Shown here one piece after another: positions 1 to 64,000 of a stretch of DNA of 64,000 bases (the stretch's first letter is position 1; every line of letters starts with the position of its first letter). The position numbers and the translations under genes were made by a program. Origin of the DNA: an uncultured Armatimonadetes bacterium (lineage in GTDB: Bacteria > Armatimonadota > Hebobacteria > Hebobacterales > Hebobacteraceae); the NCBI GenBank assembly GCA_963716175.1, contig OY970296.1, positions 896,001 to 960,000 on the forward strand, given 5' to 3'. The notes below the pieces were generated by a model, which was not told the origin of the DNA, made no database searches, and worked only from the letters and a program-made list of their open reading frames with translations.

Positions 1-3000
1 GGCAGCGGTGAAGCCAGAGATCGAAGCCCAACCGGAGGCGATTCCGCTCATCGGCCGCGCACTCCCGTGCTGTCCTCCGCGGGCGGCGCGGTTGCCGGCC
101 GATCTGGAGATCGTCAGCCGGCGGGCCGAGAATCGGCTTCTCGATGCCGAGAAGTGGGCGACGCTGGCCGCGCTGGCGGGAGCGCGGTACCCCGATGCGG
201 CCCTGGACAAGGCCTGGCGGCTGCTCCTGTCCGGGCAGCATTGCCAGGCCGTCGCCGCCCTCGATGATCGCTTCTCCTTCCTCGACCTGATGGCCGGCTA
301 TCGCGAGGCCCTGGAACTGACCGCCGAGGTGGAGGAGAGGGCCCAAGGCTACATTGCAGAGCGAGTCCAGACCGATTGTGGCCCGCATGCGCGGCAGCGG
401 TCCGGCGCACTGGTCGTGTTCAATGCTCTGGGGTGGCGGCGGACCGATGTCTGTCGGGCGCGAGTCGCGCTGACACGCACGCTTCCCTCTGGGTTCGAGC
501 TGCGCGATGATCGCGGGCGCCAGGTAGCGGCCCAACTAACGGCTGTGTCGTCGCAAGGCGAGCAGCCGTGGGCGGAGGTGGCCTTCCTGGCCAGCGATGT
601 CCCCTCGCTCGGCTACCGCACCTTCTACCTCGCGCCCGCCCGCGGGATGCCCCCGGAGGCGGCGCCTGTCAGCTCCGAAGGTACGGTAATCGAGAACGAG
701 CACTTCGCCGTTCGCGCCGACCCGGCCGCTGGCGGCGGGCTGGTCAGCATCTACGACAAGAAGGCGAAGCGGGAGCTGCTCAACCCGGCTCTAGGGCCCG
801 CGAACGAGCTGATCGCGATCGCCGAACAGATCGGGCAAGAGCCCCTGGTCTGGGAGCTGCCCTCCATCCATGCAGTAAGGTCAGGTGCGCTTCCGGCCGA
901 AGTCTCTTTGCACCAGGGCCCGGTGTTCAGCCACCTCAGCATCAGCGGCGAGCTGCCAGGCCGATGCCAGCTGAAGCAACAAGTCATCCTCTATCGCGGG
1001 CTCCGGCGGGTTGACCTGCGCACTACGTTGGAGGGATACCAGGGAGAGCGCGAACTGCTGGCACTGTCCTTCCCGCTCGCCGTGGCGGGCCCACCGACCT
1101 TCGGAGATCGCGGTGCGGCCGTGGTCGGGGAGCAGGGCCCTGGCCTGCGGATGGCTCATAGCTGGCTGGATATCGGCCCCGCGCTCTCGCTAGCCATCAT
1201 GGACGGGGCGCGGCCAGTCGGTGGCGTCCCCCTCGGTCCCTGCGTCATCATCACCTCTGGCCATCCACAGGAACGAGCTGTGCTTCCCGCGCTCATGCAA
1301 GCTCTGCTCAGCCGCGGCATCACCTGCATTCCGCGGCCAGATACGGAAGACCCGGAGGTTGACGGGTCGCCCTGCGTTTTCCGCCTAAGCCTAGGCCGCG
1401 GCAACGCCTACTCGCGGCGAGTGCTGGCAAGCGCGCCGATGGCGAGTGACGGGCTGGAGAGAATGCTGAACGGAAGCGAGTGGGCCGGGGTGTTGTTGGC
1501 AGGTCCCGCAGGACCCGGGCAGGAGATGCAGGTCCCAGTGCTGGTGGCGGACACGGCCAGCCCGGAAGGGATGCCCCGGCTCTTGTCTCTGCTCGCCCGG
1601 GCCATCCAGGCCGACCGGCTGCAGATACCGGCCTCCTGCGACTTCTCAGGCCTGGCGAAGCCCAAGCTCGACTACGGCCTCGCGCTGCTCAACCGGGGCA
1701 CACCCGGGGCCGGCTTGAGCCGCGATGGAACGCTCATCGCACTGCTCCGCCCGACGGCCGGCGGACGGGCCTGCCAGGCCGCCAGCGAGGACCTGGCGCC
1801 GCGAGCCGGATCCCACGTCTTTGAGCACGCCCTGCTGCCTCACCCTGGCGACTGGCGAGCCGCAGGTGTAGTGCGGGCGGGCTATGAGTTCAACCACCCG
1901 CTGCGCGCGGTGCAGGTGGCCTGTGGGAAGGCGCCTGCTGACTCGCGCAACCACGACCCCGCCACAGGGCCGGCGGGCGAGAAGAGCAGATTCAGGCAGG
2001 GGCCGCGGCCGCTTCCTTCGGCGGGCCTTGGCATGCCCACCCTACAGCCTACCTTCAGCTTAGTGTCTGTGGACGCGCCCGATGTCATCATCACCGCGGT
2101 GCGCCCGGCCGGGAGCCCCGCCACCGATCAGACCCTGCCCGACCCGTCGGCAGCGGACCACGCGGTCCTGGTTCGGCTCTACGAGGCGGTCGGCAAGTCC
2201 GTGAAGGTGCGGCTCGCCTTCGGCGCGGAACCACGACAGGCCTGGCTCGCTGACCTGACTGATCGGAAGACCGAGGAGTTGCCCATCACCAGGCCTGGTT
2301 GGAGGGTAGGCCATTCTGTCCGGCTGCGGGCCCGCCGGGGTGGACAGACTAGGGGCCTGCTCACAGTGCCGCTAGCAGTCCCGTCCTGTGGGATCATCAC
2401 GGTGGCGGCGCGGCTGGCGCCTCTCGGGGCCGGTGGCGCATCAACGGCCGGCGGGCCTACCGCCGGCCCGCCGTATCGGGAGCTTGGCCCCGTTGCGGAG
2501 CCCTGTAGTCCGCTCCACTGTCGCTACTGGGACCACAATCTCGGCGTCGCCCCCGTAGGCAATCAGCCCGTCACCCTGTGGCTGCGCGGGCCCATCCCGG
2601 TGGGCAAGAACACGCGCTTCACCCTGGGGTTGAGCAACGATTATCGCGACCGGGAGATCAGCGGGCGCGTGCGCGTGATCGCCCCCCAGGAGTGGCCTCT
2701 CCTTCCGCGGGAGGTGCCATATCGCATCGCGCCGGGGTCACAGGCGGTATACGAAGTGATGGTCGTCGTGCCGCCCGATGCCTCGCCTTGCTTCCTGCGC
2801 GCCGTCACCGAGGACGGCGATCGCGTGCTTCAGGATGTTATCCCTATCGGCGACATCCTCCCGCTGGCTGCCTCCCTGAGGTGGCAGGAAGACGGACTCC
2901 TGCTGGAGGTGAGGAACCCGAACCCCGATTTCGTCGAGGGACAGGCGGCGATCATCACGCCCGTGGCATCATGGGGAGGTGCAGTGGACAGCCTCGCTCT

Positions 3001-3154
3001 CGCCGCGGTGACCCCAAGACTGTATGCCTTCCGCCTGGAGCCAGCCCAGCAGAAACGCTTCGCCTACCGATGGGAAGGCGCGCGACAAGGTCTGTGGGCA
3101 GTGGCGAAGGTGATGTGGTACGGGAACGTCCAGTATACCGAGAAGGCCCGGTAG
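1..3154 (+). CDS. Glycoside hydrolase family 38 (alpha-mannosidase-like) protein, middle and C-terminal domains; 5' end lies outside the window
   Basis: The frame is open from the window edge. GH38-type segments: LDKAWRLLL..QH, LVVFNALGWRRTD, VPSLGYRTF, IENEHFAV...GGLVSIYDK, HVFEHALLPHPGDW, LVRLYEAVG. Confidence 0.75.
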   Translation, partial: AAVKPEIEAQPEAIPLIGRALPCCPPRAARLPADLEIVSRRAENRLLDAEKWATLAALAGARYPDAALDKAWRLLLSGQHCQAVAALDDRFSFLDLMAGYREALELTAEVEERAQGYIAERVQTDCGPHARQRSGALVVFNALGWRRTDVCRARVALTRTLPSGFELRDDRGRQVAAQLTAVSSQGEQPWAEVAFLASDVPSLGYRTFYLAPARGMPPEAAPVSSEGTVIENEHFAVRADPAAGGGLVSIYDKKAKRELLNPALGPANELIAIAEQIGQEPLVWELPSIHAVRSGALPAEVSLHQGPVFSHLSISGELPGRCQLKQQVILYRGLRRVDLRTTLEGYQGERELLALSFPLAVAGPPTFGDRGAAVVGEQGPGLRMAHSWLDIGPALSLAIMDGARPVGGVPLGPCVIITSGHPQERAVLPALMQALLSRGITCIPRPDTEDPEVDGSPCVFRLSLGRGNAYSRRVLASAPMASDGLERMLNGSEWAGVLLAGPAGPGQEMQVPVLVADTASPEGMPRLLSLLARAIQADRLQIPASCDFSGLAKPKLDYGLALLNRGTPGAGLSRDGTLIALLRPTAGGRACQAASEDLAPRAGSHVFEHALLPHPGDWRAAGVVRAGYEFNHPLRAVQVACGKAPADSRNHDPATGPAGEKSRFRQGPRPLPSAGLGMPTLQPTFSLVSVDAPDVIITAVRPAGSPATDQTLPDPSAADHAVLVRLYEAVGKSVKVRLAFGAEPRQAWLADLTDRKTEELPITRPGWRVGHSVRLRARRGGQTRGLLTVPLAVPSCGIITVAARLAPLGAGGASTAGGPTAGPPYRELGPVAEPCSPLHCRYWDHNLGVAPVGNQPVTLWLRGPIPVGKNTRFTLGLSNDYRDREISGRVRVIAPQEWPLLPREVPYRIAPGSQAVYEVMVVVPPDASPCFLRAVTEDGDRVLQDVIPIGDILPLAASLRWQEDGLLLEVRNPNPDFVEGQAAIITPVASWGGAVDSLALAAVTPRLYAFRLEPAQQKRFAYRWEGARQGLWAVAKVMWYGNVQYTEKAR

Positions 3155-3218
3155 CGGAACCCCCCCGCGGGCGCTCACCATGCGGGACCAGCGGCGCGAC
3201 CGAGAAGCGCCGTCCCTA

Positions 3219-3344
3219 GAGCGCATTTCATAACCTACCTGTTGGCTGGCCGCACCACGCCCTCGCATGAAATGCGCCTGCCACTGCCTGACGTTGTGCA
3301 GTGCTGTCTCATAGCCTCCCCTGGGGAGGTTATGAGACAGCTTC
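3219..3344. mobile_element. 126-bp MITE-like element, copy 1
   Basis: Near-identical to 33864-33989 and flanked by TA on both sides. Imperfect terminal inverted repeats GAGCGCATTTCATAACC / GGTTATGAGACAGCTTC. The right end abuts the lpxD stop codon. Confidence 0.7.
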
Positions 3345-4423
3345 TACTCATCCCTCCGCAGCTTCGCCTCCAGCTCGGCCAGGCGGCGCTCCAGTTCCCG
3401 CACTGTCCGCAGCAACTCCGGCAGGCGGGCGGTGGCCGCATCGATGCGAAACTGCTCCCGCCGGGGACGGGCCGGACGGCCCCACACCACCGCTCCTGGC
3501 GCGACATCGCCAATCACCGCGGCCCCCCCGCCCACCCGCGCCCCCTCCCCTACCATCAAGTGATCCGCCACTCCCGATTGGCCGGCCAGAATGGCGCCAT
3601 CCCCGATGATCACACTGCCGGAGATGCCCACCTGGCCCATCAGCAAACAGTGCCGGCCGATCTTCACATTGTGGGCGATGTGCACCAGGTTGTCTATCTT
3701 GGTGCCTTGCCCGATGACGGTAGCGCCAGTGGTGGCGCGGTCCACTGTCACATTGGCCCCAATCTCCACATCGTCCTCGATCACCACGGTGCCGATATGG
3801 GGCATGCGGACATGCCGCTCGCCGTCTTGGGCGTAGCCGAACCCTTCGCCCCCGATCACGCTCCCGGCCTGCACTAGCACGCGCGCGCCCAGCGACACCC
3901 GATCATGGATAGTGACGTGCGAGCGGATCTCAGTTTCCGCCCCAATCCGCACCCCGCGCCCGACCACAACCAGCGCCTGCATCTGCACCCGCGGGCCGAT
4001 CTCGCAGCCGTCCCCGATCACGCAGTAGGGACCAACTGCTACCTGTGCCGCCACGGCGGCGGTTTCGGGCGCGCCGCCTCTCCTTTCCCCGAATATCACC
4101 TCCCGGCCTATCTGCGCCGTGGGGTGAATGCCTACGGTGGGAGGGCGCGCCGGGAAAAGCACGCGGAGAGCGCGGGCGAAGGCCAGCCGGGGGTTGGCCA
4201 CTCGCAGCAGCGGCTTGTCCCTCGGCTCCAGCTGAAGCGGCGCGATCAACGCCAGCGCCGGGCTGGCCTCACCCTCGGCCAGGCGACGATCGTTCTCCAC
4301 ATAAGCGACATGGCCCGGGGCCGCGTTGTCCAGGCCAGAGATCCCCTGCACCACAGCCTCGGGGTTCCCGCCCACCAGCTCAGCCCCCAGCGCCTCTGCC
4401 AGGTCCTTTAAGGTCATTGGCAT
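3344..4423 (-). CDS. lpxD: UDP-3-O-acylglucosamine N-acyltransferase
   Basis: MTLKDLAEALGAEL N-terminus, NPRLAFA, hexapeptide repeats, IGGEGFGY, GTKIDNLVHIAHNV; lies downstream of bamA-skp. Start at ATG 4423 or 4417. Confidence 0.95.
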   Translation of the reverse strand: MPMTLKDLAEALGAELVGGNPEAVVQGISGLDNAAPGHVAYVENDRRLAEGEASPALALIAPLQLEPRDKPLLRVANPRLAFARALRVLFPARPPTVGIHPTAQIGREVIFGERRGGAPETAAVAAQVAVGPYCVIGDGCEIGPRVQMQALVVVGRGVRIGAETEIRSHVTIHDRVSLGARVLVQAGSVIGGEGFGYAQDGERHVRMPHIGTVVIEDDVEIGANVTVDRATTGATVIGQGTKIDNLVHIAHNVKIGRHCLLMGQVGISGSVIIGDGAILAGQSGVADHLMVGEGARVGGGAAVIGDVAPGAVVWGRPARPRREQFRIDAATARLPELLRTVRELERRLAELEAKLRRDE

Positions 4424-4464
4424 GCTGGCCTCAATGACAGGAAGCGGCACCCCTTCGGCCCCGC

Positions 4465-5199
4465 CTACTTGGGCTTCTCCGCCGGCCTCTCAGGAGGGCC
4501 TGACGTCTCGACCAGCTTGGGCACGGGGCCCGACTGCATGGCGATCGCGGGCAGCGGCGCAGCGTTGAGCTTGGCGATCACCTCTTCGCTGATGTCAAGT
4601 CCCCCGTAGAGGACAATCTCCTTGCGCACTACTATCGGCAGCTTCTTCTCCTGCGCCACCGCCTTTACGGCAGTGTTGACGCTGTCCGTGATGATCCTGG
4701 AGAACTCCTCGTACTTGGCCAGCACCGCCTTCTGGGCATCACCCTGAAGGGCATTGCCCTCATCCGTGCGCTGCTTGTAGACCCGGTCGAGCTTCTGGTA
4801 CTCCTGCTCTTCGTCCGGGGTGCGATCCTTCTTCTGGCCCAGGTCCAGCAGCCTGCGGCTGCGCTCATCGGACAGCTTCTCCAGGTCGGCCAGGCGCTTG
4901 TCTCGCTCCGCCGTGGGGGCCGCGGTGGGGGCGCAGAGATCGAGGTATTCCCTCTGCTCGTCATCGAATAGCAGCCGGTTCTTCTGGTGCCGCTGAACCT
5001 GCCCCTCCTGCTGCTTCTGGAACTCCTGGAACTGCTGGTTCAGGAGTTGCATCCCCTTGTACTCGCCAGAGACGCGGTCCATGTCCACTACCCCCCAGCT
5101 GGGAGTGGAGGCAGGTGCGGCGGCGGCCGCGGCCGCGGATCCCCCGGCGACTGCCACCAGGCCTGCGCTCAGGGCAAGCGCCAGGATAAGCTGTTTCAT
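4465..5199 (-). CDS. skp: OmpH/Skp family periplasmic chaperone
   Basis: Signal peptide MKQLILALALSAG, GVVDMDRV, long coiled coil, VLYGGLDISEEVIAKLN; between bamA and lpxD. Confidence 0.85.
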   Translation of the reverse strand: MKQLILALALSAGLVAVAGGSAAAAAAAPASTPSWGVVDMDRVSGEYKGMQLLNQQFQEFQKQQEGQVQRHQKNRLLFDDEQREYLDLCAPTAAPTAERDKRLADLEKLSDERSRRLLDLGQKKDRTPDEEQEYQKLDRVYKQRTDEGNALQGDAQKAVLAKYEEFSRIITDSVNTAVKAVAQEKKLPIVVRKEIVLYGGLDISEEVIAKLNAAPLPAIAMQSGPVPKLVETSGPPERPAEKPK

Positions 5200-5271
5200 C
5201 AGGTCACTCCACTTCTCCCGCCTTCCAGCGGGGAGGCTGCCGCAGCAGCAACACCATCTCGCCACCGCGGG

Positions 5272-7197
5272 TCAGAACATGTGAGAGACGCCAAAGTGAG
5301 TCTCGGTTCCCTCCTTGCTGAACCCGAGGTCCAGCCGGAGGGGGCCCACCGGAGTCTGCACTCGCACCCCGACCCCATAGCCAAGGTGAGCAGTGAAGGA
5401 CTTGTCCCCCTGGAAGAAGGGGTCGGCGGCGATACTCCCGCCCCAGGCATCGCCTACGTCCACGAACCCGACGCCGATCAGGTTGCTGCTCAGCGGGAAG
5501 CGCAACTCGGTGTTGAGGATCGCCATATGGGAGCCGGCGAAGCGATCCACCCGGAAGCCTCTCAGGGAATCCGGGCCCCCGATCAGGAACTGCTCCAGAT
5601 AGGGCGCGTCACCGGTGGTGGTGCCCACCAGCAGCCGCGTCGCTAACACCATGCGCTTGCCGGCCGGCAGGTAGCGGCGGTTGTCCATGGAGTACTTGTT
5701 GAAGTGCGACCCTCCGAACAGGCCGGCCAGCTCCACCGAGAATTGCTGGAAGGCGCCGGCGCGCGGATTGTACAGGTTATCCCTGGTATCGGTGATGGTG
5801 GCCAGCGTGAGGCTGCGCACTTCGCGCGGTGCAAAGGCAGGGCCGGTCAGGAAGGGGAGATCCTCCGTCGCGATATCGGACAAGGACACATCGTCTCGCC
5901 GCAGCCCCACGTAGGCAACGGTGTGGTCTGAGAGTGGCCGGCCCAGCGTCAGGTTCCCGCCGGCGCGCCGCTCCCGGTAGAGGACGCTGCGCTGGGTCCC
6001 GTCGGGCGCGCTGACGAACGCCTCCCGCAGGATGAACCGGTCGTAGATCCCCAGGCTCAGCCTGGTCTCCGGGGTCATGATCCACGGGTTGCGATAGCCC
6101 AGCTCGTAGCTCCTCCGGCCCCCGAACTCGCCCCGCAGCGTCACCATCTGCCCGGTGCCGCGAAGGTTATTCTTGGTCAGGTCGACAAACCCAATCACAC
6201 CTTGCACCGAGGTGTAGGCCCCGCCGAAGGTAGCCTGGCCGGTGCGCTGCTTCTCCACCACGGTGATGATGAGGATCACCTTCCCCGGCTCCGTGCCCAC
6301 CTCCGCATCCCGCCGCACGGTCTCGAAGTAGCCCGTGTTAGTGAGCCGGGCCACGTCCTGGGCCACCTTCTTGTCATTGTAGGTCTCACCGGGCTTGGTC
6401 CGGATATAGCGCTGGATCACATACATCTTGGTGTAGGTGTTGCCGGTGACCTTGATGGATTCGATCACCCCCTCCGCGATCACCAGGGTGAGCACGCCCT
6501 CCTCTGATAGGCGCTGACTGACCACGATCGCCAGGATGTAACCCTTGGAGCGATAGAGCTCCTCAATCGCCTGCGCGTCCTGGGCCAGCCGGTAGACGTT
6601 GTACACCGTCCCCGGCTTGGTCTTCATCACGGCCAGCAGCTGCTCCCGGGTCAGCTCCTTGATCCCCTCGAACTGGATGCTGCGGACCACTGGGTTCTCG
6701 GTGACCCGGAACACCAGTCGCACTCCATTCTCCGTCATATCACGCTCTACCGCCGCCGTCTGAAACCACCCCAGGTTGAGGATGGCCTGCCGGTCGCGCG
6801 CCACCTGCTCCTCTGAGTAGGGCCCACCCACCTTGCTCGTCACCGCGGCCAGGATCTCCTGAGTCGCGATCTGCTGGTTCCCCACCACCTCGATGCTCAC
6901 GATCGGGGGCGGCACGGTCGGCATCGGCATCGCCGGCTGGGTAACGCTCGTCTCCGGAGCCAGCGCCGGCTGCGGCGAACTGGGGACGGTGCTGACCTCG
7001 GGTTCCGCAGTCAGTGTCGGCGTCACTTCCGGGAGCAGCGCGGGCTGCGGCTCACTGGGGGAGGGCGGGACCGAAGGTGGGGCGGATGGCGCGGCCGGGG
7101 GCGCCGCTTCCGCCGCCAGCAGGCCGGGGGCGGCCACACCTAGAGTCAGCAGGCAGAGCAGCAACCCCAGCACGCGTGGCAGCATGGTCTTCTTCAA
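5272..7197 (-). CDS. bamA: BamA/Omp85 family outer-membrane assembly factor
   Basis: Signal peptide, Pro-rich linker, about three POTRA domains (IEVVGNQQI; IQFEGIKEL; IKVTGNTYT), barrel motifs LRGF and GYGVGVRVQTPVGPLRLDLG, C-terminal Phe. Confidence 0.9.
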   Translation of the reverse strand: MKKTMLPRVLGLLLCLLTLGVAAPGLLAAEAAPPAAPSAPPSVPPSPSEPQPALLPEVTPTLTAEPEVSTVPSSPQPALAPETSVTQPAMPMPTVPPPIVSIEVVGNQQIATQEILAAVTSKVGGPYSEEQVARDRQAILNLGWFQTAAVERDMTENGVRLVFRVTENPVVRSIQFEGIKELTREQLLAVMKTKPGTVYNVYRLAQDAQAIEELYRSKGYILAIVVSQRLSEEGVLTLVIAEGVIESIKVTGNTYTKMYVIQRYIRTKPGETYNDKKVAQDVARLTNTGYFETVRRDAEVGTEPGKVILIITVVEKQRTGQATFGGAYTSVQGVIGFVDLTKNNLRGTGQMVTLRGEFGGRRSYELGYRNPWIMTPETRLSLGIYDRFILREAFVSAPDGTQRSVLYRERRAGGNLTLGRPLSDHTVAYVGLRRDDVSLSDIATEDLPFLTGPAFAPREVRSLTLATITDTRDNLYNPRAGAFQQFSVELAGLFGGSHFNKYSMDNRRYLPAGKRMVLATRLLVGTTTGDAPYLEQFLIGGPDSLRGFRVDRFAGSHMAILNTELRFPLSSNLIGVGFVDVGDAWGGSIAADPFFQGDKSFTAHLGYGVGVRVQTPVGPLRLDLGFSKEGTETHFGVSHMF

Positions 7198-7231
7198 GAT
7201 CTCGTCTCCTCCCCTACGCGCCCGCCCTGTC

Positions 7232-7846
7232 TCAGCCTGAGAGATAGGGAGACAGCGCTTGCCGAAGCTGACTGCGGGCGCGAAACAGCCGGGACTTGAC
7301 TGCCTTCTCGGAGCAGCCCAGCACCTGCCCGATCTCCTGGTAGGATAGCCCCTGCAGATCCCGCAGCACGATCAGCGCCCGCAGGTCGGGCCGGAGCGAG
7401 AGCAGGCATTTCGCCACCTGACCCTCCAGCTCCTTGGCCTCGACCCGCTGGTGCGGCTGCGGGCTGCTATCCTCGATTTCGCGGGCGAGCGCCTCCCCCT
7501 CATGATCGGCTGGGCTGTCCAGGGAAAAGGAGTGAACCCGGCTGCGATGTTGCTGTTGTCGAAAGTAGTTCTTGCACAGATTCAGGGCGATACGATAGAG
7601 CCAAGTATAGGGGTGGGCATCTCCTCGGAACTGCTGGTAGGAGCGCAGCGCCCGCACGAAAGTGTCGGAGGTCAGGTCGGCGGCATCATCGTAGTCGCCG
7701 ACCAGCCGGTAGACGAGGTTGAAGATCCTCTGCTCGTAGGCCTGGAAAAGATCATCGAAAGCCTCGGCCACCGGATGGCCGCCGCGCTCGCCATCCTCGG
7801 CTGGACGCTCGTCCACTGAGGGCCACCTGTCTGGCGCATCCACCAT
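7232..7846 (-). CDS. ECF-type sigma-70 factor (RpoE/SigW-like)
   Basis: Region 2 DAADLTSDTFVRALRSYQQFRGD..YTWLYRIALNLC; region 4 LRDLQGLSYQEIGQVLGCSEKAVKSRLFRAR. The start is uncertain. Confidence 0.92.
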   Translation of the reverse strand: MVDAPDRWPSVDERPAEDGERGGHPVAEAFDDLFQAYEQRIFNLVYRLVGDYDDAADLTSDTFVRALRSYQQFRGDAHPYTWLYRIALNLCKNYFRQQQHRSRVHSFSLDSPADHEGEALAREIEDSSPQPHQRVEAKELEGQVAKCLLSLRPDLRALIVLRDLQGLSYQEIGQVLGCSEKAVKSRLFRARSQLRQALSPYLSG

Positions 7847-7989
7847 ATACCGCTCGGCTCCAACTGGTACGCCGTAGCCTGCCGGTAGGCGCAAGGCACG
7901 CCCGGAGCCGCTCTTTCCTGCCCCGCGAGCGTCGCCGGCCAATGTGACCCTCGCTTTCGACACGTAGGCAGGCACCAAGTTTCTGGCTG

Positions 7990-8018
7990 AGTCTAGCATA
8001 TTTGCCTGGCCTCGGCAA
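7990..8018 (-). promoter_or_regulatory. Putative sigma70 promoter upstream of ECF sigma-bamA-skp-lpxD
   Basis: Minus strand TTGCCG-17 nt-TAGACT with a TGn extended -10. Confidence 0.45.
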
Positions 8019-8028
8019 CCCGCGCCAT

Positions 8029-11000
8029 TCAGAAGGGAATGAAGGCCTGCAGGTCCCACCGCGACTTATCCAAAGCATCACTGCTCAGGCCCACGGACCA
8101 GCGCGGCGTGATCTCGTAGGTGATGCGCGTGGACCGGAACTGGGGGGGCCCGCTCAAGGGACTGACATAGGAAACCAGCACCCGCCGGAAAATGCGCTCG
8201 CCCACTCGCAACTGAGTCGGGCCCCCCAGCCCCGTCTCCAGGTAGACCGCGGTCAGCCCCAAGGAGGTGCCCACAAATGAGGGCAACACGAACCCGCTCA
8301 CCTGGCCCGCGCTGACCGAGGGAGCGCGGGGGTTGGCCAGGAACTGAGCGATATCGTTGCTCTCTCCCACCGCCGGGGCCAGCACTGGCCCTAACAGGAG
8401 GGCCTTGATGTAAACCTCGTCCAGTGCCGGTATGGACACCGCGTTCCATTGGAGGGGGCTGGCGCTGATCTCCCCTCCGCGCGACACCCGCCTCCTCTCA
8501 ACCCCGGGGGCTTCGCCCCGCGCCCGCCGCGCCGCCTCCTCTCGTACCCGGCGCGCCCATTCCTGGAGTTCGCTGCTCTCTTCCCCGGATTGACCCTGCT
8601 CCGGCCCCGTCGAGGGGTAGATCTGGCCGGTAGGGCTGAGCGACACGTAGTAGTCGCCGATCCGCCCGTCCGCCTCGGTATCGGTGATCCAGATGCGAGG
8701 CCTGGTCTGCCCCGCCTGGCGGCTGATGTGGGCCGTGCCCTTCCGCAGCGAGAGTGTACCATTGGGGAAGGAGAGCACCCCGCGGTCGCTCTCCACCTGG
8801 CCGTTCAGGACGACTCCGGCCGCAGTGGGCTTCCCGCCCAGGAAGAGGTAGCTCCCAGGCTTCAGGCTGATCGTGGTGGGAAGGGACCCCAGACCATAGC
8901 GGAACTGAACCCGTTCCCCCACCGCCACTCGCACCCGTAGATCGGGGGCGAAGGGAAAAGGTCCGATCTCCGCCAGCGTCGGTCGGCCCCGGGGCAGGCC
9001 CAGGGTGGCATCGGAAAAGACCAGCGGCTGGGCGCGCGCCGTCTCCAGCACCGGGTCAGGATCGTTGACCAGGAGCAGCCTTCCGTTCAGCCTGCCTTCC
9101 ACCAGATCGGGCAGCCTCAGGTCTACCTGGTTCAGGTCCACGGTGACGCGAAACCGATTCTCATTGAAGTGCCTGAGAGAAAGCGAGCGAATCTCTACCT
9201 CGCCCTGCACGCTGAAGCTGCCGCTGCCGGCCTTGCCCTCGACACCGGGCCGGGAGGCGCCTCCCGGCTCCGCAGCCGGCTGGCTTAGCAGCAGTCTGTT
9301 ACCCCGCAGATACACCTGCGCGTCGAACACAAACGGAGTCATGTCTGTGATCGGCGCGAACTGCCCGTCGTGCACTCGCAGCTCGCCCTTGGGTGGAGAC
9401 AGCAGCGCGAGTGGGCTGCTCAGTGGCAGGCTGGCCTGGCCCACCGCCTCCATGGGACCGTTGCGGAGGCGGATCTCCTCTATGCTCAGGACCCCTTCCC
9501 TCACCCAGATCGGGCTGGCTGTGACGTTCTCGAAGTGCAGCGGCCCCAGCCGGGGGTTGTCAAGGAACACATCGCCTCGCAGCACGGGCCGGCTGGTTGA
9601 CCCACTGATGTCGAAGTTGACAGTGGCCTGGCCGGCGACGTGCTCGCTCAGCCACTGCTCCGGTCCCTTGCCTCCCAGGTCCAGGCCGTTCAGGTCCACC
9701 ACGTACTGCAGCCAGGGCGAGAGCATCTTCAGGTCAAGGTTGCGCACCTCCGCCTGCAGCGAGACCTCGCCTCCCGGCGTGACCTCCCCCTGGATCGAGG
9801 CATAGGCCGGATCCTGCATCACGCGCAGGTCGGTCACCTCCACCTTCTTGAGCCTCAGGCCCCGGTGGTCCACTGCCCGCAACCACCAGATCAGGTCCCC
9901 GGTCACGCGCTGGATGGGCTGCTCTCCCCAAACGAGATCGTCCACCTGCAGCCCCACGCGAACCTCGGGTTCCGCCGTCGTGCCCGAGATGGCGATATTC
10001 GCCTCCTCCAGCCGCCCCGCGACGGGGATGGCGGCATGCCGGGCGGCGCGGGGCAGAGGCACGCCGGCGGCCGATAGGCGCCAGAGAGATCCGTAGACCA
10101 GCGCCTGGACTGTCGAGAGGTCCACCCGGCGGAGGCTAATGGTCAGATTCGCCGGTCCCGATCCCCCCGGGCGCAGATCCACGGTTCCCGCGGCAGAGAG
10201 CGTGCTCTCCGCCTGCCTAACGGTCACGGTCTTGAGCTGCAGCACGCCCCCCGCGAACTGGCCCGAGGCCGCGACGTCGTCGAAGGGTAGATCGTTCACG
10301 CTGACCGCGCTGGCGGCGAGGTCGAAGCTCACCTCGGGAGCTGCCCAAGACCCGGTGATGGCGGCGCGCACCGCCGCCTTGCCAGTGATAACCAGGCCCA
10401 GCTCCCGCTGCGTCTCCGCCGTGAGATGGGCCAGGTCAAGATCATCTCCTTTCACCTCGAAAGATAACCCAGCGGCGCTGCCGCTGCCGCTGATCACGAT
10501 CCGGGTGCGACTCTCCGTCAGCTCATCTACGAAGAAGGCACCGGCCTGGTAGCGGACCCGCGCCGCGGCCTCTGGCAGCACCAGGCCGGCCACCCCGATC
10601 GCGGTCAGCTTGAGGTCCATCTGCAGAAGCGGCTCGCCGACGGTCCCCGCGATCTCCGCGGAACCGTCAACGCTGCCGATGCTGATCAGGCGGGTGTAGG
10701 GCGTGGGCAGCCACTCGGCCGGATCGGCGCCGGCGATGCGGAATCGGCCCTGGACTGCGGCTCGCTCGCCCAGGCGCCAGTCCGTCACCCCCAATTCTCC
10801 CTGGTAGCTTCCCCGCGCCAGCTTGAGAGTCACCGCTGAGAACCGCGCCGCCTGCTGCGAGATGTCGAACTCGGTGCTGAGCAACTCAAGGGCCCGACCT
10901 TGCAGCCGGCCGGGCCCCACCTCGATCCGCCCCGCCGCCTGCCCCTCGCGCCAGGCGCCGGAGGCGCGGGCCGAAGCCGGGAACAGGCCGCTCACATTCT

Positions 11001-12642
11001 TCTGGCCCAGGCCCCGGCCCAAGGCCGACAGGTCGAACGCGGAGAAGTCGGCCTCCAGATCGAACTTATCGGGGAGCGTGATCTTGGCGGAGAATCCGCC
11101 CGCGCCCAGCGGGCCCTCGATCCGGCCGCGGCGCACCAGCAGGCGTTGGTCCGAGTACTCGAAGTCCCCGGAGAGCTGCCCCAGCGCCAGGCCCCGCGCC
11201 ACCGCCTGCTTGATCGCGAAATGGCCCTCCACTGCCCTTCCGTCCAGGCTGGCCGACCCGTTCACCGAGGCGATGCCCGCCAAACCCACATCCCCCAGGC
11301 CCAGCATCTCGGCGAAGGTGCGCACCGGGACATCCACCAGGCTGAAGCTGACCTCCGCCTGTAGCTGCTGTCCCTTGCCCCACCCGATGTCTATGTCTGC
11401 CTCCAGGCGGCGGGGGCTGCCATGCGCGCTCAGGCCCCGCAGCTGCAGCCGACCGCGGGAGTAGGTGAACCTGGTGACTACATCGTGCCAGGGCACCAGG
11501 TGGAACTTCACCACCCGCACCTCCGCCCGGCCCTCTACCTTGATATCGGAGACTGGGCCCTCCGCCCGCGCCGTGATCCGCAGGGGCGCCGGCAGGGCCA
11601 GGGTGGCAGGCATATAGAGCTTCGGCAGCAACTGCTTGAGCTGCTCGAAGCGCAGACCCGTGGCGGTGAGGTCAACGGCCAGCTTCGGGTCCTTCAGGTC
11701 CGATAGCGTCCCGTTCACTGTGACTGGCGCGCCTGCCAGTGTCCCCGCGATATCGTCCAGATGGAGTTTGCCCTCCGCCAGCCGGAGCCGGCCCTTCACC
11801 CCGGTCACCGGCCGGCGCAGCCAGGGGAAAGAGACTTCCACCTCCTCCACCTCGGCATTGACGGTGAACCCGCTCTCCATGGCGGCCGGCGCCTCGGGGC
11901 CGCGAACCAGTTTGCCCTCGATATCGGCGCGGCCTCTGGAGACGGTAAGGGCCTGGATTGCGGGAAGCCTGGCGAAGGCATATCGCAGGTCCAGGTGTGA
12001 GATCTTGCCGGAGACATCCGCCCCGACCCTCGCACCCGACCGGCCGCTCACTTCCAGGGAGGAGAAGGCGTTGTCCGTCCCCTCCCCGCGGACCGAGAAC
12101 TCGACCTGTCCGGGCTCCGGCTGCCTCAGGCGGAGGTCCAGGTTCTCCACCGTGGTGGCGAGGCCGCCGCGGGACTGGTCAACCACCGTCACCCGGCCTC
12201 GTTCCACATAGACATCGCCGGTGAAGCGCGCCGGGGCCCCCGGCTTCCGCTTCAGCAGATCCTCGATATTCCACCGCAGATCCCGGCTGCGGGTCAGTGT
12301 CACCTCTGGCTGGCGAAGCGTGACCGATCGCAGCGCAGTGGAGACCGCGGATAGGGAGAGCAGCGAGGCCGGCCTTCCCAGTCGCACCACGGCCTCCGGC
12401 GCGGACAGCAGCGGAGATCCGTCGCGGTTTCGCACCACCAGGTCGTGCAGCACTACCTGTCCGGTGGCGCTCAGGCTGACGTCGGCAATGGAGACCTGCC
12501 GGCTGGTCTGGCGGGCAAGCTCACTGGCGAGGCTGCTGCGAAGCTGCCGCCGTAGGGGGCCGGCCCGCCACAAGTACAGGATGGCGATGCCTACCACCAG
12601 CAGCAAGGCAAGATACGGCAGCAGTCTGGCCAGTCTGCGCAT
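8029..12642 (-). CDS. tamB: TamB/AsmA-like translocation and assembly module protein
   Basis: 1537 aa with an N-terminal membrane anchor, an AsmA-like start (WNIEDLL), beta-taco-type repeats and a C-terminal beta-rich segment ending in F; adjacent to the Omp85 operon. Confidence 0.8.
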   Translation of the reverse strand: MRRLARLLPYLALLLVVGIAILYLWRAGPLRRQLRSSLASELARQTSRQVSIADVSLSATGQVVLHDLVVRNRDGSPLLSAPEAVVRLGRPASLLSLSAVSTALRSVTLRQPEVTLTRSRDLRWNIEDLLKRKPGAPARFTGDVYVERGRVTVVDQSRGGLATTVENLDLRLRQPEPGQVEFSVRGEGTDNAFSSLEVSGRSGARVGADVSGKISHLDLRYAFARLPAIQALTVSRGRADIEGKLVRGPEAPAAMESGFTVNAEVEEVEVSFPWLRRPVTGVKGRLRLAEGKLHLDDIAGTLAGAPVTVNGTLSDLKDPKLAVDLTATGLRFEQLKQLLPKLYMPATLALPAPLRITARAEGPVSDIKVEGRAEVRVVKFHLVPWHDVVTRFTYSRGRLQLRGLSAHGSPRRLEADIDIGWGKGQQLQAEVSFSLVDVPVRTFAEMLGLGDVGLAGIASVNGSASLDGRAVEGHFAIKQAVARGLALGQLSGDFEYSDQRLLVRRGRIEGPLGAGGFSAKITLPDKFDLEADFSAFDLSALGRGLGQKNVSGLFPASARASGAWREGQAAGRIEVGPGRLQGRALELLSTEFDISQQAARFSAVTLKLARGSYQGELGVTDWRLGERAAVQGRFRIAGADPAEWLPTPYTRLISIGSVDGSAEIAGTVGEPLLQMDLKLTAIGVAGLVLPEAAARVRYQAGAFFVDELTESRTRIVISGSGSAAGLSFEVKGDDLDLAHLTAETQRELGLVITGKAAVRAAITGSWAAPEVSFDLAASAVSVNDLPFDDVAASGQFAGGVLQLKTVTVRQAESTLSAAGTVDLRPGGSGPANLTISLRRVDLSTVQALVYGSLWRLSAAGVPLPRAARHAAIPVAGRLEEANIAISGTTAEPEVRVGLQVDDLVWGEQPIQRVTGDLIWWLRAVDHRGLRLKKVEVTDLRVMQDPAYASIQGEVTPGGEVSLQAEVRNLDLKMLSPWLQYVVDLNGLDLGGKGPEQWLSEHVAGQATVNFDISGSTSRPVLRGDVFLDNPRLGPLHFENVTASPIWVREGVLSIEEIRLRNGPMEAVGQASLPLSSPLALLSPPKGELRVHDGQFAPITDMTPFVFDAQVYLRGNRLLLSQPAAEPGGASRPGVEGKAGSGSFSVQGEVEIRSLSLRHFNENRFRVTVDLNQVDLRLPDLVEGRLNGRLLLVNDPDPVLETARAQPLVFSDATLGLPRGRPTLAEIGPFPFAPDLRVRVAVGERVQFRYGLGSLPTTISLKPGSYLFLGGKPTAAGVVLNGQVESDRGVLSFPNGTLSLRKGTAHISRQAGQTRPRIWITDTEADGRIGDYYVSLSPTGQIYPSTGPEQGQSGEESSELQEWARRVREEAARRARGEAPGVERRRVSRGGEISASPLQWNAVSIPALDEVYIKALLLGPVLAPAVGESNDIAQFLANPRAPSVSAGQVSGFVLPSFVGTSLGLTAVYLETGLGGPTQLRVGERIFRRVLVSYVSPLSGPPQFRSTRITYEITPRWSVGLSSDALDKSRWDLQAFIPF

Positions 12643-12731
12643 AGATCAGCTTCTTGTGCTATCGGCTAATGCTGTGGTATGGGAATGGGCCCAGGCCAGT
12701 GCCAGTCTGCCCCCATCGTCGCCAGCCGGCC

Positions 12732-13583
12732 TCAAGACTCCACCAGCTCCAGCGCATGATAGGAACTGCGCACCAGCGGCCCGCTCAGCACATGCTCGAA
12801 CCCCAGGGAGCGGGCCGCATGTTCATAGCACTGAAAGACCTCCGGCCTGACGTAGTCCACCACTGGCAGATGATCGCGAGTGGGTTGCAGGTACTGCCCG
12901 ATAGTCAGCGCGCTCACCCCCGCCTCCCGCAGGTCCCGAAACACCGCCCTCACCTCGGCCTGGGTCTCGCCCAGCCCGACCATGAGGCCGCTCTTGGTGA
13001 TGATCTGCCCCGACATCCGCCGCGCCTTGCGCAGCACAGCAACAGACCTGCCGTAATCGGCCTGGGGCCGCACCTGGGGATAGAGCCGCGGAACCGTCTC
13101 GACGTTGTGCCCAAACACGTATGGCCCCGCCTCCAGCACCGTCCCCAGGGACTCCTCATCCCCCTGGAAATCCGGCGCCAACACTTCCATCCTCGCCTCT
13201 GGCAGCACCTGCCTGAGCGCAGAGATGGTGGCCGCGAAATGCCCAGCTCCGCCATCTGGCAGGTCGTCACGCGTGACCGATGTGATCACCACGTACCGCA
13301 GGCCCAGGGATCGCGCCGCCTCCGCCACGCGCGCCGGCTCCGAGGGATCGAGAGGCCCCGGTTTCCCGTTATCCACTGCGCAGAAGCGGCAGTCACGCGT
13401 GCAGACATTCCCCATGATCATGAAAGTGGCATGGCCGCGGCCAAAGCACTCCCCTAGGTTCGGGCAGCGCGCGCTCTGGCAGACTGTATAGACACCCAAC
13501 GCCGCCAAGTGACGCCCCAACTTCGCCAGTTGAGGAGCTTTCGGGGCCGCCGGCCTCAGCCAGTCGGGAAGCCGTGACCTCAT
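12732..13583 (-). CDS. lipA: Lipoyl synthase
   Basis: CQSARCPNLGEC auxiliary-cluster motif, CTRDCRFC radical SAM motif, TSVTRDDLPDGG, HNVETV, RSSYHA. Confidence 0.97.
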   Translation of the reverse strand: MRSRLPDWLRPAAPKAPQLAKLGRHLAALGVYTVCQSARCPNLGECFGRGHATFMIMGNVCTRDCRFCAVDNGKPGPLDPSEPARVAEAARSLGLRYVVITSVTRDDLPDGGAGHFAATISALRQVLPEARMEVLAPDFQGDEESLGTVLEAGPYVFGHNVETVPRLYPQVRPQADYGRSVAVLRKARRMSGQIITKSGLMVGLGETQAEVRAVFRDLREAGVSALTIGQYLQPTRDHLPVVDYVRPEVFQCYEHAARSLGFEHVLSGPLVRSSYHALELVES

Positions 13584-14500
13584 CCCCGGGCCGCTCCCGC
13601 AACTGCCCGGCGGGCGAGAGCGCAGCGCGCCAGCCCGGCCCAGGCCACCACCTGCAAGGGCCACAGCGCGATCGCCTGCTTCAACTCGTGGATCGCTTCC
13701 TCGGTCTCACCACCCCGCAGCAGCCCCCGGCCCAGCCGGCAGTGAGCCCAGGCCAGCCGCCGGCAAGCCACCCCTCTTAGTGGGCCTGCCCCCGCCTCCC
13801 GCGCCAGGACCCGCCGCACCACCTCCCCCTCCCAGGCGCGCATCGCCGCCCGGCTCTGGCTCCGCTGCCCGGGGTGCAGCCGGTGGATGGTCAGCGGCGC
13901 CGGAAGCAATGCCAGCTGCCAGCAGGTGGAGACTCGCAGCCACAGGTCCCAGTCCTGCGCCAGCGGGAGCGCTTCGTCGAAGCCACCGGACTCCTCCAGG
14001 CATTCCCGCCTGGCGAGCACACTCGACATGGGCAGGCGGTTGGCCCGGACGAGCGCGGCCTGGGACACCTCCCGCAGCCGCGCTGGCTCCGCCAGGGGCC
14101 GAAGATGGCGCCCAGAGGGCCTGGCGGTGCGCAGCCCATGGGTGCCGAGCACACCCAGGCCAGGGCGATCCAGGAACCAGCGCGCCTGCCAGGCCAGCTT
14201 CTCCGGGTGCCAGAGGTCGTCGTCATCGAGAAAGGCGATGAGCTGCCCCGCGGCCGCCCGCAACCCGGCATTCCGCGCCGCGGCCGGACCCCGACCGGGG
14301 CCGGACAGCACGCGCAGACGCACTGGCGCACACGCAGCCAGTGACCGCAGCGCCTCGGCCGCTCCCCTTCCCCCTGCATCATCCACCACCACCAGCTCCT
14401 CTGGGAGCAGACGCTGGCGCAGCACGCTCCGCGCGGCCGCCACCAGGAACTCCGGTCGCTCCCGGGTGGGAAGGACGACACTGATCGTTGGAAGATCCAC
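13580..14500 (-). CDS. Glycosyltransferase family 2
   Basis: ISVVLPT, VVVDD, AARNAG, IAFLDDDDLW, GGFDE...QDWDLWLR; TPR-like C-terminus. Confidence 0.9.
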   Translation of the reverse strand: MDLPTISVVLPTRERPEFLVAAARSVLRQRLLPEELVVVDDAGGRGAAEALRSLAACAPVRLRVLSGPGRGPAAARNAGLRAAAGQLIAFLDDDDLWHPEKLAWQARWFLDRPGLGVLGTHGLRTARPSGRHLRPLAEPARLREVSQAALVRANRLPMSSVLARRECLEESGGFDEALPLAQDWDLWLRVSTCWQLALLPAPLTIHRLHPGQRSQSRAAMRAWEGEVVRRVLAREAGAGPLRGVACRRLAWAHCRLGRGLLRGGETEEAIHELKQAIALWPLQVVAWAGLARCALARRAVAGAARG

Positions 14501-14533
14501 GGACTGCTCCAGGCCTCCGCAGGGCTAGAGATG

Positions 14534-14563
14534 AGTATAAGTAACGGAAACCAGGGGTGTCAA
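14534..14563 (-). promoter_or_regulatory. Sigma70 promoter for the GT2-lipA-tamB operon
   Basis: Minus strand TTGACA-18 nt-TATACT, about 35 nt upstream of the GT2 start. Confidence 0.7.
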
Positions 14564-14625
14564 CCTGAAGGCGGGCGGGTAACCGTTCAGCCGCCGGTGT
14601 TGGGTCTGTCTTGTGCTGATGTGCA

Positions 14626-15766
14626 GTGAGTTGGTGGCGGGCTGATCGGCTAACTGAGCAGGCTGCTGTAGGGAACGCCCGCGAGCACACCGCTCAGCCC
14701 GGCCAGCAGGAAGGTGGCGACCATGGCTCCGCTTTCGGCTACGACGCCAATGGCAATATGACCAGCGTCTCGGGGCCGCTGGGTGCGTGGACCTTGGTGT
14801 ACGATGACGAGAACCGGCTGGCGTCCGTAGCATATCCCGGCGGAACCGATAGTTTGCTCTACAGTGCCCTGGGCCAGCGCATGAGGGCTAACGTGAATGG
14901 GGGTGTTCTGCGGTATATCTACCATGGAGACCGCGTGCTAGAGCAGACGGACGATGGGGGGAACTTGCTGACCCGGTACGCCACCGCCGGTGGCAGCTAC
15001 TACGACCCGCTACTGGGCTTGGGCTTCAGCGACGGCAGCGTGCGGTACCCGCTCTGGGACCTAATCGGCACCTCGCGGCGGCTGGTGGACGGCTCCGGTG
15101 CCGCCACTGACGCCTACTCCCTGGATGCCTTTGGGCGGCAGATGTACACCTGGGGCAGCACCCCCAACCCCTACCGCTTCGGGGCCGCCTGGGGGTATGT
15201 CACGGACACCCCGGGATCGGGGCTGTTGCAGTTAGGGGCGCGCTTCTATTGGCCGGAGGTGGGGAGGTTCGTGCAGCAGGATCCGATGTTCCGCACAGTC
15301 CACCTCGGGGTACAGCCTCTGGGAGGCTTGGGCCACGCACCGGTGGGCCTGGCCGTCAAGGCCGACCCTTTCCAGGCCAGCGCGTGTGAGCCGCTTCGCC
15401 TTCGCGGGCAATGAGCCGGCCCGTAGCATAGACCCATCGGGCTATTGGTATATCGACATATCGGGCACTTGGGGGGCGATAGGCCCGGCGGGGATAGTCG
15501 GCATCATGATAGGGCCTGACCCTTGTGAGAAGGGCCCTTGGTGGAAGCGATGGTTCCACCCCTACGGAGGAGGCGGCGGGGGGTCTCCAGGACCCGGTGT
15601 TGGGCTCATGTACGGGCCCGGTGATCCCAGTTGCGGATGGTATGCTGCAGGTGCTGGTGGCTACGGGCTGGGCGCTTCGGGAGGTGCTGACCAGAGCTCC
15701 AAGCCGTTCTATGAGTTTGGGCTGAGCACCCCTGGCGCCTTCGCGGGCTACTACTATGTCAGGTGA
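14626..15766 (+). pseudogene. 5'-truncated Rhs core plus C-terminal toxin tip, split by a frameshift
   Basis: YD repeats (YDANGNMTSV, YDDENRL, YSALGQR) and core motif NPYRFG...GLLQLGARFYWPEVGRFVQQDP in frame 14626. It continues in the +1 frame as RFAFAGNEPARSIDPSG (DPxG) plus a ~107-aa Gly-rich tip. No credible start was seen. Confidence 0.85.
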
Positions 15767-16058
15767 CGGCTGCGCAACTCCCTTGGGTACGGGCCTCGCT
15801 GCGGCCTTTTCCTCGCTCTTGTGCTACGCAAGCATACGGTGGCGCAAGCAGCTGGCTGCGATGGCTGTGGAGTATCGGCTCTCGCTGAGGGGTCTGCTCC
15901 CACGCCGGATTCGAGAGCCACTAACGCGCTGGAGCACAGCCCCGGCAGTCATCCGGGCTCAGATGGTTGTGATGATCGTCCTTAGTGGTCTCGTGGCTCT
16001 GTGTTTGTGGCTGATGTTCTTCTCGGATGTCGGGGCCGTCTTGCGAGGCTCGCGCTAG
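15756..16058 (+). CDS. Putative Rhs immunity protein with two hydrophobic helices
   Basis: Overlaps the toxin stop by 11 nt; two hydrophobic segments; resembles the N-half of 18177-18755. Confidence 0.6.
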   Translation: MSGDGCATPLGTGLAAAFSSLLCYASIRWRKQLAAMAVEYRLSLRGLLPRRIREPLTRWSTAPAVIRAQMVVMIVLSGLVALCLWLMFFSDVGAVLRGSR

Positions 16059-16229
16059 GGCATCCCGGACAACCCTGCGGGAAGCGCGAAGCCGGGCGGA
16101 AGCACCTGCCGTCGGTGTGATCTGTGCTACGCGATGGCGGGTTGCCCGGAAGAGCGCGGTAGGCTGTTCGCAAACCGACAGGAACTGCGAGTACACCAAA
16201 CGGGACGCGAAAGCCGGCCAGGGACACCT

Positions 16230-16461
16230 TGTGGTGGTTACTTCGCCGTAGAACCGCCCTAGCCTTGCTCTGAGGGGGTCCTCTGCTGTATCGTGGCCGC
16301 TCATTCTCGCTGGAGGATGCACCCACGTGGAAGCAGCCGGGGCCTCTGTTTGTCTGGTGATGAAGGCAGTGCTGCTGAGTGCCCGCTGGGCGGGACGGAC
16401 ACGACGGCTGGGTCTGGAGCAGGCGGCGAAGGCCGCGGGTGATGGGGCGGAGGTGCAGTCC
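16230..16461 (+). mobile_element. IS-like left-end remnant, copy A
   Basis: Direct repeat of 17845-18077. Begins TGTGGTGGTTAC and encodes ...CLVMKAVLLSARWAGRTRRLGLEQAAK. Confidence 0.55.
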
Positions 16462-16462
16462 A

Positions 16463-16593
16463 ATAGCTTCCTCTACAATGCCCTGGGCCAGCGCATGTGA
16501 GCATGCCTCAACGGGGGCGTCTTACGGTATATCTGCCATGGTGAGCGCGCGCTAGAGCAGACGGACGATGGGGGGAACTTGCTGACCAGTTAC
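16463..16593 (+). pseudogene. Second Rhs core fragment
   Basis: Diverged copy of 14849-14979 (LYNALGQRM*..NGGVLRYICHG.RALEQTDDGGNLLT) with an in-frame TGA. Confidence 0.8.
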
Positions 16594-16744
16594 ATCCCCC
16601 TCTGGTGCACGCTTACGCTCCTGCGGCAGCAGAGCGCTAGGCACGGTAGCGTGAGACACAACTCACGCGCGGGCCAATAGCAGGGCAGCGACGCATGCGA
16701 CAGAGTGCTACGCGTGATGTCTTCCCGCGTAACAGGAGGCGGAC

Positions 16745-17827
16745 ATGGACTGCAGCATCCTTGGGGCGAGACGGAGTGCCCTCGCCGGCCTAGTGTGCCG
16801 GATCGTGTGCGCGGCACTGCTGATGGCGGCGTATATTGGCAGTGGGAAGTCTGCTGGGTCTGGAGACCAACAGCCGGTAACAGAACCCCCTTCCCCGGCC
16901 AGAGCAACCACAGTCTGGCGAACGCCAACTCCACCGACTGACCCGGGGATGAGCGATATCTGGGTCAACCCGACTGATGGCATGGAAATGGTGTACATTC
17001 CACCCGGGGAGTTCCTTCTGGGGTTGAGCAGCAGCCAGATTGATGCCTTGCTCAGGGATGATCCGACGGGCAGTGCTGAAGAACTCAGGGATGCGCAGCC
17101 CCAGTGTGAGGTGCACACAGCGGGTTACTGGATTGGCCGGACAGAAGTGACCAACGGCCAGTACCAGCAGTTTGTCGGTGCTACCGGTCACTCTGTTCCG
17201 AGGCATTGGCAGAACGGCAAGATTCCGGCAGGAACAGAGCGGTTTCCGGTCACCTACGTCAGCCAGGCTGACGCCGAGGCCTATTGCCGGTGGGTAGGCG
17301 GACGATTGCCCACGGAGATCGAATGGGAGAAGGCCGCGCGGGGAACAGATGGACGGCTCTTTCCGTGGGGCAATACTTGGGCTGCTGATCGGTGTCGCAA
17401 CTTCGAGACAACGACCGGGGAGCACATTCCGATGCGCTGGGAGACCTGGCTCCCAGCGCACCAAGCCTGGGAGGCTTCTCACGGGCCGGTCCGCGACGGC
17501 ATAGCGGCCGTCGGCTCTTACCCGGCTGACAAGAGCCCATATGGCTGCATGGACATGGCTGGCAATGTCTCTGAGTGGTGCGCGGGGTGGTATGACGCGA
17601 AGGCGTATCAGCGTTACGCTAGAGGCAATCTCGCCCAAGCCAGGACTGGTAAGCATGTGATGGTGCGTGGTGGCGCCTGGAGCCGGTTCAGCCTTATGTC
17701 CTTCTGCACCGCATACCGCGAACATGGTCCCCCCGATTACTATCGGCTTCACGATACCGGGTTTCGGCATGTTCGAGACGTGGCGGCGGCGTCGCATCCG
17801 GACATGACCCGCGGAAAGAAGCCATAG
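16745..17827 (+). CDS. Formylglycine-generating-enzyme (FGE-sulfatase/SUMF1) family protein, probably exported and non-catalytic
   Basis: MVYIPPGEFLLG, TEVTNGQY, RLPTEIEWEKAARG, DMAGNVSEW, RGGAW, GFR; hydrophobic N-terminus; lacks the paired catalytic cysteines after RGG. Confidence 0.92.
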   Translation: MDCSILGARRSALAGLVCRIVCAALLMAAYIGSGKSAGSGDQQPVTEPPSPARATTVWRTPTPPTDPGMSDIWVNPTDGMEMVYIPPGEFLLGLSSSQIDALLRDDPTGSAEELRDAQPQCEVHTAGYWIGRTEVTNGQYQQFVGATGHSVPRHWQNGKIPAGTERFPVTYVSQADAEAYCRWVGGRLPTEIEWEKAARGTDGRLFPWGNTWAADRCRNFETTTGEHIPMRWETWLPAHQAWEASHGPVRDGIAAVGSYPADKSPYGCMDMAGNVSEWCAGWYDAKAYQRYARGNLAQARTGKHVMVRGGAWSRFSLMSFCTAYREHGPPDYYRLHDTGFRHVRDVAAASHPDMTRGKKP

Positions 17828-17844
17828 CTGCGTTTCGTGCCTGC

Positions 17845-18077
17845 TGTAGCGGTTACTCCCCCGTGGAACCGCCATAGCCTTGCCTTGACCAGCTTTCCCG
17901 GTCTATCGTGGGCAACGCCATCTTGCTGGGGGATGAACCCACGTGGAAGGAGCTGGGACCTGGATCTGCTTGGTAATGAAGGCGGTGCTGCTCAGTGCCC
18001 GATGGGCGGGGCGAAGGAGACGGCTGGGCCTGGAGCAGGAGGCGAAGACTTCGGGTGATGGGGCGCAGGTGCAGGCC
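17845..18077 (+). mobile_element. IS-like left-end remnant, copy B
   Basis: Begins TGTAGCGGTTAC, aligns over ~230 bp with 16230-16461 and breaks off at the same point. Confidence 0.55.
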
Positions 18078-18080
18078 GAG

Positions 18081-18152
18081 AACGGCACCAAGTTCTCGGA
18101 GATAGGGATAGTCTCGCCGGGTTTCTCTGGCGTGAAGTACCATGTCTGGTGA
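18081..18152 (+). pseudogene. Remnant C-terminus of a second Rhs toxin tip
   Basis: GTKFSEIGIVSPGFSGVKYHVW* aligns without gaps to SKPFYEFGLSTPGAFAGYYYVR* (7/22 identical, both ending at a stop). Confidence 0.55.
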
Positions 18153-18176
18153 CCCGAGTTACAGATTGCGACAGGG

Positions 18177-18755
18177 GTGCCGTGCATGTATGCCATGACG
18201 ACGGGGTTAGCCTCTCTCCTCTGTCTGGCCTCGGGCGTCCTGGTCCTTCGATACAGACGCCCGCTGGCCCTCTATCTGGTAGAAGCTTACCGGGATCGTC
18301 GCCAGTCTCTGGGAAAAGCCGGGTGGATCCTTATAGGCGGTTGGATGACCTCAGAGGCGTTCGTGATGTTCGAGGTAATCACCGGAGGCATCCTATGTCT
18401 CGTGGTGGGCGGAATGCTTGCGGCTGAGGCCGTATCCGAGGCCATGGCTTCGCCTCAGTGGCGACCCATCGTAGGGGTACATGCTGGTGAGCCCGGTATC
18501 TCCGCGAGACGTTTCTGGAACATAGCGATGTGCGTTGCGTTCTGGGCACTGGCAGCGTGGACGGCCCGCAGCCATGGTCCGACTGTGCGTCGTCTGAGCC
18601 GGTTCCTTGCCTCGCTTGCGCGCGCGAGTGAGAAGACCAGAGGCATTTGCAGCGACCAAGGCAAACTCGACCTGCTTTCGCAGAGATGCGTTCAGGCAGC
18701 AGTCGCACTGCAGCTGATCCTCGGGGCTGCTTTCCTTGTCATGGCCTTCAGGTGA
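18177..18755 (+). CDS. Putative orphan immunity membrane protein (about 4 TM)
   Basis: Four hydrophobic segments; RYRRPLALYLVEAYR resembles RWRKQLAAMAVEYR of 15756-16058; follows the toxin remnant. Confidence 0.55.
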   Translation: MPCMYAMTTGLASLLCLASGVLVLRYRRPLALYLVEAYRDRRQSLGKAGWILIGGWMTSEAFVMFEVITGGILCLVVGGMLAAEAVSEAMASPQWRPIVGVHAGEPGISARRFWNIAMCVAFWALAAWTARSHGPTVRRLSRFLASLARASEKTRGICSDQGKLDLLSQRCVQAAVALQLILGAAFLVMAFR

Positions 18756-18960
18756 TGTGGCAAACGGCGATGGGACAGCTCTGGATGGCTTCCCAGCCTG
18801 CGTCCAGGGCGGTGCCTGCTTTGTGGATTCAGGGCGACCAGCGGGCAGGCTGTAGCGTTCGGCGCCTTCTTCGGTTACACTGCCGGCATCGATATTGGGA
18901 TTGCCGCGTGCCCAGCCGCATTCTGGCGGGATCGGCGCGTCATATGCTGGCCTCCCCATG

Positions 18961-18989
18961 TTGACTTCCTCAGGGTGAGAGGCTACCGT
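18961..18989 (+). promoter_or_regulatory. Putative sigma70 promoter giving a leaderless mRNA
   Basis: TTGACT-17 nt-TACCGT, with ATG 18996 six nt after the -10 and no Shine-Dalgarno. Confidence 0.4.
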
Positions 18990-18995
18990 AATCAC

Positions 18996-21899
18996 ATGAA
19001 GCGTAGTCTGCGCGCCGCGCTGCTGCTCTCTGTCTTGGTGCTGGCCGGGTGCGCGCGGCCCGCCAACAGGGAGCAGGCCAAGGCCCTGGCGAGCTGGCTG
19101 GGATCACAGTCGTATTCCACCTGGAGCACCTTCTACTCCCGCGACCGCACCCCTCATCAGCCGGCCAGCCCCGACGGCCTCACCCTGGGAAGTCCGAACG
19201 TGTTCGCCGCCGTCGGCTGCAATCCGAAAGACCTCATGTCCCTCGACGTGCTGTGGGGCGATCGGCGCACCGTGCGGCCTCTGGCCAAGCCCATGACGGT
19301 GGCCGTGAAGGAGGGAGATCGCGAGCAGCCCGTCGCCGACTTTGCCGAGCAGACGCTGCGCCGCCTTCGGCATACCTCCATCGCGGTGTCACAGGCCGAA
19401 GACCAGGGGCTGCGCGTCACCTGTGTGTCCTTCGCGCCCAGGCCGTCGGAGGACAGTTTCCTGGCGCGATGGTTCCTGGTAGAGAACACCGGCCATGCGC
19501 CGCGCCGGCCCAGCCTGAAGCTCAAGCTGGGCGCAGCCGGGGAGTGGAGGCGCCAAGAGGCAGGAGTATGGGTCAAGCAGAGCCTGGCCCTCGTCTCCGA
19601 CACCAGGTTGCTCTCCTCCGGCGACGACCTGGAGGCAGTGATGGGGCGCCTGCGGCCGGGCGAGAGAGCCGCGGCCGCACTGCTCCTGGTCGCCGCAAAG
19701 GAGACCTCGCGCCTGACCCAGCAGGTGGCCCGGGCCAAGACCGAACTCACCCGCCTGCTGCCTCTGCTGGAGGAGACCAGGTCCGACTGGGAAGCCTGGT
19801 GCGCCAAGACGCCCCTGAACACTGGTGACGAGCGGACAGACGACCTGCTGGACTCGCTGCTCTGCCTGGTGCGCAGCCATGTGGGGCCGGAGGCCATCCA
19901 CACCGGGTCCCTCCGCTACCCGCACAACCGCGCCTGGGTGCGGGACAGCTACTGGGTCCAGCGCGCGCTCTGGGAGCTGGGCCGCAACGATGAGGCGCGG
20001 CTAAGCCTGGATTTCTTCCATCGCGCCTGGCGCACCTCAGGCCTCGCCTCCTACTACGAGATTCCGAGCGGGCGCTCTACTGCCTACGGCTACGGCGGGG
20101 TCGAGCTGCCCCATTACTTCGTGCTCATGGTGCGGGACGCGGAGGAGTTGGGCGGGGCGGAGGGGTTAGCCTACTGGGATATGGTGCAGGGGTGCCTGGA
20201 CAAGGCGGAGGTCCCAGCCAGTGGTCTCCAGCCCATGAACGGCGACGAGACCTGGCTGCTGGCGGCGCCGGTGCGGGAGCTGGACGATCTGCTCGATAAC
20301 TCCTGGCTCTTGATCGCCTCCGCGGAGTATGGCGCCAGGCTGGCGGAACGCGCCGGAGACCCAGCGCGCGCCGCCCGCTACGGGGCCATGGCCTATCGGG
20401 CGCGGCTCGCCCTCACCAGGTTCCAGCCCGGGACCGGTGAGCCGGCCTGGTATGGCATCGGGCTCGGAGGCGATGGTTCGCTCGACTTCTCCCTCTGCCC
20501 CGGCGTGTACGCCCGCGGCGTGGTGCTCGATGTGCTCCCCCCCAGTGATTCCTACTTGCAGGCCGGGCTGATCGCTAGCTGGCAGCGGCTCCAATACGAC
20601 CGCGGCCTGCGGGCCCATTCCCGCAGCGCCACCATTGACGGCGGAACCCCCGGGTATGTGCTCTGGGCCGCGGCCCGCATGGAGTTGCCCCTGGACCGCG
20701 ACCTGCTCGCTCGCCTGCCCAGGTTCTGCTCCGCCACGGGAAATGTGTGGGAGTTCCACGACCTCTACGACCCGGCCTGGGGTGGCGAGAAACGCCGGCT
20801 CTGGGATTCCGCCGTGGTGCTGATGGGGATGGCGCACTCACTCTTCGACCTGAGGCGGGAGGCCGGAAGACTTGATGTCTTTCCCAGGCCTGTCGCGCAG
20901 CCCCAGCCCGAGGAAGCGGCGCCATCCGTGTTCGACGCCAAAGCCGCGGAGGCGCTGCTCGCGAGCGCGGGGCCCGCGCTCATCCTGCATGATCACTCTC
21001 CCGACCACGCGGCCCGGGTAGCGCGAGCGCTGCTCCGCCAGAGGAACAAGCAGTACGCCATTGGGGCCTACGCAGGCGAGCCGCCCAGTGATCACTCGGC
21101 GCTGATCATCTCGCCCAATCTCCCGCCCGCGGGATGGACCGCGGCTGCGGGCTACTGGGTGCGCAGCTGGGAGGGGCCGCCTCAACTCTGGGTTCGCAAC
21201 GGCGGGGATGTCTACCTGGACACCGATCCCCTGCTCTTCGATCTGCTCTCTTACCTCCCCCCACAGCGGGACAAGCCGCTCCCGTTCCCAGACGCCAACT
21301 TCGATCTCGTGGCGCGATACGGCGAAGCGCCCTCCGGGGAGGCCGAGGTCACGGCCATCTCCACATCGCAGAGCGCCTCCGGTCACCTCAACCTGGCCGG
21401 CGACCGGCTCTCGCTCAAGCCGGCGGACACGGCCTTCGACGTGCGCGTGGAGTCGGCGCCAGGCAACCTGCTCAAGCTCACCGTGATTGCCCCCGCGGCG
21501 CGCGCCGAGGCGGCCGAGATCACGGTCACGCTGCCAGAGGGGTGGTGGCTGGTCTTCGCCCGCGACATGACCGGCAAGTGGGACCACGTGAACGACCCGG
21601 TGGCCGAGTATCGCCTGCCCGGCGGCGAGATCAAGCTGACCTACCACTTCCGCCCCAGCGCCGACTCCCTCAGCCTCACCTTCGACCTGGCCAGGCTGAA
21701 GACTGTAGGGCGGGTATCCGCTGAAGCTTCGGCGAAGGCGGATGCCCGCCGGCCGTATCCGCACCAGACACGCAGCGCGAGGAGCAGCTACATGGCCGAG
21801 CGGCGGGCATGCTCTTCGATTCCGCTCAGGGTAAACTCCGACATGCCCGCCCTACAAGAACGGCCCGTGGGGTGCAGCCGCGCCTGCCCTTACGGGTAA
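18996..21899 (+). CDS. Large lipoprotein with a GH15-like (alpha/alpha)6 glycosidase-type domain
   Basis: Lipobox LAGC after a signal peptide; YPHNRAWVRDSYW resembles the GH15/GH63-type WxRD motif. The last ~65 codons run through a REP pair and may be artefactual. Confidence 0.6.
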   Translation: MKRSLRAALLLSVLVLAGCARPANREQAKALASWLGSQSYSTWSTFYSRDRTPHQPASPDGLTLGSPNVFAAVGCNPKDLMSLDVLWGDRRTVRPLAKPMTVAVKEGDREQPVADFAEQTLRRLRHTSIAVSQAEDQGLRVTCVSFAPRPSEDSFLARWFLVENTGHAPRRPSLKLKLGAAGEWRRQEAGVWVKQSLALVSDTRLLSSGDDLEAVMGRLRPGERAAAALLLVAAKETSRLTQQVARAKTELTRLLPLLEETRSDWEAWCAKTPLNTGDERTDDLLDSLLCLVRSHVGPEAIHTGSLRYPHNRAWVRDSYWVQRALWELGRNDEARLSLDFFHRAWRTSGLASYYEIPSGRSTAYGYGGVELPHYFVLMVRDAEELGGAEGLAYWDMVQGCLDKAEVPASGLQPMNGDETWLLAAPVRELDDLLDNSWLLIASAEYGARLAERAGDPARAARYGAMAYRARLALTRFQPGTGEPAWYGIGLGGDGSLDFSLCPGVYARGVVLDVLPPSDSYLQAGLIASWQRLQYDRGLRAHSRSATIDGGTPGYVLWAAARMELPLDRDLLARLPRFCSATGNVWEFHDLYDPAWGGEKRRLWDSAVVLMGMAHSLFDLRREAGRLDVFPRPVAQPQPEEAAPSVFDAKAAEALLASAGPALILHDHSPDHAARVARALLRQRNKQYAIGAYAGEPPSDHSALIISPNLPPAGWTAAAGYWVRSWEGPPQLWVRNGGDVYLDTDPLLFDLLSYLPPQRDKPLPFPDANFDLVARYGEAPSGEAEVTAISTSQSASGHLNLAGDRLSLKPADTAFDVRVESAPGNLLKLTVIAPAARAEAAEITVTLPEGWWLVFARDMTGKWDHVNDPVAEYRLPGGEIKLTYHFRPSADSLSLTFDLARLKTVGRVSAEASAKADARRPYPHQTRSARSSYMAERRACSSIPLRVNSDMPALQERPVGCSRACPYG
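21705..21855. repeat. Inverted pair of GTAG REP palindromes (REPIN-like) with nested hairpin repeats
   Basis: GTAGGGCGGGTATCCG...CGGATGCCCGCC and CGGCGGGCATG...CATGCCCGCCCTAC. Confidence 0.7.
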
Positions 21900-22951
21900 A
21901 CCCCCCACTCGCGCACCAGCTCCACCACTCTCGCGTATCTCTGGAAGCTCACCTGCGTCGGGATGGAGTGATCGGAATGGAAGACGTAGCCCCCTGGATT
22001 CGACATGCCAATCGCTAGCTTGGACCGCACCTCCTGCTCCATCTCCGCCTCGTCGGCCCAGAAGGTGCGCACATCCACCCCGCCCATGAAGCAGAGGTCT
22101 CGCCCGTACTCGCGCACCAGCTCCGTCAGGTCCATCCCCGCCTTCACCTCCAGCGGCTGTAGACAGTCGAACCCGGCCTCGATCAACATGGGCACGATGC
22201 CACTCACTCGGCCGCAGGAATGCAGCACCACCGGCCACCCCTGCTGGTGGAAGAAAGCGTTGAGCTGCTTGTGATAGGGGAAGAGCTGCTCTCGATAGGC
22301 GCGCGGTGAGAACAGCAGGGCATTGCGGTAGCCGAGGTCGTCCCACAGCCAGGCGCCGTCGAAATCGAGCCCCTGCTCCAGGTAGAGCTTCGTGAGCCCG
22401 ATGATCATCTCGGCGTCATAGGCGTACATCTCCTTCACCCACTCCGGCTCCTCGGCAATCGCCATCAGCAGCGCCTCCGGCCCCATCTTGCGCCAGGTGG
22501 CTTCGTACCCGGGGACGGCACCCAGGCAGATGTACTTGCCCTGCCGCCGGCAGTGAGCGTGGCTCTCCTTCACCTCCTTCCAGTCTATCCGGCTGGGGTC
22601 CGGCTTCAGGCGGCCCTTCAGCGCGTCCCAGTCGGCGCGGGTCTTGATCGGGAAATCCAGCAGCTCGGGGGTGGAGCGATGGTCCAGCCAGTTCCTCGTC
22701 AGGTCCCCCCATTGGTCACGCTCGATCACGTACTCGTCAGTGCGCTCGATCACCTCTGTCGGCAAGCCGAAGGAGTTATCAACTCCGAGGACACAGATTT
22801 CCAGTCCGAAGTAATCGTCGGGGGAGGCCCCGGCCGGCAGGCCCTCCCGATGCCAGCGATTTGCCGTCGCCTCCCAGAACGACTCGTGGATCGGCACCCG
22901 GTCCGGCTGCTGATGATGCAAGGCCTTGGCGACGCGCTCGCGTGAGGTCAT
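21890..22951 (-). CDS. Uroporphyrinogen decarboxylase/MtaA-like family protein
   Basis: MTSRERVAKALHHQQPDRVP, DDLGYR, HSCG, QPLEVKAGMD, FMGGVD, GGYVFHSDHSIP. Confidence 0.9.
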   Translation of the reverse strand: MTSRERVAKALHHQQPDRVPIHESFWEATANRWHREGLPAGASPDDYFGLEICVLGVDNSFGLPTEVIERTDEYVIERDQWGDLTRNWLDHRSTPELLDFPIKTRADWDALKGRLKPDPSRIDWKEVKESHAHCRRQGKYICLGAVPGYEATWRKMGPEALLMAIAEEPEWVKEMYAYDAEMIIGLTKLYLEQGLDFDGAWLWDDLGYRNALLFSPRAYREQLFPYHKQLNAFFHQQGWPVVLHSCGRVSGIVPMLIEAGFDCLQPLEVKAGMDLTELVREYGRDLCFMGGVDVRTFWADEAEMEQEVRSKLAIGMSNPGGYVFHSDHSIPTQVSFQRYARVVELVREWGVYP

Positions 22952-22992
22952 CCCAATCCTCCGTCTCGTGGGGTAGGTTTCCGGGCTATCGC

Positions 22993-23809
22993 CTACTCTA
23001 TCCCCAGCCAGCGCAGCGCGTTCGTGCTCAGCACCCGCTCGATCGTCTCCGATGACCGCGCTGGCCTCCCGCAGCATGCTGCGCTCCTCCTGCAAGCTCT
23101 CTCGCAGCCCCTCCCCATTGTCCGTGGCCACGCAGTCGCTGCCATAGACCAACTGCTTGTCGCCGAGATAGGCGAAGGCCTTGCGCAGGGCGTCCACCTT
23201 CCAGATGCGGGGCGCGCCGCTGGTGGTGTCGGCGAAGCTCTGCCACTCCGACTTGTAGCCGCTCGCCGCTCGAAACTTCCCGCACACCGCGAAGCACTCA
23301 TCCGTCCAGGGCCAGCTCATGTGCGCCATGGCGAATCGGATCTTGGGATAGTGCAGCATGATCTCGAAGAAGGCCGGCCGGCAGTGCTGGGAGGTGTCGC
23401 TGGTCCCCCACAGGATTCCGGTGTGAAAGAGCATGGGTTTCTCGTACTCCTGGATCTTGGCGTAGCAGGCCTGCGCCCGCTCGTCCGCCGGATACCAGTG
23501 GTTGGGGATCATCTTCACCCCGCGCAGTTTCTTCTTGTCCAGGGCGTAGTCCACCGCCTCCACCGCGTCCGGCAGCGTCGGCTCGATCCAGGCGAAGCCG
23601 ATCAGCCGCTCGGGATCGGGCTTGACCAGGGCGGCGATCTGGTCCAGCACCTTCTTGTGGGCGTTCTTCGCCGGCTTCCCGGCCTGCTGGGCCCGATGCG
23701 GCGGGACCGAGAACAGCACTACCCGGTCCAGCCCCGCCTTGTCCAAGGCCTTCAGGATCTTGTCGCCATCCTCGGTCCCTCTGGTGTGCACGTGCACGTC
23801 AATCGCCAT
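22993..23809 (-). CDS. Amidohydrolase_2 family protein (frameshift near 23056)
   Basis: IDVHVH, LFHTG, MAHM, YGSD; RBS GAGGAG. The natural end ETIERVLSTNALRWLGIE* lies in another frame; one extra base fuses it to the URO-D gene in the ORF track. Confidence 0.8.
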
Positions 23810-23819
23810 TCTCTCCTCC

Positions 23820-24263
23820 TCACTTGGTCTCGATCTCCAGCTCTCCTGCGGCTGCCTGCTCATAGCGCGCCCACCGCATCGCCAGATGCAGCCCGTGGAT
23901 GAGGCAGAGCAGGTAGAACAAAGCGCTCCAGGCGGCCTGCCCCAGCAAGGTGAGCACCAGCCCATACACCGCGAAGCTTGCGCCGAAGGCTGCGGTGACG
24001 ATGGCGGCGGTGGCGGCTCCGGGCCCGTTCCTGCCTCGGACCGCCTGCGTCAACCCGAGCCGTTCCAGGAAGAGCGAGATCCCGTACTCGCTGATCGCGA
24101 GCAGCAGCAGCACCCGGGGGAGCAGGCGCCCCACCTCCGGCGGCCCGATCGGCTGCACCGGAATCAGCCGGCCCACCAGAGGGAATAGCACCAGGCAAGA
24201 GGTGTAGATCAGAATGACGATCCAGCGCACCCGATCCAGCCCGCCTGCGGACTCTTGCTCCAT
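23820..24263 (-). CDS. Hypothetical membrane protein (about 4 TM)
   Basis: Hydrophobic helices, host-like codon usage, tight spacing to the amidohydrolase RBS. Confidence 0.7.
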   Translation of the reverse strand: MEQESAGGLDRVRWIVILIYTSCLVLFPLVGRLIPVQPIGPPEVGRLLPRVLLLLAISEYGISLFLERLGLTQAVRGRNGPGAATAAIVTAAFGASFAVYGLVLTLLGQAAWSALFYLLCLIHGLHLAMRWARYEQAAAGELEIETK

Positions 24264-24288
24264 GCAGACCCTCTCGCCCGAAACGCTG

Positions 24289-24384
24289 CTAGCCGAGTTT
24301 CTGCAACTCAAGCAGTAGCCCTTCCACCAACACGAATCTCCCCAGCGGCCGCACCTCCACCCCGGCCGGGAAGCTGCGCTGGAA
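24289..24384 (-). repeat. Duplicated 3' end of the ATPase gene 27108-27764
   Basis: Encodes FQRSFPAGVEVRPLGRFVLVEGLLLELQKLG*, versus FQRSFPAGVEVLPLGRFVLVEGLRTELGKLGR* at 27108-27206. Confidence 0.9.
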
Positions 24385-24454
24385 CGCGAAACCCACTCAT
24401 CTGCGAGAGATGAACGCAATGGCTACTCCGAGCCAGGGTCCTCAGGGACAGGGT

Positions 24455-26998
24455 CTAAGATGAACCGGGAGCGGCAAGCTGCTCGTCCAATCTCCGCAGA
24501 CTTCGCTCGATGGCGTGCTTCCGGTACCCAGGCCCCGCCAGAACCAAGGCCCGCTCCATATGGGCCCTGGCCTCCGGGAGCTTCCCGGTGACCCAGAGGG
24601 CCCACGCCAGGCCATGGTCTGCATCCATATCCGTAGGGTCGTCCTTGAGGACAGTACTGAAATAGGAAATCGCGGCTTCGGGCGACTCTCGGAAGAGGTC
24701 CAGGGCTGATTGCAGATGGGGGTAATGGAGCGCTAGGCGCAGTGCCTGATCGGTTCGGCCAGTTCTGCGGAAGGACTGAATGGCGCGTCCCACAGGTCCC
24801 GAAGGATGGTAACGACGCTGAAGGTACCATCGCGCGATGTCGTCGGCCGAGACAGAGGCCAGATCCTTGTCAAAGAGCGCCGTATACGCGGCCTCACACC
24901 GCACGATCCCTAACTCCTCCATACCTTCGATCTCCCTCTTCGCCGTCTCGTAGGACGGAGCCAGCCGAACCAGGGCGCTGTAATCGAAGCGCTTGGGCTC
25001 AAGCCCCATGGAACGCATCAGACGTAGCGTAGCATCTACTGCACCATAGTTGTCTGCTTTCATGGCCGCGAAGGTGTAGGAGCCAGCATCTGGCTCAGTG
25101 CCAGCGGCGCGCATTTCGCCAATGACAGCCAGTGCCGTCTTGTAGTCTGGGGCGCTACGTATCAGGCTGTTGTACATGGCAAGGGTGGGTTCCAGACCGG
25201 CGCCGCGGGCTTCATCCAGCAGCATCGCGCCTGTCGGATAATCTGGAGTCCGTTTCATGAGGAACTCATATTCGCCGGTGTCCAGTTTGAGGCCCCTGGC
25301 GCGCAACCAGCGCGCGGCTTTCACTGCTTCATCGGGGTCGCGGGCTGTCCAGAGGAGCTCTTTGCAAACGGCAACTGGGAGTCCCACGCCGCGGCTCAGG
25401 AGGTCTTCAGCGAGATGCTGGCCTGCCTCTAGGTTGGGCGCGTGACGTAGCACCGCCCGAGAGCAAGCTGAGCTGGGTGCAACGCCCTTGTCGCACATCG
25501 TCCGCAGCACAGCTGCGGCCGCCTCGTAGTCATCCGCCCTTTCAACCACAGCCTCATAGATAGCCCTATCGGGCTCGACCCCTTGCGCCTGCATATCCTG
25601 CAGCAAGGCTACGGCAGCCGTGTAGTCAGGAGCCTTGCCGGATAGCAGCCTGTACGTGTAGCGGTCCAAGCGTAGTCCGTGGGCCTTCATACTCGTTGCC
25701 AGAGATTGGGCAGAAGCATAGTCGGGCGCCCTCGCGATGAGCGTACGGTAGGTGTTCGCATCCGGCCTCACCCCCTCGCGGTGCATCTCCTCCAGCACCT
25801 TCAGCCCAGTGCCGAAGAGCGAGATGCGCCGGAGCACAAGGTTGCACGCGTCGACCTCTGCCTGTTCCCCGGACGGGCGCACTATCTCCAGGAGGTTGGC
25901 TAGTCTCTCGTACCGAACTGCGGTTCGACAAAGCAGATTGACAGTAACTCGGTCCGGGCTTACGCCTTGAGCGCGCATCTCGCCGAGCAATGCCCCTTCC
26001 GCTATCGTGTCTCCGGCCCTCGCAATCAGCACATTGTAGGTACCGACGTTGCGGCCAATCCCCGCCTTGCTCATCTCCGCGAGCAACTTCGTCCTCTCGT
26101 CCGAACCCGGAGCTTTCGCGATGAGGGCGTTGTAGGTAGTGACGTCAGATGGGATGCCTGCGTCGTTCATCGTGCGCTGGATGCGGCGCGCAGTGTCATA
26201 ATCGATCTGGCTTGCGAGCAGCCGAGACCATCGCTCTGTCAGGCTGGCAGCGTCAAGAACTGGACCTCTTGCCCCAGCCCTAAGACTATCAGATGCCCGT
26301 TCGGCGGCGCGCGAGGCCTCCTCTGTCTGGCCCAAAGCAGCCAATGTGTTTACGAAATGCTCTGGCGAATCGGAACCGACACTGGCTTCCGCCTTCAGAG
26401 GGCCGAGCACGTGGAGGGGAAACTCCTCCTCCCCTTTCGCCTCAGCCCTGCCACTCGCCGTGTGCGGCGTCTTCTTTGCACTGACGTGGAAATCGCGGAA
26501 CACGAACTCCCGAATGGGCTCCCCGATGAGTATCTCATCCGGGCAGCATGACTTCGACGCTCGCACTGCTCGACGAGCGCTGTCGCCCACATAGTCAGGC
26601 CTGTCGTCGGGCAAAGTGACCGGTATGTCTCTGCCCGAGCATATTGCAAGCCGGAGCGGGGGTATCTTAGACTCGGACAGTCTTGTCTCACGGGCCATCT
26701 CCTTCCGGAACTTTCCCTGCATGATTAAGGCGAGGCAGCAAAGGACCGGGATGTCGGTCTGCTCTTCCGTCATGACAAGCCAGCCATCTCCCGTGAATTT
26801 CAAGAGAGCCTGGCTCAGCCCTAGCCTCTCCAGATAAGGCCTGATCTGTTTGACTAGCGCTGCATTGAAACGGTCAAGCTGGAGTGTAGTCAGTTCTAGG
26901 CCAGACGCGGTCGACCCCACGAGGTCTATGGCCAGGCAATACACCCCGCGGGGCGCTTCAGGCTCTTGCGACAGCTCTTCGCCGTCAGAATGGGCCAT
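24455..26998 (-). CDS. Class III nucleotide cyclase domain + 14 PPR-like repeats + TPR-like C-terminus
   Basis: IDLVGST, KFTGDGW, LRLAICSG, DYVGDSARRAVR, EILIGE; 32-aa repeats such as VTTYNALIAKAPGSDERTKLLAEMSKAGIGRN; RBS AGGGTGG. Confidence 0.85.
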   Translation of the reverse strand: MAHSDGEELSQEPEAPRGVYCLAIDLVGSTASGLELTTLQLDRFNAALVKQIRPYLERLGLSQALLKFTGDGWLVMTEEQTDIPVLCCLALIMQGKFRKEMARETRLSESKIPPLRLAICSGRDIPVTLPDDRPDYVGDSARRAVRASKSCCPDEILIGEPIREFVFRDFHVSAKKTPHTASGRAEAKGEEEFPLHVLGPLKAEASVGSDSPEHFVNTLAALGQTEEASRAAERASDSLRAGARGPVLDAASLTERWSRLLASQIDYDTARRIQRTMNDAGIPSDVTTYNALIAKAPGSDERTKLLAEMSKAGIGRNVGTYNVLIARAGDTIAEGALLGEMRAQGVSPDRVTVNLLCRTAVRYERLANLLEIVRPSGEQAEVDACNLVLRRISLFGTGLKVLEEMHREGVRPDANTYRTLIARAPDYASAQSLATSMKAHGLRLDRYTYRLLSGKAPDYTAAVALLQDMQAQGVEPDRAIYEAVVERADDYEAAAAVLRTMCDKGVAPSSACSRAVLRHAPNLEAGQHLAEDLLSRGVGLPVAVCKELLWTARDPDEAVKAARWLRARGLKLDTGEYEFLMKRTPDYPTGAMLLDEARGAGLEPTLAMYNSLIRSAPDYKTALAVIGEMRAAGTEPDAGSYTFAAMKADNYGAVDATLRLMRSMGLEPKRFDYSALVRLAPSYETAKREIEGMEELGIVRCEAAYTALFDKDLASVSADDIARWYLQRRYHPSGPVGRAIQSFRRTGRTDQALRLALHYPHLQSALDLFRESPEAAISYFSTVLKDDPTDMDADHGLAWALWVTGKLPEARAHMERALVLAGPGYRKHAIERSLRRLDEQLAAPGSS

Positions 26999-27107
26999 CC
27001 CACCTTACCTATGCCGTCTGAGGGCCGTTGCACGCACGGAGAGGGTCACGGCGAAGCGAGCATCCTGAGCGGACGGTCTGTCCCGCCCCCAGGCAGCATC
27101 CTCAGCG

Positions 27108-27764
27108 TTATCTACCCAGTTTCCCCAGCTCGGTCCTGAGCCCTTCCACCAACACGAATCTGCCCAGCGGAAGCACCTCCACCCCGGCCGGGAAGCTGCG
27201 CTGGAAGAGCCGATTCTCGCACATGCCGCCGGAGAGGTACAAGCAGGAGCGCGAGCCCGCGAAGCGGTGAGCATTGAGCGCAATGCCCCGGGCGAAGCGC
27301 GCCACCGCCTCTGCCTCCGAAACTCCTTGCGCCACCAGCTCGAAGAGCTGCTCCATCCCCAGCACGCCGCAGGTGACCGGCACCGATTTCTCGGCGGGTT
27401 CGATGGCCCCATAGTCAAGGTCATAGTAGCTTCCGAGCAGCTCCAACGTGAACCCCGTGAGCGCGCCGCAAGTGCTGGTCCAATCCATCGCCACCAGCTC
27501 GCCGTGGCGCAGGTGGATGTACTTCACATCCCGGGAGCCCACGTCGAGCAGCAGGAACTCCGGCTCCGCGATCAGCCGTTGCCCGCCCTGGGCGAGCGCG
27601 ATCAGCTCGTTGATATGGCGCGGCGCGCGGCGGCGGGCATTGTGGCCGGTCGCCAGATCGGCGGTGATCTCGCGCGCCTCCCTGGTGCGCAGCACCCGCC
27701 GCTCCCCGGTCTCGGTGTCAAGCAGCTTAGTCCAGGTAGTGCCGAAGTCACCCAGCACAGCCAT
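27108..27764 (-). CDS. ASKHA ATPase, BadF/BcrA/HgdC (dehydratase activator)-like
   Basis: GDFGTTWTK, ATGH, NELIALAQG, LDVGSRDVK, CGALTG, TCGVLG, LSGG. Confidence 0.8.
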   Translation of the reverse strand: MAVLGDFGTTWTKLLDTETGERRVLRTREAREITADLATGHNARRRAPRHINELIALAQGGQRLIAEPEFLLLDVGSRDVKYIHLRHGELVAMDWTSTCGALTGFTLELLGSYYDLDYGAIEPAEKSVPVTCGVLGMEQLFELVAQGVSEAEAVARFARGIALNAHRFAGSRSCLYLSGGMCENRLFQRSFPAGVEVLPLGRFVLVEGLRTELGKLGR

Positions 27765-27765
27765 C

Positions 27766-28500
27766 TCAGTCCCAAACCTTGTGGAACCGCAGGAAGGCCT
27801 CGATCTTCGCCTTCACCGGCCCCGACAGCACGCCGTCTGCGTCCACGTAGAGGCCATCATACTTCCGCGCCAGATGCCGGGCGGTGATGTTCTTGGGGCA
27901 GAAGGTCTGAGCGAAGAAGACCGTGGGCCGGCCCGGCGGCACATAGGCCTCCAGCTCCCACGCCGCCGGAGTCCGGTTCTCCAGGCAGCGCGTCCATCCC
28001 AGGATCTGAGAGCCATCCGGGAACAGCTCGTAGATGGAGAAATGGGCCGCCGGCACCCCCCAGATCGCCGCCCGCGGCGCGGGCTCGGCCCGCAGGTCGA
28101 GGGGCTGCGGCCGCACCAGCGCATCCAGGATCAGCTCCATCTTGCGCATCACGGGGAGATCGCAATCGCAGACTGGCGTGCCCGCGCCCCGCCGATTCTC
28201 GTTGTGGGTCCGCACTACCGGGATGCTGAGCCGGTCGGCCAGCAGGTCGGCCAGACCCCGGGCCGAGTCGCACTTGCCGTAGCCCTCGTCAATCACGATC
28301 TCGTCCAGATCGAGGGAGAGCGCGTTATCGAGCACGCGCCTGATGATGCGACACGTAGTGCGAGGCAGCAGCGCCTCGCTGTGAGGAGCCACCCCCGCGA
28401 TGAGATTGTCCAGATCAACCAGCACCTGCTCCCGGCGGGGCGCCAGCGCTTCCTCGGGCGGACAGCCCACGAAGCCAATCCTGCGCCTGCTCTCACTCAT
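27766..28500 (-). CDS. Conserved hypothetical Cys-containing protein, possibly a short 2-hydroxyacyl-CoA dehydratase-like Fe-S subunit
   Basis: IGFVGCPP, TTCRII, GYGKCDS, WTRCLEN, QTFCPKN; directly upstream of the activator-like ATPase. Confidence 0.6.
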   Translation of the reverse strand: MSESRRRIGFVGCPPEEALAPRREQVLVDLDNLIAGVAPHSEALLPRTTCRIIRRVLDNALSLDLDEIVIDEGYGKCDSARGLADLLADRLSIPVVRTHNENRRGAGTPVCDCDLPVMRKMELILDALVRPQPLDLRAEPAPRAAIWGVPAAHFSIYELFPDGSQILGWTRCLENRTPAAWELEAYVPPGRPTVFFAQTFCPKNITARHLARKYDGLYVDADGVLSGPVKAKIEAFLRFHKVWD

Positions 28501-28816
28501 GCTGCCCGCCCGCGCCGCCGAGTTGGAGCCAGAGCACTGTCATCCTCTGCTCAGCCTGAAGGCCTCGCACCTCGCCGGGGGCGGCAGCCGCGAAATCCCC
28601 TGCCGACACCGCCAGCACCTCATCGCCGATCGTCAGGGAGCCCTCGCCCTCCACCACATAGCACAGCATCTCCTCCGAGTCGCGCCGCGCCGGCAGACCT
28701 TGACCTGGCTCCAGGCACAGCAGGAAGGCGCGCACGCGCTGCGACCCATACAGGAGCTGGGGGAGGAATCGGCGGGGCGAGAAATCCAGCTTGTCCAGGA
28801 GACGAGTTGGTCTCAT
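28493..28816 (-). CDS. Cupin domain protein
   Basis: LEPGQGLP, YVVEGEGSLTIGDE...AGD....PGEVRG; the metal-binding histidines are replaced. Confidence 0.8.
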   Translation of the reverse strand: MRPTRLLDKLDFSPRRFLPQLLYGSQRVRAFLLCLEPGQGLPARRDSEEMLCYVVEGEGSLTIGDEVLAVSAGDFAAAAPGEVRGLQAEQRMTVLWLQLGGAGGQHE

Positions 28817-28979
28817 AGGCGCGGCCCGGCCGTCTGACTCAGGGCCCCATCCTCATCGGTTCGGCGCTCCCGCCCGGCTCCCCTGCGGCCCAAGCGCCGG
28901 CCGCGCTGACAGCAGGAGTCACTATGCGCCGCGCCGAAGCCCTCCCCCAAACTCCAGCAATGCTGGGGGGGACAAACGA

Positions 28980-29771
28980 GTGACCATCATTGACCCCAAA
29001 GAGCTGTGTGACCTCGACGCTGTTGCGGTGACGATCTGGTGGCTGGGGAACGCCGGTTTTGCCATTAACGCAGCCGGAAGGCTGATCCTCATAGACCCGG
29101 TGATCGAGCTGCACGACGACTCGGATCCGGTGACCTCTGAGATCGGTCTGCCCCTGCTGGAGCCGCTGCCCATCCGGGCCCGCAATGTCCTTCGCGCCGA
29201 CTTGGTGCTGATCACCCATGACCATGGCGACCACCTCGGGCAGCGCACCTTCCCGGACCTGATCGCCCGCACTCACGCCGTTTTCGTGGGCACCGAGCGC
29301 ACCGCCCTCAAGCTGCGCCAGTGCGGCCTCCACGAAGAGCGCATCCGCCTCGCCCGCTACGGCCAGCTCATCCGCATCGGAGACATCGCCGTCACGCCCA
29401 CCGTGGCGCGCCACGAGGAAGACGCCATCCACACCCAGCGCGGCGACTGCTGCGGGTTCATCGTGCGGGTCGCCGGGGTCACCTTCTGGCACCCCAATGA
29501 CACCGATCTCATGGAGGAACATCTGAAGGTCACAGGCATTGACGTGCTGTTGCTGCCCATTGCCCCTCACGTGCTGGGCACAGAGGGGGGAATCAGGCTG
29601 GCGAACTCCACCCGCGCCAGGCACATCATCCCCTGTCACTACGGCACCTACGACTCAGACCTCTACTGGTGCACTGGCGATCCGCTGGCGGTCGGCGCCG
29701 GCATCGAGGACGCCAAGCGCCGCTATCACGTCCTGGGCATCGGCGAGAAATTCGTCCTGCCGGCCCGTTAG
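28980..29771 (+). CDS. MBL-fold metallo-hydrolase (UlaG-like)
   Basis: WWLGNAGF, LIDP, ITHDHGDHL, IIPCHYGT; GTG start after GGGGGA. Confidence 0.88.
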   Translation: MTIIDPKELCDLDAVAVTIWWLGNAGFAINAAGRLILIDPVIELHDDSDPVTSEIGLPLLEPLPIRARNVLRADLVLITHDHGDHLGQRTFPDLIARTHAVFVGTERTALKLRQCGLHEERIRLARYGQLIRIGDIAVTPTVARHEEDAIHTQRGDCCGFIVRVAGVTFWHPNDTDLMEEHLKVTGIDVLLLPIAPHVLGTEGGIRLANSTRARHIIPCHYGTYDSDLYWCTGDPLAVGAGIEDAKRRYHVLGIGEKFVLPAR

Positions 29772-29795
29772 TGCAGGGAGACAGGAGGAACACCG

Positions 29796-31115
29796 ATGAC
29801 CCAAGCTCCGTCTGAGCAGTACCTCCGCGAGGAGCTGCGCGCGCTCTCGGAAGAGGGCTTCGATATCTCCCAGCCCACTCGCCAGTTGAGCGAGCTTGCC
29901 GGCCGCGCGGATCGCGAGGCAGATCAGAGGAGGCGGGAAATCGAGGTCAGCCTGCCTGGTTTGCCTCTCCGGCCCGACATCACCTACCACGAGCCATCGG
30001 ACCTGGAGGGCATTCGCGCTGCCCGCCCCGAGGGCCCGCCGAAGCTCTCCCACAAGATCAGCAAGGCCGCGCTGGCCGACAAGACTCGCGGCGCCTGGCT
30101 GGGGCGGGCCGCCGGCTGTCTGCTCGGGAAGCCGTGCGAAGGCTGGGATCGGCAGACCATCGAGCGCGCCCTTCGCTCCCTGGGGGAGTGGCCGCTCCGC
30201 GATTACTGGCCGGTGGCTGACCCGCCGCCAGGCGGCATCACCTACCCCTCACCCGCCGATCCCTCCCTCCGCCAGAACATCACCCGCATGACCCGGGATG
30301 ACGACATGGACTACCCCATCCTGGGTCTGCACCTCTTCGAGGCTTACGGGCCTGCCTTCAACACTGGGGACGTCGCGAGGGAGTGGCTCAATCGTCTGCC
30401 CTATGGCTGCGTCTACACCGCCGAGCACATCGCCTACCGCAACCTGGTGAACGGGATGGCGCCCCCGGAGACCGCGCGCTACCGCAACCCTTACCGGGAA
30501 TGGATCGGCGCTCAGATCAGGGCCGACATCTGGGGTTGGGCCGCGCCCGGCCAGCCAGAGCTGGCGGCCGACTTCGCCTGGCGCGACGCCGCGCTCTCCC
30601 ACACCAGGAACGGCATCTACGGCGAGATGTTCTTCGCCGCTCTGCTGGCCGCGGCCTTCGTCGAGCCGGACGTGCACCAGCTCATCGAGATCGGGCTCTC
30701 CGAGATCCCGCGGAACTGTCGCTTCCGAGAGGCCGTCCTAGACACTGTGGACTGGTGCGCGCACGACCCCGATTGGGAGGCCACCTGGGGCCGGATCAAC
30801 GACAAGTACGGCCACTACCACGGCGTCCACACCATCAACAATGCCGCGGTGGTGCTGATGGCCCTGCTTCACAGCCGCGGTGACTTCGGCCGCGCCATCG
30901 CCATCGCGGTCATGGGCGGGTGGGACACCGACTGCAATGGCGCCACCGCCGGCTCGGTGATGGGCACCATCCTCGGCGCCAAGGCCTTGCCAGCCCAGTG
31001 GATCACTCCGCTGCACGACCGCATCTCCAGCATCGTGATCGGCTTCACCGAGATGCGGATCTCGGAGCTGGCCCGCCGCACCACCGCGGTGCAGCACCGC
31101 GCTCTGGCCGCGTAG
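29796..31115 (+). CDS. ADP-ribosylglycohydrolase family protein
   Basis: GAWLGRAAGCLLG, RDDDMDY, REWIGAQIRAD, SHTRNGIYG, GWDTDCNGATAG. Confidence 0.92.
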   Translation: MTQAPSEQYLREELRALSEEGFDISQPTRQLSELAGRADREADQRRREIEVSLPGLPLRPDITYHEPSDLEGIRAARPEGPPKLSHKISKAALADKTRGAWLGRAAGCLLGKPCEGWDRQTIERALRSLGEWPLRDYWPVADPPPGGITYPSPADPSLRQNITRMTRDDDMDYPILGLHLFEAYGPAFNTGDVAREWLNRLPYGCVYTAEHIAYRNLVNGMAPPETARYRNPYREWIGAQIRADIWGWAAPGQPELAADFAWRDAALSHTRNGIYGEMFFAALLAAAFVEPDVHQLIEIGLSEIPRNCRFREAVLDTVDWCAHDPDWEATWGRINDKYGHYHGVHTINNAAVVLMALLHSRGDFGRAIAIAVMGGWDTDCNGATAGSVMGTILGAKALPAQWITPLHDRISSIVIGFTEMRISELARRTTAVQHRALAA

Positions 31116-31162
31116 GGCTGGTGCAGGGCGGATATGCGCAGCATGCCCGCCGAGCCGCCACC

Positions 31163-32182
31163 TCAGCGCATCTCGTCCGGCCTCACATACCTGCCCGTCT
31201 TCGCTGACTTGTAGGCCGCCAGCGCGATCGCCAGGTTCTTGCGCGATTCCCGCGCCGGGCTGGGCTTGACGGCGCCGGTCTTCACCAGCTTCACCAGCAC
31301 GTTCATCATCCCGCCTCGCCGCGCCGGCGTTTTCAGCGGCTGCATCCCTTTCGCGGTGGCCACCACCGCCGGCTCCTTGAAGGCCGCGGGATCCATGTGC
31401 ACCGCACCCTTGGTGCCTATGATCTTGGTCCAGTGAGGCCAGTACCCGTCTCCGGTCCAGGTGTCCTCGATCACCGCCACCAGGCCGTTGCTGAAGCGCA
31501 GCGTCGCCATGCCCCAGTCCTCCACCGTCATCCTGGGATAGCGCCGGTTGGCCATCTCGCCGTGCACTGACTCGACCTCGGCCTCAAACAGCGCCCGCAG
31601 CATGTCAATGGTGTAGATGGCGTGGTCGGCCCAGGCCCCGAAGGGGACCAGCTTGGCATCAACCCACCAGCCGGGATCCTTGCTGTTGGGCCAGGCCTGC
31701 GGCAGCCCGCCCTCCATCACGTGGTAGAGCGCCAACGGTACTCCCAGGCGGCCCCGCTTCAGCAGCGCCTTCAGCTGCGGGTTCACCCCGGCGCGCCCCA
31801 GCTGATCGAACGACCAGAGCACGCGCCGTTTCTTCTCGGCCAGCGCGATCAAGGCGTCGGCCTGGCGCAGGTTCATGGCCATGGGCTTCACGCAGGCGAC
31901 GTGCTTGCCGGCCTGCAGCGCCCGCCGCGTCACCGCTACACTGTCCCGGGTGTTGACCAGAGAGCAGATCAGGTCAACCTCGGGATCCGCGATCACCTTG
32001 GCGAAGCTGGCGGTTACATAGTCAGCCCGATGCTTCTTCGCCACCTCCGCCAGGCGCCGCCTCGACTTATCCGCAATCGCCACTAGCCGCGTCGCCGGAT
32101 TCTGGCTGGCGTCCCGCAACACCCCAAACGCGGTGTACCAGTGATCCAGTCCCACCACTCCCACGCCGATCTGGTTTGCCAT
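31163..32182 (-). CDS. Gfo/Idh/MocA family oxidoreductase
   Basis: IGVGVVGL, GKHVACVKPMA, DHAIYTID, VEDWG. Confidence 0.88.
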   Translation of the reverse strand: MANQIGVGVVGLDHWYTAFGVLRDASQNPATRLVAIADKSRRRLAEVAKKHRADYVTASFAKVIADPEVDLICSLVNTRDSVAVTRRALQAGKHVACVKPMAMNLRQADALIALAEKKRRVLWSFDQLGRAGVNPQLKALLKRGRLGVPLALYHVMEGGLPQAWPNSKDPGWWVDAKLVPFGAWADHAIYTIDMLRALFEAEVESVHGEMANRRYPRMTVEDWGMATLRFSNGLVAVIEDTWTGDGYWPHWTKIIGTKGAVHMDPAAFKEPAVVATAKGMQPLKTPARRGGMMNVLVKLVKTGAVKPSPARESRKNLAIALAAYKSAKTGRYVRPDEMR

Positions 32183-32308
32183 TCCTCACTCCTCGCCCGT
32201 GGTATTGACCTAAGCAGGCTCACTATTCCCGCTGGCCGTCGCCGCTCCTTCTCACCCGCAGGACCTGCCAGCAGCCGCGCCGAAGCTCTCCGGGCCGGAG
32301 GAGCTGCC

Positions 32309-33502
32309 ATGAGCGACAGCGGCAAGGCCGAGATCCCCGATCTGAAAGCTCACCTGCTCACTCGCGTCCTCCCGTTCTGGGAAGAGCACAGTCTGGACCA
32401 GGACTACGGTGGCTTCATCACCCATCTCGCCCGCGATGGCACCATCACTGATGCCTCCCGGAAATCCCTGGTGCCGCAGGCGCGCATGGTCTACAGCCTC
32501 GCCGCCGGCGCCGGCCTGGGCGGACCCTCCCAGTGGCTGAATGCCGCCCGCCAAGGCGCCGGGTTCCTGCTGCAGCGCTTCCGCGATGTCGAGCAGGACG
32601 GCTGGTTCTGGTGCGTGAGCCGCCAGGGAAACCCCCTTGAGACTGCCAAGCGGACGTATGGACATGCCTTTGTCATCTACGCCCTCTCCGAGTACGGCCG
32701 GATCGCCGGCGACAACCGCGCCCTCGCCGCCGCCGACCACACCTGGAGCCTGGTCGCCGAGCGCCTCTGGGACACCACCCACCAGGGCGCGATCGAGGCC
32801 TGCGATCGCGACTGGCGGCCCACCGATCCGAGCCACACCATGGGCACCCACCTTCATATCCTGGAGGCCTTGCTGGCCCTCGATCAAGCCCTGGGCGGCC
32901 GCCTCCACTGGCCCCGGGTGCGCCGCCTCTGCGATCTCATTGTCGCCCGCATGGTGGAGCCACAGCATCGCTGCGCCCTGGAGAAGTTCCATCCCGACTG
33001 GACTCACGACCGGGAGGCGAGCAGAGATCTGATTGACTACGGCCACAACCTGGAGGCGGCCTGGCTGCTGCTGCGAGTGCACCAGATGGAGGAGACTGCC
33101 GCCTACCAGGAGACCGCGCGGGGTTTTCTCGATTACGCGCTGCGCTTCGGATTGGATACCAACTATGGGGGGGTCTTCTCCCACGGGCCCCTCGGGGAGG
33201 CGGCCACGGTGCGCCAGAAGATCTGGTGGGTGCAGACCGAGGCCTTGGTAGCCTTCCTGCTCGGCTATCTGGTCTTCGCCGACCGCCGCTATTGGGATGC
33301 CTTCCGGAACGTGGTGAGCTTCTGCCTGCGGTGCCTGCACGACCCCGAGCATGGCGAGTGGTATCACTCCACGGAGGAGGACGGCACCCCCCGAGACACC
33401 ACCAAGGGGTCGGCCTGGAAAGCGGCCTACCATATCACGCAGGCCTGCCTGTACGCGCATGAGTATCTGGGCCAGATCAGGGACGCCCCCGGATCGCCTT
33501 GA
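32309..33502 (+). CDS. AGE family epimerase/isomerase (cellobiose 2-epimerase-like)
   Basis: VLPFW, QARMVY, YGHAFVIYALSEY, HLHILEA, YGHNLEAAWLL, KIWWVQTE, WKAAYH. Confidence 0.92.
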   Translation: MSDSGKAEIPDLKAHLLTRVLPFWEEHSLDQDYGGFITHLARDGTITDASRKSLVPQARMVYSLAAGAGLGGPSQWLNAARQGAGFLLQRFRDVEQDGWFWCVSRQGNPLETAKRTYGHAFVIYALSEYGRIAGDNRALAAADHTWSLVAERLWDTTHQGAIEACDRDWRPTDPSHTMGTHLHILEALLALDQALGGRLHWPRVRRLCDLIVARMVEPQHRCALEKFHPDWTHDREASRDLIDYGHNLEAAWLLLRVHQMEETAAYQETARGFLDYALRFGLDTNYGGVFSHGPLGEAATVRQKIWWVQTEALVAFLLGYLVFADRRYWDAFRNVVSFCLRCLHDPEHGEWYHSTEEDGTPRDTTKGSAWKAAYHITQACLYAHEYLGQIRDAPGSP

Positions 33503-33528
33503 CACCTCGGCATGGAGCTTGCTACAAT
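33499..33528 (+). promoter_or_regulatory. Near-consensus sigma70 promoter
   Basis: TTGACA-18 nt-TACAAT with a TGn extended -10. Confidence 0.75.
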
Positions 33529-33563
33529 CCCGCTGGATTGCGGCAGTGGATGCAGGAGGATTG

Positions 33564-33764
33564 ATGCCGACGATTGATCTTGAGCAGCTGCGGACTGTCT
33601 CTCCTAGCTTGCCCCGTTTCCTCGAGTTCGAGCGCGAGATCGAGGAGAGCATCCGGCAGGAGGACTCTTTCCGCAAGGAAGAGCACGAAGAGGAGAAAAG
33701 GGCGCGGGAGAAGCGGGCGCGCAAGAAGCGCTTGAGGAAGCTGCGGCAACTGCAGCAGCAGTGA
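33564..33764 (+). CDS. Small charged protein (66 aa), possibly a divergent ribosomal protein bS21-like
   Basis: RBS AGGAGG, its own promoter, basic tail RKEEHEEEKRAREKRARKKRLRK. Confidence 0.6.
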   Translation: MPTIDLEQLRTVSPSLPRFLEFEREIEESIRQEDSFRKEEHEEEKRAREKRARKKRLRKLRQLQQQ

Positions 33765-33863
33765 GCAAGTTGCCTCCGCAGCACCAGCGGGTGGGGCGCG
33801 TCTCGCCGGCCCCCTCGAGGTGGCACCAGGGGAGCCCCACATCACGGTGGGGCTTTCTGCCTA

Positions 33864-33989
33864 GAGCGCATTTCGTAACCTACCTGCTAGCTGGCCGCAC
33901 CACGCCCTCGCGTGAAATGCGCCTGCCACGGCCTGACGTTGTGCAGTGCTGTTTCATAACCTCCCCTGGGAAGGCTATGAAACAGCTTC
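33864..33989. mobile_element. 126-bp MITE-like element, copy 2
   Basis: Near-identical to 3219-3344, in CTAG...CTAG context, ending 11 nt before the accB start. Confidence 0.7.
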
Positions 33990-34000
33990 TAGATTGACCC

Positions 34001-34467
34001 ATGAACCAGGAAGCCTATAACCAGCTCGCCGCTCTGCTGCGTCTGTTCCAGCAGCACGGCCTGGATGAGCTTCTGGTAGAAGATGACTCCTTCAAGCTCC
34101 GCCTGCGCCGCGGCCGCGCCGACCACATGCCGGCTCGCACCCCTGTCGTGCCGCCTCCCTCTGCTGCGCCTCCCCGGCCGGCTGGGCGCACCACCCGCAC
34201 GGTGGCGGTCCGCTCCCCGCTCATTGGGATCTTCTACCGCGCCCCGCGTCGGACACTCCAGCCTTCGTGGAGATCGGAGACAGCGTGGAGGAGGGGCAGA
34301 CGGTCTGCGTCGTGGAGGCGATGAAGGTGTTCAATGAGATCAAGGCGGAGTGGAGCGGCCGCGTCATCGCCATCCCGGCCGAGGATGGCAAGCTGGTGCA
34401 GGCCGGTGAGCCGCTGATCGTGCTCGAATTCCCCCGCGAGGGCCAGCCGGCCAAGGAGGCGGTCTGA
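34001..34467 (+). CDS. accB: Biotin carboxyl carrier protein (frameshift at the C-run 34242-34245)
   Basis: GLDELLVE, VRSPLIGIFYRAP in one frame, then PAFVEIGDSVEEGQTVCVVEAMKVFNEI with the EAMK biotinylation site in the next; one added C restores the gene. Confidence 0.9.
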
Positions 34468-35768
34468 TGGCAGAGCAGCCCATCTACCTCGGCATCATCG
34501 GCTTCGGGAACGTCGGCTCCGGCACCTATCACACCCTCCTGGAGAATCAGGCGAGCATTGACCGGAAAGTGGGCCGGCCCCTGCGGGTGAAGCGCATCGC
34601 GGATGTGGACTGGTCCCGTCCCCGGCCGCTCGGGGTGAGCGTGCCGCCCGAACTGCGGACCACCGACGCCCGCACCCTGATCAACGATCCGGAGATCGCG
34701 ATCGTCGTGGAATGCATCGGTGGCATCCAGCCATCGCTCAACCTGGTGCTGGAGGCGCTGCGCGGCGGCAAGAGCGTGGTGACCTCCAATAAGGAGCTGG
34801 TGGCCCGCCACGGCAAGGAGCTGTTCGACGCCGCCGCCGCGCGCGGCCTCGATCTCGCCTTCGAGGGCAGCGTGGGTGGCGGCATCCCCATCGTCCGGCC
34901 GCTCAAGAGCTGCCTCGCCGGCAACCGCATCAGCCGCATCATGGGCATCGTCAATGGCACCACCAACTTCATCCTCACCCGCATGCGCGAGCAAGGGACC
35001 GAGTTCGGCGAGGCGCTGGCAGAGGCACAGCAGCTCGGCTATGCGGAACCGGACCCGACCAATGACGTGGAGGGCTTCGACGCCGCCTTCAAGCTGGCGA
35101 TTCTGGCCTCCATCGCGTTCGAGACCCGGGTGCTGGTGGAAGACATCCACCGGGAGGGGATCACCGGCCTGGCGGCGCGCGACATGGAGTACGCCCGGCA
35201 GTTCGGGTACATCATCAAGCTGCTCGCCATCGGCGCCGAGGTGGAGGGCGGCCTGGAGCTGCGGGTGCACCCCACCTTGCTCCCCCTGAGCCATCCTCTG
35301 GCTGCCGTGAGCGGGCCCTTCAATGCCATCTTCGTGCGCGGCAGCTCGGTGGGGGAGGTGATGTTCTACGGGCAGGGAGCAGGCCCTCTGCCCACCGGGT
35401 CGGCGATGGTCGGGGACATCATTGATGTGGCGCGCAACCTCCGCTTCGGGGCCACCGGCCGCGTGGCTTGCACCTGCTTCGAGGAGAAGCCGGCCCGCCC
35501 CATCGAGGAACTGCGAACTCGCTATTATCTCAGGACCCAGGTGGCGGATCGGCCCGGGGTGCTGGCCGCCATCGCCAAGGTCTTCGGCGAAGAGGGAGTG
35601 AGCCTCGCCTCGGTGCTCCAGGTGGCCGCCTCCGGGCAGACCGCGGAGATCGTGTGGCTGACCCACGAGACCCGGGAGCGACAGATGAGGCGCTCCCTGG
35701 AGCGCATCGCCGCACTGCCGGAGGTGCACCAGATCAACAGCCTCATCCGCGCCGAGGACCAGGAGTGA
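34467..35768 (+). CDS. hom: Homoserine dehydrogenase with C-terminal ACT domain
   Basis: GFGNVG, VVTSNK, FEGSVGGGIP, NGTTNFIL, GYAEPDP, GQGAG, DRPGVLA. Confidence 0.97.
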   Translation: MAEQPIYLGIIGFGNVGSGTYHTLLENQASIDRKVGRPLRVKRIADVDWSRPRPLGVSVPPELRTTDARTLINDPEIAIVVECIGGIQPSLNLVLEALRGGKSVVTSNKELVARHGKELFDAAAARGLDLAFEGSVGGGIPIVRPLKSCLAGNRISRIMGIVNGTTNFILTRMREQGTEFGEALAEAQQLGYAEPDPTNDVEGFDAAFKLAILASIAFETRVLVEDIHREGITGLAARDMEYARQFGYIIKLLAIGAEVEGGLELRVHPTLLPLSHPLAAVSGPFNAIFVRGSSVGEVMFYGQGAGPLPTGSAMVGDIIDVARNLRFGATGRVACTCFEEKPARPIEELRTRYYLRTQVADRPGVLAAIAKVFGEEGVSLASVLQVAASGQTAEIVWLTHETRERQMRRSLERIAALPEVHQINSLIRAEDQE

Positions 35769-35772
35769 GACC

Positions 35773-36873
35773 ATGAGATCACGACCGGAGTGGCCCGGCG
35801 TCATCGAGGCCTACCGCGAGTTCCTGCCGGTGTCTCCGTCCACCCCTGTGGTCACGCTGCTGGAGGGCAATACCCCCCTGCTGCCGGCGCCGAACCTGCA
35901 AGAGCGAATCGGCCTGCCCATCCCGCTCTATCTGAAATACGAGGGCGCCAACCCCACCGGCTCTTTCAAGGACCGCGGAATGACCATGGCCGTGTCCAAG
36001 GCCCTGGAGGAGGGCCAGCGAGCGGTGATCTGCGCCTCCACCGGCAACACCGCCGCCTCCGCCGCCGCCTACGCGGCCAAGGCCGGCCTCCAGTGCATCG
36101 TCGTGCTGCCCCTGCGCTACATCGCCATGGGCAAGCTCGCCCAGTCGCTGGTGCACGGGGCGAGGGTGGTGGCGATTGACGGCGTCTTCGACGACGCCTT
36201 CCGCATCGTGGTCGAGATCAGCAGCAACCACCCGGTCCAGTTGGTCAACTCCGTCAACCCCTATCGCATTGAAGGGCAGAAAACCGGGGCCTTCGAGATC
36301 TGCGAAGCCCTGGGTGACGCGCCCGTCTACCACGCCATCCCGGTGGGCAACGCGGGCAACATCACCGCTTACTGGAAGGGCTACTGCGAGTACCACAGGC
36401 TGGGGCGCAGCCGCCGCCGGCCCAAGATGCTCGGCTTTCAGGCCGAGGGCGCGGCCCCCATCGTGCGGGGCGAGGCCATCGCGGATCCTCAGACCATCGC
36501 CACTGCTATCAAGATCGGTAACCCGGCGAGCTGGAAGGGCGCGGTGGCCGCCCGCGACGAATCCGGAGGGCTGATCACGACCGTAACCGATGACGAGATC
36601 ATTGAGGCCTATAAGATGCTGGCCGGGGTGGAGGGCGTTTTCTGCGAGCCCGCCTCCGCCACCTCGGTGGCTGGCGTCGCCAAGCTGACCCGGCAGGGCT
36701 ACTTCGCGGGCGAGCAGGCGACTGACGCCTCCGTGGTCTGCATCATCACCGGCCATGGCCTCAAGGACCCCGACCGCGCCATTGCCACCGCCGCCGAGCC
36801 GGAGAAGGTGGAGGCGAATGTGGAGGCGGTGGTGGAGTTGCTAGGGTTGAGGGAACCGGCGCTGGTTCCGTAG
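35773..36873 (+). CDS. thrC: Threonine synthase
   Basis: EGNTPL, NPTGSFKDRG, CASTGNT, PVGNAGNI, FCEPASA, TGHGLKDPD. Confidence 0.97.
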   Translation: MRSRPEWPGVIEAYREFLPVSPSTPVVTLLEGNTPLLPAPNLQERIGLPIPLYLKYEGANPTGSFKDRGMTMAVSKALEEGQRAVICASTGNTAASAAAYAAKAGLQCIVVLPLRYIAMGKLAQSLVHGARVVAIDGVFDDAFRIVVEISSNHPVQLVNSVNPYRIEGQKTGAFEICEALGDAPVYHAIPVGNAGNITAYWKGYCEYHRLGRSRRRPKMLGFQAEGAAPIVRGEAIADPQTIATAIKIGNPASWKGAVAARDESGGLITTVTDDEIIEAYKMLAGVEGVFCEPASATSVAGVAKLTRQGYFAGEQATDASVVCIITGHGLKDPDRAIATAAEPEKVEANVEAVVELLGLREPALVP

Positions 36874-36976
36874 TAGGGCAGGTCCCCCTAGGCCGCCTGC
36901 CGCGGCCGGGGTGGCGGCCCGCTGCGCAGGTTGAGCCACGCGACCTGCCCGGCGGGCATGGGCATGCCCGCCCTAC
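36873..36976. repeat. GTAG REP inverted pair
   Basis: GTAGGGCAGG...CCTGCC and CGGCGGGCATGGGCATGCCCGCCCTAC. Confidence 0.65.
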
Positions 36977-37273
36977 AACGAGCTGCCTCCTGCCAATCCG
37001 ACTGCCGTTACCGCATCCCGGCGGTTCTAGCGGTCGTCGGTCGCTTTTCTCCCCCTTTCTCCGCCGTGCGCCCGCCGGGCCGGCCGATGATCCAGCGTAT
37101 AGTACCCCAGGTCCCGAGGGTGGGAGGCGGGCGCACGGCGGGGAAAGGGCCTCGCAGCGGGGACAGGAGACAGGCTCCTGCCCAAAGAACGGGAACCCCA
37201 CGTAGGTAGAAGAATGAGAGGAGAAGCTCGTGTGCGCAGTGGCCTAGTGCAGACTGAACTGAGGGGAGGCGGA

Positions 37274-38398
37274 ATGCGAGTTCACGCTCAAGCGCTTCTC
37301 GGGCTGGCGCTGCTGCTTCTGGGTGCAGCAGCAGCGCGCGGGCAGCAGAGCGAATACCGGTCGGGGGCAACGCAATCCACCAATGAAGGCATAGCCACTC
37401 CGGTAAGGTATGATTGCCTTGAGTTGCTGAGCGTGACCGCGCAGCTCATGACGCCGGGACTGCCACGTGACAAGTCTCTGCTCGCAGGCGGGGACGAAAG
37501 CGCCTTGGAGGTTGTCCGAGGCTTGGCGCGCCGCTACACAGTGGTCCTTGTCAAGCTTGAAGCGAAGGGGGTCCCTGCCACCTTTCTGATGTCCAGGTGG
37601 CAGCTGGTGGCCGGGAAGAACACGCTTGACCAAGTTACCCGGATTGACGACCTAGGCGTGATGCCTCCCCTGAGCAAGAACTTGCAGGCAGGCACTGAGC
37701 TGCTTGGATTCCTATGCTATCCCAAAGCGGAATTGGGCAATGTCGACGTCGTGCTGGTCGCGCCCGAGGGCACTATACGTGAGGAGAGCTCGGGCCTCTC
37801 GGCAGTCCATTTCGTGCTCACAGGACCCAGGCCCCGGGCGCTAACTCCGCTCGATATAAGGCGCGAGCAACGGGAGTCCGATACACCATTGTTCCGTCCC
37901 GGCGAAACTGTCACGCCCGCCAAGCGCGGCAGCGGGGTTGTGAAGACACGGGTTACAGTGGTGGGACAGCCGCTCAGCGGAGTGTGGATGCTCCTCGCCC
38001 CCTTTGACTATCGCGACGACATGGACCGTGCGGAGGAGTTCTACCGAAGCATGGGCCTGTCCCTTCAGGAGGTTATGGACTCGGCCCTTGCAGGTTTCTC
38101 CGGCGCTTATCACCGGAAGGCGACGGATGCCAAGGCCGCCGGAGCTTTGTCGGAATTCCGCCTGGACCGAGCTGGGGAAGCGAACGTCGAAATGGGCGCC
38201 GGGCAGTACTGGCTTTCGGTTGCTCTGGAGCACCGCAAACACTCCCTGGAGAGTCCGTCGGGTGCACACCGTCCGAGCCACTACACCGCGCGCGATGGGA
38301 AGACCTACTGTTGGAACGTCCGTGTCGTGATCGAAGCGGGTAAGATGACGAGTGTCGTGCTGGATGAGGCGAATGCCATGCTTGTTCCAGGGAAATGA
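37274..38398 (+). CDS. Hypothetical exported protein
   Basis: RBS GGAGG, signal peptide MRVHAQALLGLALLLLGAAAARG, atypical codon usage, no recognised motif. Confidence 0.7.
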   Translation: MRVHAQALLGLALLLLGAAAARGQQSEYRSGATQSTNEGIATPVRYDCLELLSVTAQLMTPGLPRDKSLLAGGDESALEVVRGLARRYTVVLVKLEAKGVPATFLMSRWQLVAGKNTLDQVTRIDDLGVMPPLSKNLQAGTELLGFLCYPKAELGNVDVVLVAPEGTIREESSGLSAVHFVLTGPRPRALTPLDIRREQRESDTPLFRPGETVTPAKRGSGVVKTRVTVVGQPLSGVWMLLAPFDYRDDMDRAEEFYRSMGLSLQEVMDSALAGFSGAYHRKATDAKAAGALSEFRLDRAGEANVEMGAGQYWLSVALEHRKHSLESPSGAHRPSHYTARDGKTYCWNVRVVIEAGKMTSVVLDEANAMLVPGK

Positions 38399-38588
38399 AC
38401 AAGAGTCACGGCCCTAGCTTACCGTCGTGCCCATTCCGCAGGAAGCCTGCCCCTGCCATTCCTTTTGAAGGCTGGCCTAGCCTCGTCACGCTCTGCGCTG
38501 GGCATTGAGACGGGCCGGAAGGCTCGTCTGCACCGAGCTTGCGCAAGCTGGGAGATCGTCCGATCCGAGTAGATGGGAGGTCAGGCAC

Positions 38589-39347
38589 ATGTGCCAATTG
38601 CTGGGCATCTCCTCTAACCGGGAAGTGGATCTTGCCTTTTCCCTTCGCGAATGGCGCCACCGCGGGTGTAGCAATCCGGATGGGTACGGATTCGCCTATT
38701 GGGACACGGCTCAGCTCTACATCATCAAGCGTGCTCGCGACCTTTGGGGAGAGAATGCCGAGCGCCTAGACGAAGTCAGGTCAAAACGTAGCCGCACGTT
38801 CCTATGCCATGTGAGGCTCGGATCAGTAGGTGAGCAGGACGGTAGGAATACGCATCCGTTCAAGCGCGTGCTCGATGGACGTCACTTCGCGTTCGCCCAC
38901 AATGGTACTCTCTGCGGGTACCGAGAGCAGTTGCAGCTGAGGCAACTGTCTCCCGAAGGCGATACGGATTCCGAATACGCTTTTCTGTGGCTGCTCGAAC
39001 AGCTATCGGGCGTAGCTGCCGAAAGCTTTTCTGTGCAGCTTCAGTACCTTGCGGACAAGGTCCAGCGATTCGGGAGGTTCAACTTCTTGCTGAGCGACGG
39101 CACAACACTATGGGCCTATGCCGACAATGCCTTGCACTTCATAGAGCGGAGGCCTCCGTACGGAGGCGAGTTGGTGCGCCTACTGCAGGAAGGGTACACT
39201 GTTGCTCTCTCGGACGTAAAGAAGTCCGATGAAAGGGCCATTCTGGTGGCGACCTGCCCGCTCACTGATGAGTCAGGTTGGGAGGGCCTAGGAGTTCGCG
39301 AACTGCTGGTGATCCGCGATGGACAGGTCTGCGAAAGGCTTCGCTAG
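38589..39347 (+). CDS. Class II glutamine amidotransferase (YafJ/EgtC-like)
   Basis: N-terminal MCQLLG (Cys2 nucleophile), NPDGYG, HVR, NTHPF, FAHNG, GDTDSE, NFLLSDG. Confidence 0.93.
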   Translation: MCQLLGISSNREVDLAFSLREWRHRGCSNPDGYGFAYWDTAQLYIIKRARDLWGENAERLDEVRSKRSRTFLCHVRLGSVGEQDGRNTHPFKRVLDGRHFAFAHNGTLCGYREQLQLRQLSPEGDTDSEYAFLWLLEQLSGVAAESFSVQLQYLADKVQRFGRFNFLLSDGTTLWAYADNALHFIERRPPYGGELVRLLQEGYTVALSDVKKSDERAILVATCPLTDESGWEGLGVRELLVIRDGQVCERLR

Positions 39348-39396
39348 CAACCACTTGGGCAGGAGACACGCTCCTGCCCCACGAACTTGCCAATTC

Positions 39397-39515
39397 TGTC
39401 ATCCTGAGCATGGCGAAGGATCACGCTGTGTTCTGTTCCGGCGCCGAACAGCTTGAACGGCGGGGTCCCTTCGACTCTGCTCAGGGCAGGTCTTCGGCTT
39501 CGCCTCAGGATGACA
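39397..39515. repeat. TGTCATCCTGAG...CTCAGGATGACA palindromic repeat with a nested CCTTCGACTCTGCTCAGGGCAGG unit
   Basis: 12-bp perfect terminal inverted repeat; the nested unit resembles CTTCGATTCCGCTCAGGGTAAA at about 21814-21835. Confidence 0.7.
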
Positions 39516-39540
39516 AGAGAACGGCCAGCGGCAGGAGAAT

Positions 39541-40428
39541 ATGACCCGCGTCATCCTCCAGACCGACCTCCCCTCCATCCCCCTCCTCGCCCGCGGCAAG
39601 GTCCGCGACATCTACGATCTGGGCGAGCGGCTCCTGATCGTGGCCACCGACCGCATCTCCGCCTTCGATGTGGTGATGCCCAACGGCATTCCGGACAAGG
39701 GGCGGGTGCTGACCGCTATGTCCCTGTTCTGGTTTGAGTTCACCAAGGACCTCGTCGAGAACCACCTGATCACCGCGGATGTCGCCCAGTACCCCTCTCC
39801 CCTGCAGCCTCACTCGGATCTGCTGGCAGGCCGCAGCATGCTGGTGAAGCGCGCCAAGGTGGTGCCGATCGAGTGCGTCGTGCGCGGCTACCTCGCAGGC
39901 TCGGGATGGAAGGAATACCAGGAGAAGGGCACGGTGTGCGAGATCGCGCTGCCCCTGGGCCTCCGCGAAAGCGACAAGCTGCCCCTGCCCATCTTCACCC
40001 CGGCCACCAAGGCCGAATCCGGCCACGACATCAACATTCCCCCTGAGCAGGCCTCCCGCATGGTCGGGCACGCCACCTATCACCGCCTGGAATCGCTCAG
40101 CCTCGCGGTCTACCAGCGCGCGGCCGACTACGCCCGCGATCGCGGCATCATCATCGCCGACACCAAGTTCGAGCTGGGCCGGCACGAAGGCCGCCTGATC
40201 CTGGTGGATGAAGTGCTCACCCCCGACTCCTCCCGCTTTTGGCCCCTGGACGACTACCGGCCCGGCCGCTCCCAGCAGAGCTTCGACAAGCAGCCGGTGC
40301 GAGACTACCTGGAGGGGCAGGGCTGGGACAAGCAGCCGCCCGCGCCGCAGCTGCCGACGGAGGTGGTGAAGGGGACGCGCAAGCGGTATGTGGAAGCTCT
40401 GCAGATGCTGACGGGGAAGACTCTGTAG
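39541..40428 (+). CDS. purC: SAICAR synthase
   Basis: GKVRDIY, TDRISAFD, ECVVRGYL, IIADTKFE, DEVLTPDSSRFW, SFDKQ. Confidence 0.98.
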   Translation: MTRVILQTDLPSIPLLARGKVRDIYDLGERLLIVATDRISAFDVVMPNGIPDKGRVLTAMSLFWFEFTKDLVENHLITADVAQYPSPLQPHSDLLAGRSMLVKRAKVVPIECVVRGYLAGSGWKEYQEKGTVCEIALPLGLRESDKLPLPIFTPATKAESGHDINIPPEQASRMVGHATYHRLESLSLAVYQRAADYARDRGIIIADTKFELGRHEGRLILVDEVLTPDSSRFWPLDDYRPGRSQQSFDKQPVRDYLEGQGWDKQPPAPQLPTEVVKGTRKRYVEALQMLTGKTL

Positions 40429-40516
40429 GGCGGGCGTTCCCACGCCCACCCTACAGTGGCAGGAGGCAAGCCTACTCCGCCGAAGTAGCTGAAGCTCCTT
40501 CGGCTACGAAGGCTAG
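40425..40516. repeat. GTAG REP hairpin plus CCGCCGAAG-type palindrome
   Basis: GTAGGGCGGGCGT-TCCC-ACGCCCACCCTAC supplies the purC stop; followed by CCGCCGAAGTAGC...TTCGGCTACGAAGGC. Confidence 0.6.
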
Positions 40517-40594
40517 AAGCTCCTGTCCAACGAACCTCTATTCAACCCCGTAGGGCAGGGCTCGCGATTCCGCGCAACACGGAAGGGAGACAGC

Positions 40595-41329
40595 ATGCCC
40601 GAGAAGATCCGCGTCGTCTGCTGGAACGAGTTTCGCCACGAGAAGAGCGATGAGCACATCGGCAAGATCTATCCCAATGGCATGCACGCCGTCATCGCCG
40701 ACCACCTGAACAAGCAGCCCGGCATCGCCGCCAGCCTGGCCTGCCTGGATGATCCGGAGCACGGCCTTACCAAGAAGAGGCTGGCAGAAACCGATGTCCT
40801 GATCTGGTGGGGACACATGGCCCACCACGAGGTGAAGGACGAGATCGTGGACCGCGTCCAGAACCGGGTGCTCGCGGGCATGGGCCTGATCGTGCTTCAC
40901 TCCGGCCACTTCTCCAAGATCTTCCGGCGCATGATGGGCACCGAATGCAACCTCTGGTGGCGGGAGATCAACGAGAAGGCGCGCTACTGGGTGGTGGCCC
41001 CGGATCATCCCATCGCCGCCGGCCTCGGTCCCTATTTCGAGCTGCCGCATGAGGAGATGTACGGCGAGTTCTTCGACATCCCGCCTCCAGACGAACTGGT
41101 CTTGATCGCCTGGTTCGCCGGGGGCGAGGTGTTCCGCGCCGGCTGCTGCTACCACCGGGGACATGGGCGGGTTTTCTACTTCCAGCCGGGCCACGAGACC
41201 TACCCCAACTATAAGGACCAGAATGTCCTCAAGGTGATCACCAACGCCGTGTGTTGGGCGGCGCCCCCCGCGGGTATGGCGCCGCGCGAGTTCGGCAACC
41301 GCGCCGTCCCGCTGGAGAAGCTAAGCTAG
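40595..41329 (+). CDS. thuA: ThuA (trehalose utilisation) family protein
   Basis: [46 protein letters not shown]. Confidence 0.93.
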
Positions 41330-41354
41330 CACCAACCGTCCGACGCGAGAGCGA

Positions 41355-41379
41355 GGGGAGTCCGCTCCGCGGACTCCCC
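41355..41379 (+). terminator. GC-rich hairpin after thuA
   Basis: GGGGAGTCCGC-TCC-GCGGACTCCCC, an 11-bp stem with no U-tract. Confidence 0.4.
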
Positions 41380-41467
41380 ATCCGGGCGAATCCGTGTTCA
41401 TCTGCGGTTCAGCCCGGTCCCCCCCTCTGTGGTTCGCTCTCCCTGCTCATGCTATAATCGCCTCAAC

Positions 41468-42670
41468 ATGCAGCCCAGCCAGCCGGTCAACCTCAAACGC
41501 ATCATCATCATCATGGACGGCGCGGCCGACGAGCCGCAGGCCGAGCTGGGCGGCCGGACGCCGCTGCAGGCAGCGCGTAAGCCCCACACGGACGCGGTGG
41601 CGCGGGAGGGGAGGTGCGGCCTGGCGCAAACCATCCCCGATGAGATGGAGCCCGGCAGCGATATCGCCGCGCTCTCCATCCTGGGCTATGATCCTCGCCG
41701 CTACCACACGGGCCGCGCTCCCCTGGAGGCGGCCAGCCTCGACATCCCCATGAACCCCTCCGATGTTGCCTTTCGCGCCAATCTCGTGACCTCCGATGGC
41801 ACCACCATGGTTGACTACTCCGGTGGTGAGATCCCGACCGCGGACGCGCATGTGCTCATCTCCCTGGTGAATCAGCGGCTCTCCACGCACCGGGTGCAGT
41901 TCTACTCCGGGGTGAGCTACCGCCACGTGATGGTATGGCGCGGCGGCTCGGCGGAGGTGAAGACCACCCCACCCCACGACATCATCGGCCAGCCCATCGA
42001 GCCCTACCTCCCCCGAGGCGAGGGCGAGCAGATGCTGCGGCAGCTCATGTTCGACTCTCTCGATCTCCTGGACGGGCACGACATCAACAAGCGCCGCCGC
42101 GACCAGGGTAAACCTCCGGCCAACATGATCTGGCTCTGGGGACAGGGGCGGCCCTGCATCCTGCCCTCTTTCATGCTCCAGCGGGGCGCGATGGGCGCGG
42201 CGATCGCGGCCGTGGACCTGATCCGCGGGGTGGCCAAGTGCGCCGGCCTGGCCGCGCCGGAGGTGCCGGGCGCCACCGGCAATCTCGAGACCGACTTCAG
42301 CGCCAAAGCTCGCGCCGCGCTCGGCGCGCTCGACCGCTACGACTTCGTCCTCGTCCACATCGAGGCCCCGGATGAGGCCGCCCATCAGGGCAGCGCCGAG
42401 CGGAAGGTCTGGGCGATCGAGCAGATTGACCAGAAAGTGGTGGATCCGCTGATGGCGCGGCTACGCGAGCTGCATGGCAGCAAGCTGATGGTGGTCGCCG
42501 ATCACTACACCAAGCTCAGCACCCGCACCCATGCTCGCGAGCCCGTCCCATTCGCCATTTGGGGCGGCGCGCGCGATGCCGCGGAAGCCTTCGACGAGCC
42601 CAACGCCGCTGCCACCGGCCGCTTCCTGGAAGACGGCTGGCGGCTCCCCGACCTCCTCTTCGAGAGCTGA
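41468..42670 (+). CDS. apgM: Cofactor-independent phosphoglycerate mutase (ApgM family)
   Basis: DGAADEP, TPLQAA, PGSD, GRAPLEA, TTPPHDI, HIEAPDEAAH, ADH, HAREPVP; TGCTATAAT 9 nt upstream of the ATG. Confidence 0.9.
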   Translation: MQPSQPVNLKRIIIIMDGAADEPQAELGGRTPLQAARKPHTDAVAREGRCGLAQTIPDEMEPGSDIAALSILGYDPRRYHTGRAPLEAASLDIPMNPSDVAFRANLVTSDGTTMVDYSGGEIPTADAHVLISLVNQRLSTHRVQFYSGVSYRHVMVWRGGSAEVKTTPPHDIIGQPIEPYLPRGEGEQMLRQLMFDSLDLLDGHDINKRRRDQGKPPANMIWLWGQGRPCILPSFMLQRGAMGAAIAAVDLIRGVAKCAGLAAPEVPGATGNLETDFSAKARAALGALDRYDFVLVHIEAPDEAAHQGSAERKVWAIEQIDQKVVDPLMARLRELHGSKLMVVADHYTKLSTRTHAREPVPFAIWGGARDAAEAFDEPNAAATGRFLEDGWRLPDLLFES

Positions 42671-42671
42671 T

Positions 42672-44120
42672 GTGGCCACCTTCCCGGAACGCGTGGCCGC
42701 CACCGTCTCCGCTCACCACATGATCTCACCTGGGCAGGTGGTGCTGGTGGCACTTTCGGGCGGCGCCGACTCCACCGCGCTGCTGCACGCGCTGGCTCAA
42801 CTCCGTGCCAAGCTCGGGTTCCGGCTGGCGGCCTGCCACATCCACCACGGCCTGCGGGGAGCGGAGGCGGACGCGGACGCGGCGCACGCCGCCGCTCAAG
42901 CCCAATCCCATGGCCTCCCGTTCAGCCTCAAGCGGGGCGATGTGCGCGCCCGCACTGGCGGCCGCCGCCTCTCTCTCGAGGCTGCCGCGCGTGAGGTCCG
43001 CTACCAGTTGCTGGAGGAAGCCGCGGGCGAGATGGGAGCAGACCGCATCGCCACCGGCCACACCGCGGATGACCAGGCCGAGACCGTGCTGCTGAACCTG
43101 CTGCGAGGCGCTGGGGCCGGGGGCCTGGCAGGCATGCCGGCAGTGCGCGGCCGCATCATCCGGCCCCTGCTGGAAGTGCGCCGCGCCCAGGCGGAGGCGT
43201 ACTGCATGGCCGAAGACCTGGCGTTCCGGACGGACCGGTCCAACCAGGACCTGCGCTTCACCCGGAACCGTATCCGCCACCGCATCTTGCCGGCGCTGCG
43301 GGAGATCCAGCCCCAGGTGGACGCCGCGCTCTGCCGACTGGCGTGGCTGCTGAGAGAGGAGGATAGCTTTCTGGCGGCCGAGGCGGCACGCCACCTGAAG
43401 GCGATCGGGCTTCGTAGGGCAGGAGCGTGTCTCCTGCCCTTGCCGCCCTTTGCTGAACTGCACCCCGCGCTGCAACGCCGGGTGGCCCGCGCCGCCATCG
43501 CCCAGGTAAAGGGAGACGAGCTGAACCTGGGGCTGGAGCGGGTGGAAGCCCTGGTCAACCTGATGCTCGCCGGCCGCACCGGCGCGCGCATCGAGCTGCC
43601 CGGCCGGGTGCAAGCAGTGCGAAGCTATGGCGAAGTGGTGATCTCCCCTTCTGGAACGGGCAGGTCGAAGCGCGCCCGCCCGGAGCCGACCTGGGACTTG
43701 CCGGTGCCCGGGCAGGTCACAGTGCCTGAGCTCGATATCCGATTCGCGGCCTCCCGCTCGACTGCCAAGCGCCCGCCGCGGGATGCCTTCATCGCGCTGA
43801 TAGACGCCGCCGCGGTCACTCAGCCGCTGCAAATCCGCACCTGGCGGGCTGGTGACCGCTTCATCCCCTACGGCCTGGGCAAGCGGGTGAAGCTCCAGGA
43901 CTTCTTCGTCAACCGCAAGATCCCACGGCACCTGCGGAAGCGAGTGCCCCTGGTGGTATGCGGAGACAGGATCGTGTGGGTGGTGGGCCACCGCCTCAGC
44001 GACGAGTTCAAGGTAACTCCGGACACCCGAAGAACCATTCGCCTGCAGGCCTGCTCCGGCCTGGCCAGCTCACCTGACGGCGCAGGAGGAGACCATGGCG
44101 ACTTCCGCGGAGATCGCTGA
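42672..44120 (+). CDS. tilS: tRNA(Ile)-lysidine synthetase
   Basis: VALSGGADS, HHGLRG, AREVRY, TGHTADDQAET, RPLL, RNRIRH, C-terminal TilS_C domain (KLQDFFVNRKIP, IVWVVG). Confidence 0.96.
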   Translation: MATFPERVAATVSAHHMISPGQVVLVALSGGADSTALLHALAQLRAKLGFRLAACHIHHGLRGAEADADAAHAAAQAQSHGLPFSLKRGDVRARTGGRRLSLEAAAREVRYQLLEEAAGEMGADRIATGHTADDQAETVLLNLLRGAGAGGLAGMPAVRGRIIRPLLEVRRAQAEAYCMAEDLAFRTDRSNQDLRFTRNRIRHRILPALREIQPQVDAALCRLAWLLREEDSFLAAEAARHLKAIGLRRAGACLLPLPPFAELHPALQRRVARAAIAQVKGDELNLGLERVEALVNLMLAGRTGARIELPGRVQAVRSYGEVVISPSGTGRSKRARPEPTWDLPVPGQVTVPELDIRFAASRSTAKRPPRDAFIALIDAAAVTQPLQIRTWRAGDRFIPYGLGKRVKLQDFFVNRKIPRHLRKRVPLVVCGDRIVWVVGHRLSDEFKVTPDTRRTIRLQACSGLASSPDGAGGDHGDFRGDR

Positions 44121-45195
44121 GAAGCAGCGCCGCGTCGACCAGTTCCTGGAGGCCCGGGGTTACGACGGGCTGCTGCTGGCCCGGGTCGAGAACTTCGCCT
44201 GGTTCACTGGAGGCGGCGACAGCCACGTCAGCCTCGCCGCGGAGGCCGGAGTAGGGGCCCTGCTGCTGCGCCGGGATCGCAAGATCCTGATCACGAATAA
44301 TGTCGAGCAGCCCCGCCTCCAGCAGGAGGAACTCGCCGCCCAGGGTTTTGAAGAGGCAGTAGTCCCCTGGTGGCAGGGCTCGCTGCCCCCGCTAGTGGCC
44401 CGCCTGACCCCAGGCGAGAAGATCGCCTCCGACCTCCCCGCTCCCGGTGTCACCGAGTGCGCCGAGGAGATCGCCCGCTTGCGCTGGTCCCTCACCCCGG
44501 AGGAGGTAAGCCGCTACCGCGCTCTGGGCCGAGAGGTGGGCGAGGCCATCGGGAAGGCCTGCATGAGCATCCAGCCAGGCCTGACCGAGCACGAGGCCGC
44601 GGCCGCCCTGGCGGAGGAGCACTTCCGCCGCGGCATTGCTCCCATCGTGGTGCTGGTGGCGGCCGACGAGCGGCTGTCCAAGTACCGCCACCCCATTCCC
44701 ACCGACCAGCCGATCAGGCGTGCGGTGATGCTGGTGGTGTGCGGGCGGAGGCACGGCCTCATCGTCTCCGCCACCCGCCTCGTGCACTTCGGGCCCCCGC
44801 CGGCCGAGCTCGCCGCAAAGCACGCCGCGGTGATGGCGGTGGACGCTGCCTTCATCCTGCACACCCGCCCCGGGGCCCGCATCGGCTACATCTTTCGCAA
44901 GGGCTTAGAGGCCTATGCGGCCCAGGGATACCCCGAAGAGTGGAAGCTTCACCACCAGGGCGGCCCGACCGGCTACGCCGCCCGCGAGTATCGTGCCACG
45001 GCCGAGGTGGACGACCGGGTCGAGCCCTTCCAGGCCTTCGCCTGGAACCCCTCCATCACCGGCACCAAGTCAGAGGATACCATTATCGCCACCCCCGAGG
45101 GCCCTGAGATCATCTCCCTCTCGGCGGGCTTCCCGACCGTGGAGCAGAGGATCGCCGGCTCCTGCATCCCCCGCTCCGATATCCTGGTGCGCTAG
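44095..45195 (+). CDS. M24 family metallopeptidase-like protein
   Basis: Creatinase-like N-terminus, YRHPIPT, HHQGGPTGY, WNPSITGTKSEDT. Confidence 0.85.
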   Translation: MATSAEIAEKQRRVDQFLEARGYDGLLLARVENFAWFTGGGDSHVSLAAEAGVGALLLRRDRKILITNNVEQPRLQQEELAAQGFEEAVVPWWQGSLPPLVARLTPGEKIASDLPAPGVTECAEEIARLRWSLTPEEVSRYRALGREVGEAIGKACMSIQPGLTEHEAAAALAEEHFRRGIAPIVVLVAADERLSKYRHPIPTDQPIRRAVMLVVCGRRHGLIVSATRLVHFGPPPAELAAKHAAVMAVDAAFILHTRPGARIGYIFRKGLEAYAAQGYPEEWKLHHQGGPTGYAAREYRATAEVDDRVEPFQAFAWNPSITGTKSEDTIIATPEGPEIISLSAGFPTVEQRIAGSCIPRSDILVR

Positions 45196-45449
45196 CCTGC
45201 GAGCAGCCTGTCTCGTGGCCAGCAGGCCCCACAATTGGCGATTCTGTACCCAAACTGTGACGACATTATGACAGGCCTGTAGCGAGCCGTGGGCGTACAC
45301 TGGCACAAGAGAGAACCGGACGAAGGGAGGTGAAGCGAGATGGTTCGACCCATGGTGATGTGGTAGTCAGGGGAACGAACTTCTCTGCGCTTGGTTGAGT
45401 CTAAGGCAGCAGTCACATGCCATAAGCGTGCGAAAGGGGCTGAGATAGC

Positions 45450-45854
45450 GTGTCTCGACGACTAGTCCTGTTGATCGCCGTGGTCCTGATCTTGGCTATG
45501 GCAGGCCTGGTCCTGGCCCAGGGCACCGCGGCCAAGGGTCCAGCCGCCAAGGGCGTGGTCACCAAGGCCAAGGCCGCCAAGGCCAAGGCCCCAGCAGCTA
45601 AGGCCAAGATGGCGGCCAAGAGCAAGGGGCGCGCGGCCCGGATGAAGGCCGAAGCCAAGGAGAAGGCAGAGCCCAAGGAGAAGGCCGCAGCCAAGCCCAT
45701 GGCGGCCAAGAAGATGAAGGCCGCAGCCAAGATGAAGAGCAAGGCCGGCGCGGCCAAGATGGAAAAGGGTAAGGCCAAGGGCAAGGCGATGAGGGCCAAG
45801 ACAAAGGCGGGTGCCAAGGCCAAAGCCAAGCCAGCCCAGGAGAAGAAGCCGTAA
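45450..45854 (+). CDS. Exported Lys/Ala-rich low-complexity protein
   Basis: Signal peptide ending VLA-Q, then K/A/M repeats; GCC/AAG codon pattern; RBS AAAGGGG. Confidence 0.8.
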   Translation: MSRRLVLLIAVVLILAMAGLVLAQGTAAKGPAAKGVVTKAKAAKAKAPAAKAKMAAKSKGRAARMKAEAKEKAEPKEKAAAKPMAAKKMKAAAKMKSKAGAAKMEKGKAKGKAMRAKTKAGAKAKAKPAQEKKP

Positions 45855-45956
45855 GCTGACGGCAGCTATTGATGCGGGATCGTTGCCCGCAAAGATGGCC
45901 AGAGACGGGTTCGCCCAAGGCGGACTCGTCTCTCGTTTTTGGTCGGACCGCCAGTG

Positions 45957-46586
45957 CTACCGGCGGCCGCCGCGCCCGGGCTTTCCCGGAAGCAGGGCCT
46001 TCAGGATCTTGTCGCCCACCGCGATCTTGCTCACCACCCCCATGCCCGCGAGAACCTTGCCAAAGGCGGTGAACCCCATCCGGTCCAGGTGGGGCGTATC
46101 CGCCAGGGTGATGTAGAACTGGGTGCTGGCGGAGTTTGGCACCAACTGCCCGCCGCGATAGAGCCGCGCCATCGCGATCGTGCCCTTCACATGCTTGATC
46201 GGCGACTTCTCGTCCGGGATGGTGTACCCTACCGGAGGACGTTTCACCAGCGCTGGGTCCCCGGCCTGGATCACGAATCCCGGCTCGACGCGGTGGAAGG
46301 GCATGCCGTCGTAGAAGCCCGCCTTCACCAGGTTGAGGAAATTGGCCACCGCGATCGGCGCCGCCCTCCCATCTAGCTCCAGTTCGATCTTCCCCTTGGT
46401 GGTGTCTAGCTCAACTCGCACCTTGCCCTGCTGCTTGGCCGCCGCGATCTGGGCCTCAGTGGGAGCGGACACAGGGATGATCCTGGGGGCAGGGGTTCCG
46501 GTCTTGCTTTGACCGCGCGAGGACTGCGCGGCGAGGGCCGAGCTGGTGGTAAGTCCGATCGTCAGCACAAGCAGGAAGCTTCGCAT
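45957..46586 (-). CDS. Exported cyclophilin-type peptidyl-prolyl isomerase
   Basis: Signal peptide, APIAVANF, FYDGMPFHRV, FVIQAGDP, GTIAMAR, SASTQFYI, AFGKV. Confidence 0.95.
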   Translation of the reverse strand: MRSFLLVLTIGLTTSSALAAQSSRGQSKTGTPAPRIIPVSAPTEAQIAAAKQQGKVRVELDTTKGKIELELDGRAAPIAVANFLNLVKAGFYDGMPFHRVEPGFVIQAGDPALVKRPPVGYTIPDEKSPIKHVKGTIAMARLYRGGQLVPNSASTQFYITLADTPHLDRMGFTAFGKVLAGMGVVSKIAVGDKILKALLPGKPGRGGRR

Positions 46587-46614
46587 ACGCCAGTCTCCGC
46601 ACGACGTCAGTCTG

Positions 46615-47715
46615 CTATTCGCTCAACGCTGTCCGTGTGACCTTGCGCAGACGGCGAGGACTATCGGGGTTGAGGCCGCGCTCGAGGGCCACGTGACAGG
46701 CGAAGAGCTGGCCGAGGGCGGCAAACGGGATGGGGGTGAGGGCCTCCCTGATCCTGAGCGGGCAGTGCACGGTTATGCCCGATACCCGGGAGATGTCCAG
46801 GCGGTTTGTGAAGCTCAGCACATCCACGCCCTGGCCCTGAAGCCTCCGCCCCAGGTCGAGCATGAAGCGGTACGTAGGCCCATTGGCGGCGAAGAACAGC
46901 ACCGGCGTGTCGGGATCCACGAACGCAATGGGGCCGTGCAGGAAGTCGGCCGCGGACATGCCGGCCGCGCCCAGGTAGCAGGTCTCCATCAGCTTCAGCG
47001 CAGTCTCGCGGGCGGTGGCGTAGTTGAACCCGCGGGCCAGGCAGAGACAGCGGGGAGCGTAGCGATAGTGCGCCGCGATGTGCGCGATCGCGCTATCGCA
47101 GGTCAGCGCGACCCAGAGGTGCTGGGGGAGCGCCGCCACCTCCCGCTGGGACAAGTCACCTCCCAGGGCGCGGCAGATCATGGCCATCGCCACCAGCTCT
47201 GCCGTGTAGGTCTTGGTGGCCGCCACCGCCCGCTCCTTGAGCGCGTGGAGCTGGAGCGCGTGATGAGCGATGGTGGAGAGCGAGGAGCGGGCGGAGTTGG
47301 TCACTGCCAGCGTGAACGCGCCCAGGCGGCGGGCGGTGCGCAGCGCCTTCACCACATCCGGGCTTTCCCCCGACTGGGAGATGCCGATGGCCAGCGCGCC
47401 GCTCAGGTGCAGAGGCGCAGGATAGAGGGTGAACAGGGACAGAGCCGCGCCGGACACCGGGATGCCCAGGAAGTGCTCAAACAGGTAGCGGCCGAAGAGG
47501 GCGGCGTGATCCGAGGTGCCGCGGCCCGCGATGAAGACCAGCGGCGGGGGGCGGTGGCGCAGGTGCGCCAGGGCCTTGGTGAGGGGTCCCGTCTCCTCCC
47601 GTAGCAGCACCTCCACCCGGTCCGGCGCGGCGTGGATCTCCTTCCACATCACTGGCAGCCGCGGCCGCGGATGGATCAGCTGGGGGCGCGGCACTCGGCG
47701 TGACCGGTCGTTCAT
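46615..47715 (-). CDS. Double-SIS domain protein (GlmS-C / glucosamine-6-phosphate deaminase-like)
   Basis: GRGTSDHA, ISQSGESPD, VTN, AVAATKTY, ETALKLMET, FLHGP, PRRLRKVTRT. Confidence 0.9.
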   Translation of the reverse strand: MNDRSRRVPRPQLIHPRPRLPVMWKEIHAAPDRVEVLLREETGPLTKALAHLRHRPPPLVFIAGRGTSDHAALFGRYLFEHFLGIPVSGAALSLFTLYPAPLHLSGALAIGISQSGESPDVVKALRTARRLGAFTLAVTNSARSSLSTIAHHALQLHALKERAVAATKTYTAELVAMAMICRALGGDLSQREVAALPQHLWVALTCDSAIAHIAAHYRYAPRCLCLARGFNYATARETALKLMETCYLGAAGMSAADFLHGPIAFVDPDTPVLFFAANGPTYRFMLDLGRRLQGQGVDVLSFTNRLDISRVSGITVHCPLRIREALTPIPFAALGQLFACHVALERGLNPDSPRRLRKVTRTALSE

Positions 47716-47729
47716 CGCGGCTCCCCTGG

Positions 47730-50315
47730 TCAAAGTGCGACCTCCACCTGGATAGTCCGGCCCCCCGCGGCGGGCAGCGCGGCCAGTGGGATCCTGAACT
47801 CCCCGCCGATGGGCGCGATGGCATGGCCGTCCAGGCTCACGCGGTTCACTTGGCTCCGACCGCTGAGGTGGTGAAAGCGAAACCGAAAGTCGAGGTGCCG
47901 GAACTGCTTGCGCAGTTCGTACTGCTTCCAGGCCGCCGGCACTGCCGGCTTGATCCGCAGGCCGGTGAACTCGGGCAGCACCCCGACCATGAGGTCAATG
48001 GCTTTCAGATACCAGTTCGCCGAGCCCGTGAAGTTGCTGTAGAGGTTCATCCCGAAGTTGGGGTGGGACGGGCCCACCGCGAAGTTGGACTGCTGGTGGG
48101 GAGGGCCAGTGGCGATGTCGGGGAAGGTGTTCCCCGGCAGCGAGAGCTTGAGCTCGGAGTAGGCCTGGTCGCCTCGCCCCATCGCAGCCAGCGCGTAAAT
48201 GAGGAACGAGTGGCCGTGGGTGTAGACCGCGCCATTCTCGAACTGGCCTGGCACCATGTCGGCCATGCGCCCGGCCAGCTCCCGGCTCTTCTGGGTGTAG
48301 GGGATGTCAATGGTGGTGGTGCCGACGGGCGTCCACAGCCGCGGCATCGCCTTCAGCACCTGCTCCTCCCGGCCGGCCGCAGCCGCCACCCCAGTGAACA
48401 GGGTCCAGGCGTTAGTCACGGCGTGGATCCGCCCCTCCTCGCTGGCCTGCGATCCGATCGCCACCCCATCATCGTTGAACCCGAAGACATAGTGATCGCC
48501 ATCCCAGGCGCTCTCGTTCACCGCACGGGTCATGGTCTGGACGATCTCACTGAGCAGCCCGGTGGCGGCCTGGTCCCTGAGGTGCTGGGCCAGCCGCAGC
48601 AGCCGCTGGGCCGCGTAGATCAGGCCCACGGAGAGCCAGGTGCTCACCCCTTCTCCCCGCTTGGACAGCCCGTCCATGGCGTCGTTCCAGTCGCCATGCC
48701 CGATGCGGCACAGCCCCCGCTGTCCCCGGTTCCGGTACAGCCCCTCCAGCGCCAGCAGCGCGTGCTCGTAGACTGACTTCCGCACCCGGTTGTCCTGGCG
48801 ATGCGTGCTCAAATCGTAGAAGCCCACCTGCTGCTCGAGCAGGCTGAAGTCACCGGTCTCCTCCAGGTAGCTGACCAGGGTGTCGGCGATCCAGAGCGGG
48901 CTGTCGCCGTACATGCGTTCATCATTGGGAGCATTGGTGTTGGGGTAGCGGAAGAACTGGCGCAGGGCACGGCCATCCGCAAGCTGGTGGTTCAAGACGG
49001 TCGGCAGGTGACTGCGCACATACTCCGGGTTGAAGCTGCAGATACCCATCAGGTCCTGGAGCACATCCCGATAGCCGATCTGGTCCAGGGCCCGCGTGAA
49101 GCGGGCGGTGTTGTGCTGCTGGTACTTCAGCCAGACATTGTGGAGCCGGTCAACTTCGAGGTCTGGGCTGCGCAGCGATACCCGCGCCAGCATCTTGCGC
49201 CACGACTGCTGAAGGCGCGCGAACTCTCGCTCCACCCCGCGGCCGCGGAAGAGCTTCTCCCTCAACTCGGGGAGGTGGCGGCGGTAGTCGTGCGGTTCCT
49301 GCTCGGTGCGGCCCACCACGATGTGCAGGCTGCGCGACCTTGCGGGGGCGAGGCGCAGATCGAACTGCAGCGCGCCGATCAGGCCCAGGTACGGCTGCAG
49401 GCCCTGCGAACCGCGGCATCTGCCCTCTTCCACCGCTCGCGGGAAGGCGCGGAAATGCCCACCCCCGGTGAACTCCTCCCCGGAGAGATCGAACCCCTGG
49501 AAGGCCGCGCTCGACATCATGAACCCGGTGCGCGGCAGCGCGTTCGCTCTGTGTCGGTTGAGCGCGACGATGGCGCGCAAGTCTCCGAGATGCTCTCCCA
49601 GGGAGGTGACGCGAGGATCGAAGTAATACGAGGGATGGCTCTCCAGGCCCCAGTTCACGCGGGCGAAGAGCTGAATCCGGCGGGGCCGGTCCGAGGTATT
49701 GGTGAGGGTGATGGTCCATATCTCACAGGGATCATCCACCGGCACGAAGACCCGGAGACGAGTGCGCAGGTCGTGGCGCGCACTCTCGATGACCACCCAG
49801 CCCAACCCGTAGCGGCAAGCATAACCCTTATACTTCTCCCTCTCCCGCCCGATCTGGGGCAGCATGTCCCAGATGCGAACCGGCTTGCCAGCACGGTCCT
49901 CGCGCAGGAAGAACTGGCGCGCATCCGTGCTGCGCGGCGAGGTGGGGACATAGCTGGTGTCCCGGTGGGAGGTCACCGGCCCCGCCAGCACGCTGTCATA
50001 GCACAGGAACCCCAGACCCGTGGCATCCCAGAAAGAGCCGGCTATCCCCGTCTCCCGGTCGTGGTTGCTGCACATCAGGTGCAACCAGGGACGTGGGGTG
50101 TCGGGGCGATGGAGGGCGAGGACGCTCTCCGTCAGGAATCCCTCCTCATCCCGAAGGTCCTCGAAGCGCGAGTAGCGGGAGGACAAGGCTTCGGCGTCAC
50201 CGGGGGAGAAGCCATGATGAGGCGAGCGGCCCCGAGCTAGGTTCGCCCGCGCCTTGGCCACCAGGCGGCCCCACCGCGCTTCCGAATCCACGATCCTGCC
50301 GCTGCGCTTTCCCAT
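47730..50315 (-). CDS. GH94 glycoside phosphorylase (cellobiose/chitobiose phosphorylase-like)
   Basis: TPRPW, GYRDVLQD, DSPLW, GDWNDAM, ENGAVYTH, TGSANW. Confidence 0.88.
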   Translation of the reverse strand: MGKRSGRIVDSEARWGRLVAKARANLARGRSPHHGFSPGDAEALSSRYSRFEDLRDEEGFLTESVLALHRPDTPRPWLHLMCSNHDRETGIAGSFWDATGLGFLCYDSVLAGPVTSHRDTSYVPTSPRSTDARQFFLREDRAGKPVRIWDMLPQIGREREKYKGYACRYGLGWVVIESARHDLRTRLRVFVPVDDPCEIWTITLTNTSDRPRRIQLFARVNWGLESHPSYYFDPRVTSLGEHLGDLRAIVALNRHRANALPRTGFMMSSAAFQGFDLSGEEFTGGGHFRAFPRAVEEGRCRGSQGLQPYLGLIGALQFDLRLAPARSRSLHIVVGRTEQEPHDYRRHLPELREKLFRGRGVEREFARLQQSWRKMLARVSLRSPDLEVDRLHNVWLKYQQHNTARFTRALDQIGYRDVLQDLMGICSFNPEYVRSHLPTVLNHQLADGRALRQFFRYPNTNAPNDERMYGDSPLWIADTLVSYLEETGDFSLLEQQVGFYDLSTHRQDNRVRKSVYEHALLALEGLYRNRGQRGLCRIGHGDWNDAMDGLSKRGEGVSTWLSVGLIYAAQRLLRLAQHLRDQAATGLLSEIVQTMTRAVNESAWDGDHYVFGFNDDGVAIGSQASEEGRIHAVTNAWTLFTGVAAAAGREEQVLKAMPRLWTPVGTTTIDIPYTQKSRELAGRMADMVPGQFENGAVYTHGHSFLIYALAAMGRGDQAYSELKLSLPGNTFPDIATGPPHQQSNFAVGPSHPNFGMNLYSNFTGSANWYLKAIDLMVGVLPEFTGLRIKPAVPAAWKQYELRKQFRHLDFRFRFHHLSGRSQVNRVSLDGHAIAPIGGEFRIPLAALPAAGGRTIQVEVAL

Positions 50316-50348
50316 CCCATCCTCGCAGAGGACAATCCTTGCTGCCGC

Positions 50349-50918
50349 CTAGCCTCCGGCCAGTTGTCGCCCCAACTCTCGCGCCCGCGCGACCAGATCC
50401 GGCCTCGCCGCGGCATCGTCGGGGTCGCCCAGGTTCCCCTCGGCCAGCCGGCCTACGACTTCGACGTTCAGGTCTTTCATCACGCTCGCCAGGTAATCCG
50501 CTATCCGCTTGGGGGTTTCCTGCTCCGCGTCCGCCTGCACCACGATCACCGCCCCCCGCCGCTTTCCCTCCAGGCCCAGCCGCCACCCGCCCTCCTCGGT
50601 GTAAAAAGCATAGAGCCGGTCTATCACCCGTTTCAGCGAGGCCGCCACATTCCAGAAGTAGACCGGGGCGGCGAAGACCCAGGCCTCGGATCGGCGCAGG
50701 GCGGCGTAGATCTGCTGCATGTCGTCCTGGAGGATGCACCCCGCCTCCGCGCTCTCCAGGCACATCCGATCCGCATCGCAGTCCGAGATCCTCATGCTGG
50801 TGGGATCGAACCGCGTCGTGCTCGCGTTCCGCTCCCGCGCCCCCGCCAGCGCCGCCTCCACCAGGGTAGCGGTGTTGCCGCTCTGCCGGGGGCTTCCGCA
50901 GATCGCCACCACCTCCAT
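50349..50918 (-). CDS. Flavodoxin-like / iron-sulfur flavoprotein family protein
   Basis: GSPRQSGNT, CDADRMC...CILQDDM, APVYFW, LKRVIDR. Confidence 0.9.
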   Translation of the reverse strand: MEVVAICGSPRQSGNTATLVEAALAGARERNASTTRFDPTSMRISDCDADRMCLESAEAGCILQDDMQQIYAALRRSEAWVFAAPVYFWNVAASLKRVIDRLYAFYTEEGGWRLGLEGKRRGAVIVVQADAEQETPKRIADYLASVMKDLNVEVVGRLAEGNLGDPDDAAARPDLVARARELGRQLAGG

Positions 50919-50935
50919 GCCGTCCTCCTGTGCCG

Positions 50936-51232
50936 TCAGAATCGCACCGAGAAATCCGCAAACTCTCCTCGCGGCGCTTCCCAGTTCACCTGCAACTCCC
51001 TCACATAAGCGCCCCGCGGCCCTCGCTTCAGTTCAGCCAGAAACTCCTCCAGCAGACGCCTGTCTCCCTCGGCCACCACCTCCACCTGGCCCGTCGGGAG
51101 ATTCCGCACATATCCGCTAGCTCCGTAGCGCCCCGCCCCCGCCTCCGCAAAGGCGCGGAATCCCACCATCTGGACGTGACCCGAGATGATGGCCTGAAAT
51201 CTCGCCGGGCCTGACAGCGGTTTCGTCGCCAC
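50936..51232 (-). CDS. acyP: Acylphosphatase
   Basis: GHVQMVGFR, GYVRNLPTGQVEVVAEG, GP. Confidence 0.93.
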   Translation of the reverse strand: MATKPLSGPARFQAIISGHVQMVGFRAFAEAGAGRYGASGYVRNLPTGQVEVVAEGDRRLLEEFLAELKRGPRGAYVRELQVNWEAPRGEFADFSVRF

Positions 51233-51283
51233 GACCGCGATCCTTCTGCGGGGCGGCCATGCTTCACCTACCTGCCCTACAGG

Positions 51284-51814
51284 CTACAACCGCCGCCTCA
51301 GGTTCGGGTCGGCGGCCACCGCCAGGATCTCCCCGAAGTAGAAGCGATGGTAATCCCCCTGCGGGTAGCATGATCGCGCCAGTTCCTTCACCAGGGCCTT
51401 CGGCACCAGATCGTTGGCGTGGGCCAGCTTGCACTCGTAGCTCAGCACGCATTCCTCGATCATCGGCGATCTCACGTGCCGGCTGGGCGCGGCCGTCAGG
51501 CCGGCCTCGGCCAGCTTGTCATGATCCCGGCCCGAGACCGTGCCGCAGAAGTCGGCCACATCAGCCAGCTTGCGCGGCAGCACGTTGACGGTGAAGTCCC
51601 CGGTCTTCTGAATGCACTGATAGGTGTAGCGGGATTCCCGAACCGGAACCAGGAAGATGGGCTTGCCCCAGAACACACCGATCGCACCCCAGCCAATGGT
51701 CATGGCATTGGGCCGGCGCCGCGCGTCAAGCGACACCAGCAGCAAGCCGGGGTGCGCCAACGCCTGCAAGGTCTCACTCAGGTACTCCGTCGGCCCAACT
51801 TGCACTTTCGCCAT
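51284..51814 (-). CDS. Flavin reductase-like family protein
   Basis: NAMTIGWG, VRESRYT, FTVN, CGTVSGRDHDK, YECK, YHRFYFGEI. Confidence 0.92.
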   Translation of the reverse strand: MAKVQVGPTEYLSETLQALAHPGLLLVSLDARRRPNAMTIGWGAIGVFWGKPIFLVPVRESRYTYQCIQKTGDFTVNVLPRKLADVADFCGTVSGRDHDKLAEAGLTAAPSRHVRSPMIEECVLSYECKLAHANDLVPKALVKELARSCYPQGDYHRFYFGEILAVAADPNLRRRL

Positions 51815-51885
51815 GTTCCTCCTCCTGTTTGCCGGGCGGCGTCTCCTGACGCCGCCGAGCGCGGTCGGGGGACCGCGCTCTACAG

Positions 51886-52890
51886 TCATCCTTGCTGTGT
51901 GAACTCCGCCACTAGCACCAGCAGGTTCTCCGCCGGGATGTCGCTTCCCAGGCTGTGCGTGGGAGCGATGATGAACCCTCCGCCCGTGCCGACCTCCCGG
52001 AGCAAGCGGCGAACCTCGGCCCGCAGCTCATCTGGCGTGCTATCCGGCAGCAGATGCTGCACGCTCACCCCGCCGTGAAAGGCGATGTCTCGGCCGTACT
52101 CTCGCTTGAGCTGGTAGATATCCATCACATCCGGCTGCACCGGGTTGAGCACGGTGAGACCCAGCTCGATCAGATCGGGGATGACCTCGCTGACATCCCC
52201 ATCCGAGTGCAGGAACGTGGTCTTGCCATAGGAGGCGGCCCGCTCCACCATCCGGGCAAAGCGCGGCTTGATGAACCGCTGCCACAGCCGCGCCCCCATG
52301 ATCAGGCCGCGCTGCGACCCCCAATCATCGCCGAAACGGACATTGTCGAATGGAAACCGGCAGGCCTGCTCGATCAGCGCCAGGTTGAACTCGCAGATCC
52401 GGTCCAGCAGCTCATCCGCGAACCGCGGATGCTCGACCATATCCAGCAGGAAGTTCTCGATGCCTCGCAGCGTCCAGGCCCGCTCGTAGAGGCTGAAGCC
52501 TATACCCCAGCTCAGGTAGAGATCGGGGTGGCGCGCGATCTGCTCGCCCAGCTTCTCCAACCCCGGATCGCGGGCCGGCGGGAACTCGTAGCCCCGCAGG
52601 GTGGGCTCCTTCAGAATAGGATCCCGGACCATCCCGATCTCGCCCGGGAAAGAGTCTTCCCAGATCACGCCGAAGGCATCGGTATAGTGCCGCTCGTCCA
52701 CCCGCTCGTTGGTCTCGGGGTAGCCCGTCCCCACCGAAGCCAGGTGCTGCACCAGGCCCTGGTCGAAGCTGGAATCGCCGGTCAGGGCCACCAGCCGCTC
52801 GCGCACCTCGCCGCCCACCCACAGTTCGTAAGGGCAGAAGTCCGTCTCCTGGTGCGCGAGGGCGCGCCGCACTCGTTCCTTGGGCGTCAT
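51886..52890 (-). CDS. Uroporphyrinogen decarboxylase/MtaA-like family protein
   Basis: MTPKERV, GDDWGSQRG, HSDG, NPVQP, FHGGVSVQ, GGFIIAPTH. Confidence 0.9.
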   Translation of the reverse strand: MTPKERVRRALAHQETDFCPYELWVGGEVRERLVALTGDSSFDQGLVQHLASVGTGYPETNERVDERHYTDAFGVIWEDSFPGEIGMVRDPILKEPTLRGYEFPPARDPGLEKLGEQIARHPDLYLSWGIGFSLYERAWTLRGIENFLLDMVEHPRFADELLDRICEFNLALIEQACRFPFDNVRFGDDWGSQRGLIMGARLWQRFIKPRFARMVERAASYGKTTFLHSDGDVSEVIPDLIELGLTVLNPVQPDVMDIYQLKREYGRDIAFHGGVSVQHLLPDSTPDELRAEVRRLLREVGTGGGFIIAPTHSLGSDIPAENLLVLVAEFTQQG

Positions 52891-53003
52891 CCCAGCTTCT
52901 CCTGCGCTGTGCTGTTCGCCCACCGCCGGGAAGACCCTTCCCGCGCCAGGAGAGAGGAGATCGTGAGGGGAAGGCAGTAGAGGAGCGAGGGAGAGGTCCA
53001 GGG

Positions 53004-53627
53004 ATGAAACTCAGGTTCATGCCGAAGGAAGAACGGTTCTTCGAGCTGTTCACGGAGGCGGCGCAGAACGTGGTGCGGGGCGCAGAGCTGCTGGTGGAGC
53101 TGGTCCGAAATCCGGACCGGACCGGCGATCTCCGCCGCCAGATCGAGGAGGTCGAGCACGAGGGGGACATCGTCACCCACGAGATTGCCGATCGCCTGAA
53201 CCGCACCTTCGTCACTCCCTTCGATCACGAGGACATTCACGAGCTGGCCGGCCGCCTCGACGACGTGCTCGATGATGTCGAGGCCACCGCCGACCGCATG
53301 TACCTGTACGAGGCCGGGGCGCCCAGCGCGGAGATGGTGGACCTGGTGAAAGTGCTGGCAGAAGCGACCGTAGCGGTGCAAAAGGCCATCTCCAACCTCA
53401 GTAACATGAAGAACGCGCGGCGCATTCTGGACTACTGCATCGAGATCCACCGACTGGAGAACGTCGGGGATGAAGACAGCCGCCTCGCCCTCGCTAAGCT
53501 CTTCAAGACTTCGGATGCCATCTATGCGCTGAAGTGGAAGGAGATCTACGACCACGTGGAGGACGCGCTGGACAAATGTGAGGACGTGGCCTCCATCGTC
53601 GAGGGCATCGTGGTGAAGCACACCTAG
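53004..53627 (+). CDS. DUF47 / Pit accessory phosphate transport regulator
   Basis: EHEGDIVTH, TFVTPFDHEDI, LENVGD, DKCEDVA; directly upstream of pit. Confidence 0.93.
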   Translation: MKLRFMPKEERFFELFTEAAQNVVRGAELLVELVRNPDRTGDLRRQIEEVEHEGDIVTHEIADRLNRTFVTPFDHEDIHELAGRLDDVLDDVEATADRMYLYEAGAPSAEMVDLVKVLAEATVAVQKAISNLSNMKNARRILDYCIEIHRLENVGDEDSRLALAKLFKTSDAIYALKWKEIYDHVEDALDKCEDVASIVEGIVVKHT

Positions 53628-53638
53628 GTGCGCCCGCG

Positions 53639-54631
53639 ATGCCGCACATCTCCGCCTCCGTGGTCTGCATCTGCTTGGTCGCCTTCGCTTTCGATTTCCT
53701 GAACGGATTTCACGACGCCGCCAACTCCATCGCCACTGTGGTCTCCACCCGCGTCTTGCGGCCCATTTACGCGGTGGGCTGGGCCGCCTTCTTCAACTTC
53801 GTCGCCGCCTTCGGCTTCGGGGTGCACGTAGCCAATACGGTGGGCAGGGGAATCGTACACACCGGGGTAGTGAACAACGAGGTGATCCTGGCGGCCTTGG
53901 CCGGCGCCATCGCCTGGGACTTGATCACATGGTACCTGGGGGTCCCCACTAGCTCCTCCCATGCCCTGATCGGAGGGCTGGCTGGCGCCGCCGTGGTCCA
54001 ATCGGGCGTGGCCTCGCTGGTGCTGGCCGGTCTCATCAAGATCTCGGCCTTCATCGTGCTCTCTCCGGTCATCGGCCTGGTGCTGGGCTATGGCGCCCGC
54101 CGCCTGGTGAGCCGCCTCTTCTGGTATACCTCGCCCAAGTCCACCGCCTCGCACTTCCGGCGGCTCCAGCTCCTGTCGGCCGCGCTCTACAGCCTCGGCC
54201 ATGGCACCAATGACGCTCAGAAGACCATGGGCGTCGTCGCCATCCTGCTCTTCAGCAATGGTTACCTGAAGGAGTTCCACGTGCCGGTGTGGGTGATCGG
54301 GGCCGCAGGCGCGGCCATTTCCCTGGGCACCATGGCCGGGGGCTGGCGGATCGTCAAGACCATGGGGATGCGCATCACCAAGCTCCAGCCCGTGGACGGT
54401 TTCTGCGCCGAGACCGCGGCCGCGGTCTCGCTTTTCGGGGCTTCCCTGGCCGGCATTCCCGTGAGCACCACGCACACCATCACGGGCGCCATCGTGGGCG
54501 TGGGGTCCACGCGCCGGCTCTCCGCGGTGCGATGGGGTGTCACCATCGGCGTAGTGTGGGCTTGGGTGCTCACCATCCCGGGGTCGGCTCTGATCGCCGC
54601 CCTGGTGCGGGCGCTGCTGGGTCTGCGCTAG
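53639..54631 (+). CDS. pit: PiT family inorganic phosphate transporter
   Basis: NGFHDAANSIAT, PTSSSH, HGTNDAQK, PVSTTH. Confidence 0.96.
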   Translation: MPHISASVVCICLVAFAFDFLNGFHDAANSIATVVSTRVLRPIYAVGWAAFFNFVAAFGFGVHVANTVGRGIVHTGVVNNEVILAALAGAIAWDLITWYLGVPTSSSHALIGGLAGAAVVQSGVASLVLAGLIKISAFIVLSPVIGLVLGYGARRLVSRLFWYTSPKSTASHFRRLQLLSAALYSLGHGTNDAQKTMGVVAILLFSNGYLKEFHVPVWVIGAAGAAISLGTMAGGWRIVKTMGMRITKLQPVDGFCAETAAAVSLFGASLAGIPVSTTHTITGAIVGVGSTRRLSAVRWGVTIGVVWAWVLTIPGSALIAALVRALLGLR

Positions 54632-54755
54632 CAGGCGCAGCAACCCCGCTAGCTCCGGCAGGGAGCCCAAGACGCGACAGTTTTCCCCACCAAAGCATGG
54701 AAAATAGCATACTTGGAGGGGCTCGGAGCAGGGAGAACACCCCGGAGAGACCGCC

Positions 54756-55373
54756 ATGACAGAACAGGAAGAGTGGGCGTTGCTGGGCCAGCTGCTCCTG
54801 GCCAGCGGCGCCATCACCGCCGAGGACCTCCAGGAGGCGCGCTACCGCCAGAAGGTGACGGGAGAGCAATTGGGCCAGATCTTGCTGTCCATGGGTGCGG
54901 TGGCGCCCCGGCAGTTGGAACGGGCCCTCCAGGCCCAGGCCCGACTGCGGGGGAAATCCTCCCAGGAGCGACGCTTCGTGCTGGTGATCGACGACGACCC
55001 CGAGGTGGGGGCTCTGCTCGGAGACATTCTCGAGGGAGCGGGCTACCGCGTGGGGGTCGCCAGCGATGAGGGCGAAGCCATTGCCGCCGTCATGGCCCCC
55101 GACGGCTACCGGCCCTCTCTGATCGTGCTCGACCTGGGCTTGCCCAAGTACGGCGGCATCGAATTCCTCACTATCCTGCGCAAGAACGGTGTCACCAACC
55201 GTCTGCCGGTGGTGGTGCTCACCGGCCGCCCGGACCTCCAGTCCACCATCCAGGAGCGAGGACTGGAGATCAGCGCCTTTCTGGCCAAGCCCGTGTCGGC
55301 CCGCAAGCTCCTGGAGGTGGTAGAGGAAGTGCTGGCGCGGCCCTCGGAGACCCCCACCCTCGCGGTCCCATAG
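54756..55373 (+). CDS. MshEN-like domain + receiver domain protein
   Basis: Two 24-aa LGxxLLxxGxxxxxxLxxAxxxQ motifs with a 5-aa linker; REC motifs IDDD, LDLGLP, LTG, KP. Confidence 0.85.
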   Translation: MTEQEEWALLGQLLLASGAITAEDLQEARYRQKVTGEQLGQILLSMGAVAPRQLERALQAQARLRGKSSQERRFVLVIDDDPEVGALLGDILEGAGYRVGVASDEGEAIAAVMAPDGYRPSLIVLDLGLPKYGGIEFLTILRKNGVTNRLPVVVLTGRPDLQSTIQERGLEISAFLAKPVSARKLLEVVEEVLARPSETPTLAVP

Positions 55374-55624
55374 CGCGATCCCCTGAGCTGCCGTCATCAG
55401 CTCCAAGATAGACCCAAAGAGGTGCCCAGCCAGTCTGCAGCGAATGCTTGCCGCGGCGAGGATGAGGCTGCGAGCGGTGGCTTCCATGGCGCCGGTGCCA
55501 ACCGTTTGGGACCTGCGCCAGCCACGTTGAGACCAACCACAGCACCGCCGAGCACCTGTCGGCAGAGCGACCGGCTTCGCACCTCATCCCCAGCGCGCAG
55601 CAAGGTTCAGAGGGGGTGAGGGCA

Positions 55625-56014
55625 ATGGATCGTGCTTCAGCGCAGGCGACTCGCGTCCTGGTAGTGGAGGACGACCGCGCAGTCATGAGCATGCTCACCG
55701 AGGTGTTGGTCAGGAGCGGCTACGAAGTGGTGCCGGCCCGCAACGGAGTCGCCGCCATGGTGGCCTTGACCGCGCCTGAACCCGAGTGCCCAAACCTGGT
55801 CCTGCTCGACCTGGGCTTGCCCCTGGAAAGCGGCGTCTCCGTGCTCTCCTTCCTCAGGAACATCATGCGGTCCGGCCTCCCCGTGGTCGTGCTCACGGGC
55901 CACAGCGATGCCCAGGAGGAAGCGGCGGTGCGAGAGCTCGGAGTGAGCGAGTACCTGCACAAACCGGCCTCGCCCCAGCAGCTGCTGGCCGCTCTTTCCC
56001 GCGCCCTCCTCTAG
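55625..56014 (+). CDS. Single-domain response regulator
   Basis: VEDD, LDLGLP, LTG, KP. Confidence 0.9.
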   Translation: MDRASAQATRVLVVEDDRAVMSMLTEVLVRSGYEVVPARNGVAAMVALTAPEPECPNLVLLDLGLPLESGVSVLSFLRNIMRSGLPVVVLTGHSDAQEEAAVRELGVSEYLHKPASPQQLLAALSRALL

Positions 56015-56159
56015 CCGCGCCGGGGCCGCAATCGGCTCACCTGCCAGGTTCGGGCTGGAACCCCGGTACTCTGGCCGCTGCCCGTCTCAGCCGCGAAAGG
56101 GTTCGCGGTACGCGATGCGAACTCTTGAGGCCGCCAATTCCGTGACCTGGAGGATTGCG

Positions 56160-56930
56160 ATGAAGCTGAGCTGCGCCGGCTACACCTTCGACACCTACTT
56201 CCGAAAGAAGGGCCTCACCCTGGAGCAGTACGTCGATGTCTGCGCCGACATGCGCCTCGATGGCGTGGAGCTGACTCAGTACTACTTCCCCGAGACTGGG
56301 AACGCCTATCTCAACCGCCTCAAGCGACAGCTGCTCCGCCGGGGGCTGGCCGTCGCTGGCGCCGCCATCGGCGGATCGTTCTGCCTGGCTAGCCCGGATG
56401 AACGCAAGCAGCACATCGCGTTCACCAAGGAATGGCTCGATATCTCGCTGCGGCTGGGCGCGCCCTGCCTGCGCATCTTCGCCGGGCCCGCCCCCGAGGG
56501 CCACACCGAGGAAGAGGCCTTCGGCTGGGTGGTGGCTGGCCTCAAGGAGTGCGCCGCCAAGGCCGAGCAGGTCGGCGTCACCATCGGGGTGGAGAATCAC
56601 GGCGGCCTCACTGGCACCGCCGATGGCCTGGTTCGGATCCTGAAAGCAGTCGGGTCGGACTGGGTGGCGGCCCTGCTGGACTTCGGCAACTACCACCGCG
56701 ACCCATACGCCGAGTTCGCTCAGACCGCGCCCCATACCGTGATGACCCATGTCAAGCCGACCTCCGATTTCGCCGGTGAGCGCGGGTGGGTGGACTACCG
56801 GAAGGTGAGCGAGATCATGGCCCAGGCCGGCTATCGCGGCTTCCTCTCCATCGAGTACGAGGAGCCCGGCAAAGACGCCATGGTCGAGGTGCCCAGGTTC
56901 GCGGCCTACCTCCGCGGCATCACGAGCTGA
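56160..56930 (+). CDS. Sugar phosphate isomerase/epimerase (AP2/xylose isomerase-like TIM barrel)
   Basis: DGVEL, VENHGG, DFGN, HVK, GYRGFLSIEYE. Confidence 0.9.
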   Translation: MKLSCAGYTFDTYFRKKGLTLEQYVDVCADMRLDGVELTQYYFPETGNAYLNRLKRQLLRRGLAVAGAAIGGSFCLASPDERKQHIAFTKEWLDISLRLGAPCLRIFAGPAPEGHTEEEAFGWVVAGLKECAAKAEQVGVTIGVENHGGLTGTADGLVRILKAVGSDWVAALLDFGNYHRDPYAEFAQTAPHTVMTHVKPTSDFAGERGWVDYRKVSEIMAQAGYRGFLSIEYEEPGKDAMVEVPRFAAYLRGITS

Positions 56931-57056
56931 CGCCCGGCAGGGCGGGCAGGCCTGTGCATGCCCGGCGCAGCATCGGTGTCATCTGCGAGATCTGCAGACT
57001 AACCGCTGGGCAGGTCCACGACCTGCCCAGCCGGCCTATCGCCTGAGGAGCAGACG

Positions 57057-58106
57057 TTGGCGGATCAACCACTCGGAGTCGGCCTCATCGGCTGCGGCGA
57101 CATCGCTCCCGCGCATGCCCAGGCCATTGCCCGGGTCCCCGGACTGAGGCTAGCGGCCTGCATGGATGTCGTGGCATCCTCCGCCAAGGGCCTGGCCGAA
57201 GAATACGGGATTCCCTACACGACCGAGGCCGAGGAGCTGGTCTCCCGCCAGGATGTGGACGTAGTGACGGTGGCCACTCCGGCCTTCACCCATGCCGACC
57301 TGGTCGCGCTGGCAGCGCGGGTCGGGAAGGCCGTGATCTGCGAGAAGCCCCTCGCCCCCGACCTGGCCTCCGCCGACCGGCTGATCGCGGCCTGCGCCCG
57401 GGCGAAAGTGGCGCTGGCCACGTGCTTCCCGCTGCGCTACCTCGGCGCCGCCGAGTGGGTGCGCGAGCTGCTGGCGGCCGGCGCCCTGGGGAAGGTCTTC
57501 GAGATTCGGCTCGCCGACCTCAGCGAGAAGCCCCTGTCGTACTGGACCGGCGGCTACTCCGGCCGCACCCAGACCGACTGGCGCAAGTCCAAGGCCAGCA
57601 GCGGCGGTGGCGTGGTGATCACCAACCTGACCCACCACCTCGATCTGGCGCGATCGCTCACCGGATTCGAGGTCACCCGGGTCTACGCCCAGGCCGGCAC
57701 CTTTTGCACCGTCACCGAGGTGGAGGACTTGGCGCTGGCCGCGGTCCGCTACGACCGCGGCGCGGTCGGGCTGGTTGACGGCTGCTCCTGCTTTTTCGGG
57801 GGAGAGGCCGGCTGGCACCTCACGCTGCTGGGAACCAAGGGCCAGGCTCGCTTCGCCTTCTACAGCGGCAAGTCGGAGGTGTTTCTCACCGAGGCTGCCG
57901 CCGGCCTCCCGGCGCGGGAGTGGGTGAAGCGCGAGTTCAAGGGCTCTGGCTACGGCCTCACTGGGTTCTATACTGACTTCGCCGGCGCCCTCCGCGCCGG
58001 CAACCCACCTCCCGTCACCGGAGAAGACGGCCGCAGGGCCCTCGAGATCGTCGTCGCCATCTACCGTTCGGCGGAGACCGGAAGGCCGGTAGAGCTGCCG
58101 TTGTAG
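57057..58106 (+). CDS. Gfo/Idh/MocA family oxidoreductase
   Basis: IGCGDIA, CEKP, GGGVVI...HHLD, EVED, AIYRSA. Confidence 0.93.
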   Translation: MADQPLGVGLIGCGDIAPAHAQAIARVPGLRLAACMDVVASSAKGLAEEYGIPYTTEAEELVSRQDVDVVTVATPAFTHADLVALAARVGKAVICEKPLAPDLASADRLIAACARAKVALATCFPLRYLGAAEWVRELLAAGALGKVFEIRLADLSEKPLSYWTGGYSGRTQTDWRKSKASSGGGVVITNLTHHLDLARSLTGFEVTRVYAQAGTFCTVTEVEDLALAAVRYDRGAVGLVDGCSCFFGGEAGWHLTLLGTKGQARFAFYSGKSEVFLTEAAAGLPAREWVKREFKGSGYGLTGFYTDFAGALRAGNPPPVTGEDGRRALEIVVAIYRSAETGRPVELPL

Positions 58107-58126
58107 GGTGGGCGCGCCTGCGTCCC

Positions 58127-59025
58127 TCACACGAAGAACATCGGGTTCGACCAGGCCCACCGCCCTTCCAGATCCCGGCACTCCACGCGCAGGTACTGCT
58201 CGTGGCCCTCCAGGCGATAGCTGGCCTGGCTGATGGTGGGGCCGGCCATCGCCCAGGCGCTGCCGCCGGCCCATCGCTGGGCGATGAAGTTGATTTTCTT
58301 CACCGGTGAGGTGGACGCGGTCACCACGCCGTCGCTGACGCTGATGTCGTGGATCGTAGGGCCCCAGGACGAGTAGAACAGCCCCTCCCGCAGCGCACGC
58401 AGCACCGCCTCTCGGCTCAGCTCCGTGGCCTTCACCATCACCCAGGCACGGGCGGTGTCGGTGGGACGACGGTCGCTGGGGCGATGATGCGCGTCATCCA
58501 CCGCGAACCCCCACATCCGCAGATTCCGGCCCAGCGCATCATCCCAGTGTGCCGTCGAGTAACCCTTCCCCAGGTCGAAATCGCACCCGGTGTTGTAGAT
58601 CTCCACCCCCAGATGTCCCTGCCAGCGCACCAGATCGGACACCACCAGGCCCGACCAGGCGGGGTGCGCGATCAGCGCATCTCCCCCCGCTGCTTGACCC
58701 ACGTGATCGCCTCCGGCACAGTGGGGTTTTCCGGCACCAGGTCGGCCCTGGCGAGGCCGAAACCTACGACATGCACGCTCTCCCCAATGTCGCTGCGGTC
58801 TCCGTCGAGCTCGACACCTAGCAGCGACAGATAGTCATCTCCCTCCACGCCGGGCGCCTCCGTCACGGTCCCGTGGTCGGTGATCGCGACGAAGTCATAG
58901 CCGGCCTGCCGGTAGCGCCGGATCACCTCCCCTGGCTCGAGCTGCCCGTCCGACCTGGTGGTGTGCACGTGCAGGCTTCCCTTATACCACCGGCCAGGCG
59001 CGGTAAAAGGATTGGCGAAATCCAT
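58127..59025 (-). CDS. PHP-domain (CehA/McbA-like) metallohydrolase (frameshift at the run 58683-58688)
   Basis: LHVHTTRSDG, ITDH, GVE in one frame; AHPAWS, VEIYN, DDAH, AWSNP in the next; one added G restores the gene. Confidence 0.85.
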
Positions 59026-59043
59026 GATCCCTCCTCAGTCCTA

Positions 59044-59093
59044 GTAGCGCAGGTTCCTGACCTGCCGCAGTAGGGCAGGTTCGCAATCTGCCC
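59044..59093. repeat. Tandem GTAG REP palindromes
   Basis: GTAGCGCAGGTTCCTGACCTGC and GTAGGGCAGGTTCGCAATCTGCCC. Confidence 0.6.
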
Positions 59094-59102
59094 AGAGTGC
59101 GA

Positions 59103-60341
59103 TTATCGTCGCGCGGCCCCGGCCACCTTACGAATCGCGGCCGCCATGTCTTCCACATCTTTCTCGGCGTAGAACTCGTGCACTGTCAGCACCACGAATT
59201 CTCTCAGCGTCTGCTCGGCGTTAGGGCACAACCCAGGGGCGTACTCCACCCGTCGCGAGGCGCAGGAGCAATCGAAGGGGTGATGGGACTTGCCGAACGT
59301 GATCTGCTTCCTCAGCGCGTCGAACAGATACAGCGGGGTGCTCGCCAGCCAGATCCAGCAGGAGACGCCCTCGGCGTTGAGCGCGGCGATGAAGCGCTCC
59401 CGCGGCATCCCGAACTCGCGCTCTCGAATGCGCAGCGGGTAGTACCAGTAGGTGTTTCCCGAGACCTTGCTGTCCGGCGGAGGGTAGAGGCCCGGGATGC
59501 CCGCGATCCGCTGAGAGAGCAGATCTCCCAGCGCCCGGCGGCGCGCCACCACCTGCTCCACCTTCCCCAGTTGCGCCAGCACCACCGCGGACTGCAGCTC
59601 GGTGATGCGGTAGTTCATCGCCAGAAAGGCGTGCCCGCGGTCATCCGCGTCGCGGTCCCATCCCTTATCGGAGAACATCCGGGCGTGGTGCGCCAGGTCA
59701 TCCCGATTCGTCACCACCAGCCCGCCATCGCCGCACGTGATGTGCTTCGATTGCTGCAGGCTGAAGGCGCCCATCTCGCCCATCGTCCCCACCAGCCTCC
59801 CCCGGTAGCTGGTGAGATAGGCCTGGGCGCAGTCCTCGATGATGGCGATGCCATGCTCCCGGCCCATCGCCAGAAACTCGTCCATCTCCGCCGCCATCCC
59901 CCAGAGATGCACCACGATGATCGCCCGCGTGCGCGGGGTGATGGCGGCTCGCACCGCCTTCGGGTCCAGCAGGTATCCGTCCTTCACCACGTCGGCGAAG
60001 ATAGGAATCGCGTTCTGGTAGATGATGCCAATCACGGTCCCCATGTCGGTCATGGAGGTCGTGATGATCTCATCTCCCGGGTCGGGGTTGATGCAGGCCA
60101 CCGCAGTGTGGATCGCCGCCGTGCCCGAGGTGACGGCGTGGGCGTGCTTCACTCCCAGCAGGGCCGCAAACCGCTTCTCCACCTGCTCGGTCTTCTTCCC
60201 ACCGACCCGGAACAGATTCCCGGAGTGCACCACATCGGCCAGATGTGCCATTTCCTCCTCGCCGAAGCCTGCTGCCCGCGAGGGGAATGGCTTGCTCCGT
60301 ACCGGTGTCCCGCCATCTATCGCCAGCCGCTCACTCATCAC
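59103..60341 (-). CDS. DegT/DnrJ/EryC1/StrS family aminotransferase
   Basis: LAIDGG, SGTAAIH, IEDCAQA, FSLQQSKHITCGDGG, NYRITE. Confidence 0.94.
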   Translation of the reverse strand: MMSERLAIDGGTPVRSKPFPSRAAGFGEEEMAHLADVVHSGNLFRVGGKKTEQVEKRFAALLGVKHAHAVTSGTAAIHTAVACINPDPGDEIITTSMTDMGTVIGIIYQNAIPIFADVVKDGYLLDPKAVRAAITPRTRAIIVVHLWGMAAEMDEFLAMGREHGIAIIEDCAQAYLTSYRGRLVGTMGEMGAFSLQQSKHITCGDGGLVVTNRDDLAHHARMFSDKGWDRDADDRGHAFLAMNYRITELQSAVVLAQLGKVEQVVARRRALGDLLSQRIAGIPGLYPPPDSKVSGNTYWYYPLRIREREFGMPRERFIAALNAEGVSCWIWLASTPLYLFDALRKQITFGKSHHPFDCSCASRRVEYAPGLCPNAEQTLREFVVLTVHEFYAEKDVEDMAAAIRKVAGAARR

Positions 60342-61280
60342 GCTCTCCCCGCTTCAGGTCTTTTTGCAGCACCGCGTACCGCCGCACGATCTGCCAGCCA
60401 GCCGCGATGTAGAATCCCGTGTTCGCCCAGCCCGCGGACATCGTTTCCGACCCCGCTTCCCGAGCCCGCGTCATGCACTCCAGCAGCAGCAGGAGTCCAT
60501 AGCCCTGCCCCCGCTCCCGCCGCAGCACCAGGATGGGCCCGAAAGCCGCCGCGGGGCCATCGGCCGGTAGCGCGCCCAGCCCACGATCTCGCCCTTCCGC
60601 CGCAGCAGCAGTGTGTTCGCATCCGCCTCCGCATAGCGCGCTTCCCAGCCCACCGGGAACCACTCCGAGGCCTTGCCTTCGGCCACGAACTTGCGGAACT
60701 CGGGCAACCGCGCCGGCTCCCAGGTGATCAGCTCGACTCCCGCACCCACCCGCTCTCGCACCTGCGCCAGCCGCGCGGCATGCGCGGCGTCCCGAAGATC
60801 AACTGCCACATCCTCGATCGTCCTCACATCGCGGTAGCCGTGCCGGCCCAGCACCTCCCGCAGCCGCAGATACCGCACATCGAGGCCGGGAAAGACGTGG
60901 CGGCCGGTGTAGATCGTGACCATCAGCTCGTGCTTGCCGGCCTCCGCGCAGTAGGCCTCGGCCGCCGCCAGCAAGTTCTGCGCCGCGGCGTCCCCGCGCT
61001 CTCCCTCCGCCACGAAGAAGCCCTTGAGGAAGCCCCGCCCGGATTCCCAGTCATGGCCTCCGCCATCCCTTCCGGGCACGTCGCGCCGCACCACGCAGGC
61101 GCTGAAGCCGCAGACCTCGCCCGCCTCTTCCGCCACCACCAGCCCTTCCGGCTCGTAGTTCGGGTCTTCCAGCATCACCCCGCGGAACCGCTCCTCGCTG
61201 AGCTGGTTGTGGATCATTGCCTGGTTCCAGGCGGCGAGCACGCGGGGCAGGTCTTCACTCCTCAGCGGCCGGGTCTGCAT
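60331..61280 (-). CDS. Tandem GNAT acetyltransferase (frameshift near 60562)
   Basis: First GNAT half (VCGF, LLAAAE); the second motif A FGPILVLRRERGQGYG...FY..AGW is in another frame. Confidence 0.8.
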
Positions 61281-61442
61281 GGTTGCACCTTCCTGTGCCG
61301 AGACGCGCGCCCCTGGGATTTCGGCATCCTCAACTCGGCCCCCTGTTTTCCGCGAGGCAGGACTCGCCGCCAGCTCCAGCGAACTTGGCGGCGCAATGCC
61401 TGCGGCGGCTGCATGCCCGCGAGTGAAACCAGGAGGCGGTAA

Positions 61443-62744
61443 GTGCAAGATAAGCCAAAGATTGCCATGATCGGAGCCGGGAGTGTGGTCTTCGCGCGGA
61501 GTCTGCTCGGGGACATCATGTCCTGGCCCGAGCTGAAAGAGCCCCACATCGCCTTGATGGACATCAACCCTGACCGCCTGGAGGTGGCCGAGCTGATGGC
61601 CAAGAAGGTGGCCGAGGCCCTGGGCGCGCGGCCCAAGATCACGGCCCACAAGACGCGCCAGCCGGCGCTGGAGGGCGCCGATTACGTGATCAACACCATC
61701 CAGGTCGGCGGCTTCCCGGCCACCAAGATTGACTTCGAGGTGCCCAAGAAGCATGGCTTCCGCCAGACCATCGCCGACACCAACGGCATCGGCGGCATCT
61801 TCCGCGCGCTGCGCACCATGCCGGTGATGGTGGAGATCGCCCGCGAGATGGAGCGGCTCTGCCCCCGCGCCATCTTCATCAACTACGCCAACCCCATGGC
61901 CATGGTCTGCTGGGCGGTGCTGCGAGCAACCAGCATCCAGACCGTCGGCCTCTGCCACAGCGTCCAGGGCACGGCCTGGCAGTTGGCCCGCTATATGGGT
62001 ATCGCCCCGGAGCAGTTAGTCTACCGCGCGGCCGGCATCAACCACATGGACTTCTACCTGAAGCTGGAGTACCGGGGCCGGGATGCTTACCCGCGTCTGC
62101 GCAAGGCGATGCAGGACCCCGGGATCTTCGGCAAGGACCCGGTGCGATTCGAGGTGATGCGGCGGCTGGGCTACTTCGTGAGTGAGTCCAGCGAGCACTT
62201 CTCGGAATATGTCCCCTGGTTCATCCGCCGCGACGCGCCGGAGCTGATTGATCGCTACCAGATCCCCCTGGACGAGTATATCAGGCGCTGCATCAACTCG
62301 GATAAGCGGTGGAAGCAGACCCGGGCGCGGATGAAGAGCAAGGAGCCACTAGAGGTTCACCGCAGCCACGAGTACTGCGGCTATATCCTGCACGCCCACG
62401 AGACCGGCGAGACCTGCATGGTCTACGGCAATGTGCTGAATCATGGGATCATCACCAACCTGCCCCAGGGCTGCTGCGTGGAGGTGCCTTGCCTGGTGGA
62501 TCGCAATGGCATCCAGCCCTGCTACGTCGGTGACTTGCCGCCACAGCTCGCGGGGGTGATCCGCAACACGGTCAATGTCCACGAGCTGACCGTGGAGGCC
62601 TTCTTCTCGGGAAAGAAGGACCACGTCTACCAGGCCGCCCTGCTCGACCCTCATGCCGCGGCAGAGCTGACCATGGACGAGATCTACTCATTAGTGGACG
62701 ACCTCTTCGCCGCCCACGGAAAGATGGTGCCGAAACTGAAGTAG
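61443..62744 (+). CDS. melA: GH4 alpha-galactosidase
   Basis: IGAGSVVF, QTIADT, NYANPM, VGLCHSVQGT, AGINH, SESSEHFSEY, VEVPC. Confidence 0.93.
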   Translation: MQDKPKIAMIGAGSVVFARSLLGDIMSWPELKEPHIALMDINPDRLEVAELMAKKVAEALGARPKITAHKTRQPALEGADYVINTIQVGGFPATKIDFEVPKKHGFRQTIADTNGIGGIFRALRTMPVMVEIAREMERLCPRAIFINYANPMAMVCWAVLRATSIQTVGLCHSVQGTAWQLARYMGIAPEQLVYRAAGINHMDFYLKLEYRGRDAYPRLRKAMQDPGIFGKDPVRFEVMRRLGYFVSESSEHFSEYVPWFIRRDAPELIDRYQIPLDEYIRRCINSDKRWKQTRARMKSKEPLEVHRSHEYCGYILHAHETGETCMVYGNVLNHGIITNLPQGCCVEVPCLVDRNGIQPCYVGDLPPQLAGVIRNTVNVHELTVEAFFSGKKDHVYQAALLDPHAAAELTMDEIYSLVDDLFAAHGKMVPKLK

Positions 62745-62766
62745 GGGCGTGATTCATCACGCCCCC
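62741..62766. repeat. GTAG REP hairpin supplying the melA stop
   Basis: GTAGGGGCGTGA-TTCA-TCACGCCCC. Confidence 0.65.
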
Positions 62767-62787
62767 GTAAGCCAAAGGAGGCAACCC

Positions 62788-63594
62788 ATGCAGTTCGTCA
62801 TGTTCACCAAGATGCTGAAGGACCTGAACCCCTCGCAGCTCGCCGACACCATCCAGGATCTCGGTTTCGAGGGCTTCGACTTGGCAGTGCGGCCCGGATA
62901 TCCCATCAACCCGGAGAACGTGCGCACCGCGCTGCCGAAGGCCGCGAAGGAGTGGGCGGCGCGCGGGCTCACCGTCGGCCTGGTCACCACCAACTTCGAT
63001 TTCCTGGACCCGACCAAGCCGGAGGTCGAGCCCCTGCTCGCCGCCTGCGCCGAGATCGGCTGCCGCCGCATCAAGCTCGGCTACTGGGTGTGGAAGGGCG
63101 AACCCTACTGGGAGGGCGTGGACAAGGTTCGCAAGGCCCTGGCCGGTTTCGAGAAGCTATGCGCCAAGCATGATGTCTGCGTCGCCTCCCACACCCACTC
63201 CGGCCCCTACTACGGCTCCAACTGCGCCGGCGCCATGCACCTGGTGAAGGGCTTTGACCCCCGCTACGTCGGGGTCTATATTGACCCGGGCCATCTGGCC
63301 GTGGACGGCGAGGATGTGCCCATGGCCGTGAGCATGGTGAAGGACTACCTCTGCCTGGTCGCGGTCAAGAGCCCGGCCTGGTTCAAGACCGAGAAGGGCG
63401 GCCAGGTGAAATGGCATCACCCCCTGGTGCCGCTGCGCGAGGGCATCGTGGACTGGAAGCAAGCGCTGGATCAGCTCAAGTCCATCAACTACGACGGCCC
63501 CATCAGCCTGCACAGCGAATACGAGAACATCCCCCCGGAGGAGACCATCCGCCTCACCCGGGACGACCTGGCGTATATGAAGTCGCTCATGTAG
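62788..63594 (+). CDS. Sugar phosphate isomerase/epimerase (TIM barrel)
   Basis: RBS AAGGAGG, DLAVRPG, HTHSG, DPGH, GPISLHSEY. Confidence 0.9.
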   Translation: MQFVMFTKMLKDLNPSQLADTIQDLGFEGFDLAVRPGYPINPENVRTALPKAAKEWAARGLTVGLVTTNFDFLDPTKPEVEPLLAACAEIGCRRIKLGYWVWKGEPYWEGVDKVRKALAGFEKLCAKHDVCVASHTHSGPYYGSNCAGAMHLVKGFDPRYVGVYIDPGHLAVDGEDVPMAVSMVKDYLCLVAVKSPAWFKTEKGGQVKWHHPLVPLREGIVDWKQALDQLKSINYDGPISLHSEYENIPPEETIRLTRDDLAYMKSLM

Positions 63595-63661
63595 GGGCGG
63601 GATTCATCCCGCCCGCCTTTCGTCTGTCGCCGTAGGGGCGGGGTCTGCGGACCTCGCCCCT
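63591..63661. repeat. Two tandem GTAG REP hairpins
   Basis: GTAGGGGCGGGATTCATCCCGCCC and GTAGGGGCGGGGTC...GACCTCGCCCCT. Confidence 0.65.
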
Positions 63662-63683
63662 CTGCATCTCAACAGTTCCCCCT

Positions 63684-63713
63684 TTGACCCTTCACCCTCC
63701 ACCCGACTATAAT
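63684..63713 (+). promoter_or_regulatory. Sigma70 promoter of serS
   Basis: TTGACC-18 nt-TATAAT followed by RBS AGGAGG. Confidence 0.75.
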
Positions 63714-63733
63714 CACCCCCGACAGGAGGCCTT

Positions 63734-64000
63734 ATGCTCGACCTTCGACTCACCCGCTCCGACCCCGAGTTGGTCCGCCGCGGCGTGAAGCGCCGCGGCT
63801 ATGATGACGCGCCCCTGGATGCTCTCATCAAGGCCGATGAGCGACGCCGCGCCTTGCTCACCGAGGTCGAGGCCCTCAAGGCCGAGCGCAACCGGGTGAG
63901 CGACGAGATCGCGAAGATCAAGCAGCAGAAAGGCGAGGCCGGCGAGTTGATCGCCGAGATGAGGCGCGTCGGCGACCGCATCAAGGCCCTGGATGGGCAG
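63734..64000 (+). CDS. serS: Seryl-tRNA synthetase, 5' part (not in the ORF track; runs off the window)
   Basis: Translated by hand: MLDLRLTRSDPELVRRGVKRRG...DERRRALLTEVEALKAERNRVSDEI, the SerRS N-terminal coiled-coil arm. Confidence 0.92.
   Translation, partial: MLDLRLTRSDPELVRRGVKRRGYDDAPLDALIKADERRRALLTEVEALKAERNRVSDEIAKIKQQKGEAGELIAEMRRVGDRIKALDGQ

Follow-up and report, generated by a model that had tools for sequence, protein, structure and literature searches.

Many class III cyclases carry fused TPR or other sensor modules, and proteins of the mycobacterial AC-ATPase-TPR-LuxR type (Rv0386 group) are class III cyclases fused to a helical-repeat sensor. In type III CRISPR, the palm-type cyclase Cas10 is switched on by specific RNA recognition. 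PPR proteins are the classic RNA readers of eukaryotic organelles and, to our knowledge, bacterial PPR proteins are few and mostly uncharacterized. The bacterial STAND defence protein Avs5-3 has a PPR-type C-terminal sensor, and the report on it treats the PPR-like arrays of Avs5 as likely binders of protein ligands (PMC12931631).

Here we describe an 847-aa protein (P0001) that joins a cyclase domain to a PPR array, encoded in a 64,000-nucleotide window (the whole stretch of DNA analysed) of an uncultured Armatimonadetes genome. A literature search found no description of this architecture, in line with the original prediction, and the fusion apparently constitutes an undescribed bacterial protein family. 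We consider it about 45% probable that the protein is a cytosolic stand-alone sensor-cyclase, acquired horizontally as a single-gene insert, whose solenoid would, in the family, likely take single-stranded RNA as its input.

The open reading frame occupies 24455..26998 on the minus strand, as originally given, and all motifs quoted from it are present: IDLVGST at aa 24-30, KFTGDG at aa 67-72, DYVGDSARRAVR at aa 135-146 and HGLAWALWVTGKLPEARAHMERAL at aa 795-818. A divergent class III cyclase homology domain (aa 1-210; 26369..26998, minus strand) is followed by a helical linker (aa 211-253; 26240..26368, minus strand), conserved in alignment A4 and with helices at 212-221 and 225-243 in the AF2 model, then by 14 contiguous 32-aa PPR-like repeats (aa 254-701; 24896..26239, minus strand) and a family-specific C-terminal module (aa 702-847; 24458..24895, minus strand) made up of a partial capping repeat, a W..YHP motif and TPR-like helices. 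The description of this tail as TPR-like held in part: it is conserved in the family (alignment A5; 55% mean column identity, with W27, H34, L60 and P63 invariant), and its Pfam TPR matches (aa 770-824; TPR_16 4.3e-5, TPR_19 8.3e-5) are sub-threshold only. A Kyte-Doolittle 19-mer maximum of 1.28 over the protein agrees with the anticipated lack of a TM segment. The full-length AF2 model has a mean pLDDT of 91.2 and a pTM of 0.55, too low to place the domains relative to one another. A search of 24200-27300 gave no promoter-like and one terminator-like site, not above shuffled sequence, and an Rfam scan of 23500-28000 found no match at E≤0.1.

Like the Rv0386 group, the protein has an N-terminal cyclase and then an alpha-solenoid with a presumed sensor role. 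However, it consists of cyclase, PPR and cap only, with neither a STAND/AAA ATPase nor an HTH, and its solenoid is PPR rather than TPR. Between the cyclase domain and the repeats the AF2 model shows just the 43-aa helical linker, and Pfam at E≤1 returned only PPR/TPR-type families, with no P-loop NTPase (NB-ARC, NACHT or AAA) in that interval.

The repeats are PPR repeats, as proposed, and not generic TPR or HEAT repeats. Pfam and NCBIfam matches all exceed their curated cut-offs: PPR_2 (9e-28; 96.6 bits, cut-off 30), PPR_3 (4.7e-27; 94.3 bits, cut-off 25), PPR_long (41.1 bits, cut-off 27), PPR_1 (32.8 bits, cut-off 23.8) and TIGR00756 (7.2e-15; 54.1 bits, cut-off 20). The top 26 PDB matches listed by Foldseek for the full model are PPR proteins, headed by the PPR10-RNA complex 4m59 (3.4e-13) and then designer PPR-RNA complexes. 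Each repeat pairs a helix A of about 10 aa with a helix B of about 13 aa, in a strict, indel-free register of 14 units plus a partial cap. Thus, the original count of fourteen is right, with a period of 32 rather than 35. This period holds family-wide, against 35 in canonical PPRs, and is close to the length of the short S-type repeats of plant PLS proteins.

Organelle P-class and designer PPRs (PPR10 4m59; dPPR 5i9f, 5i9g and 5i9h; cPPR 5orm and 4wsl) share with this family the helix-pair solenoid, the Pfam PPR matches, N/S/T at position 5, D/N/S at the last position and a Lys ahead of the helix A-B turn. The family differs from them in being prokaryotic, in a helix A side shorter by three residues, in being a predicted RNA binder, and in its fusion to a kind of enzyme not seen with eukaryotic PPRs. 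In a set of 179 proteins with 1050 repeats, N fills position 5 in 61%, S in 16% and T in 6%, the last position is D in 43%, N in 37% and S in 7%, and the canonical code pairs ND, NN, SN, SD, NS, TD and TN account for 792 repeats (75%). We compared variability at the 32 positions within each of 29 proteins whose repeats are ≥60% identical. The last position was the most variable (0.404) and the fifth came next (0.325); they were among the five most variable positions of 17 and 15 proteins, respectively, where 4.5 were expected, although these proteins are non-independent kin and duplication of repeat blocks could add to the pattern. Judged by these sequence statistics, the family repeats have the look of readers of RNA bases. 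The repeat region is acidic (family median pI 5.09), but this was dropped as an argument against RNA binding, because the canonical designer PPR consensus is net acidic too.

The solenoid could instead belong to an ordinary signalling cyclase and act as a TPR-style protein-protein or small-ligand sensor rather than an RNA reader. The code of P0001 itself gives this reading substance, being decayed: only 5 of its 14 repeats have canonical pairs, and at position 5 seven carry a charged residue (R, K or E), whereas the relatives P0003 and P0014 have a canonical code. The TPR-like tail, a 32-aa period unlike that of RNA-binding P-class PPRs and the housekeeping genes found around family members (see below) point the same way, as does the interpretation of Avs5 PPR repeats as protein binders in that report (PMC12931631). 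However, the N/S/T and D/N/S alphabets are kept exactly at both code positions throughout the family, the top variability rank of those positions is hard to square with a protein-binding scaffold, and RNA-bound PPRs are the best structural matches. We regard a protein or ligand sensor as rather unlikely.

The cyclase-PPR architecture is rare, with at least 156 clusters in 1.84 billion, and is patchily spread over bacterial phyla and archaea, with 48 loci in 185,579 species genomes; just 2 of 14 genomes from the host's own family have strong matches. It is also fixed: the cyclase domain is present in all 110 full-length matches. A single C-terminal sequence used as query found one relative because few words are shared, and an alignment search was used instead, scoring the 8000 candidates that shared most words. 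Only 24 proteins matched the C-terminal module at E≤3e-51, all with the cyclase domain, and generic TPR proteins without it ranked below them. A swap of the N-terminal domain with TIR, SIR2 or nucleases, one of the checks first suggested, has no instance among these 24, although a rare swapped architecture could be missed since 8000 candidates were scored. Ten distant members comprise seven with PPR, two with FG-GAP (one also with LRR) and one with no family, and the cyclase domain is joined to LRR/FG-GAP arrays in two clusters. A sequencing-run search for the gene listed no RNA run; five DNA runs, from sediment metagenomes, had small word shares (0.07-0.22), from which neither expression nor habitat is concluded here.

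The gene is foreign and was inserted on its own, cleanly so by comparison with five relatives. The inserted segment of about 2.7 kb (24385..27114, minus strand) has the cyclase-PPR gene as its sole gene and lies between two copies of a 92-nt direct repeat. The right copy (27115..27206) is formed by the last ~31 codons of o218 (27108-27764, minus strand), the gene upstream, and the left copy (24293..24384), lying downstream of the cyclase-PPR gene at a distance of 70 nt, is an orphan o218 3' end with its own stop. The copies are 86% identical over 92 nt, with 65 of 68 core bases the same, and both match the 3' end of o218 in relatives. At the five relatives' loci (L066, L067, L068, L070 and L075), o218 adjoins o199/amidohydrolase, leaving no space for the gene. 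The weaker GC3 bias noticed at the outset is real (0.69, against 0.81-0.88 in real neighbouring genes), and no effector gene lies within the insert, as had been stated, because the insert contains the cyclase-PPR gene alone. Flanking repeats also occur at 4 of 29 other loci. Eukaryotic contamination and a recent transfer from a eukaryote to a bacterium were both rejected: the surrounding genome is prokaryotic, a single contig of 4.56 Mb, with syntenic bacterial genes on either side of the gene, and every relative comes from a prokaryotic MAG record.

The surroundings of the gene show no conserved partner. All-against-all blastp of flanking ORFs from the 48 loci plus the window found no conserved neighbour. 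GFO/IDH/MocA oxidoreductases were rejected as a partner, as they occur at only 5 loci with varying distance and strand, and all other recurrent flanking matches are broken-off pieces of the cyclase-PPR gene. Among 135 neighbours within 1.8 kb at 44 loci, no PADLOC family matched more than twice, and a Pfam tally is one of housekeeping functions (GidA, MutS, YbeY, acyl-CoA dehydrogenases); the cyclase-PPR protein itself had no PADLOC match. The cNMP-binding domain PF00027 had no match in the host genome (completeness estimate 90.85%), which therefore has no obvious cAMP reader. Proteins of this type occur in 4 of 5 other carrier genomes; thus, there is no consistent pairing. A genome-wide search of the host with PF00211 returned no other class III cyclase and missed the cyclase-PPR protein too.

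These results bear on the defence function raised originally. As a rival reading, the protein would be a single-protein anti-phage sensor-effector of the abortive-infection type, with the PPR array seeing phage RNA or protein and the cyclase flooding the cell with cyclic nucleotide or draining ATP. Such a role would suit the patchy spread and the strong matches in only two same-family genomes, the insertion of one gene, flanked by repeats and atypical in GC3, and the appearance of the cyclase domain on LRR/FG-GAP arrays. It would also suit the arrays themselves, in that code strings and repeat number diverge sharply between fairly close relatives, and the near identity of repeats within some members suggests that arrays turn over fast. 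However, a ~561-aa subgroup retains the single code string UYUGx, as expected of a conserved target more than of an arms race. The missing PADLOC match, the lack of any conserved neighbour and of a cNMP-binding effector in the host, the housekeeping surroundings, the sole recurrent cluster being that of oxidoreductases and the lack of an exchanged N-terminal domain among the 24 C-terminal-module matches likewise speak against defence, which gains no support from genomic context, and we judge it unlikely. Pycsar, in which a PycC cyclase acts with an effector, offers a defence parallel in having a class III-type cyclase encoded by a mobile, patchily distributed gene, and our family profile weakly matches the uridylate cyclase 8jsz (E 0.017). 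In contrast to Pycsar, the cyclase-PPR gene has no adjacent effector, no genomic cNMP-binding effector and no PADLOC match, and its Lys/Asp pair suggests a purine substrate. Avs5-3 resembles the cyclase-PPR protein as a bacterial protein with PPR-like repeats in a C-terminal sensor, but the SIR2 effector and STAND NTPase of Avs5 (PMC12931631) are both absent here.

Identification of the cyclase domain required a profile and a fold, because annotation is blind to it. No Pfam or NCBIfam family matches the N-terminal domain alone, and single-sequence phmmer against PDB gave chance matches only; of the two Pfam families first named for this protein, PPR is confirmed and Guanylate_cyc (PF00211) is not, with no match on aa 1-210 even at E≤10. 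A family profile (alignment A1) against PDB found 5o5k (1.9e-8), 4p2f (2.3e-7) and Ma1120 (4.6e-7), the class III cyclase sequences at E≤1 numbering 21 besides 5o5k. The AF2 model of the domain has pLDDT 93 and pTM 0.89, and every PDB match that Foldseek listed for it is a class III cyclase (prob 1.00, TM about 0.7). The class III fold first proposed from motifs is thus borne out while Pfam stays silent. The family shares this palm-like beta-alpha-beta-beta-alpha-beta fold with adenylyl and guanylyl cyclases (Rv1625c/Cya, Ma1120, CyaC, CyaB; 5o5k, 4p2f, 4wp8, 1wc0, 3r5g), together with the metal Asp pair, the transition-state Arg and the Lys/Asp pair for the purine. It differs from them in lying below Pfam detection and in its own motifs GDGW, D124 and CCLA, with W73 and D124 as extra invariant residues.

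Alignment with 5o5k assigns D25 and D71 as the metal Asp residues and K67 and D135 as the purine pair, both as the original prediction had them, and R146 as the transition-state Arg. In 195 near-full domains these are retained 184 (D25), 192 (D71), 188 (K67), 177 (D135, plus 12 Glu) and 186 (R146) times, which indicates strong purifying selection on the catalytic set. The reported replacement of the usual Asn was also confirmed: in the alignment with 5o5k, R142 falls at the Asn of GDAVNVASR, a position that is Arg in 193 domains and Asn in 1, so that the Asn...Arg transition-state pair is incomplete, with R146 present and Asn replaced. On this residue pattern the domain is divergent but probably catalytically competent, and its substrate is most likely ATP, as judged from the Lys/Asp pair. 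Since the Asn positions the ribose in characterized class III cyclases, an Arg there may mean a different chemistry or product, or low activity. A non-cyclising nucleotide-binding or repurposed palm domain, in a protein serving mainly as an RNA-binding regulator of stabilization, processing or translation like eukaryotic PPRs, would account for the Arg, the invariant W73 and D124, the silence of Pfam and a host lacking a cNMP-binding domain, but is improbable, since each catalytic residue persists in 177-192 of the 195 domains, as in an active enzyme rather than a pseudo-enzyme. Even conservatively, this is an unannotated cyclase subfamily with a systematic active-site Asn-to-Arg change.

Our preferred reading, the stand-alone sensor-cyclase, suggests the following mechanism. 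The gene reached the host by horizontal transfer as a single-gene insert, and its product would form active sites by head-to-tail pairing, as other class III enzymes do. A two-copy complex prediction of the cyclase domain (alignment A1; score 0.41, mark 0.42) counts neither for nor against pairing. The 14-repeat PPR solenoid and conserved TPR-like cap would be the input module, and a ligand bound there would control cyclase pairing or activity. For the family this ligand would most likely be single-stranded RNA read base by base, with targets that the PPR code predicts to be mostly pyrimidine-rich. As the code of P0001 is largely decayed, its own ligand may be less sequence-specific, or not RNA. 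The output would be a nucleotide product or the consumption of ATP, and its reader would be encoded away from the gene and would not be a canonical cNMP-binding protein in this host.

Cas10 is a functional analogy for such an RNA-triggered palm-type cyclase, not a class to which the protein belongs. In contrast to Cas10, recognition would be protein-coded by the PPR array and not crRNA-guided, and no CARF/SAVED partner was found adjoining the gene. In the most far-reaching version, the family would be a guide-free counterpart of Cas10, a prokaryotic protein-coded RNA-sensing cyclase whose array recognises one particular single-stranded RNA through the two-residue code of plant organelles and activates the cyclase, moving between bacteria and archaea as single-gene cassettes, with the invariant Arg marking a new product or activation chemistry. 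We hold this version to be doubtful.

The finding matters because the PPR code alphabet is retained in a prokaryotic family, with 156 or more clusters, that varies most at both code positions and hard-wires its array to a cyclase domain too divergent for Pfam. Should the array prove to read RNA and to gate the cyclase, second-messenger signalling would gain a new class of input, and the protein would be a naturally modular RNA-to-nucleotide switch, useful as a programmable biosensor, with a bearing on the origin of PPR proteins. One relative, P0238, is canonical-looking and connects the family with ordinary cyclases.

We have identified P0001, the cyclase-PPR protein of the window, as a divergent cyclase joined to an RNA-reader-like repeat array; it is most economically explained as a self-contained sensor-cyclase in which the solenoid and its cap would act as input and the divergent cyclase domain as output. 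Cyclases with helical-repeat sensors are a known kind; what is new here is that the array is instead PPR-type and code-bearing, and that the cyclase belongs to an Asn-to-Arg subfamily. No description of a prokaryotic cyclase-PPR fusion was found in the full-text literature covered, which holds few papers from subscription journals. The reading frame (24455-26998, minus strand) is uninterrupted over 847 codons. The motifs quoted in the original prediction lie at aa 24-30, 67-72, 135-146 and 795-818, and the predicted lack of a membrane segment agrees with our finding no 19-residue window that is hydrophobic enough. The weaker GC3 bias relative to neighbours is also borne out (0.69 vs 0.81-0.88 in real genes on both sides).

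The N-terminal domain is a genuine, though divergent, cyclase homology domain with a catalytic set under strong selection, a conclusion we base on profile, fold and residue conservation. Alone, aa 1-210 retrieved nothing from Pfam at a threshold as loose as E<=10, and as a single query against PDB sequences gave chance matches only. Exhaustive phmmer against 1.84 billion cluster representatives recovered 156 clusters at E<=1e-3, of which 67 reached E<=1e-30, and the domain is N-terminal in nearly all matches listed. A profile built from A1, an alignment of 36 N-terminal domains from these clusters, matched solved class III adenylyl cyclases in the PDB (5o5k, 1.9e-8; 4p2f, 2.3e-7; Ma1120, 4.6e-7), with 22 cyclase sequences in total at E<=1. 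AlphaFold2 with A1 modelled the cyclase domain at pLDDT 93 and pTM 0.89, and the Foldseek PDB matches listed for it were all class III cyclases (probability 1.00, TM about 0.7).

The roles of the class III catalytic residues are established. In the profile alignment D25 and D71 correspond to both metal-binding Asp residues, K67 and D135 to the adenine-specifying Lys and Asp, and R146 to the transition-state Arg. Over 195 near-full-length domains these are kept in 184 (D25), 192 (D71), 188 (K67), 177 (D135, with Glu in a further 12) and 186 (R146). R142 aligns to the Asn of the G-D-x-V-N-x-A-S-R motif, and this site holds Arg in 193 of the 195 and Asn in one; the Asn-to-Arg change is thus systematic across the domain family. 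The class III cyclase assignment originally made from motifs therefore stands for the fold, the metal Asp residues, the Lys/Asp pair, the transition-state Arg and the replaced Asn, and goes unrecognised by Pfam. In JGI records a few proteins of the family bear the name 'class 3 adenylate cyclase' and others that of 'TPR repeat protein'; automatic annotation of the cyclase part thus predates this work.

The array consists of PPR repeats, as had been proposed. P0001 matches PPR_2 (9e-28), PPR_3 (4.7e-27), PPR_long and PPR_1 above the curated Pfam cut-offs, and NCBIfam likewise calls PPR. The predicted fourteen contiguous repeats are present as 14 units (aa 254-701) in strict register without an indel, followed by a partial cap. 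Family repeats measure 32 aa, not 35, with helix A and the turn three residues shorter. The full-length AlphaFold2 model (pLDDT 91.2, pTM 0.55) places one helix pair in each unit. Its best Foldseek PDB matches are all PPR proteins, including PPR10 with psaJ RNA (4m59, 3.4e-13), PPR subunits of the plastid RNA polymerase complex and RNA-bound designer PPRs, with cyclases further down the list; thus, the repeats do not model as generic TPR or HEAT.

In the plant and designer-PPR literature, residue pairs at position 5 and the last position specify bases: ND reads U, NN C or U, SN A, SD G, NS C, TD G and TN A. These seven pairs occupy 792 of 1050 ungapped repeats from 179 family proteins, with N (61%), S (16%) and T (6%) at position 5, and D (43%), N (37%) and S (7%) at the last. 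Variability was assessed in the 29, among 75 proteins with at least six repeats, that average at least 60% repeat identity. Deviation from a protein's own consensus was greatest at the last position (0.404 of repeats) and next at position 5 (0.325), followed by positions 9, 26 and 2. The two code positions were among the five most variable in 17 and 15 of these proteins, where 4.5 would be expected; the proteins are related to one another, block duplications add to the pattern, and one of the two positions sits in an inter-repeat loop. Code strings are pyrimidine-rich and differ strongly even among fairly close relatives, and one is constant within a subgroup of about 561-aa proteins. Single-stranded RNA is the best-supported candidate ligand class for the family. 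P0001 is an outlier, with mutual repeat identity of only 31%, canonical pairs in only 5 of 14 repeats, and seven repeats with R, K or E at position 5; because its code has decayed, the case for an RNA ligand is weaker for P0001 itself.

The fusion is a stable architecture. All 110 proteins retrieved with whole P0001 carry the cyclase domain, as do all 24 strong matches (E<=3e-51) to a C-terminal-module profile, 14 of them checked directly (including P0001, P0047, P0063 and P0073) and the remainder members of the earlier set. Weaker matches to this profile are generic TPR proteins lacking the cyclase domain. Ten distant cyclase-domain relatives comprise seven PPR fusions, two FG-GAP fusions and one protein without a recognised family. 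In the two FG-GAP proteins, P0200 (1371 aa, also bearing LRR) and P0201 (1071 aa), the divergent cyclase domain is joined to FG-GAP repeats in place of PPR, so this domain can pair with other repeat-type sensors. Only 48 family loci occur among 185,579 species (one genome each), mainly in Armatimonadota, Dehalococcoidia, Planctomycetota and Acidimicrobiia, with a few archaea. Just 2 of 14 genomes from the window's own taxonomic family hold a strong match, in both cases on a different contig that lacks the genes neighbouring P0001 in the window.

Consistent order of URO-D, amidohydrolase, o199, o218, o244 and MBL-fold genes in five relatives places o218 next to o199 (gap about 70 bp in L067, one of the compared loci). 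In the window these two ORFs lie 2.7 kb apart, with the cyclase-PPR gene alone between them. A direct repeat (24293-24384 and 27115-27206) brackets this single-gene insert; its copies are 86% identical over 92 nt, with 65 of 68 core bases identical. Each copy corresponds to the final ~31 codons of o218, includes a stop codon and matches the 3' end of this gene in relatives, a picture suggestive of integration into a gene 3' end with target duplication; the insert contains no integrase or transposase. Of 29 other loci tested, four likewise have direct repeats flanking the gene: L015 (6897-6979 and 9752-9834; 83 nt, 93% identical), L034 (7370-7421 and 10151-10202), L027 and L022. In L015 and L034 a small ORF without a Pfam family (187 and 100 aa) separates this gene from its upstream repeat. 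Additionally, conservation of o199 (23820-24419, minus strand) among relatives begins only at about residue 47-65, and the N-terminal extension of this ORF crosses the left repeat copy in another frame; its true start is probably further downstream.

A defence role, as first suggested, is possible: the family is patchily distributed and mobile, and its arrays change fast. Against it, positive contextual support is absent. P0001 has no PADLOC match, and a word-seeded search retrieved no protein in which TIR, SIR2 or a nuclease replaces the N-terminal domain. Among 135 ORFs lying no further than 1.8 kb from the gene at 44 loci, no PADLOC family matches over two and no Pfam family over three, and the families tallied are housekeeping ones. 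The most widely shared neighbour family, common to five loci, is the ubiquitous GFO/IDH/MocA oxidoreductases.

A TPR-like protein sensor is a rival account of the input. TPR matches near aa 770-824 fall below the Pfam threshold. The other rival, a non-cyclising RNA-binding regulator, sits poorly with the conserved catalytic residues, which argue for an active enzyme. For the sensor-cyclase, the Lys/Asp pair points to ATP as substrate, and ribose handling or product may be altered by the invariant Arg along with W73 and D124, two residues specific to the family. The host genome (one 4.56-Mb contig, estimated 90.85% complete) carries the gene in single copy and gave no match to PF00211 or to the cNMP-binding PF00027. 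P0001 is thus its only detectable class III-type cyclase, with no detectable canonical cAMP receptor, which speaks against both a Pycsar-type effector and plain cAMP-CRP signalling. PF00211 and PF00027 are each patchily present across the taxonomic family (8/14 and 7/14 other genomes), and cNMP-binding proteins are present in 4 of 5 other carrier genomes tested.

Several neighbouring features deserve mention. The insert is 2.8 kb away from an ADP-ribosylglycohydrolase gene (29796-31115, plus strand; Pfam 2.2e-54), which sits beside the MBL-fold gene; among relatives examined a match to it recurs there in L066 only, so we assign this gene to host context, not to the insert. A single 691-aa frame (21890-23965, minus strand) joins amidohydrolase and URO-D domains, which match as separate smaller stretches in the same-family genomes searched, in separate frames in most; this reflects either a fused gene or read-through of two genes by the ORF caller. 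High-GC3 genes of 974 aa (18975-21899, plus strand), 218 aa (27108-27764, minus strand) and 244 aa (27766-28500, minus strand) are conserved and syntenic in relatives and had no Pfam match at E<=0.001. Finally, two stretches (16000-19000 and 37000-40000) have a GC of 0.595-0.63 vs about 0.67 and contain low-GC3 ORFs (16745-17827, 0.67; 37214-38398, 0.68; 38505-39347, 0.66); each may represent a further insert of foreign origin.
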